DNA from: Macrostomum lignano
Lineage: Eukaryota
NCBI GenBank assembly: GCA_002269645.1
Contig: NIVC01001068.1
Location: forward strand, 1 to 64,000
DNA: 64,000 nucleotides
Reading direction: 5' to 3'
A program made the position numbers and the translations under genes. A model generated the notes under the pieces. The model was not told the origin of the DNA. It was given only the letters and a program-made list of their open reading frames with translations, and made no database searches. Within the stretch, counting starts at the first letter, position 1; each line of letters starts with the position of its first letter. Below, piece after piece: positions 1 through 64,000 of this stretch.

Positions 1-1738
1 TGCACTTAAAATTAAACACACTATTTTTATACTATTTTTTTATTTTTAAGCATTAAGCATTTGATTTATCATTTTATTCATTTAGCCTAGAAAAGAATTT
101 TTTGGGATTTGAAAGTTTTGAAAGTTGTGACTAAGAAAAATTTATGACAAAAAAAAATTAGACTGAATTTCTTCATTTGTTTCTTTCATTTTACTAACAA
201 TAATTAGCTTACATTTCTACCTGCACCATTTTTTTGCCTTGCGCAAAAAATGATTTTGTTGTAAATGGCAGTACTAATGAGTAGGTCTAAGTGAGTGTTG
301 AGACTAAGACTGCAACTACAACTACAAAGCCTTAACTGAGATGGCTGCTCTGAGTAGATTGATATTTGATAGGTCTACAATATTACAAATTTATAATATA
401 ACATATAAGTATTAATTAGGCATATTAAGTTTCAATTGACATTATATATGTATAGGCTACTATATATGCCTAGGGCTATTATGGCCTATATGGGTTAGGC
501 CTAGCTAATAGGCCTAGCTAATTATATAAAGGCACAATAAAAGGTTGCATCTAAAAAGATATAGGAGTATGAAACCATATTTTTTAATGCACCATATTCT
601 TTTTAGTTTTTTAAGTAGCAATCCTACTAGGCTACTATTCCTAGTAGTACTAGGAAAGCAACATGTAGTTTAATATAAGATAATTGCAATACTAGAAAAA
701 ATATAATTTTTTATTTTAAAAATGCTGATAAATGAACAAGTGTCAATGAGTAGATAAGATAAAAGATGTTAATATTTGATAAATAGAAAATAGAGTGAAT
801 AAAATGTATTTTCAAAGTTTGAATTTTATATATACATAAACCAAAGGCAACAAGATAAAAATTGTTGAAATAAAATGTTTTTATCATTGATATTAATAAC
901 CTTAGAATTATTTTGGTGGCACTCTGCAAACTGGTAGACTAGTTAAAGCTATGATCTAATGTAGATCCTTTTTACTTTGCCAAATGAACCTATGAAAAAG
1001 AGGCATTTTTGAAAATTAGACTTGCATCTTTGTTGGCATTGTTATCTATATTCAAATATAAAGTTAAAAGAAATTGTGAAAAATTATCTAGGCCTATTTG
1101 GATTTCTTTGAGTTTGCAATTGACCATAGGCCCTACATTAGATAAGACTTGTAAGTCATTAAAAGTCCTTTGATTTTCAGGTCTTTAAAATTGAAAGCCC
1201 TCATGTATTTTCAAAAAAGAATAGAATATATTTAAATGAGTTAAAATTCTTTAAAATACATTTTAAATTTTTGAAGTTTACATTATAAGTGAATTTATTC
1301 ACTCACAAAAACTAATTAATTCATTTATTAATGTTCTTTGTCCACTCACTGATATCATCAGTAAGTGGGCATTTTGTGCTTTTTTAATAATATGATGCCT
1401 TTCACAAAAATAATTTCAATCAGGCTCCTATAGTAAAACATTTCATTTTAAAAGAAAGACTTCTATTTTTGGTACAAGAAAAAGGCCCTCCACACATATA
1501 AAGGACAAAGTTTAGACAAAGTACAAAACTTATAGTTTCACTATTTGTGTTTTTATTAAAAGTATTAAATATTTATCAAGTAATGTGTAAAAAGATCTAG
1601 CCAAAACAGTTTTGATTTTCCATAAGCACTGCAGTGAATGTATATTAGAACTATAAATATCAAACAATCAAAAAAGTGAGAATGTATTTTTTCATTTGAA
1701 ACTACCCCCGTGCCTCACTGCCTCCTAATTCATGTCCA

Positions 1739-4700
1739 ATGTCTGAACTACCAGCATCGCCAGAGTTATCAGGCTCTACAAAAAGAGGCTTGGAAATTGA
1801 CTGGCACGCTTTCATCAGCGGTCAGGACGAAGTCGAAGCCAAATCTGAACCAGCCTCAAGAGATCCCTCGCCAGTTGCTGGCGACGCTGCCGCTGAAAAC
1901 ACTGTGGCTGCCACTGCACCCAGCCGAGGTCGCGGTAGGCCCCGTAAAACTGCCGGTACACCCGCCAAGCAGAAGGTTTTCAGTGCTGAAAAACGACTTC
2001 AAAAGCTGCTAGAATTCAAAGCCGAAGTTAACGAAAAGAAGACGACCCGCCTGCACCAGAGCATGAGCCTGCGGTGCTGCAGGAGTCTGTGAAGTCTGGC
2101 CAGCGCTATGCGGCTTACAAGCGAGGCACAAAGGCGGAGCGACTGAAGCGCCTGGAAGAGAAGCACATGGCAGCCCTGTGCGGCGTGGTTGTGTACAGCG
2201 CAGCGAAGCGGAGCGGCCAGGAGAGCGCGCGAGGTCGTCAAGCCAGAGGAGGCCGAGGCGGCAGAGTCAGCAGCCGAAGATTCGGTGGCAGAGTCAGCAG
2301 GCGATGAGGCAGCGGCTGTGAAGGCGGAACCAGCAGCGGCGGCCTCTGAAGCAGCGGACGAGACGGCACCAGCTGATGACGGCAGGCGGAGGTCGAAGAA
2401 GCCGCGCCGATTCATCGACGAAGAGGAGAGCGGCGGGGAGCGTCGAAAGCAGCCGCAGCAGCAGCAGCAGCCGGTGATGGCGGAGGAGGCGTCACGGCAG
2501 CAAAAGAAGAAGGCGGGCAAACAGAAGCGCCGATCGACCAGCGAGGGAGCAGCCGGCAGTGGCGGCGCCTCATCAGCAGAGAAAAAGCAGCGACGGCGAA
2601 AGCGGAAGAGCGACGCTCTGCCTGAGGCGGCGGCAGTGAAGGAAGAGCAGCTGGCGGGTGATGAGGCGGCAGGGAAGCTGGAGACTGCAGCGGTGGCAGA
2701 GCCGAAGCGAAAGGCAAAGATGAAGATTGCGGACTCGAGTGTTGAGGAGGCAGAGGCGATCGATTTACTGCAGCGTGTGTGGATGCGCAGCTCTGCTGAT
2801 CTCGCTGCAGGGCAAGATTGACATCTGCAAGACCTGCTACACGGCCTTCACTGCTAGTCTTCGCTCAGCCAGTCAGCAGAGCGATTTGGAGTGCGACTGC
2901 GGAGGCTGTGCCAAGTGCAGGGCTGTTGCTGTGCTCAAATCGGGCATCGATCTGTCTGTCTACTCAGTTGCTAAGGGCTTTCCCAGCTGGGTGAGTCGCT
3001 ACGGAGAGCGACCAAAGCCTCAGGCTGATTCTGCTGAATCAGGTGGCAAGAAAGCTGTAAAGATAAAGAGGCCATCAGTTGAAGCAGCTCAGCGAATGGG
3101 CTCTCTGTATGACTCGGTGAGTCGGGGCCAACTGCGGCAGTGCGTGCAGGCAGTGACTGGAGACACGGGATCCGTGGCAGTGGATGTGCCGCAGGAGATG
3201 TCGAACAGAGAAGAGGCTTGGCGTGATGGAGTAGCCGTATTCGGTCGGAAGGGATCTGTGCCCGATATAAGCCAGCCGCAGTGCTTATTGTGCGGTAGCG
3301 GTGGTGCAGAGCAGGATCTGATGCTGAGATGCAGCTGCTGTACTGAGCAGTTTCACCTGTACTGCCTGTCTGTATGCGAGCGGCCTCTGTGGTCCGGCCT
3401 GACACCTTGGCGATGCGCCCGTTGCCTTGTGTGCCGAGTGTGCAAGCGGTCTGGGACAGCGTGTCGCAGCTGCATCAAGTGCGGGGCTGCCTACCATCCA
3501 GACTGTCTTGAAGAGAGTCGAGGGTACAGCGTGAAGGACTGGCAGCTGTGCTGCGACTGTGCAGCCTGTAAGCACTGCGGCAAAGTATTCAGCGATGACT
3601 GGTCAGACTGGGACAACTTGTGCCAGCACTGCGAGAGCACCGAGGTGACTTGCCACGAGTGTCATCGGGTCACCTCTCTGATTGGCAATTCATTGGCGTG
3701 CTCCACCCAGACTGCAAGAATGTGGTGCACGCCACCTGCGCTGGCATCAATGACGAGCTGTACCACGTGTACCTGGTGAACGAGCAGCTGGACTTTTTCT
3801 GTCGGGACTGCGACTCTCGGGGCTTCCACGCTCTGAAGGCCGCCTGCGTGAAGGACCTCCGAGCCAGGATCCGCGCCCTGAGCGAGAGCCTCGGACTGCC
3901 GTCTCGGCCTCAGCAGCTGGACGGCGTCCTGGACGACATTGATGAGGCCAGGCATGAGGCTGCGGCTGAGAAGATCTTCTGCAGGATGCCTCCGTACCAG
4001 GAGTTCAGCTCGGGACACGACCTGGTCAAAGCCATCATCATTGAGCTCATCGAGGCCTGCAAGGTAAGCTGAGACGGGGGAACCATTCTTTGTTACTTCT
4101 AGAAGCAGACCCTAGGCAGAAGCCTTCCTTTTCTGCTCCTAGTAGCAGATCCTCAGCAAACCATTGCAATTCCAGAAGCAACCTCCTCTCCATCCACAGA
4201 TCCCTGACAAGCTGCCGGACTGTGCGCTGCTGTCAACGGCCCTAGACAAAGGAGTTGCTGCGCTGTTCTCGTGGCTTCGCCTTGCTGATCTCCGCGCGGA
4301 GGTCCTGGATGCAGCGCCAAGATGCCCGGAGCCGGTGGACGCTGACGCGTTGAGCTGCTCGATGATGAAGGAGTGCCGGGAGCTGTCAGTGAGGAAGCTG
4401 AGAGAGGCGACTGCAGTTGATGGAGCTGGCGAATGCGAGCTGTGCGGTCAGAGGAAGCAGGACTCGGTGCTCGGGCGGCTGCTGCCAAGCGCGCGGACCT
4501 CCTGGATTCACGCGGGCTGCGCGCTGTTCTCGCCGGAGATTCGAGTTGACGAGAGCGACTGCATTCAGGGAGTTCGGGCTGCTGTGCGCAGAGCTCGGGC
4601 AACAGGTGCTCAGAGTGCGGCAAGGTGGGAGCGAGCATCGACTGTCTGAGCCTGTCGTGTCCTCGGGTTTGTCACCTTGGCTGCGCCCTGACGTCTGGCT

Positions 4701-7618
4701 GGCAGTTCAGCGACCTCTGCGAGTGCCGCTGCAGCGACTGCGCCGACATTGCAGAGTTTGCAGGCTGCGACCTTCCGCCCAGCGACTTTGGCCGCCTGTT
4801 GTGCCAGCGGCTGGTGGTGGGTGCAGCGGACCAGAGCCTCTGCGAGGTGTCCCTGCCGCCTGATGAGGTGACCGTCAGGATTGGCGGCCTGTTGATCACC
4901 CGGCTTGGCTGCCTGCGTGCAGAGTCCGGCTCCATGGGCACCGTGCTGCTGCCTGTGGGCTTTAGGGCCCAGCGCCAGTTCTGGAGCATCCGGGAGGCTG
5001 GCAAGATCAGCATCTACGACTGGAGACTGCAGGCTGAGGCTGGCAAGGTGCGCTTTGTGCTGGCGTCTCGCGAAGAGTCCTTGCGACTGTGCGCCTCCCA
5101 TCCAGTCACGGTGATGAGGCGGCTGTGCCAGATGGTGGGCGAGTGCTGGACAGCGCAGGTCAACGGGCGGAAGCCGCTGCTACTGGCAGGTGAGAGATTT
5201 GTCCTGCTGTAGCCTTGATCTGAACTTATTGAATGTTGGAAGCATTCCTATTTCAAATGGACTTGACAGTGTAGCCAGTTAGTCCTCCGTAACTAATAAA
5301 CACAACTCATGCTCGATTCAAATCTAATGTATCACATCTCCAATTCAATGCATCCTAAATCCCAAATCCTGTAATATTCACATTTATAATCCTACATCCC
5401 AAATCCTGTAATATTCACATCTCTAATCCCCTACATCCCAAATCCTGTAATATTCACATCTCTAATCCCCTACATCCCAAATCCTGTAATATTCACATCT
5501 CTAATCCCCTGCATCCCAAATCCTGTAATATTCACATCTCTAATCCCCTACATCCGAAATCCTGTAATATTCACATTTCTGATCCCCTACATCCGAAATC
5601 CTGTAATATTCAAATCTCTAATCCCCTACACCTGTTGGAAAAGTGATGCACCTGTGTATATAGGCTTAAAAGGTGAGCGAGGTGCACAAAAGAGGCACTT
5701 TGGTGGCCTATTTCGTGCATGTTTTGGAAAGGCACATGAGTGCACCTTTTATGCCTAAGTGTCACCAATATTTTTGAAAAGAGGCATGAAAGGTATAAAA
5801 TCGGTGAAGTGGTCAGGCAGTGGGTGAATTCTCAATTTTGATTGGTTGCGGCGGTAGGGGCAGTAAAGGTGTGTAAGGGGCACTGGAGGTGCGCAAAAGG
5901 TGAAGAGTAGGCTCACAAGTGACGGGAGGTGCAGAAGGGGCACAGAAAGTGCATGAAAGGTGAATTTGAGGTGGGCGTACATGATTCTAATTATACTACT
6001 TCTTTCAGTTTGCCTGAGTAAATAGGTGCATACAGGTGCATTTCCAAAACAAGCACGAAATAGGCCACTAAATATAAATGTCTCTTTTGTGCACCTCGCT
6101 CACCTTTTATGCCTACGCAGTTGCATAACTTTCCAATGGGAATTAGTAATAAAAATTAACTGAGAGTTACATACTCGTATATTGCAGGCACAGATTGAAC
6201 ATAGAAAAGCTTTATTTACACCTATACTAATCGCGGCTATCCCCTTCCTGATTCTGGCCAACCACGATAGTAAACATTCCCTATACCGATAAGTTCCAAT
6301 GACTTTCAAATACTGAGGAAAAGTTGCGAAAAGTGGTGAAAAGTTTTGCATCAGTGTGGAAAAGTTTCGAATCTTTCCAAAGAATAGTGAGGAAAAGTAG
6401 CAAAGAAAAGTTGGAATGCCCCTTGCATTGCTTCTACACCTAAAGTGCCCACTGTGCACCTTTTGTTCACCTTTTGTGCCTCCAATGCACACACTGCACC
6501 TTTAATGCACCTAACTCCCCTATGACACCTGTGCCCCTACCGCATATTTCATGCCTTAAATTCACCTTTTGACCCTGCAGAGGCACTCAGGTGAACACGC
6601 GGTGCACAAGTGGAACAAAATAGGCATAAGAGAGGCGAAAGTGAGGCAAAAGGTGCAAAACTCTTCACCTTTTATGCCTACTTTAGAAAATCAAAATCCA
6701 ACGGGACATCCCAAATCCTAAATCCTGTAATATTCACATCTCTAATCTCTTCCATTCCAAATCCCAAATCCTATACATTTAGATTCGCAATGCAGTGCTT
6801 ACTAAATGATATTTCCTCATTCCCTAGTATCTACCACCTAGTATTTCTCCCTCAATTTCACAGGCAACGGCTGGAGCTCAGTGGGAATTGTCCATCCCAG
6901 AGTTGTGTGGTGCGTGGAGCAGCTGGGATTCTGCCGCGGCTACTCTCCTAAGTATTTAATCCACCGCTGGGCGCAGCTGCGCAAGCAGGAGTCTTCGCCA
7001 AACGCCAGCGGCTGCGCCCGCTCAGAGCCGTTCAAGGCAGCCAGCAGGCCGGAGGCTGCAGCAGGCAACTCGCAGTTGAAGCGCACCTTCAGCTTCCTGC
7101 TGAGCTCAGCCCGCAGGCCCGTGACGACAGTTGAGCAGCAGTGCAGCGAGGAGGCTGCGGTGGTCACAGTGCGCAACCAGATTCGTGTGGCCCGCAGTGA
7201 GCATTGGCAGTGCAGAGTCCAGGTGCTACCATCCAGTATCCATGGCCTGGGCCTGTTCGCTGTGCGGCCGTTTGCGAAGGCCGAGTTCATAGTTGAGTAC
7301 ACTGGAGAGCTCATCAGAGCCAGCCTGTCTGAGGCCAAGGAGAAATTCTACCAGAGCCGCAACATTGACTGCTACCTGTTCAAGGTGAACTGGCAGTGGG
7401 TGATTGACGCCAGCATGAAGGGTGGCCCAGCGCGCTTCATCAACCACAGCTGCTCACCAAACTGCGTGACTCGAGTCATGGACCAGCGAATTCTGATTGT
7501 TGCTGGGCGGGACATCGCGGCTGGAGAGGAGCTGACGTACGATTACCGGTTTGATAAGGAGGAGGACAAGGTGGCCTGTCACTGCGGGTCCGTGAGCTGC
7601 AGGAAGTTCCTCAACTGA
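1739..7618 (+). CDS. trx: Trithorax/KMT2-family histone H3K4 methyltransferase. Three exons (1739-4063, 4149-5189, 6864-7618), about 1374 aa after correcting five apparent frameshifts.
   Basis: Domains in order: AT-hook (GRGRPRK); C4 finger (CSVC..CKTC..CAKCR); three PHD fingers; bromodomain-like remnant (EFSSGHDLVKAII); ePHD (WIHAGCA..CHLGCA); FYRN (VRIGGL..PVGFRAQRQFWS); FYRC; Win motif (GCARSEP); SET (RFINHSC, ELTYDY); post-SET (CHCGSVSCRKFLN*). GT/AG splice phases are consistent. Trx rather than Trr is less certain than KMT2 family membership. Confidence 0.88.
5351..5630. repeat. 39-bp minisatellite (CATCCCAAATCCTGTAATATTCACATCTCTAATCCCCTA) in KMT2 intron 2; it resumes at 6706-6750 after an insertion
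   Basis: About 7 tandem copies read directly; the same unit reappears immediately after 6705. Confidence 0.9.
5631..6705. mobile_element. Non-autonomous DNA transposon with 3-bp TSD (ACA), possibly CMC/CACTA-like
   Basis: Termini CCTGTTGGA...TCCAACGGG (9-bp TIR, one mismatch). ACA is duplicated at 5628-5630 and 6706-6708 within the array unit. Subterminal AAAAGGTG/CACCTTTT and GGTGCA/TGCACC motifs; internal ~75-bp inverted repeat at 5661-5735 and 6037-6114. Confidence 0.75.
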
Positions 7619-8152
7619 TTGAGTAGCTTTTGAGCTGACTGGGTGTTTTGGTTGAGTAGGATTGAGTGACTCAGCTGAGTGAGTAGCTTTTGAGCTGACT
7701 GGGGTGTTTCGGTTGAGTAGGATTGAGTGACTCAGCTGAGTGAGTAGCTTTTGAGCTGACTGGGGTGTTTTGGTTGAGTAGGATGGAGTGACTCAGCTGA
7801 GTAAGTAGCTTTTGAGCTGACTGGGGTGTTTCGGTTGAGTAGGATTGAGTGACTCAGCTGAGTGAGTAGCTTTTGAGCTGACTGGGTGTTTTGGTTGAGT
7901 AGGATTGAGCGACTCAGCTGAGTGAGTAGCTTTTGAGCTGACTGGGTGTTTTGGTTGAGTAGGATTGAGCGACTCAGCTGAGTGAGTAACTTTTGAGCTG
8001 ACTGGGGTGTTTTGGTTGAGTAACTCAGCTGAGTGAGTAGCTTTTGAGCTGACTGGGGTGTTTCGTTTGAGTAGGATTGAGTGACTCAGCTGATTGAGTA
8101 GCTTCTGAGCTGACTGGGGTGTTTGGTTGAGCGACTCAGCTGATTGAGTAGC
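7615..8152. repeat. 60-61-bp minisatellite starting at the KMT2 stop codon
   Basis: Unit GAGTAGCTTTTGAGCTGACTGGGGTGTTTTGGTTGAGTAGGATTGAGTGACTCAGCTGAGT, about 9 copies. Confidence 0.92.
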
Positions 8153-8937
8153 CAGCGTTTTTGCAGCTGTTTTGTTTTTAGTACATCTGAAATTGTGCAT
8201 AACTGCGACTTCAAATATTACCTTTGCACGTCTGCTTGATTTGTATTTGTGCTCTCGTGTAACCCTATAAACATTCTGTACAGTTTAGTGCAAGCTGAAG
8301 CTAGATTAGCAGCTTGAACTTGTACGCTAATCTTCATTATTATGCTAGTATTCCAAGTATTAAATTAATAAAAATAATCATGTTTGTTGTGCAATCGCTT
8401 ATTACTTTCGGGGAATAGTTTCTGTTGTATTTCTCAAATAAATTAATTTGTAGCTGGTGTATGTATTGTCTTATTCATCATGTTAATGATGTCAACAATA
8501 GTTAGCTATGAACTATTTTTATCAAGAAGACTACTTTGTGTAATTTTTGTTGCTTGTATATTTCAATATGTGCATATGCTATCTCAGCGCTTGTCAATAG
8601 TAGCACGAATAGCAAATTTAATTAACTTTAACTTTTTGTTAAAATACAATCAAATACATTTATCTGCGTGGCGTCTTGCCCTGATTTCTGGTTGCAAGGC
8701 AAAGTTTTTTACTTTATAATGGCAATAGATATTTTTAACAGGATTTGTTAAACTTTTTTGTGTTATTTTACTGGGTGCAGTCTGTAAACTGGATTCTACT
8801 GACTTATGAATGCTTCATAAACTCAAGAACGTGCTTTTTAAAAGTAAGTCAGTTGTGGCTACCAATCTAGTGCCCCCCTCGGGGTGCCCAATAGGCAAGG
8901 GACAAATTATTTTAAATTAGGAAAACTATCCTATTTG

Positions 8938-9541
8938 CCTTGACACCTAAGCAATTCCCCCAGTAAGCCTCGACATCTTAGCAATTCCCCAAGTAAGCCT
9001 TGACATCTTAGCGATTCCACAAGTAAGCCTTGACATCTTAGCGATTCCCCCAGTAAGCCTTGACATCTTAGCGATTCCCCAAGTAAGCCTTGGCACCTTA
9101 GCGATTCCACAAGTAAGCCTTGACATCTTAGCAATGCCTTGACATCTTAGCGATTCCACAAGTAAGCCTTGACACCTTAGCGATTCCACAAGTAAGCCTT
9201 GACATCTTAGCAATGCCTTGACATCTTAGCGATTCCACAAGTAAGCCTTGACATCTTAGCGATTCCACAAGTAAGCCTTGACATCTTAGCGATTCCACAA
9301 GTAAGCCTTGACATCTTAGCGATTCCACAAGTAAGCCTTGACATCTTAGTGATTCCACAAGTAAGCCTTGACATCTTAGCAATGCCTTGACATCTTAGCG
9401 ATTCCACAAGTAAGCCTTGACATCTTAGCGATTCCACAAGTAAGCCTTGACATCTTAGCGATTCCACAAGTAAGCCTTGACATCTTAGCGATTCCCCCAG
9501 TAGGCCTTGACATCTACGCAATTCACCCAGTAAGCCTCGGC
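8938..9541. repeat. 30-bp minisatellite (CCTTGACATCTTAGCGATTCCACAAGTAAG) with interspersed truncated units
   Basis: Direct tandem copies; explains the LRCQGLLVES ORFs. Confidence 0.93.
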
Positions 9542-10681
9542 ATGTTTATTACGAGCTACATTTTGCGGCAAAATATTCTGCTTTTGGCGGTTCCTGTCGA
9601 AGATAAGATGCGAGCCTAGTTTCTCACGAACGCCATAAATAAGCGTACGCACTTGAAAATATTGCTGTAGCTAATTTAACTCATTACGTAGTTATTATTG
9701 TCTAAGAAAATGCTAAATGAAAAGAAAAAAAGAACAGTGAGGCGAAGCATTCTGTGAATTCGCAATAGCTGTAAAATTACACTCGTACAAGTACAACTAA
9801 AACTGCATAATTTAGAAATGCAAACCAAAAAGTTTATTCATCTCTAGATACTCTTCAATACTCCAATCTTATAGAATACGAGGCCAACTCCTCCGTTGGA
9901 GGAAAAAGGGAATAGAACTCCCATCGCCAGAATTCCATTCCCTGAAATCCATCAGCTGAATCCCATGACCGGAATCCTATCTTCCAAATGGCCTCCGCGA
10001 AACAAATCCTATCCGTGAAACAGAACTTCATCATCTCTTCATGAAACTGAAATCTATCAAAATCCCCTCTGTTAAACGACATCTAACAATATCATCTCCG
10101 TCAACCAATACTAATAAATTTAAATTTAAATCACTGGTTAGAGTTATAAGGTTAGGGTTAGGGATACACAGAGCAGCCTGTTAAAAGGCGCTGATAATAA
10201 AAAATTGAACCAATTGATGGCGTAATCGATTTCTCCGCCAGTCAGTATCATTCTCAGTTAAAGTTACAAAAATGGTTACGCAATCTAAATCAACTTAACC
10301 CTCCAATACACAACGATCCCCTTCCAATACACAGAGCCAGTTTAGAAGTTGAACCCCTTCCCAAATTTATCTATTACGTCTCGCAAAAATGAGTACAATC
10401 TTTGCAAAAAGGTAAAACTATGAAAAGTGATTTTGAATGATGTGCTTTCTGTTTTCATATTTAAAGCAAACAACTTAGATCACCGAACTCAGCGTAGAAA
10501 GCTGCAAATAAAGCTATGGACCAAAAGGTGAATGCTTGTTGCACCAAATTAAATGCCGCTGAACCAACTTTGCTACCACAGACAAAAACTCCATTTTGAT
10601 AAATCTTACTCATTTTTGTTTCGCTTGATCTTCACTTTTAGCATTCTTCACTTTTCACACCATCGCTGAGGCAGTTCTGCC

Positions 10682-11130
10682 CATGGAGGAAAGAATAGAA
10701 TGGAGTGCTAATCTGAGCCAGTTATTTTTATCTCGCTCGATTTTCGCTTTTAACATCCCTTTCCCCCCGTTCCTTCCTATTGGCAGGATTCTCACATTGG
10801 ATGGCTTTTTATCACTTTGCTTATCCTTTATAGTATATGGCCCATAGACTAAGGCTGCACGCAGCCAGGCCCTTCGCAGTCAGCGTAGGCAGGATTCTCA
10901 CTTTGGATGGCTTTATTCTCAGTTAGGCTGACAAAACCAATACTATGCTGGGACAGACCTTTCAGAGGGGAACGAAAACGAAAACGAGACGAAAAATACT
11001 TTGTCTATGGCAGTCACGAGCCAATAGGAAAGAACGGGGGGGGGGGGGGAAAGGGATGTTAAAAGTGAAGATCGAGCGAGATAAAAATAACTGGCTCAGA
11101 TTAGCACTCCATTCTATTCTTTCCTCCATG
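10682..11130. mobile_element. MITE with long TIRs and 8-bp TSD (hAT-like termini CATGG...CCATG)
   Basis: TSD GTTCTGCC at 10674-10681 and 11131-11138; about 90-110-bp inverted repeats at both ends. Confidence 0.85.
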
Positions 11131-11263
11131 GTTCTGCCCATTCCGCTGAATCCTGGGACCGATTTCATGAGCAACTGGTAAATTACCAGTTAGCAGCAGC
11201 TACAATAACCGCGGATATTCAGCAGTCTGCTAAAATCTGATTTCATGAAGGAACTGGTAAATA

Positions 11264-11915
11264 CACTCAGCAACATTTAAAACGCAACACTCTGACTAGA
11301 AGAAAAATCAACTCACTCAGAAGAGTCAAAGCGCATAGTCTATGGTTCAAATCGAGCTTCAGAAACGCGTGTAGCCTCCTCTCGCAAGTAACAGGGCGTT
11401 GACTCGACGTGGCATTCCCAGAACAAGGCGTCGAAAAAAGTCCTGGGGAATTTCCTGCCACGCGTTAGCAACAGCGTTTCGCAGTTCAGCGACTGTCTGC
11501 GGCGGATTCTGCCGTTGAACACTCCGCTTGATAAAGTCCCAGACATGTTCAATTGGGTTCATATCAGGGGATCTTGAAGGCCACCGAAGAGTACGCAGGT
11601 GCAGCTGGTCCTTGAGTTCGCTGACTCTTTGTTGAAGGCGACCTCCCGAAGTGGTTCGCAACTGTTCGAAGAGTACAACCTGCTTCCAACATTCCGACTG
11701 CTCGCCATCTTTCCGCGTCTGTCATCTGTTGAACCATTCTCTCAGCTGGATCACTCTATCTGAAAACAGTCCATAGTCATCGCCCTGTTACTTGCGAGAG
11801 GAAGCTACACGCGTTTCTGAAGCTCGATTTGAACCATAGACTATGCGCTTTGACTCTTCTGAGTGAGTTGATTTTTCTTCTAGTTAGAGTGTTGCGTTTT
11901 AAATGTTGCTGAGTG
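11264..11915 (-). mobile_element. Internally deleted Tc1/mariner element
   Basis: TA TSD (11262-63, 11916-17); ~136-bp TIRs starting CACTCAGCAAC. The minus strand has the transposase N-terminal HTH from ATG 11737 (MVQQMTDAERWRAVGMLEAGCTLRTVANHFGRSPS), joined out of frame near 11630 to the C-terminal WPSRSPDMNPIEHVW segment ending at 11359. Confidence 0.92.
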
Positions 11916-12751
11916 TATCTGCTGGTAAATATCAGTACTGCTATTCTCCCTAGCATAGAATTCGTGCCATAGACATGCGTTCTGCAGCAGAAGAAGCTGA
12001 GAGTTGGAGAAAGAGAAAGAGAAGGAGCGGGTAGTATATAAGGCTCTAGTCTCGCTAGCTTAGAAGTCAAAACTGAAAAGATTTTAAAAGTGCACAACCA
12101 TGTGACCCACGCCGGAACAAAAGCTCCTCTTTCTGTCTCTCATGCGAGACAAAAAGGCCGTTTTGTTCGGTAGTTTTGCGGATCGAGTACCTACAAACGC
12201 ATCATCCAATACCGTGCGACCTTGAATGTTGCAACTGCATGTTTTGTCCACTAATTTCGCACCAGATAGCCCCTCCCAAGTTGAAAATCTGTATCATCTC
12301 TCGCTCGCTTACTAAAAAAAGTTTATTCGAAACCAGTCTGCGGGCTATGAGCTATGACGATTTAAAACTGAAGTCGAGTTTGAACTGCATTGAGCTTCGA
12401 GATAGAATCGTACTGTGGTGATAAGACGGACGTGCGTGATTATACCTTGATAAAAAATGTCGTCGCAATCTGCATAAATTACCAACTGAAATATAACTGC
12501 AAAATCTACAATACGTCTTGTCGGGCAAGAAAATGAGGGGGGGGGTAGCACTTTAAAAATCTTTTGCAAGGTCTACCTGTCTAGGTCTCCTCACTTATCA
12601 AGCGCTGCACCCTTGCATAAATACTGCGCGCAATAATATAATTTGGTCTTTATTATTCAACTCATCTTCTATATAAATTGGTCTACTATAAGCACTTTGC
12701 TAAAGAAACTATAGCTTCTCCTACGTGCAGCAGGCAAAGTATTCATAGAAA

Positions 12752-13117
12752 ATGCCGACAGTTTCGGAGCCGAACCAACAACAACTGCAGCAGCAACAAG
12801 GAGGCAGCAATATGGAGCATCCCAGCCTGCCAGCCAGCGAGACACACTGCGCTTTCAATCCCATCGGCTGTCCGTTTGTCACCGGCGACCGGCAGCAGAT
12901 GAGTCGGCACTACGCCGACGAGAGCGAAAGCCATGCCCAGTACACTGTCTGTCTCATCGCCGAACTCAAGCAGGAGAACAGTCGACTGAGCGACCGGGTC
13001 AAGACACTGTCGGAGAAAGTGGACGGACACGAGCAGCGAATTCAGCGGCTGGAAGCGAATTTAGCTGCTCTAATGATGCCTGCTGGCAACAATAGCGGCA
13101 TGAACAGTCATCCATAA
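12752..13117 (+). CDS. Small TRAF-like protein (terminal TRAF zinc finger plus coiled coil; no RING or MATH)
   Basis: CAFNPIGCPF..RQQMSRH...SESH resembles the last TRAF Zn finger, followed by a heptad coiled coil. TATA-like CTATATAAAT near 12670. Confidence 0.55.
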   Translation: MPTVSEPNQQQLQQQQGGSNMEHPSLPASETHCAFNPIGCPFVTGDRQQMSRHYADESESHAQYTVCLIAELKQENSRLSDRVKTLSEKVDGHEQRIQRLEANLAALMMPAGNNSGMNSHP

Positions 13118-13970
13118 GTATTGAATCGACTTAACTTATCTGGAGGGGCAGAGCAGCTCAATGATCTGCTGTCTGACTGTCGAGTCTCCAGCTACGACCC
13201 TGGTTCGCTTCCGTACGCGGCTATTTGGGACTTGTGTGCACAAAAAATTGCCCAGGGGGTCGTCATGCGATTCACACGATCGGGCCAGTACATTAGAAAG
13301 TCAATTAGAAAGACGATTAGAAAGTTAAAGGGCTATTGTACACCCTGCGTGTGAGCGCGTGTGTATGATTGCGTGCCTGTGTACAATTTTCGCGCGCTTG
13401 TATGTGCCCAGGAGTCGGCCGAATGGGCCGAATTGCCGCCAGCGCTGGTTGTGAGACGATGTCGCCGAAAGCGGATTGCCCAGAGTTGTCAAACTTCGGC
13501 TATACATGTACACCAGGGCCAAGAAATCCATTGCTCGCAAATGCATGTTGAAATGAAATTTGGCCTTCTAATAATTAGGTAACTCCCATGTTTTAAGTTT
13601 TACATGTATACTTTTATTTGCCCCTATTACAAGGAGGTCACCCTAATTGTCTCGAGTGCCTGGCCTCTGGTACTCAGCGAATGAAGCTTTGAGCGCGTTT
13701 TTCTGTAAGCTTAGCACAGAACCTGAAATTATATATAAATGCATAGTATGCATGTGTGACTGTATGATCAAATAACTTTATTAATCATCATTATCTGTTG
13801 CGAATTCAATCGTCTTTCTTTCATATTTGGCTTATATGAAAAAAATAAATATATAAATTATTGTATTGCTTCGAACAATATCAATGCTCAAGCTAATTTT
13901 GACGAGATAATTAATGTTGAGACTCTGAGACTTGTAATACTGATCGCAACTTGACCTACCCTGCAAATAC

Positions 13971-14568
13971 CAGGGGGGACACATCCCCCAGTAAAATTTA
14001 TGGGGGGACATGCCAATGCTTTGTCCCCCCACCCCACCTTTGTTGTCCTGTTATGCATGGGAATCAATAATTTTGCTTCAGGGTGACAAAACATGAGTGC
14101 CTGCGGCGCTAAAATGAGTGCCTGCAGCGCTAAAATGAGTGTCTGCGGCGCTAAAATGAGTGCCTGCGGCGCTAAAATGAGTGCCTGTGGCGCTAAAATG
14201 AGTGCCTGTGGCGCTAAAATGAGTGCCTGCAGCGCTAAAATGAGTGCCTGCGGCGCTAAAATGAGTGCCTGCAGCGCTAAAATGAGTGTCTGCGGCGCTA
14301 AAATGAGTGTCTGCGGCGCTAAAATGAGTGCCTGAAGCGCTAAAATGAGTGTCTGCGGCGCTAAAATGGTGCCTGCAGCGCTAAAATGAGTGTCTGCGGC
14401 GCTAAAATGAGTGCCTGCGGCGCTAAAATGAGTGTCTGCGGCGCTAAAATGATCGCTGACAACACCGATTCGGAAAAGAATGTACATGTAGGAATTTAGT
14501 CATGTACATGCACATGTACAATTCTTGGCCTTGTCCCCTCCACCATAAAATCCATGGCGAGGCCCCTG
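13971..14568. mobile_element. Possible hAT-type MITE remnant carrying a 21-bp tandem array
   Basis: CAGGGG...CCCCTG ends and GGGGGGAC/GTCCCC subterminal motifs, but no TSD found and the ends do not match beyond 6 bp. Confidence 0.3.
14088..14450. repeat. 21-bp minisatellite (GAGTGCCTGCGGCGCTAAAAT)
   Basis: About 17 tandem copies. Confidence 0.92.
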
Positions 14569-15155
14569 GATGCTATATAAATAGTGAATTCTCGAAATTT
14601 TTAAACAGCTCGACAACTTCAACAGATTAAATTATCCTAAAAGCCATACGGATTACGGAAGTTTAATAGATGGATTCGTTAGATTGAGTAGCCTTATGCT
14701 TATAGAAATTAACTTAGAAATTGGCTACGGACAAGGAGAGTATCACCTATAGCAAATATCCCGCATTCACTATTTCATTTATTGCCAGTTTGGGCTGAGG
14801 CTAATACTAAACATTTTATGATGCATTATCTGCATCAAAAGCATGCATTGACTGGACTCAATCCTGCGATGGTTATATTGCAGGACATTCTCCTCTCTTT
14901 CATTGCCTGAATTGCCATTTGTTTGAGCAATGAGCACGCACAATGAGTGAGCAGTTCTGTGTCTCAGTAAGTGTCTCAGTAAATTATTTTTGCATGATGG
15001 GGGAAAGAGAGAGCTGGTAACTCATGAAAATGGGATCCCACATCAACTGTGGGAATAAAATACGCCCTCTAGTTTGGCATTCTGGCGCTATATAGCTCTG
15101 CTCATTTCATAAATCAAATGGTATAGCTAGGGCTCAGAGATGCCGTCAGACGCTA

Positions 15156-16863
15156 ATGCCAAAGCGCCATCGTCCGTCTCTTTGGCAGCAGCCACCAGAC
15201 GTCGACGCGATATCTACTTTCGACAGCTTGGCCAAACTAGAACTGCCGCGACTTCTCCGTCTACTACTGCCGTTGTGCAGCAGCAGCAGCAGCAGCAGCA
15301 GCAGCGGCGGCGGCTGGAGCGGAGGAGACAGCAGCGGCAACCTCAGCCGAGCGCAAGGTGCAGTACTCACAAACTTGTTTGGATTCTTGCAGTAATTTAA
15401 GAGCGCTGCAGGTTTCAGGCTCGACTGTCGATGTTGATTGTAAACTTTTCTCTGAGGCTTCGGTGTGACACTTGTTTTTTAGGCTGGTTTCCTGTGTACT
15501 TTTATTATTTTGTTTGAAGGTCATGGTATCTTTCAGGCTTGTTTTTGAGGCTCTCATGCAGTGTCTCCTGACCGTGCTCTTGAGGCAATTTTGGTATCTT
15601 TCAGGCTTGTTTTTGAGGCTCTCAGTGCCTTTTGACAGTGCTCTTGAGGCTTTTGATATCTTTCAGGCTTGTTTTTGAGGCTCTCAGTGCCTATTGACCG
15701 TGCTCTTGAGGCTTCTGGTATCTTCAGGATTGTTTTTGAGGCTCTCAGTGTCTCTTGACCGAGCTCGTGAGGCTTTTAGTATCTTTCAGGCTTGTTTTGA
15801 GCCTCTCAGTGTCTTGACCGTGCTATTGAGGCTTTAGGTATATTTCAGCTTTGTTTTATGAGGCTCTCGACGCATCTTGACCGTGCTGTTGAAGTTTTTG
15901 GTATCTTTCGGGCTTGTTTTTGAGGCTCTCAGTGTTTCTTGACCGTGCTCTTGAGGCTTCTGGTATCTTTCGGGCTTGTTTTTGAGGCTCTCGGTGTTTC
16001 TTGACCGTGCTCTTGACGCTTCTGGTTTCTTTCAGGCTTGTTTTTGAGACTCTCATGCAATGCCTCTTGACCGTGCTCTGGAGGCTTTTGGTATCTTTCG
16101 GGCTTGTTGTGAGGCTCTTGGTGCCTCTTGGCTGCCTGAAGACTTTCAGCATCTCCTGGACTCGCTGTTGCGTATTCTCTGTGTGTTTATCGCTCCGTAC
16201 ATGCGTCTTATGCCAGTTATATCGCCCTACAAGTGAAGAGGGGCTCCTAGCTAACTTTAGAAAGATACTTCTGTATTAAAATCAAGTACTGACGACTTAT
16301 TGAACGTCTTTTAACCCGTAATTTCTCATTCTCTTAGATTTACAGGTCAAATCTCTTTAGAACGGAAACAGCAGCAGCAGGGTCACAGCTCGCCTAGGCA
16401 ATATCCTCTGCCATCTCTGCTGCTTCTGTTACCAGCAAAAGCGGATAACAGCAAGTCGGCTCCTGCAGGTCCCGGCGGTTTCTGGCGGCCTTCTCCAACC
16501 AGACATTCGACGCCAGGTGCTGCTGCTGCTGCTACCGCCGCGGCTGCCGCAATCAAGCATCAACAAGAGCCGCCACCGCCAATGCTGGCGTTGCCAAGGC
16601 TGCCTCCACCTCCGCCAATTTCTGGGTCTCAGCCGGTGACGTCACGAGCCAGCCGCATCTCAAGCAATTTGTATTCGGTTTACCGACCGACCGAGGCGGG
16701 TTTAGCTATGCAGCGTCGGTCACAGCGGAGCAGTTGGAAATTCGAGACCAGTTTGAGGGTCTCATCGGCTGCTGCCCAGCTGAGTCCGTGGGCTACTAGA
16801 CGACAGATGGCCGCGGAGATGGAAACTATAGCGATCTTGCAGCATCTACTAAGCTCTGACTGA
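15156..16863 (+). CDS. Putative two-exon low-complexity protein (about 15156-15357 and 16346-16863)
   Basis: GC-rich, CAG/GCT-rich segments flank an intronic repeat. Phase-1 join CAAG|gt..tttacag|GTCAA gives a continuous frame, but the donor is weak and no domain was recognised. Confidence 0.3.
15405..16135. repeat. ~62-bp diverged minisatellite (CTTTCAGGCTTGTTTTTGAGGCTCTCAGTG...)
   Basis: About 11 degenerate tandem copies. Confidence 0.88.
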
Positions 16864-17998
16864 TTAGTCACACTAAATCAAGAACTTTCTCTCGTATCCT
16901 AGCTTTCATATAGAGTTTGTATTTTCTCCTTATAAAAATATTAACCCTTACTTAAATAAATTAATTAAGTCTTGCTCAAAAGCAATTTGAATAAAGTAAA
17001 GTAACTTCTTACGCGGTGATTGGTTGTTATCTTCGGAGATGTTCATTTTATAACCTGATAGATATAGCTAGAATAATAAAAGCAAAATCGAAGCGGCAAA
17101 ACTTATTGCGTAATCGCAACAAAAAGTTTTCGTAAATTTTCGCAGATTAACAAATATAGTAGCTCGTACTAAAAATAAACATAGTACAAGTAACAAGCCT
17201 CAATAGATTAGGATATTTGGTTTTTTAACCAGCTAATAAATAACACCGATTAAACCTGCTGTGTCGCTGACTGTGGTAAAGATTCTTATTGCAAGAGAGA
17301 GGACGACGAAGTTTGTTACGAGTATTTGAACAGTTTTTGGACTAGTGCTGCTTGAAACTAATCGTCACTGTGTATGTACGTTCATCCGCGCAGAACCGGC
17401 TAGCCAACCGTCTAAATGTACACGGCAGAGGCAAAAATCACGGCCTATCTCAATTCGAGCTTTAAATTCACACTTCTGGAGGCGCTAACACCCTTGCTTT
17501 TACCCCTTACTACCCGGCCTAGCAGTTAATTAACAGCTTACTTTGGAAGTTTTGTCCCTATAAAACGAATCCCAGGCGTGCCCGACGTGTTTAAGAGGAC
17601 TTTTATATTTCTGTTTTAAACTAGACGAGACCGCGCATGTACATTGATCCGCGCAGACAGAGTACACTGGCTAGTCATCGGTCTAAAAATGTACATGCAA
17701 AGAGACGAAATTGTCTGTCCATTCCAATCCAGTCTAGCCCTAAATTCACATCGTTCCCCTTGCCCCCCACCCCCACCGAGCCGCTGCCTTAGCCTTACCC
17801 TCCGTGCCCCGCTAAAATTAAAATGTTTTAATGCCCATCTTCACATAATGAAGAAAGAATAACAGTCTAACTTAGTCTAACACTCTTCTTGCTCGTATTC
17901 CAAGTTAGCTTCAGCAGTTTAACCTTCGCTCGTTCTCCGTGCTCCTAAGAAGGTTGTACTCTAGTTTTTCTCACTCATGGTCTTCGTTGATCTCACGA

Positions 17999-18730
17999 TC
18001 AGCGCGACGTCAACGGATAGCCCGGATTGTAGTTGGACATGCGATGTCCGGCTTGGTTAAATCCAGTCGAGCCCCAGGTGCGAAAGTCGAATGGGCCGGT
18101 CATGCGCTGCGGCTGGGTTGACACGCCACGCTGAGCCGAGGCGCCATAGCCTGATTGTGGGGCGCCGTAGCCCGTCTGTTGATGCGGTGGGGCGCCATAA
18201 CCAGTTTGTTGATGGTGTGAGGCGCCATAACCAGTTTGTTGATGGTGTGAGGCGCCATAACCAGTTTGTTGATGTTGTGGGGCGCCATAACCAGGCTGCT
18301 GAGATGGGGCGCCGTAGCCAGACTGCTGAGGCGGGGCGCCATAGCCAGGCTGTGGTGGAGCGCCGTAACCTGGTTGAGGGGCACCATAGCCAGTCTGAGG
18401 CGGGGTTCCGTAGCCTGGTTGAGGAGCGCCGTAGCCAGTCTGAGGCGGGCCGTAGCCTGGTTGAGGAGCGCCGTAGCCAGTTTGAGGCGGGCCGTAGCCT
18501 GGTTGAGGGGCGCCATAGCCAGTCTGAGGCGGGCCGTAGCCTGGTTGAGTGGCGCCATAGCCAGTCTGAGGCGGGGCACCGTAGCCTGGTTGAGTGGCGC
18601 CATAGCCTGGTTGAGGCGGGGCTCCGTAGCCATAGCCAGGCTGCTGCTGAGGCTGCTGCATGCCTTCCAAGCCAATGGGCGGCGGCTGCTGGGGCCCAGA
18701 GCCGGTGTAAGGCGGATAATTAGGGTGCAT
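17999..18730 (-). CDS. Gly/Tyr/Pro/Gln-rich repeat protein (GYGAPQP/GYGPPQT heptads)
   Basis: Open frame from ATG 18730 (MHPNYPPY...) with more than 20 GYG repeats that vary mainly at synonymous positions, and a unique C-terminus; no signal peptide seen. Confidence 0.75.
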   Translation of the reverse strand: MHPNYPPYTGSGPQQPPPIGLEGMQQPQQQPGYGYGAPPQPGYGATQPGYGAPPQTGYGATQPGYGPPQTGYGAPQPGYGPPQTGYGAPQPGYGPPQTGYGAPQPGYGTPPQTGYGAPQPGYGAPPQPGYGAPPQQSGYGAPSQQPGYGAPQHQQTGYGASHHQQTGYGASHHQQTGYGAPPHQQTGYGAPQSGYGASAQRGVSTQPQRMTGPFDFRTWGSTGFNQAGHRMSNYNPGYPLTSR

Positions 18731-20086
18731 GCTAGATCGTGATTTGCGTCGAAGTCTTGTCAACTTATTAGGCCTATTGAAAAATCTGTCCAAGAATCAG
18801 GATTTTATCGTTCACTGTGGTCCCGGATGAAGATATAGCTACTCTCGCGCCTAGGAATTATAAAAAGTTTGAGTACTGTTCGTGGGGCGAAGTCTGCCTG
18901 ACGGATCTGTTCTGACTTGGGGAAATTTTCTTTGATTCAGCTTGGTCGTTTTTTCCATAGTTACGCACTCTCTGTCTCTAGTACGCCTTCATGTGTTAGT
19001 TTACAGTCAACCCCCCCCCCAGAAAACAGAGGGGAGAGTGGAGGGAGGGGAAGAGATAAGGGCAGCAAGTTAGTACATTCAGCGGAACGAGGATTTCATA
19101 CGGGAAAGAAATTTTCAACGCTGCACAGCTTGCTTGGGTTTTGCTGTACGCGAAAGGAATTGGCACTGTACTTTCCCTCTCTCACTGTTGAAGGGCCTGA
19201 CAGTATCTTCTATCACCCAAATGTGCACTGCTGGCGTGTCGCTCGTAAACGTCTGTAGGAGTGTACAGTTGGCATTCGAGAGAAACCTGCATTGCCTGTT
19301 AAGCTCGTACTGGACAGAAGGGGAGTAACTATACTGATATTCTGGTGTACACATGCGTTAGTGAGAGAAGCAGAGAAAAGTGAATCGATAAGCAGAAACG
19401 GTTAAATGTTTGAAAATTTACGTTTTAAACGATTATTTCTAGCACCATATTATACTTCTCTCTACTGAGTGATAAAATTCGAATATTACATGTATTAACT
19501 GTGCGCATGCAGCAGCCAAGCAGTAACGCAGTCAGCCTCGCTTGTACTAGTAGTGTAGAGAATGAAACGGTCAGGACCTTGTGTGCGTGTGACAGAAAAA
19601 CTGTGTTTTCTTATTAGTTTTGAGATGGACCGGGGTAGGAAATTGGAGTTCTATTCTTTACATTATGTAGACAGAAAAGTAGAAAAATCTCAGTAGCTGC
19701 ATGGCTCTAGGCTGTGGGTTAGACTTAAATCAGAAGCATCTGAGTGCGAGTCCATCAGACACCCCCTAGCCATAGCACTGCCAAACTCAGAACAACAATT
19801 TCCGCTCTATTTCAAGAGTTCTAACTCTCGCAGGTCTCGAGTCCTAGCTGACGACTCAACCCTGCTCATCTAAGCCAGTCTGAGAAGCAATTCGCAACCA
19901 GATTCGTTCTGGCATCGGTCAAGCTTCTTCTCTTCTCGTATATATTCCTGTCAGAAGCGAATTCTCTGACTCACTCCCTCAACCTCGAGCGTCCTGCTAA
20001 AACCGGTACATTTGAGTTGCCGGCACTGAAAAAAATACTTCAAAATTTTAACTGACCTATTAAAAGTGGTTCGATCCAGAGCACAA

Positions 20087-21923
20087 ATGAATCGAGAGCA
20101 TCTTAGTCGTCGGCACGATGTCGTCATTATCGGAGCTGGAATAGCCGGACTGACGGCGGCCCACCTCCTGCTGAAGGCTAGGCCAGACCTGGACCTGCTG
20201 GTGCTGGAGGCGAAGGACAGAATTGGTGGACGCCTGTTGTCGAAGCCGGTCAGATGCGCTGATGGAGAGGTTCGACAGTGGTGAGACGACGGGCGACGAT
20301 TTCAAAGTTTTTTGAGAGGCCTGCTTTAAAACAAGATTATTTGATATGCTTAGTGTTGAAAAATTACTATTGTCAACGCATGTAAACAAATGCTAGTTGT
20401 TTGATAAGTCCTATATATTCGTTTATATTTTTCAATGGTACGGGATCAGTTCCAGATCGTTAACAATCATCATTAGCAGAGCATACATGCATTAGTCCAG
20501 ATGTACGAACGTGCAATAATCTTTTTTGGAAGGTACACGAAAAAAATCAAAACGTTATATAATCTGAAAGAAATTAATTTGACTACTTCTTTCTTACCAG
20601 GTGTTTTGGTGGCACCTGGGCTTCTAAAACCCAGTGTAACCTTCTTGAGCTGCTAAAAGAGATGAAGATTGAGACGTTCGAACAGTACCGCCAGGGTATC
20701 AAGTTTGTTGAGATGGACAACACTGTCACTCAATATGAGGGCGGGGTGCCAACAATCGGTCTGCTAAACCTTCTAGACTTGAACCTCACTCTGCAAGCGC
20801 TCGAACGGCAAGCGACGGGGTTGAAGACCAGCCAGCCGGATCAGGTTGAACGTATGGATCAGGACTCGGTGAAGAGTGCTGTGCAGAGACTCACATTCAG
20901 GTGAGAGACAGACAAACTAATTAAGAGTCTTGTACCGCAAAATGAGTATCCCGCAAGCATGTTAAATTTATTATTTATTCCGCCACAAACAGAGAGGAGA
21001 GCGAGCTCTTCCTCCGAGGCGTTGTAGCGCCAGTGCTGCAAGGCTCTGACGAGCGAATCTCACAGATTCATGCGCTAAACGTCGCTCAATCTAGCGGTGG
21101 ATTCGAGAAGCTCTTCAAGGACGCCCAGGAATTGCGCGTTGACGGCGGCGCGCAACGCATCACCGAGCGGCTGGCTGAATCGGTTGGACCGGCTAGATTG
21201 CGTCTTGGCTGGGCCGTCGCCGAGATTCGTCAGAGTACAGACAACGATGATGAGAATTTTCGAGGAGAAGTATGCCTGCTGTCTGAATCCGGCGACCAGT
21301 TAACTAGCTGCCTAGTACTCTGCACGCTGCCACTCGCTAGTCTCAACTTGGTGAAGTTTCGCCCAACTCTACCCCCGTCCAAGCAGCAATTGGCCAACAA
21401 CTGTCCGACCGTGTCGCACACGCTGAAGACGATCATCACCTATGCGAACGCGTTCTGGCGTCAAGCTGGTTTCTCCGGAGAGATTCTCTCGTGCCAGGGT
21501 CAGCCAATGAACCCGCAGAGCGTCAGCGGCTCGATCAGCGTGTGCTACGACGCCTGCAGCAGGGACGGAGCGCACCCAGCTTTAGTTGTTCTGGCCTCGT
21601 CGGGCGCCGACCGTACTGCAAGTCCCAACGAGCGTCGCGAAGCTCTGCTAAACCATCTGGCCAGATTCTTCCCCAAAGAGGATGTGTTTAACTTTATCGA
21701 CTACGCTGAGCACAGTTGGTGCTCGGAGCCGTATCATAGCACTTGTATGGCGTCGGCTGTGTCAGTGGGTTGCGGCAGCCTGCTACTGTCCCCAGAGCTG
21801 TCCAAACCGTTTCACAGGGTGCACTTTGCGGGCAGCGATATGGCTGACGAATGGATCGGCTACATGGAGGGTGCTGTTCAGAGTGCGAAGCGTGCAACCG
21901 CCGAGCTTTTGCAAGCGTTGTGA
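20087..21923 (+). CDS. Flavin-containing monoamine oxidase-like protein. Exons 20087-20280, 20601-20900, 20993-21923; 474 aa.
   Basis: [10 protein letters not shown] dinucleotide-binding motif; [10 protein letters not shown]; QELRVDGG; K..ITY..AFW; [13 protein letters not shown]. Splice phases are consistent. Confidence 0.92.
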
Positions 21924-22091
21924 TCACGATCGTGAGAGAGTAGATCAAGGAGGGATTTTTGTGAATTAAGGATTTTGCAGAATCAGCACGATTCTGAATG
22001 AATAAGCAATATAATTTTCCGTCTGCATCAGGTAGCAGAGAAAGGCATATACTCGTTACTATGCCAAACCACGTTTGGACGCTTACATATT

Positions 22092-22317
22092 GGGTTGCTT
22101 TCACAAACGCGAAAGTTTCGCGTTTGTGAAGTTTCGAGTTTGTGAAAGTGACTGCAAAAAATTTAGCGGTTATGAAGTTTCGCGTTTATGAAACTTTGCG
22201 CTTATGAAAGTAGGTGATTTAGCGGTTGTGATCAAAGTTTAGCGGTTGTGAAGTTTCGCGTTTATGAAAGCAAGTGCTTTTAGCGGTAGTGAAATTTCGC
22301 GTTTGTGAAACCCACCC
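22092..22317. mobile_element. MITE with GGGT termini and 8-bp TSD (Merlin- or MULE-like)
   Basis: TSD TACATATT at 22084-22091 and 22318-22325; ~23-bp TIR GGGT(T/G)G(C/G)TTTCACAAACGCGAAA; internal TTTAGCGGTTGTGAAGTTTCGCG repeats. Confidence 0.82.
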
Positions 22318-22553
22318 TACATATTGACGAAATTGCTAAAACTATATCTAGCTCGTAAATGCAGTGTTTTCCCGATTGCTTGATAGTTCTGCTGCCAGAA
22401 TATTCTGATTCTATTGAGCCAATACCCTGTTGTCTTTCAGTGCTAGCTAGACATTTAGCTGTGCACGCCCGATAGACATTAATTAATTAACAGAATTCTC
22501 CCAAGTAAAACAAAGTTTCTGCTGCTAGCTTAACAAATTGCTGTATTATTGCT

Positions 22554-23274
22554 AAAAGTTCTTAGACATCCCTCCTGTCTCTGCATCTGTTCAATCGATC
22601 TTTATAAAAATTTACACAAACCTGGGCTTATATCTAATGAGCTCAGTGCTAAAGTTTCAGCTTAATCGGGTTGACAGAGCAAAATCAATCGATCATTTAC
22701 TGAGGAACCTACGAAATTAGCGATGCGACTTTTTAAAAGCATCGAATCTGGACTCCTGTGGTGACATTGCAGCTCATTTTTAAAAGAATTAATCAAAGTA
22801 TTACTGCTTTCGCTGAGTATTGATAAATACCTTGATTGAGTCAATAATAATGCAAGCTGTGAAGGTTTAGCCAGTAGATTAAAGAGCAAAAAAGAGCAAA
22901 GCAGTAAGCAGCATAGCCAGATTCAGATGCTGAGACGCGGAACCAGCCTCAGATGGTTTAACAGCAAAAGAATCGCCAATTCGACGGAATGAAGATTCTT
23001 CTGAAGATTTTCACGATGGTGATCTGTTTTTTGAAGTTCTGGTACTTGACAGTTTGAACTGCTGGCTCCTTAACTTTTACATTTTGTTGAGTTTTAAATC
23101 GTATTGCTAATTTCGTAGGTTCCTCAGTAAATGATCGATTGCTTTTGCTCTGTCAACCCGATTGAGCTGAAACTTTAGCACTGAATTCATTACATACAGG
23201 TCCATGTTTGTGTAAATTTTTATAAGGATCGATTGAACAGATGCAGAGATGGGAGGGGTGTCTAAGAACTTTTT
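22554..23274. mobile_element. Foldback-like element with ~185-bp diverged inverted repeats
   Basis: 22554-22738 is the reverse complement of about 23093-23274; exact ends and TSD are not resolved. Confidence 0.6.
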
Positions 23275-24058
23275 GGACGCATTAAGGTAGCTTGTTTTTT
23301 AGTTGATTTAATCGATTTTTGTTATATCTCAGCTCATTTTTGTATTTGTGTATTTATACTGTCTGTGTGATATACTTTGCTGAATATCGTTCAGCAAATA
23401 AAAAATGAATCCTTTTTGGCTAAGGTTCTTTTACGTAGCCAAGTAAATTCGGGCCACAATGGCGAAGCTGTTTAAATTTAAAGCTACGCAAAGTGAGCCG
23501 CAAAAATACTTGACAAACAAGGTCCAATAGCGAGTGATATGAGTATTTTATAGCTCGTATCTTAAATGTAAAATACACTAAACTCAAGAGTGACTTGAAA
23601 AATTCCTATCAATGTATGCTAAATTTGTTTTATCTGAAAAATCTCTTGCCTTTTCTAACAAGCTCCACCGAAAGCAGGCGAACTGGCATTTGCCTGACGC
23701 GCACGCGGACCCAAGTAAAAATCCTTGCTCTTAAAATTAAAAAATGCCGCACTGAACCTCTGCACTCCCAATCTCAGAGCAATCAAGATAAACACACTTT
23801 CGCCCAGTCATGTGATAGTTACTGTTCTTTGGAATTTGTTGTCTGTCGTTGTCATTGACTGCGAATTTAAAATCTTCATGTACATTTGAACATGTGAAGC
23901 ATTCGTGGCGTTTTGTTGCCACTGACAACGGATAGGCAACAAGAGAAAGCTAGTTAAAGGCTCCATTAGGCACCTCCAGAGAAACTTTTTCTGTCAATAA
24001 CTGCAGTGAAAGACTACGGTTAAGGTAAAAGCACTGTACTAGAATCCAATCCGAGCCG

Positions 24059-27000
24059 ATGAACTCAGCAATCGTAACAGTAACTACCACGGCGTCGCCT
24101 CTGGTAGACCAGGTACATCGGACTATGCACTGGGTCGACTACGTTGTGTTTTCTCTGTTCTTGTCCGTCTCACTGGGCATCGGGATCTACTTCGCCTTCG
24201 CTGGAGATCGCCAGCGAACCGCTAAAGAGTTCCTTACGGGCAACCGCAGCCTGTCGTTGGTGCCTGTAGCGGTCAGCATTTTAGTGTCTTTCACCTCAGC
24301 TATACTGATACTTGGCGCTCCGGCGGAGCTCTACTTAAATGGAACGATGTACCTGCTCTACACGATTGGAAAGGTGATCGCCATCATTCTGGCGTCACTG
24401 ATCTTTGTGCCGCTGTTCTATCCGCTGAAACTGACCAGCTCGTTTGAGGTAAAAAGGTTACCTGATAGTTAATTTAAAACAGCCATTTATGGATTAAACA
24501 TCTTCTGCATGGCCATTTTATTACAGTATCTCGAGCTTCGTTTCGAATCGAAAGCTGTCAGGATTTTGGGCAACCTGTTCTACATTTTGTCTTCGGTGAG
24601 TGCCTTGAAAGAGATTCACATTAACACTCGTGGCTAACTTTTGCTTGTAAATTATCGCCTCCCATCAGATCCTGTACATGGGTATCGCAATGTACGCTCC
24701 CTCGGCCGCCATGGATTTCTGCTCCGGTGGCTCCTTCAATATTTACATGTCCATCGCAGCCTCGGGAGTCATTGGGACAGCTTACACGTTGCTGGGAGGA
24801 ATCAAAGCTGTGGTTTGGACCGACGTGTTCCAAGCTGGCATCATGCTTATTGGCATCTTTGCCATCATCATCAAGGGCACGATCGATGTGGGCGGTCCGG
24901 CAAATGTGTGGGCGATCAATGAAAAATACGGCCGGATTCAGTTTGACGAGTGAGTTAGTGTTAGTCCAAGGCCAATTTTCGACCTTCAGATTAATGCAAC
25001 TCAAACCAAACCAAACAACCCCATTATCGTCTCGACGTGTAACTTTCGACGCGCTTCTACGTTGCCTAAATTTAAAGTCCTAAAACATTGAAATTTACGA
25101 CATATTTTAACTACCGGACGTATCTACCAACGTCGAATGAGAATTCCAGAATGGCCGGATAAGTCAGCGTCTAATATACTTACCACACATCTTGATACGT
25201 CAGACACGTGCTGATAATTTTTATGCTCTACTTACTAAAGTATCTACTCATAGTAGAATCGCCAGTAAATTAGCCACCACTGAACCTGTTTCAAAACTTT
25301 TAATTTGCACTTCTTTAGCTCGTGTAGCATCAGCTGCTAAACGTTAACAACAAGCATTTTGTTTCCTGTACAGGTTCAGCTTCGATCCCACTGTTCGACA
25401 CACATTCTGGGGCCTGACGATTGGCAGTGCGGTTGGCTGGCTCGGCACCTACGGCGTTAATCAGGCAGCAGTGCAGCGGTATTGTGCGTTGCCAAGCATC
25501 TCCAAGGCTAGACAGTAAGAAAATTTTTTTTTATTTGATTGGTTTTTATTTATTTTCTTCGCGATAATTAGGAATCTGCTTTACCTCGAAGCAGTGGCAA
25601 AGGCAGGGTCTTATATTGGCGCCACTGTCTCTTAGGTGCACACCACTGTCTCTTATATATGGGTGTCACTGTCTCTTATCCCGGTCACGACTCCAACAGG
25701 TCTCTGTGGATCAACATACCTGGAGCGATGATTCTTACGTGGACAGCCAGCGCTGCTGGAATGGTCATTTTCGCCTACTACCAATACATCGGCTGCGACA
25801 TCAATGGAATCGGCTGGGCCAGAGGAAAGAATGATGTAAGCATTGAGTCAACCATCGGTCTCATGGTGCAGCGTTTTGCTGTACAACTTCATAGCTTTGT
25901 TCAACATTATGTAAAATATTATTGATCTCCAGTACAGCAAGCCTATGTTACCATTAGCAATCCGACGTCGTTATTAGCAATCCTACGTTGCTATTAGCAA
26001 TCCGACGTTGTTATTAGCAATCCAATGTTGTTATTAGCAATACGACGCTATTGTTAGCAATCCGACGTTGCTATTAGCAATCCGACGCTGTTGTTAGCAA
26101 TCCGACATCTTTATTAGCAACCTGATGTGGTTATTTGCAACCCGACTTCTTTGTTAGAAATCTGACATGGTTATTAGCAATCCGACGTCGGTGATTTCTT
26201 GGCCGACGTTCCTACGTCGATGGACGTCGCTGCAAATGTGTACTTCTACATTACACAGACGTTCAACCGGACGTATGACGTCGTTATTCGTCGGCGTAAT
26301 GTTAGAATACTCATTTTCCTCGACGTCGTAACTTTAACCTGTAAAAGGATTTACCTTTAAAAGTACATGTAATAAATTATCTTGTCTTGGTTTTTTTCAT
26401 GAATAAATAATCACAAAACACGCCCTTTAGATCGTTCCGTACTACGTGATGGACCAGCTTGGCCAGTACTACTCTATCCCTGGATTATTCGTTGCTTCAC
26501 TCTTTGCCGGAGCTCTCAGGTAAGTTAGCGCAATTTGTTAATGAAATTACAATGCCATTCTACAAATTAACAAGGTAAAACACTTGGTTACAGCTCCGTG
26601 TCTTCTTCCCTAAACGCTTGCGCCGCCATTACCTGGAAGGACATCCTTGAGCCGCTATTCTTCAAGGACGCATCCGAGACAAAGTCCGGCTGGATTAACC
26701 GAATTCTCACGCTGATCTTCGGCATCTTGGGCACCGGCTTCGGCTTTATAGCCATTAACCTTGGCGGCACGGTGCTGCAAGCGTCCCTGTCATTCACTGG
26801 CGCCGTGGGGGCCCCGTCTCTAGGCCTGTTCATCATGGGCGCGTTCATCCCCATTGTTAACAAATACGGGGCCTTCGTCGGAGCTGTAGCCGGCTTGGCC
26901 ATCAACATGTGGGTGAGCATCGGCTCTTACTCTGCTGGCAACCAGGAGATCAGCCTGCCCGGCAACACCAGCATGTGCAATGTGCCTCGGCCAACCATGG

Positions 27001-29021
27001 GCACGTTCTCTACGAACGTTGCGTCGCCACTGTAAGTGGTATTTCAAAATCGTAACATAACTCTAGTAGACGTCAGCCAAACTAAACATTTTTCACGTGC
27101 GATTGCGCGCATAAATTGCAGAGAAGCAAGCGGTCTACAGAAGTTTTACCAGCTATCCTACCTGTGGTATACTCTATTCGGACTTTTGGTCACCGTCATT
27201 TTGGGCGTGCTGGTCTCTCTGATTACAAACCTCATCTGGGGTGAGTCGGTTTTGTTGATTTGCACCCTGAGCCCCTGGTAGCTATGAATTATAAGTTATT
27301 TACATGTGTAACAAAGCTATTGAGAATGGCATTTTATTTACAAAAAATTTAATAATTACCTAAAATAAAATTCTCTCTTAGCAATAAGAACGGTCTTAGA
27401 AATCCCGGGACTTTTCTTAATTCGATGTACTTTTAGTCGTAGACTAGCTATAGATTTAACTAGTGAATTGCTCGATTGATCATCCACAGCCTGCTAAAAA
27501 TTGAGAGATTCAAACATAAGGCACCTAATTGATTACTCTGTAGACAGTGAAAAGCAAAATTTCTTGCCTTTTTCACTTCGTATAACAAATTTAGCTGGGT
27601 GCTCGCACCCGATTTTGCAGGCTACAAACGCCCGGACCACAAGTACGTCGTCCCGCTAGTGCACAAGCTGTGCTGTTGCTTCCCAATGGGCTGTCAGGAG
27701 TTCACCAGCTGCGGCATCGACATCCAGGCCAGGGACGAGTTCGAGTACGCGGCCGAAGAAGAGGATAAACGACCGAATATTGTGAGAGCACTTTGCCTGT
27801 GTAAAGGGGGTCATGGCTTGCTGGTCTAGCGGCCCAGGCTCGATTCCAAATGCTGTCACATTAATATGGGGCTGAATTGGAATCTCGGCTTGAGTCTGCG
27901 CGTGCAATTAACGGCTTTGAGGGCCAACCCCCGAGGCCCAGTGAAGTGTACATGCCTAACGATAAATAAAGTTAGGGCCGCTGTACACTCCTTTGTGTGT
28001 GCCTGTACGTATGACTGCGTACGTATCTTGCGTGCCTGCTCAGCGGAGTCAGTGGAATGGGCAGTAATGCCTCTCCCCGGTTGTGTGACAATGTCGCTTA
28101 AAGTTCGCCATGGTGCATACACCTCCCTGCCTCTAAAAATAGCCAGTGCTGAAATTCGATCTCAAACAAATTAAAACCAGGCAAAAATGTACGGGATCCC
28201 AATTATGGGTGTTTATTTAAGTTTTAACAACCAATATTTTACTTTTTTGTCCGTTATTAGAATACCTGTAACACAATTTGCATTCAACCACTAGAAATGT
28301 ATCGCCTTCAACTGTAAATCTAACTCCTCAAGGCCCCACCATGCCTAAAACCTTCACCTTTATTATAATAATTAAGAATATTGATAACGCTTGCCCTAAT
28401 GGGCGCGTAATAAGCTATTGCGCGGCGCATCTGAAGGTTGAGTACTGCTGTTCAGTCCAGGGACTGGGGGGTCGCCAAACACACCTTTAAGCAATGCAGA
28501 GTTTAGCGTCTTGCTCAAGGACACATATTGTTTTGAGTGGGTCGAGAACCGAACCCCCGACCTTTCATTCGTGGGTCCAACGCTCTATCCACTAGGCTAC
28601 AACCTCTCTTCACCTATAGAAACCTAATACCGTATTAAGAGATCTAATGCTGGAACGCTAATGCACTCTGTGGGATATCCACGGGATGGGCAGACATCTT
28701 TCACCATTTCTTCTGGTCTTTTTCTATCAAAGGAATCAAGTTATGAACATCATATATAAAATAAAACCACTTCTGAATTGCCTCGCTCAGGTTGACGTCG
28801 AGCTCACCGAAAGACCGTCCTCTGCTGGCAACAAAGTGGCCCCGATGCCTGCCGCTGGTGACTCGCAGCAACCTGTCGCCGGAACTTCAAGTTCGTCGCC
28901 TACGCCGACCGCCTTCACGGCGTCGACGGATGTAAAGCCTCCGCCCTATGAAAGGAACCCGGCCGAACCGAACAGCAAAGAAAATCCCGACTCATTGTCC
29001 GTTACAGCTGAGGCTGTTTAG
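24059..29021 (+). CDS. SLC5 sodium:solute symporter (SMVT/SMCT-like). Ten exons: 24059-24448, 24527-24595, 24669-24949, 25374-25514, 25700-25835, 26431-26519, 26594-27031, 27122-27240, 27621-27781, 28791-29021; 684 aa.
   Basis: DYVVF..SLGIGIY; YLELRF; [17 protein letters not shown]; DPTVRHTFW; NQAAVQRY; [21 protein letters not shown]; SYLWY. Exon lengths sum to a multiple of three. Confidence 0.93.
25945..26190. repeat. Degenerate 21-bp minisatellite (ATTAGCAATCCGACGTTGTT-like) in an SLC5 intron
   Basis: About 11 tandem copies. Confidence 0.8.
28360..28608 (-). mobile_element. tRNA-derived SINE with CORE-like central segment
   Basis: Minus strand reads: A box TAGCCTAGTGG, B-box-like GGTTCGGTTC, then TGTGTCCTTGAGCAAGACGCTAAAC (resembles the CORE-SINE GTGACCTTGGGCAAGTCACTTAAC) and an AT-rich TTATTATAAT tail. 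Confidence 0.7.
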
Positions 29022-30594
29022 TACAAAGACTACTTATACCATGGACTACTGAAGAGTAGCGGAGGGTAGAAGAAAGACTACTGTTAGACCAAGGGACTTG
29101 GAAGTTCCGCTTTAGATTGATATTTCTATGGTTAATTCTGGCGAGTGATTCTAGCTTCGAATCAATTGGACTGTCTACAAAAAACTTACTGATTAATCGA
29201 CTCGTAGGAGTTCAGTTGTATAAAAAATCTTTGTCAAATAAAAAATCAAACGAGAACGGGAAGTGTATGTTTCTTAACTTTGAGAATGGTTTTTTTACGA
29301 CAGAGTAGTTATAGTTACTAATAAATGTAGTTTCAAACACATGTCGTCTCTTTTTTAATTTTTAACGGTCCTAAGATAAACTACGAGCTCGTACAGAATG
29401 TTTGGGTGTACGAGGGATCTGGTGTATCGTTAATTACAAGTTTTAACACCTTGTAAGCTCATTTGGGCTGTGAAAGAATCGATGCGCATTCGAAAAGAGA
29501 GTTAAAGCTGGTAAACCTGAATTAGAGGTTCGTGCACGGAACGGAGGGAATTGCAAACCAGAAATATCACAACTCCGAAAACTAAAATAGCATTGATCTT
29601 AGCATTGATCTTCCGTTACTAGCACTTTCGGGTCGTATATAAATTTACTGGATTTGATTGCATATACAACTTTTGGCTGTTGTTTCATTTTATCTTAAAA
29701 CAATTTCAAAACCCGATACTGTTGAACTGAACTTGAAGTAAATATTGCACTCGTAAATATGCTTAATTAACTGTAATTTTCTACGCTCGTAGATGGGTCA
29801 CTCGCCCACTCAGGCATATATACTTAGTAAAGCAGCTTTCTACTTTCAGTTCAGTAGCAAAGAAGAATACATAAGCTATTTTACAAAAACAAGGCAGCTG
29901 AAATGACTTTGATAAGTTAAGATTTAGAAGCCCAAGCTTGCAGGCGTAAACAACTTGCTAATTTGTTCAGCAATAATGTACATTGGCCAGTCCACTGAAA
30001 TGTACATGGCCGCTTTAGGCTGGAATTCTGAGAAAGGCAATAAAAATAGGAACGGGGCGGGGTGGCGGGGGGATTGTGGGGAAAGGCGCGGTTGGAGGTT
30101 TAAGTTTGGGGTAAGAGCCAATAAATGAGCCTTGGCTTTAATTAAAAATACACTAAAATGCTACTGTTTAACTTACTACTCAACTGAAAGTAGCGAATAT
30201 GAATGAATGAATTATATTCTGGCATAATGTCATGGAATAGCACTTACTTTGATTAACACAAAAAATCTAAAAAATCAATACTCGATAATGTATCTATTAA
30301 TATTGCTTATAAACTATTTCGAAGAAGAAAGTTAGGAATAATGAATGGTGAAATTTATTAAAATTATGAAACGACCTCAATTAAAAGTTGACTGAATATG
30401 TCTCTTAGGCTAGATAACTTATATAGTGCACACAATGATACCAAACAGAAGAGGCTGTCAAGAGATGACAAACAGAAGAGGCTGTCAGAGAGGACAAACA
30501 GAAAACACAATATTAATTTTTTTTCGAAGCCATAATTCGGCAGAATAAACAAGGACATAGTTTCTAAGACGTGGTCTCGAGCTCCTTGCTGCTG

Positions 30595-31089
30595 CTACGG
30601 GTGCGGCGGCGGAACTATGGCCACAGGCCGGTGAGCATGATGCAGTACGTAGTCAGACACGCTGCCAAGAAAGGTGCGTCGAAGAGCCCCGATGCCGCGA
30701 TTGCCAACCACAATCAGCGAAGCGTCTTCTTCGGTTGCTATGGCAACCAGAGCCTGTCCGGGATTGGCGGACAATCGTTCAACAAATCGAACGTTGCAAT
30801 CGGTTGGCAGGCCGAGCTGGTCGCAGCGGTCGCGGAGTTCCGCTGCCAGTCGGTGCCCGGCGTGCACCGCCTCCTTGACGCTGTTGGTGTACAGCTCCGC
30901 GGACACGGCGCTGGCGTACCCGGCTCCCAGGCTGACTGGGGGCGGCTCGGCGACGTAGGCAAACACCAGCTGGTCATCCGGGCTGGCCAGATTGGCGGCG
31001 TACCAGTTCAGAGCGCGATTGCTGTGAGCACTGCCGTCAACTGCGATGAGCACCTTGCGAGGTTGCTTCTGGGACGTGGACGACGACAT
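30595..31089 (-). CDS. Universal stress protein (UspA family), intronless, 164 aa
   Basis: KVLIAVDGS N-terminus; ATP-binding G-2X-G-9X-GS motif GNRGIGALRRTFLGSVS; C-terminal HRPVAIVPP. Confidence 0.93.
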   Translation of the reverse strand: MSSSTSQKQPRKVLIAVDGSAHSNRALNWYAANLASPDDQLVFAYVAEPPPVSLGAGYASAVSAELYTNSVKEAVHAGHRLAAELRDRCDQLGLPTDCNVRFVERLSANPGQALVAIATEEDASLIVVGNRGIGALRRTFLGSVSDYVLHHAHRPVAIVPPPHP

Positions 31090-31165
31090 GCTGACGAAGT
31101 CTGTGAGAAGTGCAAGACGACGCGCTGATGTAGTTCACTTTCTATAGAAGCAGCTGTGATTAATT

Positions 31166-31398
31166 TAGCCAAGGAGGGAGATGATGGAGTGAGGTAGCCA
31201 AGAAGGGAGATGGTGGAGTGAGGTAGCCAAGAAGGGAGATGGGGAAGTGAGGTAGCCCAGGAGGGAGATGATGGAGTGAGGTAGCCAAGAAGGGAGATGG
31301 GGGAGTGAGGTAGCTAAGGAGGGAGATGATGGAGTGAGGTAGCCAATGAAAGAGATGATGGAGTGAGGTAGCCAAGGAGGGAGATGGGGAAGTGAGGT
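31166..31398. repeat. 29-bp G-rich minisatellite (GGAGTGAGGTAGCCAAGGAGGGAGATGGG), same family as 35278-36771
   Basis: About 8 tandem copies. Confidence 0.9.
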
Positions 31399-31433
31399 AT
31401 AAATTCACTTATAGGTGTAAATAGGTGTAGTTA

Positions 31434-31674
31434 CTGTCTAAACAGGTGTTATTACTGTCCAAACAGGTGTAATTACTGTCTCAACAGGTGTAATTACTGT
31501 CTAAACAGGTGTAATTACTGTCCAAACAGGTGTAATTACTGTCTCAACAGGTGTAATTACTGTCTAAACAGGTGTAATTACTGTCTAAACAGGTGTAATT
31601 ACTGTCTAAACAGGTGTGATTACTGTCTAAACAGGTGTAAGTACTGTCTAAAAAGGTGTAATTACTGTCTAAAC
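31434..31674. repeat. 21-bp minisatellite (TTACTGTCTAAACAGGTGTAA), interrupted by the MULE; resumes at 34291-34368
   Basis: The same unit is present on both sides of the transposon. Confidence 0.9.
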
Positions 31675-34290
31675 GGTTTACCCCCGATTCGCCGAATCCC
31701 GATTCTCCGATTCCCGATTCGCCGATTCCCGATTCGCCGAATTCCCGATTCGCCGAATTCCTGACTCGCGGAATTCCTGATTTGCCGAATTCCTGACTCG
31801 CCGAACCTTCCAGTTTCTAATTGTGCGACGCCACAGGTGGAAGTGGATGCATGCCAGGTGGGCCGGGTTGTGATTGGCCAGCTCTGGAGGCTCTCCTGCC
31901 TAGCCCTGTCCGCACGCTCGTATATAAGGGCCAGATTTCCAGTTGAGGCAGTCACACTTTTGTAAATACAACTCAACACGTGAGCCAGTGACCTCAAGAC
32001 AACATAAGTTATGGCTCAGGCCGGACCCGCACCCGAAAGGGCCGAATTCGTAGTGAGCGAACGGGAGGCCAGCTTCTGCTCCGCGATGGCTACCTGTATC
32101 GCGTGGACAAAAAGAGTCTGGTGGCTTCCTACTACAAGTGCCGAGAGGAACGCTGCAATTCTCGGGTCAATGTTGAAGACGGGTTTGTGACGTCGACGTC
32201 TGGAAGTCACGAACACCCGCCGCCATCGGCCGCCGCTCTCAAGCGCAAAGCTTTTGCCGAGACAGTGAAGGCGCAGGCACAAGAATCTGCCCTTCCAATT
32301 GCACGGATCTACCGAGACCAGGTGGCGACAAATGCTGCCGAGGGTGCAGATCTCGCCACGGTGCCCACGTTCTCCAGCGTCAAGACGGCCGCATACCACG
32401 CTCGACTTGCGGTCGTTCCACCGTTGCCTCCGACAGCTCAGCACTACGAGGTCGAGGCGGAGGTGTTCAACACTGCCACCGTTTTGGACTCGCGCGCATT
32501 GAATCTGGTGGGACCACGGGTCGTTGGATTCACGACGGACGCTCTGCTGGCAAGACTTGGCGAGTGCGAACGGTTGCAGATTGATGGTACTTTCAGCTGC
32601 TGCCCTGAGATCTTCTACCAGCTGTTCATCATTCACGGCAAGGTCCTCGGTGCGTGGGAGCCTCTTGTCTTCTTTCTGCTTCCCGCAAAGGATCAGAGAA
32701 CGTATGAGACATGCTGAGGTTCGTCGAGTAACAGGTCATGACTGCATGGCAACGACCATTCTGACGGACTTCGAAGCCGGAAGCATGAACGCAGCGACTG
32801 GTAGGTGGCCACACTATCCGCAACCTGCTTTGCGAGGCTGCTTTTTCCACTTCTGCCAGTGCATCCTACGCCGCGTTGCCTCCGCTGGATTGAAGGCAGC
32901 GTACGAAGGTGACCCCGAGGTGAGGGCAACCGTTCGGCGTCTGATGGCGCTGCCGTTGATGCCACTGGCTGGAGTGAAAGATGCCTTCCAGTTCATCCTC
33001 GGAGACATGCCTGCCCAAGCCCATCCGAATCATGCTCAAGTGGTCGCATTGATGGACTATGTGACTACTACTTGGATCGACGGGGCCGCACAGTTTCAAC
33101 CGCCACTGTGGAGCCACTACGGTGAAGACGACGACAGGACCATCAACGCCGCCGAGGGTCGTCATCACGCCCTCAACCAAGTCGCGGGGAACCATCGTCT
33201 CAACGTTCATTCTTTTGTGCGCGAGGTTGTGAAGGAGCTCCGGAACTGCCAGACACGCATTCAGCAACGAGCCGCTGGCAATGTCACCAGTCGGCAAAGC
33301 TCTCGCGCGAAGAGGCTGGCAACAACAATTGCAAGACTCCGGGACGAGTTTTAAGCAGGCCAGAGAACACTGGAGCAGTTCCTTGACGCTTGTGGCTACC
33401 AGCTGCAGCTTTGAACATTTCTCTTGCCGTGACATAATAACCATGCAGCTATGAACATTTCTCTTGCCGTGACATAATAACCATGCAGCTTTGAACATTT
33501 CTCTTGCCGTAACATAATGCCTTGGTTTGCTCTGAGGCGTGCCTTTGAGCAGACCAGCTTTAGTACCCCCGGGGGGTTGGTTTTGGGCCTTTGTGCGTGC
33601 GCGGGGTTGGCGTGGGGGGGGGGGGTTGTGCGTTGTGTGTCTCTACCCTCCTTTGTGCAGCGGCCCTCCCCCCTCCGCCTGCTGAGGGTTTTTAATGCCC
33701 CGTTTTCTCTCAGGAGCTCCTGCGTTCTCGCTCTCGCTAAATTTTTTTTATTCTTCTTCTTTTAAAAATAAAATGCCGTGTTCGTCACCAAATATACAAG
33801 CATTCGAGTCTTGTTGGAGGCTGTTGCTTCGCCTCCGTGTTCTCGCCAACCTCGGTGTTCCTCTGTTTCTCTGGGTTCCTTCCGGGCCGGGTACTAATAA
33901 GATTTTTGCCACAAGAGTTTATTACATATTTTCTATCCTTTTATCTGAACTTTCCGCAGCTGTTGTCACCTACAGTAATAATAATAATACAAATAATACA
34001 ATTTTAATACAATCCAAAATACAATATTACAATAATATAACTACAATAATAATTGTCTCCAAGTCTGATCCCCGGAAGCACTTGTTCAGCTGATGGTGCG
34101 CCTGTGTGTGTGCGTGTGTGAGTGGACGGTCAATGGGGTAATCGGCAAATCAGGAATTCGGCAAATCAGGAATTCGGCAAATCAGGAATTCGGCAAATCA
34201 GGAATTTCGGCGAAGCAGGAATTCGGCGAGTCAGGAATTCGGCGAGTCAGGAATTCGGCGAATCGGGAATCGGCGAATCGAGGGTAAACC
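31675..34290 (+). mobile_element. Mutator-like (MULE) DNA transposon, full length (2616 bp)
   Basis: Termini GGTTTACCC...GGGTAAACC; TIRs built from tandem GCCGAATTCC(T/C)GA subrepeats; 8-bp TSD GTCTAAAC (31667-31674, 34291-34298); internal transposase. Confidence 0.92.
32011..33414 (+). pseudogene. FLYWCH + MULE DDE transposase, interrupted (frameshifts near 32062 and 32708, in-frame TAA at 33352)
   Basis: GGQLLLRDGYLY..YKC..C..HEH (FLYWCH); IDGTF; TDFE; CFFH; RTINAAEGRH. The frame continues past the TAA as AGQRTLEQFLDACGYQLQL*. TATA at 31921. Confidence 0.85.
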
Positions 34291-35277
34291 GTCTAAACAG
34301 GTGTAATTACTGTCTAAACAGGTGTAATTACTGTCTAAACAGGTGTAATTACTATCTAAACAGGTGTATCAAATCAGATTGTGATTAAATTTCAACGGGT
34401 TCAAGCTATTATTTTATATGTGGTTCTTCGTTAACGCAATTTCTTTTAAAAGTACAAGCCAAAGTCCAAGTATGCAATAGTTAAAAAAAAGTGCAGGCAA
34501 ACAGCGGGTGATGTATGCTGTACTGAACAGAAAACCAGTTCCACTTGTTTACCGAATCCGTAGAATTCCCAACAAAAAAACTAGAAGTAACTATAAATGC
34601 AGCCGCTTACTGAACAATCAAGTTCTCATGTAAACACATTTGCGTCGATAGAAACTGCAGTCTTACCTTGCTGGAGAGGCCTTACTTGCTAGTTATTAAT
34701 CACGATAATTGTAAAAGATGTTGATGCGACTTAGAAGAGCTCGGCTTTTCCAGTTTTTAATATACTTTCTGTCTGTCTCTGTCTGTCTTTTTGCTTTCCA
34801 GAATGCTCTCTCCCCCGCTATCTTGGATCAACGCATATGCACTAGTAGCTCGTACGTACTGGAAACCACGCGCACTATCGCGAGGGAGACAGGCACAGCT
34901 GGGAAACGCATCTTGAAATCAATGCCATCTTGCTTTCCCTTGGCTGAAGCGGAGAAGGCGACCCAGGCAAGACGTTTGTCGAGGGACAGGAATTGGAGGG
35001 TCTTGGGGTTTCTCTGGGGCAAGGAGGTACACCGGGTTAGCCCTTTGGCTGCCCTTTCTGTCCTCGCTTATAGCGGCAGAAAAAGAAGATGGTTCATCCA
35101 CACGGACAATACTGTTTCTTCTCTTGTCGGTGCAGTCTGGGGTATAAATAAACAAGGAGTGATGCAGATATTTCAGGATGTAGTGACTTAATTAGTTTGC
35201 GAGCTCATGATTCAATTAAGGAATGAGTTTTCAGGTGAGATCATGAGTGAGATTAAGAGCCAGAGAGGGAGGTTAGG

Positions 35278-36771
35278 GTGTGAGGTAGCTAAGGAGAGAG
35301 ATAATGAAGTGAGGTAGCCAAGGAGGGAGATAGGGGAGTGAGGTAGCCAAGAAGGGAGATGGGGGAGTGAGGTAGCCCAGAAGGGAGATGGGGGAGTGAG
35401 GTAGCCAAGGAGGGAGATGTGGGAGTGAGGTAGCCAAGGAGGGAGATGTGGGAGTGAGGTAGCCAAGGAGGGAGATGTGGGAGTAAGGTAGCCAAGGAGG
35501 GAGATGGAGGAGTGAGGTAGCCAAGGAGGGAGATGGGGGAGTGAGGTAGCCAAGGAGGGAGATGTGGGAGTGAGGTAGCCCAGAAGGGAGATGGGGGAGT
35601 GAGGTAGCCAAGAAGGGAGATGGGGGAGTGAGGTAGCCAAGGAGGGAGATGGGGGAGTGAGGTAGCCCAGAAGGGAGATGGGGGAGTGAGGTAGCCAAGG
35701 AGGGAGATGTGGGAGTGAGGTAGCCAAGGAGGGAGATGTGGGAGTGAGGTAGCCAAGGAGGGAGATGGAGGAGTGAGGTAGCCAAGGAGGGAGATGGGGG
35801 AGTGAGGTAGCCAAGAAGGGAGATGGAGGAGTGAGGTAGCTGAGAGGGAGATGGAGAAGTGAGGTAGCCAAGAAGGGAGATGGGGGAGTGAGGTAGCCAA
35901 GAAGGGAGATGGGGGAGTGAGGTAGCCAAGAAGGGAGATGGGGGAGTGAGGTAGCCAAGAAAGGAGATGGGGGAGTGAGGTAGCCAAGAAGGGAGATGGG
36001 GGAGTGAGGTAGCCAAGAAGGGAGATGATGGAGTGAGGTAGCCAAGAAGTGAGATGATGGAGTGAGGTAGCCAAGGAGGGAGATGATGATGTGAGGTAGC
36101 CAAGGAAAGAGATGATGGAGTGAGGTAGCCAAGGAGGGAGATGGGGGAGTGAGGTAGCCAAGGAGGGAGATGGGGGAGTGAGGTAGCCAAGAAGGGAGAT
36201 GATGGAATGAGGTAGCCAAGAAGTGAGATGATGGAGTGAGGTAGCCAAGGAGGGAGACGATGGAGTGAGGTAGCCAAGGAGGGAGACGATGGAGTGAGGT
36301 AGCCAAGGAGGGAGATGGGGGAGTGAGGTAGCCAATGAGGGAGATGGGGGAGTGAGGTAGCCAATGAGGGAGATGGGGGAGTGAGGTAGCCAAGGAGGGA
36401 GATGGGGGAGTGAGGTAGCCAAGGAGGGAGATGGAGGAGTGAGGTAGCCAAGAAGGGAGATGATGGAATGAGGTAGCCAAGAAGTGAGATGATGGAGTGA
36501 GGTAGCCAAGGAGGGAGACGATGGAGTGAGGTAGCCAAGGAGGGAGACGATGGAGTGAGGTAGCCAAGGAGGGAGATGGGGGAGTGAGGTAGCCAATGAG
36601 GGAGATGGGGGAGTGAGGTAGCCAATGAGGGAGATGGGGGAGTGAGGTAGCCAAGGAGGGAGATGGGGGAGTGAGGTAGCCAATGAGGGAGATGGGGGAG
36701 TGAGGTAGCCAATGAGGGAGATGGGGGAGTGAGGTAGCCAAGAAGGGAGATGGGGGAGTGAGGTAGCCAAG
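35278..36771. repeat. 29-bp G-rich minisatellite, about 51 copies
   Basis: Direct tandem copies; source of the LGYLTPPSP ORFs. Confidence 0.95.
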
Positions 36772-37115
36772 TAGGCAGATTTTTACTGTAGTGCAAACTG
36801 ATTTTTCGACTAAGCGCCTTTCTATCCATCCCAATCAGAAGTGTCAGTGCGTGTAGATCCCCTGAAATGCCGAAAATTTGCATCAATACGCTCCATCTAC
36901 GCTAATCTCCGAGCTGCCCATCGGATGAACAACCCAATCCAGTTCAGTCACGTGCTTACCAGTTCCCCAGCCGGTCTCTGCGCTGGACTTGCCAAGGTGG
37001 AGAAAAAAATCTGGTATGGACCTGGCAGCCCCACAGAGACAGTTCATTTTTCTAGTCATCCCAGCGGGGGGTGGGGAGTCCGCACCCGCCAATGGGGAGG
37101 GTCAGGCTTTATTTA

Positions 37116-40890
<3,775 letters not shown>

Positions 40891-41931
40891 CCTTTTGAGC
40901 TGAGCCTGTACATAAGTAAATTAATTAGTGCACGCATGGAGATTTTTCAGCGACCTTCTAATAACCGCACAATTGTAGGACTGAATATACTTGATATTGG
41001 CCCATTTCAAGTCGAAAGATTAATAATTGAACACTTTTTAAAAAACTTCTTAATAAAAATGGATTTGTCTTCATTATACGCTACTTATGCATTTAATTCA
41101 AAAGTAGTATAATTTTAGTCTGACGCACAGATACTATAACCCTAGATAGCTAGTTCACTCTTGTTTAGATTTTTGCAACTACTCTTTGGTTAGTAGCGTG
41201 AACGAACATGGATGCGTCAAACGAGCAGTGCCATGCACACGCTGACGCTCACCCAAAGAGTAGACACTTTTTTGAGCCATAGACTATAACACAAAATGGC
41301 TTAACTCAATGCAGAGTGAAATATCGTGTTTTATTATCTGTGGTCTGACGTTACGTGATGCACGCCTCGGCAGTGTGATAGACTTTTGTATACCTTAACA
41401 CTCCCTGATTGTATTGAGTAAAACCGCTACAGATTATGCTACTATGGTGTATGGCTACTGGAGCAATTGCCAGAATGGTCAAGAATTGAATCATCCGTGG
41501 CCCCACCCCCCTTCCCAGTTTTAATAGCTAGTTTATAGCTAGCTAGCTGACTGAACCTCTGCTGGTGGCGCAAGTTTCAAGTCTAAGAAGTCAGAGAATC
41601 CCCCCCCCTAGTCCCCATACTCGGCAGTGCGTTGAGTAGCTATGCGATACTCAAGATCTTCGAAGCGAATGCGGGTACGTAGCGAGCCTCCCAGCTGAAA
41701 AATGCATAGTTCCTCCCCTGCTATGTGCTTGACTACAGTTGGAATTTCCCATTGCTGTCTATATATCTTCTGCCGACTCAACTCTGCTAGACTCTCTGCA
41801 GTCGTTTTATGCTAACAAGCTCTCTTGGACTATATAGCAAGCAAACCTACTATTCTAACTTGTTCCCTATCTCCGAGAGCAAATCAAAACCCAGGTATTT
41901 ATTGTCGATAGATAAGATATTGAAACAGAAA

Positions 41932-43691
41932 ATGGTGATGGACATCGGACTGTTTGGCACGCTGCGCAAGTTGAAGATCGCCAGCTCCACCCTGCGCATT
42001 GATGACGACTTTATTGACAGGTTGAATCATTACTACACGGCTATCGTGATTGTTGTGTTCACGTTTATCATTTCGGCTAAGCAGTATGTTGGTGAGTTCA
42101 GGTCGCTATTAATTACTTGAACTTAACTGAAGTTAACAGACATCTTGGATGCTCTGTTTAGATGGGAAATTTCTCACCAACTGCAAAGATGTCTAAATAG
42201 AACCATTTCTTTTATAATTATAGGGTAGGAGAATGCTCAAACCATTTCTAACGGCGAACTCTCAGCTCCCCTGCACTCTCCCCTCACTCCTCTCTCCATC
42301 TCTCCTTCCCATCCTCTCTACCACTTGTAAGTTCCCTCTCTCCCTTCTCCGGACAAAGGAAAAGGTGACTTGTCTTTCTGCTACAGCTAATAGTTCCTAA
42401 AATAGGTACTAAAAGAAGTACCCTCTGTGGATACAGCGACAAAAAGTTACGCCCGTCGAAAGACTCTTTGAAACAGAAACTGTCCTCTCCAAGCAGACAA
42501 TCGTGCTCAGAGTTTCAGAAGTTCCATATTTACAGGCATTATTTTTATAGATGTCCCTGACTGTAGGCCCTCTAAAATCTCAAACCCGCAGGTCAGCCAC
42601 TGCAGTGCTGGGTGCCAGCTCAATTCACCACTGCAATGGAGCAGTACGCTGAGAACTACTGCTGGATTCAGAACACCTACTACCTGCCTTTGCGTCACAC
42701 AATACCTAAAGAGCACAGTCATCGTAACGACAGAAAAATTGGCTACTACCAATGGGTGCCATTCATGCTAGTCTGCCAGGCCCTGCTATTCTACCTGCCT
42801 AACATTGTGTGGCGCCTGCTCAACTGGGAGAGCGGCATTAACTTCCGCGCAATCAATCGAATGACAAGCGACGCGCAGAACGTGAACCCGGACAGTCGGG
42901 GCAAAACCATTCGCGCCATCGCCAGGCACATCGAGGACGCGCTGCGTTATCAGAAACGCGAGCGTCGGGACTGTCTTGGCCAGCTCAGGCAGGCTGCCAA
43001 TAAGTTTCTGCTCTGCTCCAGGCGTCACGGCGTCTTCCTTAGTCTGATGTACTTTCTCGTCAAGCTGCTCTACATCTGCAATTGTGTTTGTCAGTTCTTT
43101 TTGCTCAACGCCTTCCTAGGTAGTCCGTATCAGTTTTTCGGTTGGGAACTGTTAATTAACATGATATCGGGCGTCACCTGGGAGGAGTCGGGCCAATTCC
43201 CGAGGGTGACAATGTGCGACTTTGAAATCCGCGTGTTGGGCAACCTGCACCGGCACACGGTTCAGTGCGTCCTAGTGATCAACCTGTTCAACGAAAAGAT
43301 CTTCGTGTTTCTCTGGTTCTGGCTGTTTCTAGTTGCCGTAGCTACGGTGATGTCGTTCTTCACCTGGCTGTACAAGCACGCCCTGCCACCGATGAGGCAC
43401 CAGTTCGTCCTGAGCAGCCTCCGCATGGCCGATCCAAGCGTTAGACGCGACTCACGCGACGTCGCTGTCAGGCACCAGCTAGAGAACTTTGTGAGCCAAA
43501 ATCTGCGCTGCGACGGGGTGTTCGTGCTGCGCATGCTCGCCATCAATGCTGGAGAAATAATTTCGGCCGAAGTTGCTAGGGAGATGTGGCTGTCCTACAG
43601 AGGAGACTGCAAACGGCCTTTGCAAACAGGCAATGCTAACGGCCCGGATCAGCACATGATGGGAGCTGGAGACGATCAAAGTGTGGTGTGA
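41932..43691 (+). CDS. inx: Innexin gap-junction protein. Exons 41932-42091 and 42592-43691; 419 aa.
   Basis: DDFIDRLN; KQYVGQPLQCWVP; ENYCW; YYQWVPF; FPRVTMCDF; QCVLVIN..NEKIFVFLWFW; four extracellular Cys. Confidence 0.96.
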
Positions 43692-44116
43692 CATCCATCT
43701 AGCTGGGGCCCATTTCATAAAGCATTTGTCGGACAAATTACAAGGAACAATTGCAACGACTCTGCAAAATGATGCGTTTCATAAAAAAACAGCTGCAACT
43801 TGACAACTTTCGTCGATAGACATGCACTGAGATGGATGCCTCTGCATTAAAATACTTCCTCTTGTCTTGAGTGTTTGTCTGTTTGAGATGACGCTGTGGC
43901 ACTTGTACGAGTAGCCTTCTTGAATGAGAGGATTAAAGCCGGAGAATAACGCAGAGGTCATCACGTCTGTCTCAGACACGGATCCTATAAAATTGTGGTT
44001 TGCGGTCTAAAGGCTTGATAATTTTCATATGGTGTTTTAAACATAGACATAAAATTAGTTATTTTTAACCTGAGTAAGGCCCCATGTTTATGAAACTAAA
44101 ATATTTGACGCTTGAA

Positions 44117-44583
44117 ACTTGTCACTTGTCACTTGCCATTTGTCGATTTGTCACTTGTCGACTTGTCACTTGTCGGCTTTTCACTTGTCGACTTCTCACT
44201 TGTCGACTTGTCACTTGTCGGCTTGTCACTTGTCGACTTGTCACTTTGTCGACTTGTCACTTGTCCACTTGTCGACTTGTTACTTGTCCACTTGTCACTT
44301 GTCGACTTGTCGACTTGTCACTTGTCACTTGTCGACTTGTCACTTGTCACTTGTCGACTTGTCACTTGTCACTTATCGACTTGTCACTTGTCACTTGTCG
44401 ACTTGTCACTTGTCACTTGTCGACTTGTCACTTGTCACTTGTCGACTTGTCACTTTATCGACTTGTCACTTTGTCGACTTGTCACTTGTCCACTTGTCAC
44501 TTGTCCACTTGTCACTTGTCCACTTGTCACTTGTCCACTTGTCACTTGTCCACTTGTCACTTGTCGACTTGTCGACTTGTCAC
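44117..44583. repeat. Short-unit array of CACTTGT/CGACTTGT motifs
   Basis: Direct reading; many GTCGAC palindromes. Confidence 0.93.
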
Positions 44584-45562
44584 CTGCAGCTTTTTTATGA
44601 AATCGGCTCCCGACACATAAATCTCTTGCAGTTGAGTCTGGTCTGAAGGATTTTTATCAGGTTTTTTAACTCCCAAAAAAGCTATCAGTCATATTATATT
44701 TAAAGCTGGATTTTTGCTTGACCCAAGCTATTCTCTGAATTTTATCAGAGAAACTTTTTATCAAATTTAATCACTTTCCAATAGTCAGTCCAGCGCTAGC
44801 GACTTCAAATGCTTAAAAGAACTGTTCATACTAATATCAATATGGGTTGCCAATCAAAAAAGTGAAAATTCGGGGGAAAGGGCCGGCCCTTCTTACCCAC
44901 GAACCCGAATGTCCATAAGTTTATAAAGTGTTTTTCATTTTAAGCAACTTGATCAAAACCATATGAAATTTCACCTAGCTAGTGCATTTTCGGTCACTAA
45001 ATATCAAAGCATCACATCGACTGCCATTGTGATTGCTGCATGCATCTATCAATATTCATTACATTTTGTACGAATTATTGTTCCAATGTGTGACGCCAGA
45101 ATTTAACTAACCCCATTTTTTGTTGTTGAATAATTGTAATTTAAGTTCCTCTTCGCGTCAATGAAAATCAGTAGAAAAAAAACTGTTCTGCTTTAAAAGC
45201 ATTCACCAGAAAATTGCTTCAGCCGTTACGCATTGTGATTTAATTGTTGATATTGTCATTATATGCATGCAACCTGGTATGAAACACGGGTGATGTCTAG
45301 TTTATAGTATTTCATTGAATTTTTTTCAAAACCAACAGAATTAAGTAAAAAACAGTAAGGATTAATATGGGATAAATATGATAAATATGAGAAAGCGTGA
45401 ATATGAAAAGTTTCTAGCGTATGATGAGACCTCGACTTTCTTAGAAATGAGCTGGAGGCTGTACACATATTCTTGATGATTCTCACTAAGTAACCTCCAC
45501 TGCCAGAGACAATAAAATTAACGCATTGAGCCAAAGTGCGATCGGTTGAACACTTTCCACTA

Positions 45563-45846
45563 CCATAGACAAAACGTGTCCCGCGAATACAGGGAGCGGA
45601 GAGTTCTCATAATCTCCGCGAATCTAGTCAATATTCTCCGCTCCTTGCATTCGTGGGATAGATTTCATTAAACCACTTTAAAGCTCACTTTCAGGGAGGT
45701 TATTGACATAGATTTTATTTTGCGGGATTCAATCGATCACTTTCCCGGACATATTGCAAGGATTATTGTATGTATCTAAATATGCGAGCTTCTCTCTTCT
45801 CTTCCTTCGTGACTCGAGAAATTTCTTAATGAAAATTTGTCTATGG
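45563..45846. mobile_element. MITE with CCATAGACAAA TIRs flanked by TA
   Basis: CCATAGACAAA at 45563 and TTTGTCTATGG ending at 45846; TA on both sides. Orphan CCATAGAC ends also occur nearby (about 45918 and 46110). Confidence 0.6.
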
Positions 45847-46316
45847 TAAGAATGTGGGGGCTTCGCCGCACACCCCCAGCAGGGGCTTAGCCCCCACACT
45901 CCCATCCCCAACTTCAACCATAGACATACAAGTATGGCTCCGGGATTTATCTGAATACATCCCGCAAAATTAGAGTAGTTTAAATAAGATATCGAGCCGA
46001 AGGCTCGAGGGATTTAAGTGAAATACCGACCGAAAAACCCATAGAATATCTTATACATATAGCTAGTGCATTTAATTAGAGAAAGCATATCGCTGCATTT
46101 GAGGTTACACCATAGACAAATTCAGTTGAGAAACATCTGTATTAGTGGATGCACTATACGAATAGCTAGCGATACGGCAAATATACGGTCCTTATCCCGA
46201 CCTCCAGCTCATTTCTAAGAAAATCTAAAGTGTTACTATATTAGCTTTAAAAGTATTGATAGCCGGCATTCAGCGAACTTTGCTCGATCGGTTATAACTA
46301 TTTCGCTTCAGGGGCC

Positions 46317-48481
46317 TTAGTACTCGTAAGTTTCTGAAATTGTTCAGTAATTGTGTGAGTCTTTCGACAATAAATTTTATCCCACAAGCGCTTGTCAATA
46401 CCGATTTTATTTACCGTTCTCTACATCAACGAGTGCAGCTCCACCAGGAGACACTGCAGTGAGTTGACTGCTGTCCCGGAAGCTGGAACTGGCTGATGGC
46501 GACGGATCGCTTTGCAGAGTTTGATGCTGACCTGTTGGTAAAATAAATTTAGTTGAGATGCTGGTATATACTCAACAACATTAAAAAGTCGCCACCTTTG
46601 AGAGTGCGCAGTAAATTCTAGCTCAGTTTTGACTTTTGAGTGACGCAACTTGCGTCACACGACGCAGAGTTGGGCTGGGTGAGGAGGGATCGGGAAGAGC
46701 GGAGGGCGAAGACTGGATGGATTCAAGCTTCCGCCCGGTTTTCATTGCTTTACTTTACCTGCACTCTCAAAAAGTGGCGACCACAGACGGAATCTTCTGT
46801 GATGGCGAATTTTCGATGTTTCTAGGTATACACCACACAAGCGTGCCAGTACTGTACGCATGCATGCAGTCATACATGCAGCGTGTACAGCGGCCTTCTT
46901 GACTTTCTAAACTACAGTACATACGGACGCTTACTAGTAGTAGTGCAAACAGCCAAACGGTCCATTATCTTTGTTTGTCCCGGCTGCAAAGCGCAGACGG
47001 TTTGTTGTTTGCCGTCTACTGCACGACCGCGGTGACTGTTTCCGTTCTTTCTCGCCCGAAGCGCCAGAGTGACAGCGGCTGATAGGAGCAGCACCAGGAG
47101 CAGGCAGCTTGTGACCGCTGTTGCTATCAGGGTGAGCCTTGGTTAGTGGCGAAGGCAAAGGCTAATTATTAACATTCGAGGTTAGGATAGTGTGAAAGCG
47201 ATCGTCTTGCATCCTCACTTAGCTCAAAGACATCAAAGACGTTTTCGCAAGATAGTGGCGCACATAGGGTTAGCCCCAGGGGACCTGATAGTTGCAGGAG
47301 GGCTGTGGTCTTTTGTTCATCGTCTTCGTGCATTGTCCTATAACCTGTGTTGAAGCAGTTCTACCAGCGCGCCTATACAGTAAGCAGCCAAGCACTCATA
47401 CACACGCTGACACAGAATATATACGCTCACATCTTAGGGCACCCCCACAAATGCATATAGAGGAATGTATGCAAATCTAGGAATTTACACTAATGATTGC
47501 TCACTTCATATTCTCTAGCTGCTGTTGATGGTGTGGCTCAGTCGAAGAGGTTTCCAAATCATTGCTCGTACTATAGTCTTTAGATGCTAGCGGAGTTTCT
47601 GTAGTGTAGCAACAGTACCTGCGTGTGCAAATTGTTTCCTTGTCTTTTAATTGATGTTATTATGTGTGCACGTATGATCAGGAATGCCATGAAACGTAGG
47701 ACATTGTTTCACTTTGTCTCACCTGGTGCCGTTCGCGAATTGGCAGCAGGACAAGCCGGAGACTTTGCCGAATGTCAAATCTCGCCATCCGCACGAGAAG
47801 CCCGTCTGCCAGATGTTATCAGCGTCTTTATAGCCGGAGCAGAATACTGCGGTTAGTTGGTTGGTTGGTTGGTTGTTTGCTTCGTTGGTTGTTTAGTTGT
47901 TTGATTGGTTCTTTGGTTATTGGGTTGGTCGGTTGTTCGCTTGGTTGGTTGTTTGGTTGGTTGGTTGGTTGGTTGTTTGGTCGTTTAATTGTTTGGTTGG
48001 TTCTTTGGTTATTGGGTCGTTTGGTTATGTGCTTGGTTGGTCGTTTGCTTGGTTGGTCGTTTGCTTGGTTGGTCGTTTGCTTGTTTTGTTTTTTGGCCGG
48101 TTCTTTGGTTGTAAGCTTGTTTGGTTGTTTGGTTGTTTAGTTGTTTGGTTGTTTAGTTGTTTGGTTGTTTGGTTGTTTGGTTGTTTGTTTGGTTGGTTGT
48201 TTGTTTGGTTGGTTGTTTGGTTGGTTGGTTGTTTGGTTGGTTGTTAATTTGGTTGTTGGTTAGTTCGCTATTTGGTTGTTTGGTTTGTTATCATGTTGGT
48301 TATCTGTTTGGTTGGTTATTTTGGTTGCTAGACTTTGCTATCATATTTTTTCAAGATTAAAATAGATACAACTACAACGCTAGAGAAAGATATCGATGAG
48401 TTAGCATATGCAGATCAAACCAAAAAGATTTATTAAAAGTTGCCTGCATGACTGATGAAGCTTACCTTCCTCTCGATTCAT
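46317..48481 (-). CDS. Shisa-like (SHISAL2/FAM159-type) single-pass protein. Exons 48481-48466, 47846-47723, 47618-47505, 47137-46935, 46531-46415, 46333-46317; 196 aa.
   Basis: Spliced protein MNREEVFCSGYKDADNIWQTGFSCG..SCCQFANGTRYCC shows the C-C-CC-CC Shisa pattern; TM LTLIATAVTSCLLLVLLLSAAVTLAL; all five introns are GT-AG and phase-consistent (591 nt). Confidence 0.82.
47852..48325. repeat. (GTTG/GTTT)n low-complexity tract in Shisa-like intron 1
   Basis: Direct reading. Confidence 0.92.
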
Positions 48482-49465
48482 TGCGCAGCCGGTTTACCCA
48501 ACCAAAAACTCCTTGAACTGGCGTCGGCTTGTCTGAGGAAATTTTACTTCCAACTTTTTAACTCTGCCGAGTTTATAAATCCCCTCTGCCCGTGCCGCTT
48601 CGGCGAAATCGATTCGAAAGCTTTTCGTTTCTCTTTTGGTTCCAGCGATGTGCAGACGATGGGACTACCGCACCTGCCGCAACCGCCAATCTGATTGCCG
48701 AGCGGTCTGAAATTTTGTTAAAACTGCAAAAAATTGTCAAGAAATCTAGGAGGGGGGGGGAATTCACCTGTGCATTTTTATTTGGGCATCGGTTTTTGCA
48801 ATGCCCGGAATCCAGGTAGACATGCTGACAGTCCCGCCACAAAGCGCTGCTGGATTGGGTCCTGTAAATGGCTCGACGAGGGGTAACGGGGGCTGGCGAG
48901 GTTGAAATGTCCAACAGATTGCAGCCTGTAGACTGAAAGCCTGCATTGAAGCATGACTTCGATGGGATGTGGAGGATGGGAAGTACTCGGTGCTTCACGA
49001 CCCCACCCTGCCCCCCCCCATCCCAGGCAGGAAAGTCGCTGTCATTTTTTCCCTTTCCTTTTTTGCGCCGTTGGATTCGCCCAACATAATTTATTGCCCG
49101 CGACAAAAAAGCTTTTTTGATGTTGCAAGCGTTGGCAGTTGCTAGCTGGGAGACTACAGTTCACACCTCTCTTTGGCTTTTCCGTTAGTAACAAACAGGG
49201 AATGATGGTACAGATAAATACATTTTATACTCACCTGAAGTTTTGTAACTCTGTCATCTATCCACCGAAGTGCGACATGGCACTCACTAGAGACTGTAGC
49301 TAGACACCGGATCCCAATCCCGATGCCGTTGAGCACTTTGAGTAGTGCAGTTATCAATAGATATTAAAAAATCCAGCTGTGAACTCTGTTTTCAATTCTG
49401 TGCCACCAGATTCTCAACACCATTTTGTAGTGACTAAAAATTTGCTAAAGTTAGCGCTACCTCAG

Positions 49466-51370
49466 GACTGACACTCCAGACTCTACATGCACTGACACCT
49501 CTGACACTCAAGACTCTACATGCACTGACACCTCTGACACTCCAGACTCTACATGCACTGACACCTCTGACACTCCAGACTCTACATGCACTGACACCTC
49601 TGACACTCCAGACTCTACATGCACTGACACCTCTGACACTCAAGACTCTACATGCACTGACACCTCTGACTCTCCAGACTCTACATGCACTGACACCTCT
49701 GACACTCCAGACTCTACATGCACTGACACCCCTGACACTCCAGACTCTACATGCACTGACGCCTCTGACACTCCAGACTCTACATGCACTGACACCTCTG
49801 ACACTCCAGACTCTACATGCACTGACGCCTCTGACACTCCAGACTCTACATGCACTGACACCTCTGACACTCCAGACTCTACATGCACTGACGCCTCTGA
49901 CACTCCAGACTCTACATGCACTGACACCCCTGACACTCCAGACTCTACATGCACTGACACCCCTGACACTCCAGACTCTACATGCACTGACGCCTCTGAC
50001 ACTCCAGACTCTACATGCACTGACACCTCTGACACTCCAGACTCTACAGCCTCTGACACTCCAGACTCTACATGCACTGACACCTCTGACACTCCAGACT
50101 CTACAGCCTCTGACACTCCAGACTCTACAGCCTCTGACACTCAGACTCTAGATACACTGACACCTCTGACACTCCAGACTCTACAGCCTCTGACACTCAG
50201 ACTCTAGATACACTGACACCTCTGACACTTCAGACTCTACAGCCTCAGACACTCAGACTCTAGATACACTGACACCTCTGACACTCAGACTCTAGATACA
50301 CTGACACCTCTGACACTTCAGACTCTAGATACACTGACACCTCTGACACTCCAGACTCTACAGCCTCTGACACTCAGACTCTAGATACACTGACACCTCT
50401 GACACTTCAGACTCTACAGCCTCTGACACTCAGACTCTAGATACACTGACACCTCTGACACTTCAGACTCTACAGCCTCAGACACTCAGACTCTAGATAC
50501 ACTGACACCTCTGACACTTCAGACTCTAGATACACTGACACCTCTGACACTCCAGACTCTACAGCCTCTGACACTCAGACTCTACAGCCTCTGACACTCA
50601 GACTCTAGATACACTGACACCTCTGACACTTCAGACTCTACAGCCTCAGACACTCAGACTCTAGATACACTGACACCTCTGACACTTCAGACTCTACAGC
50701 CTCAGACACTCAGACTCTAGATACACTGACACCTCTGACACTTCAGACTCTAGATACACTGACACCTCTGACACTCCAGACTCTACAGCCTCTGACACTC
50801 AGACTCTAGATACACTGACACCTCTGACACTTCAGACTCTACAGCCTCTGACACTCAGACTCTAGATACACTGACACCTCTGACACTTCAGACTCTACAG
50901 CCTCTGACACTCAGACTCTAGATACACTGACACCTCTGACACTTCAGACTCTACAGCCTCAGACACTCAGACTCTAGATACACTGACACCTCTGACACTT
51001 CAGACTCTACAGCCTCAGACACTCAGACTCTAGATACACTGACACCTCTGACACTTCAGACTCTACAGCCTCAGACACTCAGACTCTAGATACACTGACA
51101 CCTCTGACACTTCAGACTCTACAGCCTCAGACACTCAGACTCTAGATACACTGACACCTCTGACACTTCAGACTCTACAGCCTCAGACACTCAGACTCTA
51201 GATACACTGACACCTCTGACACTTCAGACTCTACAGCCTCAGACACTCAGACTCTAGATACACTGACACCTCTGACACTTCAGACTCTACAGCCTCAGAC
51301 ACTCAGACTCTAGATACACTGACACCTCTGACACTTCAGACTCTACAGCCTCAGACACTAGATGCACTGA
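49466..51370. repeat. Composite minisatellite: 33-bp unit (ACTGACACCTCTGACACTCCAGACTCTACATGC) grading into a 56-bp unit
   Basis: Direct reading; the unit changes around 50050-50150. Confidence 0.95.
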
Positions 51371-52198
51371 CAATGACCATGTTTTCTGTATCAAGAATTG
51401 TGCAGTTCTAAAATAAATATCTATCTGTGCAACTCGAATCCTTTTTTAATCCAGGGGGCCAAATCTGGAACGCGACGAAAACTTTTTATTTTCTTTTAAT
51501 TATCTGTATAAGCATATTACAGAACCAGTGGGCAATCTGTAGGTCTAGCTGGGAAAAAATACAATATTTTCTCTGAAAGTTAACTCTATAGTTCTGCTCG
51601 AATCTATTGTAATAAAATCGAGTTGATAAACTGATGCAGAAAACTTGTAAATTGCAAAGTCGTATTATTCATGTCATGTAAGTCATAGTCAAAGTAAGGC
51701 TCTGTACACTAAGGATTACGGGATTAACGACTGCATGTGGTCATTAGGCCAGTCTGGTAACTGGAGATGGGTGCTTTATAGTTACAAGCCTTTCTAGTCT
51801 CTTGAGCAGTCTTAATCAGCTTTGAGATTCGAGTGGGTGGCCTGCCTTGACAAGTTAGTAGAGAGCTAACTCTCGGATAAAAGGGAAGGGGGTCGTTTCG
51901 AGTAAGTCGGAGCAAAGGTACTAATACAGTGTGAGTGTACATGTACTCAAAGCGTTTGCAAAGAGACGAGTGACGGTCTATACTACGGATAATAACAATG
52001 AGCTATTCTAAGTAATCGGGAAAATTTCTGATCAAAGAAAACTGAATTGCATGTAGGAATATTATGTCTAGAATATTTCCCGGCATTAGTGAGAAGCAAT
52101 AGTAAAACAATGAAAATAAATATTTTCAAGTACCTAAACAATAAACAGGCGGTTAGCTAGTGACAAATACTCGATCAGTGACATAACGAGCGACATAA

Positions 52199-52727
52199 TG
52201 AGTGACAAAGAGACAAAGAGTGACAAAAAGACAAAGAGTGACAAAAAGACAAATAGCGACAAAGAGATATAGAGTGACAAAGAGACAAAGAGTGACAAAG
52301 AGACAAAGAGTGACAAAGAGATATAGAGTGACAAAGAGACAAAGAGTGACAAAGAGATGATAAAGAGTGACAAAGAGACAAAGAGTGACAAAGAGATATA
52401 GAGTGACAAAGAGACAAAGAGTGACAAAGAGATATAGAGTGACAAAGAGACAAAGAGTGACAAAGGGATAAAGAGTGACAAAGAGACAAAGAGTGACAAA
52501 GAGATATAGAGTGACAAAGAGATATAGAGTGACAAAGAGACAAAGAGTGACAAAGGGATAAAGAGTGACAAAGAGACAAAGAGTGACAAAGAGATATAGA
52601 GTGACAAAGAGATACAGAGTGACAAAGAGATATAGAGTGACAAAGAGACAAAGAGTGACAAAGAGATATAGAGTGACAAAGGGATAAAGAGTGACAAAGA
52701 GATAAAGAGTGATAAAGAATGACAAAC
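52199..52727. repeat. 18-bp minisatellite (GAGTGACAAAGAGACAAA)
   Basis: Direct reading. Confidence 0.94.
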
Positions 52728-52839
52728 ACTTGATAGGCGACATGCAAAAGTAGAGTGCCGCAGAGAAAGTGTCTGAATCCTTATTTGTCCATCGCGTCCA
52801 CTTCCACTATCGAGGTAACCATGGAAACGCGCGGAGCCA

Positions 52840-57210
<4,371 letters not shown>

Positions 57211-57716
57211 TGAAAAATCCAAAAGACTGACGGACAAACAGACAGTCAGACAGGGATATAACGGGTCTTCATTAGAACTCAGAATGGGGATCCATTGCAG
57301 CGGATAATTAATAAGAGGTGAGTAGGATTTGAGCATGGGAGGATGATGCGGAGGTGATGTGGATGAGCAGGAGGCCGCTCATTTGTCCTCTCGGTTGAGA
57401 TCGCATGCAAGCCTCTCCAGTCCCGACTCAACCGGCGCTGCATCCCCTCCTCCCCAGTGAGCACACTGACTCGATCGCGCCCCGCTTTGCTAGCTTTTGT
57501 AAATGAGAAGCAGATCAAGTTGATAGCCATAGATTTGCATCTGGGGGGGGGGTGCATGGGCAGTAGAGACAGGTGCACAGACAGAGAAGGAAATGCGGCA
57601 TGCAACAGCTGCAATCAGGGTGTCGCATCCTCCAGTAGTCCCTGGCCGCGGGTGAAATAATTATTGAACTCAATGATCAAATTTGCGAGCTTTGATATGC
57701 TCAGCGGTTCTTTTCT

Positions 57717-58122
57717 AGAAGACACTGACAAGAAGCATCTCTGACAGGTTTAGAAGACACTGACAAGAAGCATCTCTGACAGGTTTAGAAGACACTGACA
57801 AGAAGCATCTCTGACAGGTTTAGAAGACACTGACAAGAAGCATCTCTGACAGGTTTAGAAGACACTGACAAGAAGCATCTCTGACAGGTTTAGAAGACAC
57901 TGACAAGAAGCATCTCTGACAGGTTTAGAAGACACTGACAAGAAGCATCTCTGACAGGTTTAGAAGACACTGACAAGAAGCATCTCTGACAGGTTTAGAA
58001 GACACTGACAAGAAGCATCTCTGACAGGTTTAGAAGACACTGACAAGAAGCATCTCTGACAGGTTTAGAAGACACTGACAAGAAGCATCTCTGACAGGTT
58101 TAGAAGACACTGACAAGAAGCA
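57717..58122. repeat. 35-bp tandem repeat (AGAAGACACTGACAAGAAGCATCTCTGACAGGTTT), about 11.6 apparently identical copies
   Basis: Direct reading; no spacers. Confidence 0.96.
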
Positions 58123-59677
58123 CCTTGTATTAGTAATTCGGACCATATAGTTGGAGACATTTTATCGCAAGTAGCATTAACAGTATTCTAGAAAATATCT
58201 GCATTCAAAATACTCGTACAGATCTCAGAGATGAATTTACAGGGGGCGTGGCAACTAATATCTGTTAGCTGTGCATCCTGGGACTTCAGTCAAACGGACA
58301 AATCCGCTACACAATGCGGGTGTAGCCTTTGCAGCCTTCAGCGATTGTAATACGATCCGCTACCTGTGTATTATTTAATGGCATTGTGCGAAGACTCATA
58401 CAAATAAGGTAGCTCAGTTCTTGAATAGGGAGAACTTGTTCTTTAAATGTGTTTTCTAGCTGAAAAATTGCAGTTAAGGTTGGTGCAAACGTGGATAATG
58501 GCTTAGGTTAGAATTTAGGTACGTTTAGGTTAGAGCTAGGTTTTAGGATAGGTTTAAAGTTTTATAATTTAGGTTGCGGTTATGGTTATGCTAGGAAAGT
58601 GGTAGGAAAACGGTACGGTAACTTTAAAAAGCAGAACCCCTCTAAGTCTAATAAATTATTTGCCTAAAGTTTTCCCGATACTCTACTTACGGTAGAAATA
58701 GCAGAATTTTGCAGGGGTAAAACATAACGAATTCTATTAACTTCTTTATTTACCTACAGTAGAAATACTGGGAAAATTTAGGATAATTTTCTATACTCCA
58801 CCTAAGTTGTAAAATATTAGTTGTTTAATTAGTCGTGACACAAAAAATTCTAATAGAATTTCGCAAAATTTCAATACGAGGACCTTATTTACAAAACTAG
58901 TTAGAAAAACAAAGAGTTTCGTACTACGAGTATTTAAAAAGGCCTAAATTTATCCGAGAGTTTTGGCACAGATTTTTTTCTGTGCGTTTTTTGTAAGTAG
59001 AATCGTTCTATATTTTTTAGGATTATAACAAAGTATAACACACATATACACTTAGCTCACAGATAACTGGGAACTGGGAAGTAATAAGCAATTATTAGCG
59101 AGAGCACGACCAAGATACAATGGGTGCATGAGAAACATGTGTACTTTTATTGAAGAATTCCAATCATAATCTTTAAGAAATAGCTGATAAAACTTTGCAT
59201 CATCATTATACTATTCTGCAGGTTCAACAGGAACGTTTCACATTTTTAAAACTGTACAAAATGGGTATTAAGAATGAATAATTTCATATTTATAGAATAT
59301 TTCAAGGTAAAGAAGGTTAAAATATAATTACTAAACAAAATATGCGTATTTTTCCTGTTGACTATTGGCTGTACATATGAATTATGAATTACCCGAAGAG
59401 CGTGTAAATATCTCGACGTTAATGTCTGTTTTTGAGAGCTAAATAAAAACAAGAAACTAACTATTAACAAATTTTAACTCAATTTTAAAAAATCAATTCA
59501 ATAGAATGATAAAATAAGAACACTGAATAATGATGCTTACTTAATACTGGATAATTTAATTACTGTAGGCCCTATTACATGTCTGATTAGTAATAATTAT
59601 TATTGTCAACTGTATGTGTTTACGTAGCTCGTATAAAATTCGCACGAATTCAAATCGCCCAAGAGTTATATCATGGC

Positions 59678-62600
59678 TCAGCACTGCGGCTCCCCAGCAC
59701 TGGGTGAATTGCTCGGACAATAATTATGTATCCTGGATCTCAACATTCGATGCCTCTCCGATGTCCGATTGAACGAATTCAATAAGAAATCTGTCACTTT
59801 CTGGTACAGATGCGGCCAAGATGACGTCATCCGGTGATTGTCGTCTGGATAGGTCTGATTGTTGACAATGCGCATTATGTTTCAAAAGTTCATATTTTTA
59901 ACCAAAACAACTTTTTTGTAAAAATATCTAAAATAAAACAACACTCACAAGAAATTCAAAGTCGATGTGCTCACTGACGAGAACTTTTGCCAGCTGAGCA
60001 CTGTGCTGGTAGTGTACTTTAGCTGGAATTGCCATTGATTGAGTGAAAAGCGTACTTTTTAGAATATTTGTTTTGGAAGATAAGAAGATTTATTTATGTT
60101 CCAATGATACTTACTGTCTCCAGTTCCATGGGCGATTAGAATATTTTTATTCCAAAAATTGACCGCCACACGAGAGACGTTTGTTCTCTGAAAAAAAAAT
60201 AAGAAAACAAATCACATTTCTCACTTTTGAAAACTTCTTTTTCGTACGCCCTACAATCTACACTACTGCTACGAGTAGTGAAAACCGCAGTGCCAATTTT
60301 ACCTTGTAGTTTTCCGAAGTTTGCTCGGATTTTATCCCCAAAAATCGCTCAGTGTAGGCGGCATCTGCAGGAATTTGAGGAGCAAATATTGATTCTATCG
60401 AATATAGAACTAGGAGAAGAAAAAAACATCTACTACTAAGTACCTAAGCTGTTTGAGGAATGCCTGCCATTATTGACTTGATGGAGATGTTTTCTTTGTA
60501 AATGCGAGTCCTAATTAACAGTTTCAGGGACTGCAATTAAGGAGCAACAAGTCCAATGGATCTATAAAAGATCTATTAGCTAAGAACAGAATCCATGAAG
60601 ATTCTGAGACCATTGCTCTGGATCGAAAAGCTATTAAAGATTTCTGTGCCTCTTGGGCAATCGATCTATCAGATTAAGGTTTGCAATTAATTTTTGGCCG
60701 TTAACTGACCTATAAATCGACAATTTTTATTACCCTATGAATACTCACTCTGTTAGAATGTCTTTCTTCGTGAGTCATTTTAGATGGCATTGCTCAGTTT
60801 GTGATAATAGCGCCTGACATTTATGCTACACTGGTCCTGACACCCCCTGACACTCACAGTATCCCTGACACTCACAATATCACCTGACACTCTCAAGATC
60901 CCCTGACACTCACAATATCCTATGACACTCACAATATCCCTGACACTCACAATATCCCTGACACTCACAATATCACCTGACACTCACAATATCCTATGAC
61001 ACTCACAATATCCCTGACACTCACAATATCCCTGACACTCACAATATCACCTGACACTCACAATATCCTATGACACTCACAATATCCCTGACACTCACAA
61101 TATCCCTTGACACTCACAATATCCCCTGACACTCACAATACGAGTATCCCATGACACTCACAATATCCCTTGACACTCACAATATCCCCTGACACTCACA
61201 ATATCCTATGACACTCACAATATCCCTGACACTCACAATATCCCTGACACTCACAATATCACCTGACACTCACAATATCCTATGACACTCACAATATCCC
61301 TGACACTCACAATATCCCTGACACTCACAATATCACCTGACACTCACAATATCCTATGACACTCACAATATCCCTGACACTCACAATATCCCTGACACTC
61401 ACAATATCCTATGACACTCACAATATCCCCTGACACTCACAATATCCTATGACACTCACAATATCCCTGACACTCACAATATCCTATGACACTCACAATA
61501 TCCCCTGACACTCACAATATCCTATGACACTCACAATATCCCTGACACTCACAATATCCCCTGACACTCACAATATCCTATGACACTCACAATATCCCTT
61601 GACACTCACAATATCCCCTGACACTCACAATACGAGTATCCCATGACACTCACAATATCCCTTGACACTCACAATATCCCCTGACACCTCACAACACCCC
61701 CTGACAGAATTACCGTAATAATGATAGTCAGTAATAGGCGCCACGGCTACAGCAGTATCGAAGTACGTATTATTGACGTTGTCATGGTGACCGAGCATTT
61801 GCAGCGCTAGGCCGGCTCCGTGGTCCCAGCCGATGGCCGCTATGCAGGACTTGTTGACGTACTGCAGCTGGGCTAGCTGTCCGAGCGAGTCTATCTGGTC
61901 TTCCAGTTCGGCCGAGGCAAATCCTGCGCCTCGGATGTCGAATAGAAATTTCGAGCCCCGATTCCGGGTGCCCCTGGCGTCCACGCTCACGGATATAACG
62001 AACAGGCTGCTGGCCAGGTAGTGCTGCCAGCCCAGAGTGAACTGCCGGGTGGCCAGCTGGGCTGTCGGGCCGGCGTGGCTGCGAAGCGGAAGGGAACAGG
62101 GACAGCAGAGTGACAACAGAGTGACAGCAGAGTGACAGCAGAGTGACAGCAGAGTGACCCTAGAGGGACACCAGAGTGACACCAGAGTTACATTCGGTAT
62201 CGTGGGACGGGAGGGTGACCGAATGGGGGCAGAAGAGTGACAGATCGAAGGGACAAGAGAGTGACAGATCGGATGGACAGGAGAGTGACAGATCGGAGGG
62301 ACAGGAGAGTGACAGATCGAAGGGACAAGAGAGTGACAGATCGGAGGGACAGGAGAGTGACAGATCGGATGGACAGGAGAGTGACAGATCGGATGGACAG
62401 GAGAGTGACAGATCGAAGGGACAGGAGAGTGACAGATCGAAGGGACAGGAGAGTGACAGATCGGAGGGACAGGAGAGTGACAGATCGGATGGACAGGAGA
62501 GTGACAGATCGAAGGGACAGGAGAGTGACAGATCGAAGGGACAGGAGAGTGACAGATCGGATAGACAGGAGAGTGACACATCGGAGGGACAGGAGAGTGA

Positions 62601-64000
62601 CAGATCGGATGGACAGGAGAGTGACAGATCGAAGGGACAGGAGAGTGACAGATCGAAGGGACAGGAGAGTGACAGATCGGATAGACAGGAGAGTGACACA
62701 TAGGAGGGACAGGAGAGTGACAGATCGGATGGACAGGAGAGTGACAGATCGGATGGACAGGAGAGTGACAGATCGGAGGGACAAGAGAGTGACAGATGGG
62801 TGACAGATGAACGGACAGGAGAGTGACAGAGGAGTAAAAACAGAGGTAAATGCTTAAAATAGGTGTCAATGATAACAAAAACTCACACATGCATGAGCAG
62901 AGGGTACTGGCTAATATGCGACTCGTTCAGCTGTTTAGGCAGCAGCAGTTTGGCATTGACCGACAGCGGGTCGGCTCTGGACTCCAGCGTAGTTTTGAGG
63001 CGCAATCGCAATTGTCTGAATTCCACTCTGGGCAAATTCCGACCAATCAAATTGCGGGAGAATTCCAAATTGTCTTCCACTATTAGGGCTAGCGAGTATT
63101 TTTCTGGGGGAAATTTAATAAATCACCAATATAAGTAAAACAAATTTTGTTGTTAAGTTTGATTAAACAAAAAAATAAAATGCAATTGAGCTTACCTAAG
63201 TAACTGTTTTTCCTCACAAAGTATTTGTAAGGTTCTGGTCCCAGGCATTCTTGCAGCAACCAGTGACTGCTTTTGCTGAGTTCTGCCCGGTTGAATTCGC
63301 AGTTCAATAGTAGCTGATGAGAATCCGGACCAGCTCTTGGACAGGTGATGCAGTTGGCTGATGGAGCGTTCTCTGTGGCAGATATGCTGAAAGTTGATTG
63401 ATATGTTAGATGAAAATTACATTCTGGACATGGTAGACATTGATATGGTAGACATTGATAGCATTAATTTGATATGATAAGACATCGTGTTAGACTTAGA
63501 TTGAATATCTGATGTTAGACGTGGAGTGAGTGTCTGGTGTTAGATATGGAGCGAGTGTCTGGTGTTGGACATCGAGTGGGTGTTTGGTGTTGGACATCGA
63601 GTGAGTGTCTGGTGTTGGACATCGAGTGGGTGTTTGGTGTTGGACATCGAGTGAGTGTCTGGTGTTGGACATCGAGTGGGTGTTTGGTGTTGGACATCGA
63701 GTGAGTGTCTGGTGTTGGACATCGAGTGGGTGTTTGGTGTTGGACATCGAGTGAGTGTCTGGTGTTGGACATCGAGTGAGTGTCTGGTGTTAGACACGGA
63801 GTGTCTAATTCACAATAGCTTATATCAATCACGCTAAGAGCTCACACCTGTGCACGTGCATCTTAGTGGCGTCGTAGCTGTCGCTGTTGTCGTCTCGACA
63901 AGACAAAAAGTACAGCCGACCAGAACTGCCTGGCTGGCTCGGCTGACTCGGCAGCTCAAGGCGGAGCAATTCGGCCACGTCGTATTTCGCTGGCGAGATC
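59678..64000 (-). CDS. DPP6/DPP10-like inactive dipeptidyl peptidase (S9B), 3' part. Exons 64000(partial)-63848, 63386-63196, 63103-62887, 62078-61714, 60364-60303, 60187-60115, 60022-59949, 59854-59678.
   Basis: CITC..CLGP; KLLLP..YPLLMHVHAGPTAQ; SVDARG; IAAIGWDHGAG (nucleophile elbow); AVAPITDY; YTERFLG; AHGTGDTKVHYQHS; YPDDNH..HLY. All joins are GT-AG and phase-consistent. Confidence 0.92.
60836..61706. repeat. 18-20-bp minisatellite (TGACACTCACAATATCCC), intronic
   Basis: Direct reading. Confidence 0.95.
62100..62832. repeat. 24-bp minisatellite (GAGTGACAGATCGGATGGACAGGA), intronic
   Basis: Direct reading. Confidence 0.95.
63514..63800. repeat. 25-bp minisatellite with alternating A/B variants (50-bp higher-order unit), intronic
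   Basis: GGTGTTGGACATCGAGTGAGTGTCT alternates with GGTGTTGGACATCGAGTGGGTGTTT. Confidence 0.9.

What the first reader, a model, noticed from the sequence alone, without database searches (positions are those of the whole stretch)
46317..48481. Flatworm-type Shisa-like (SHISAL2/FAM159) gene that the ORF track misses
Seen: six small exons give MNREEVFCSGYKDADNIWQTGFSC...CCQFANGTRYCC, a Ser/Thr stalk, one TM and a tail ending ETYEY. An in-frame TAA upstream of the ATG shows there is no signal peptide. Known: vertebrate SHISAL2A/B start just before the first Cys, lack a signal peptide and have six Cys (as recalled, CSGY...CCGF...YCC). Shisa proteins are adaptors for receptors and channels (Frizzled/FGFR, AMPA receptors). 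Inference: an ancient signal-less Shisa adaptor in a lophotrochozoan, function undescribed.
Basis: partly seen in the sequence, partly recalled or inferred. Interest (0 to 1): 0.7.

Follow-up and report, generated by a model that had tools for sequence, protein, structure and literature searches.

The report
Divergent Shisa-like membrane protein gene
The window (the flatworm Macrostomum lignano) holds a real, small, spliced gene for a one-pass membrane protein. Its outer tip resembles the cysteine-rich domain of the Shisa family of receptor adaptors, which makes it an ordinary new member of a known family that public databases model and name poorly.

Summary
The six-exon minus-strand reading is in the sequence as described. 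All five introns are GT-AG, the frame stays open for 196 aa, and a TAA lies in frame 15 nt upstream of the ATG.

Two public Macrostomum lignano gene models (A0A1I8IR06, A0A1I8IYD2) match exons 2-4 and 2-5 with one conservative substitution. This fixes the organism and independently supports junctions 2|3, 3|4 and 4|5. One ends ...VENGK* at a stop that overlaps an AATAAA signal.

The Shisa reading is supported, but below the curated threshold:
- Pfam Shisa_N is the only cysteine-rich family hit (18.7-20.4 bits; cut-off 22).
- A vertebrate SHISAL2A profile gives 19 bits, reached by 0 of 20,000 composition shuffles and 1 of 20,000 Cys-fixed shuffles.
- hhalign gives 74% probability.
- The best PDB hit is the Shisa-3 domain 5m0w, at about the score a genuine fish SHISAL2A gets.

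The six cysteines, the lack of a signal peptide, the single transmembrane segment and the positive-inside tail all fit. The tail has no PY motif, the SHISAL2 subfamily motifs are absent, and nothing else among 1.84 billion proteins matches. SHISAL2 orthology is unproven.

Verdict: new member of a known kind, of low to moderate interest.

The parts
48466..48481 (-). Donor is AAG|GTAAGC.
   Evidence: The donor matches 8 of 9 positions of MAG|GTRAGT. An in-frame TAA lies at 48496-48494. Neither public model uses this exon as coding.
47847..48465 (-). Intron 1 (phase 1), mostly a (GGTTGGTT)n microsatellite at 47851-48327.
47723..47846 (-). Exon 2: VFCSGYKDADNIWQTGFSCGWRDLTFGKVSGLSCCQFANGT(R). Holds Cys 1-4 of the cysteine-rich domain and the NGT glycosylation sequon.
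   Evidence: It is the only six-frame segment of the window that hits the SHISAL2A profile (15.3 bits). It is present in P0001 and P0122.
47505..47618 (-). Exon 3: (R)YCC, which is Cys 5-6, followed by the acidic Ser/Thr-rich stalk.
   Evidence: Junction 2|3 is shared with P0001 and P0122.
46935..47137 (-). Exon 4: transmembrane segment (residues 86-111, 47136-47059), basic juxtamembrane RARKNGNSHRGR, and the first part of the tail.
   Evidence: AlphaFold gives a confident helix here (pLDDT 88-97). Junction 3|4 is shared with both public models.
46415..46531 (-). Exon 5: Ser-rich, probably disordered tail, QHQTLQSDPSPSASSSFRDSSQLTAVSPGGAALVDVEN.
   Evidence: Junction 4|5 is shared with P0122. 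P0001 instead reads through the exon-4 donor to a TAG at 46914-46912.
46406..46414 (-). Alternative 3' end. If the exon-5 donor is not used, the frame reads GGT AAA TAA (...VENGK*). The TAA (46409-46407) lies inside an AATAAA (46411-46406).
   Evidence: Read. This is the end used in P0122.
46317..46333 (-). Acceptor is caatttcag.
   Evidence: No independent support.
48572..48577 (-). TATAAA about 92 nt upstream of the ATG. There is no other ATG between it and 48481. An acceptor-like tttcctcag ends at 48533.
   Evidence: Read. These are positional inferences only.
48555..48706 (-). Stretch translated as coding in the public models (PLGNQIGGCGRCG...AELK). It is joined to exon 2 through the weak donor AAA|GTTGGA. 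More likely it is 5' UTR or promoter.
   Evidence: The donor matches only 5 of 9 consensus positions, and the frame hits a TAA 7 nt past it.
52840..53367 (-). Upstream neighbour: an intact 175-aa ORF with its own transmembrane segment and its own TGA stop. It is fused to the Shisa-like gene in A0A1I8IYD2. It is listed to mark the gene boundary and is not part of the gene.
   Evidence: About 4 kb of minisatellites lie between the two genes.

Best explanation
This is a separately transcribed Macrostomum lignano gene of five or six small exons. It encodes a single-pass membrane protein of about 190-196 aa.

Shown:
- The exon structure and the open frame.
- Six Cys arranged C-x15-C-x14-CC-x8-CC within residues 8-50.
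- An NGT sequon inside that domain.
- A Ser/Thr/acidic stalk.
- One transmembrane helix followed by a strongly basic stretch.
- No hydrophobic N-terminus.

Inferred:
- The transmembrane segment acts as a reverse signal-anchor (type III, N-terminus outside and C-terminus in the cytosol). This puts the cysteine-rich domain in the ER lumen or outside the cell, where it forms three disulfides.
- The domain is a divergent homologue of the Shisa N-terminal domain, of the six-Cys 'Shisa-like' kind.

Inferred by analogy only: like Shisa and Shisa-like proteins, it works as a small transmembrane adaptor or auxiliary subunit. It would bind another membrane receptor or channel through its ectodomain and transmembrane segment and tune that partner's maturation, trafficking or gating. 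Because the tail has no PY motif, it probably does not recruit NEDD4-type ubiquitin ligases. Any cytoplasmic signalling would go through the Ser-rich, probably phosphorylated, tail.
For: Gene model:
- Five GT-AG introns and an open frame.
- Exons 2-5 are reproduced in two public M. lignano proteins, with one conservative K-to-R change.

Homology:
- Pfam Shisa_N is the best hit and the only Cys-rich family hit. E = 0.0019 for the full protein and 5.7e-4 for the domain alone, both corrected for the 24,736 models.
- A profile of 52 vertebrate SHISAL2A domains scores 19.0 bits. This is reached by 0 of 20,000 composition shuffles and 1 of 20,000 shuffles with the Cys held in place.
- hhalign against a SHISAL2A alignment gives 74% probability, E = 2.7e-5, 42 columns and 31% identity.
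- BLASTP against fish SHISAL2A gives E = 0.004.
- MAFFT puts all six Cys plus Y(CxxY), F(GFxC), F(CCxF) and Y(YCC) in invariant columns.
- The top hit among 177,635 PDB sequences is the Shisa-3 domain 5m0w (14.5 bits). A genuine fish SHISAL2A gets 15.6 bits against the same chain.
- Exon 2 is the lone outlier in a six-frame scan of the window.

Topology: hydropathy and flanking charges; a confident AlphaFold transmembrane helix.

Family definitions: C*C*CC*CC pattern, single transmembrane segment, adaptor role (PMC5578492, PMC8621455, PMC11399591).
Against: - The Pfam score is below the curated gathering score (22 bits).
- phmmer of P0001 against 1.84 billion representative proteins finds only itself at E <= 0.001. 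The word-seeded searches add nothing. No bridging homologue exists in what was searched.
- AlphaFold models of the domain are weak (pLDDT <50 alone, 60-70 with a SHISAL2A alignment). Foldseek does not return 5m0w.
- The tail has no [LP]PxY motif and is not proline-rich (4 P in 85 residues).
- Introns inside the domain are not shared with fish SHISAL2A, whose domain sits in one exon.
- The start codon, the last exon and expression are not supported by any RNA evidence seen here.
Confidence: 0.62

Rival explanations
1. A real gene, but a lineage-specific orphan. Its small disulfide-rich ectodomain only mimics the Shisa cysteine spacing (convergence or chance) and has no shared ancestry or mechanism.
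For: - The score is below the Pfam gathering score.
- No homologue turns up in 1.84 billion proteins.
- The fold search is uninformative.
- The tail has no PY motif.
- The apparent match of the tail to the vertebrate CFMATVTT motif fails an HMM test.
Against: - Non-Cys residues also match (C.GY.DA....GF.C, CC.F, RYCC). Only 1 of 20,000 Cys-fixed shuffles reaches the observed score.
- Three independent libraries put Shisa first: Pfam, a self-built SHISAL2A profile, and PDB.
- The similarity to Shisa-3 equals that of a genuine SHISAL2A.
- The architecture and the lack of a signal peptide fit.
Confidence: 0.22
2. The cysteine-rich domain is internal. The true product is the long protein of A0A1I8IYD2 (396 aa), which starts in the upstream ORF at about 53324 and is spliced across 4 kb to 48706-48555 and then to exon 2.
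For: A public gene model has exactly this structure, and all of its exons are found in the window.
Against: - Both extra donors are weak (AAA|GTCTGA and AAA|GTTGGA, 5 of 9 consensus positions). The skipped donor AAG|GTAAGC matches 8 of 9.
- The first extra donor lies 8 nt before the upstream ORF's own TGA.
- The second lies 7 nt before a TAA in that frame.
- In the window the upstream ORF is an intact 175-aa protein with its own transmembrane segment. The P0122 N-terminus needs a frame change relative to it.
- About 4 kb of minisatellites separate the two genes.
- The fusion would place a disulfide-rich, N-glycosylation-site-bearing domain in the cytosol, judged by the charge flanks of both transmembrane segments. 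This last point is inference.
Confidence: 0.1
3. An activin-receptor-type (three-finger) ectodomain protein, as the UniRef name of A0A1I8IR06 says.
For: Only the database name 'Activin_recp domain-containing protein'.
Against: Pfam scans of both P0001 and the spliced model at E <= 10 list no Activin_recp hit. The protein has six Cys in a CC/CC pattern, not the three-finger pattern.
Confidence: 0.02
4. Not a functional gene: a decaying copy or a chance run of open exons.
For: No expression data were seen. The window is extremely repeat-rich.
Against: - Six exons with canonical sites and no frame disruption.
- A second genomic copy or allele encodes the same protein with one conservative change.
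- A family-specific domain is split over two exons in the correct phase.
Confidence: 0.04

Closest known systems
Vertebrate SHISAL2A/B (FAM159A/B)
   Same: - Methionine a few residues before the first Cys, with no signal peptide.
- Six-Cys C*C*CC*CC domain. The C1-C2 spacing is identical (16), and GFSC, CC.F and YCC are shared.
- One transmembrane segment.
- A phase-2 intron at the outer edge of the transmembrane segment in both. The positions cannot be aligned exactly.
- Function unknown in both (PMC8621455, PMC9655893).
   Different: - The flatworm protein has a 35-residue Ser/Thr stalk, whereas in SHISAL2A the transmembrane segment follows within about 10 residues.
- It lacks CCDDPxSFFPYE and the C-terminal CFMATVTT motif.
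- It has G rather than P after Cys2, and Q rather than G after the CC pair.
- It has two introns inside the domain, against none in fish.
- Orthology was not tested by phylogeny.
Canonical Shisa 1-9; Shisa-3 cysteine-rich domain (PDB 5m0w)
   Same: The C.G[YW].DA.....GF.C ... CC ... RYCC signature aligns over residues 6-56. The domain-stalk-transmembrane-tail layout is the same. [quoted passage not shown]
   Different: Canonical Shisa proteins have a signal peptide, eight Cys (C*C*CC*C*CC*C) and a proline-rich tail with PY or PDZ-binding motifs (PMC10531659). None of these is present here.
Other six-Cys Shisa-like (STMC6) proteins: WBP1, VOPP1, CYYR1, TMEM92, Drosophila CG15760
   Same: Six-Cys C*C*CC*CC ectodomain and short single-pass architecture (PMC5578492, PMC11399591).
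   Different: Those proteins carry several PPxY motifs that recruit NEDD4-family ligases (PMC11399591), and the flatworm tail has none. None of their Pfam families scored at E <= 10.

Membership tests
Shisa / Shisa-like superfamily (Pfam Shisa_N PF13908; STMC6) | Six conserved Cys in a C*C*CC*CC pattern in the N-terminal ectodomain | tested here: met
   Cys 8, 24, 39, 40, 49 and 50. All six fall in invariant columns with 24 SHISAL2A sequences.
Shisa / Shisa-like superfamily (Pfam Shisa_N PF13908; STMC6) | Score against Pfam Shisa_N at or above the gathering score (22 bits) | tested here: not met
   18.7 bits for the full protein (E 0.0019) and 20.4 bits for the domain alone (E 5.7e-4). It is the best hit and the only Cys-rich family listed.
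Shisa / Shisa-like superfamily (Pfam Shisa_N PF13908; STMC6) | A single transmembrane segment after the cysteine-rich domain | tested here: met
   Residues 86-111, KD19 2.5, +5 net charge after it. AlphaFold helix with pLDDT 88-97.
Shisa / Shisa-like superfamily (Pfam Shisa_N PF13908; STMC6) | Proline-rich cytoplasmic tail with PY ([LP]PxY) motifs | tested here: not met
   No [LP]PxY motif; 4 Pro in 85 tail residues.
Shisa / Shisa-like superfamily (Pfam Shisa_N PF13908; STMC6) | Fold of the solved Shisa-3 cysteine-rich domain (5m0w) | tested here: inconclusive
   By sequence, 5m0w is the top PDB hit (14.5 bits, E 0.36). The AlphaFold domain model has pLDDT of only 60-70, and Foldseek gives no match at E <= 0.001.
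Canonical Shisa 1-9 | Cleavable signal peptide | tested here: not met
   The N-terminus MNREEVFCSGYKD is not hydrophobic (KD9 max 0.34). No credible upstream exon in the right phase encodes a signal peptide.
Canonical Shisa 1-9 | Eight Cys, C*C*CC*C*CC*C | tested here: not met
   The ectodomain has only six Cys. The CCGxC cysteine is missing; the sequence is CCQFANGTRYCC.
SHISAL2 (FAM159) subfamily | Start codon a few residues before Cys1, with no signal peptide | tested here: inconclusive
That exon is not supported by RNA or by the public models.
SHISAL2 (FAM159) subfamily | Significant match to a SHISAL2A-only domain profile | tested here: met
   19.0 bits; reached by 0 of 20,000 composition shuffles and 1 of 20,000 Cys-fixed shuffles. 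hhalign 74%, E 2.7e-5.
SHISAL2 (FAM159) subfamily | Subfamily motifs: YCCDDPxSFFPYE running into the transmembrane segment, and C-terminal CFMATVTT | tested here: not met
   Replaced by YCCYTTETPLASKDY and a 35-residue stalk. An HMM of the C-terminal motif gives no hit in the tail.
SHISAL2 (FAM159) subfamily | Groups with SHISAL2 rather than Shisa1-9, SHISAL1, WBP1 or VOPP1 in a phylogeny | not tested
A 45-residue domain would in any case give little resolution.
SHISAL2 (FAM159) subfamily | Shared intron positions | tested here: inconclusive
   Fish SHISAL2A has its whole domain in exon 1, with a phase-2 intron at WWL|S at the edge of the transmembrane segment. The flatworm gene has two extra introns in the domain and a phase-2 intron one residue before the transmembrane segment.
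Activin-receptor-type ectodomain (PF01064), the UniRef name | Match to the Activin_recp profile | tested here: not met
   Not listed at E <= 10 for P0001 or for the spliced model.

The most novel reading that the evidence does not exclude
The gene is a true orthologue of vertebrate SHISAL2 (FAM159). If so, the signal-less, type III, six-Cys Shisa-like adaptor predates the split of protostomes and deuterostomes. Macrostomum lignano can be used for transgenesis and RNAi, so it could then serve to find the still unknown partner and function of the SHISAL2 proteins.
Probability: 0.2. Interest if true: 0.4.

Novelty: new member of a known kind. Interest (0 to 1): 0.25.

Why it matters
Shisa-family proteins control how Wnt and FGF receptors and glutamate receptors reach the cell surface and behave there. 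The six-Cys SHISAL2 branch has no known function even in mammals. A flatworm member would add a tractable invertebrate system and an outgroup for the family.

The gain is modest, however. Shisa-domain proteins are already recorded in insects and molluscs (PMC5578492, PMC5549309), and the assignment here sits below the curated threshold.

The practical result is a corrected annotation. The public entries for this locus are misnamed (A0A1I8IR06, 'Activin_recp') or fused with the upstream gene (A0A1I8IYD2).

Tried and rejected
1. The spliced protein could not be handed to the search of protein representatives or the look-up of encoding contigs. P0001 was used instead. It found only itself among 1.84 billion proteins and is on no indexed contig.
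2. A domain-only word-seeded search found no candidates.
3. AlphaFold on the single sequence was useless for the domain (pLDDT 46.6). With a SHISAL2A alignment the domain reached only 60-70. Foldseek against PDB returned only antibody and other noise, without 5m0w. This counts as uninformative, not as evidence against.
4. MAFFT suggested that the tail's DRLAVCTTTS resembles the vertebrate CFMATVTT motif. An HMM of that motif gives no hit, so the idea was rejected.
5. A search for an alternative first exon encoding a signal peptide in phase 1 between 47847 and 52840 found only translated minisatellite and one weak candidate with a poor donor. Rejected.
6. Intron-position conservation with fish SHISAL2A was inconclusive.
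7. There is no paralogue in the window.
8. Pei and Grishin 2012 (PMC3295595), the defining paper, is not held. Family definitions were taken from papers that cite it.
9. No paper on Shisa in flatworms was found. The single 'shisa' mention in a Macrostomum paper is a reference-list entry.
Full report
**What is there**

The exons are 48481-48466, 47846-47723, 47618-47505, 47137-46935, 46531-46415 and 46333-46317.

- Every intron begins GT and ends AG. Intron phases are 1, 2, 2, 1, 1.
- The 196-aa product is MNREEVFCSGYKDADNIWQTGFSCGWRDLTFGKVSGLSCCQFANGTRYCCYTTETPLASKDYSTSNDLETSSTEPHHQQQLENMKLTLIATAVTSCLLLVLLLSAAVTLALRARKNGNSHRGRAVDGKQQTVCALQPGQTKIMDRLAVCTTTSQHQTLQSDPSPSASSSFRDSSQLTAVSPGGAALVDVENETYEY.
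- The TAA at 48496-48494 is in frame with the ATG, and no AG lies between them.
- The bacterial-style ORF list shows only a 60-aa fragment of exon 4.

**Organism and independent gene models**

The only database relative is UniRef A0A1I8IR06 of Macrostomum lignano (P0001, 204 aa). It matches exons 2-4 with one conservative change. Its 90% cluster also holds A0A1I8IYD2 (P0122, 396 aa).

Mapping both back to the window shows the following:
- Junctions 2|3 and 3|4 are shared by both models, and 4|5 by P0122.
- P0001 reads through the exon-4 donor to TTTSKRPYVL*.
- P0122 reads through the exon-5 donor to ...VENGK*. That TAA (46409-46407) lies inside an AATAAA (46411-46406).
- P0122 also adds the upstream ORF (about 53324-52852) through AAA|GTCTGA.

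Neighbouring ORFs encode an innexin, an amine oxidase, a SET-domain protein and a peptidase S9 fragment. This fits an invertebrate animal genome. The taxonomy of M. lignano is given.

**Which ends are right**

- Its donor AAG|GTAAGC matches 8 of 9 consensus positions. The two donors in the public models match 5 of 9.
- One of those donors sits 7 nt before a stop in its own frame and the other 8 nt before. This is the pattern expected when a predictor stretches an ORF.
- In the window the upstream ORF 53367-52840 is an intact 175-aa protein with its own transmembrane segment and its own TGA. About 4 kb of minisatellites separate it from the Shisa-like gene.
- A TATAAA lies about 92 nt upstream of ATG 48481, and no other ATG lies between them.
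- A scan for an alternative first exon encoding a signal peptide found nothing credible.

The 3' end is open. ETYEY* requires a 17-nt last exon. ENGK* requires read-through to a stop that overlaps a poly(A) signal. Both are plausible, and no RNA data could be reached with these tools.

**Is the domain Shisa-like?**

*Pfam.* Shisa_N (PF13908) is the best hit and the only cysteine-rich family listed. It scores 18.7 bits (E 0.0019) for the whole protein and 20.4 bits (E 5.7e-4) for the domain alone. The gathering score is 22.

*Vertebrate SHISAL2A set.* I fetched genuine vertebrate SHISAL2A sequences.
- They start MS..C.SY.
- They lack a hydrophobic N-terminus.
- They carry six invariant Cys in the domain.

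*Profile tests against that set:*
- A profile of 52 distinct SHISAL2A domains scores the flatworm domain at 19.0 bits.
- None of 20,000 composition shuffles reached that score. Only 1 of 20,000 shuffles with the cysteines held in place did, so the residues between the cysteines contribute.
- hhalign gives 74% probability and E 2.7e-5 over 42 columns.
- BLASTP against the fish protein gives E 0.004.

*PDB.* Among 177,635 PDB sequences the top hit is the Shisa-3 cysteine-rich domain 5m0w, at 14.5 bits. It aligns C.G[YW].DA.....GF.C...CC...RYCC. A genuine fish SHISAL2A scores 15.6 bits against the same chain. The flatworm domain is therefore about as far from canonical Shisa as SHISAL2A is.

*Window scan.* Across all six frames of the window, exon 2 is the single outlier for the SHISAL2A profile (15.3 bits against 5.2 for the next). 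The missing YCC appears at the first codons of the next exon, in the right phase.

**What does not fit**

- Exhaustive phmmer of P0001 over 1.84 billion representatives found nothing else at E <= 0.001. A domain-only word-seeded search found no candidates.
- AlphaFold could not model the domain with confidence, and Foldseek did not return 5m0w.
- The tail has no [LP]PxY motif and is not proline-rich, unlike most Shisa and STMC6 proteins (PMC10531659, PMC11399591).
- The SHISAL2 juxtamembrane and C-terminal motifs are absent.
- Fish SHISAL2A has its whole domain in one exon. Only the phase-2 intron at the outer edge of the transmembrane segment is roughly comparable.
- The UniRef name 'Activin_recp domain-containing' is not reproduced by Pfam.

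**Mechanism**

Shown:
- An 85-residue N-terminal part with net negative charge, containing six Cys and an NGT sequon.
- A 26-residue hydrophobic helix.
- Then RARKNGNSHRGR (+5), followed by a Ser-rich tail.

Inferred:
- The topology is type III, with the N-terminus outside and the transmembrane segment acting as a reverse signal-anchor.
- The ectodomain is disulfide-bonded and glycosylated.

[quoted passage not shown] On that basis the protein most likely acts as a small adaptor or auxiliary subunit for another membrane protein. With no PY motif, it would do so without recruiting NEDD4-family ligases. The function of the closest vertebrate proteins is itself unknown (PMC8621455, PMC9655893).

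**Novelty and score**

Shisa-domain proteins are already noted in Drosophila (CG15760, PMC5578492) and in mussels (PMC5549309). The locus already has UniProt entries, although one is misnamed and the other fused to its neighbour. This is a new, divergent member of a known kind. The useful output is a corrected gene model and name.

- Interest: 0.25.
- Confidence that the gene is real: about 0.9.
- Confidence that the domain is a Shisa-type homologue: about 0.7.
- Confidence that it is an orthologue of SHISAL2: about 0.2.

Noticed in passing
window 52840-53367 (-): An intact 175-aa ORF (MATKPTEKGS...AAVGILLSACLFLLVFCFFAI...AAASKSEA*) with one transmembrane segment and no Pfam hit. UniProt A0A1I8IYD2 starts at a later ATG in another frame and fuses this ORF to the Shisa-like gene, which is probably a prediction artefact.
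   Followed up: partly
window, many sites, e.g. 35258-36780, 37282-38157, 38565-40440, 49468-51359, 52177-52726, 54114-55142, 60844-61706: The window is unusually dense in minisatellites and microsatellites: a 29-mer x52, (TGTC)x219, a 22-mer x84, 33/56-mers, (AGAGAGG)n and others. These explain the strong GC- and AT-skew blocks and many of the long spurious ORFs.
   Followed up: partly
window 47851-48327: Intron 1 of the gene is almost entirely a degenerate (GGTTGGTT)n array. On the plus strand it reads as long Trp/Leu/Val-rich pseudo-ORFs.
   Followed up: yes
window 42612-43691 (+): A 359-aa open frame with a full-length innexin match (288 bits). It is a gap-junction gene about 2.6 kb from the 3' end of the Shisa-like gene, on the opposite strand.
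   Followed up: partly
window 2727-3779 (+), 6881-7618 (+), 21033-21923 (+), 61625-62890 (-), 32524-33354 (+): Exon-sized ORFs with a weak PHD match, SET, flavin amine oxidase and peptidase S9 matches, and a weak MULE transposase match. The PHD and SET ORFs may belong to one histone-methyltransferase-like gene.
   Followed up: no
window 1-4000: A sharp composition step: GC is 0.31 in the first 2 kb and 0.61 in the next 2 kb.
   Followed up: no
UniRef A0A1I8IR06 (P0001): The public name 'Activin_recp domain-containing protein' is not reproduced by the current Pfam. The only cysteine-rich family hit is Shisa_N.
   Followed up: yes
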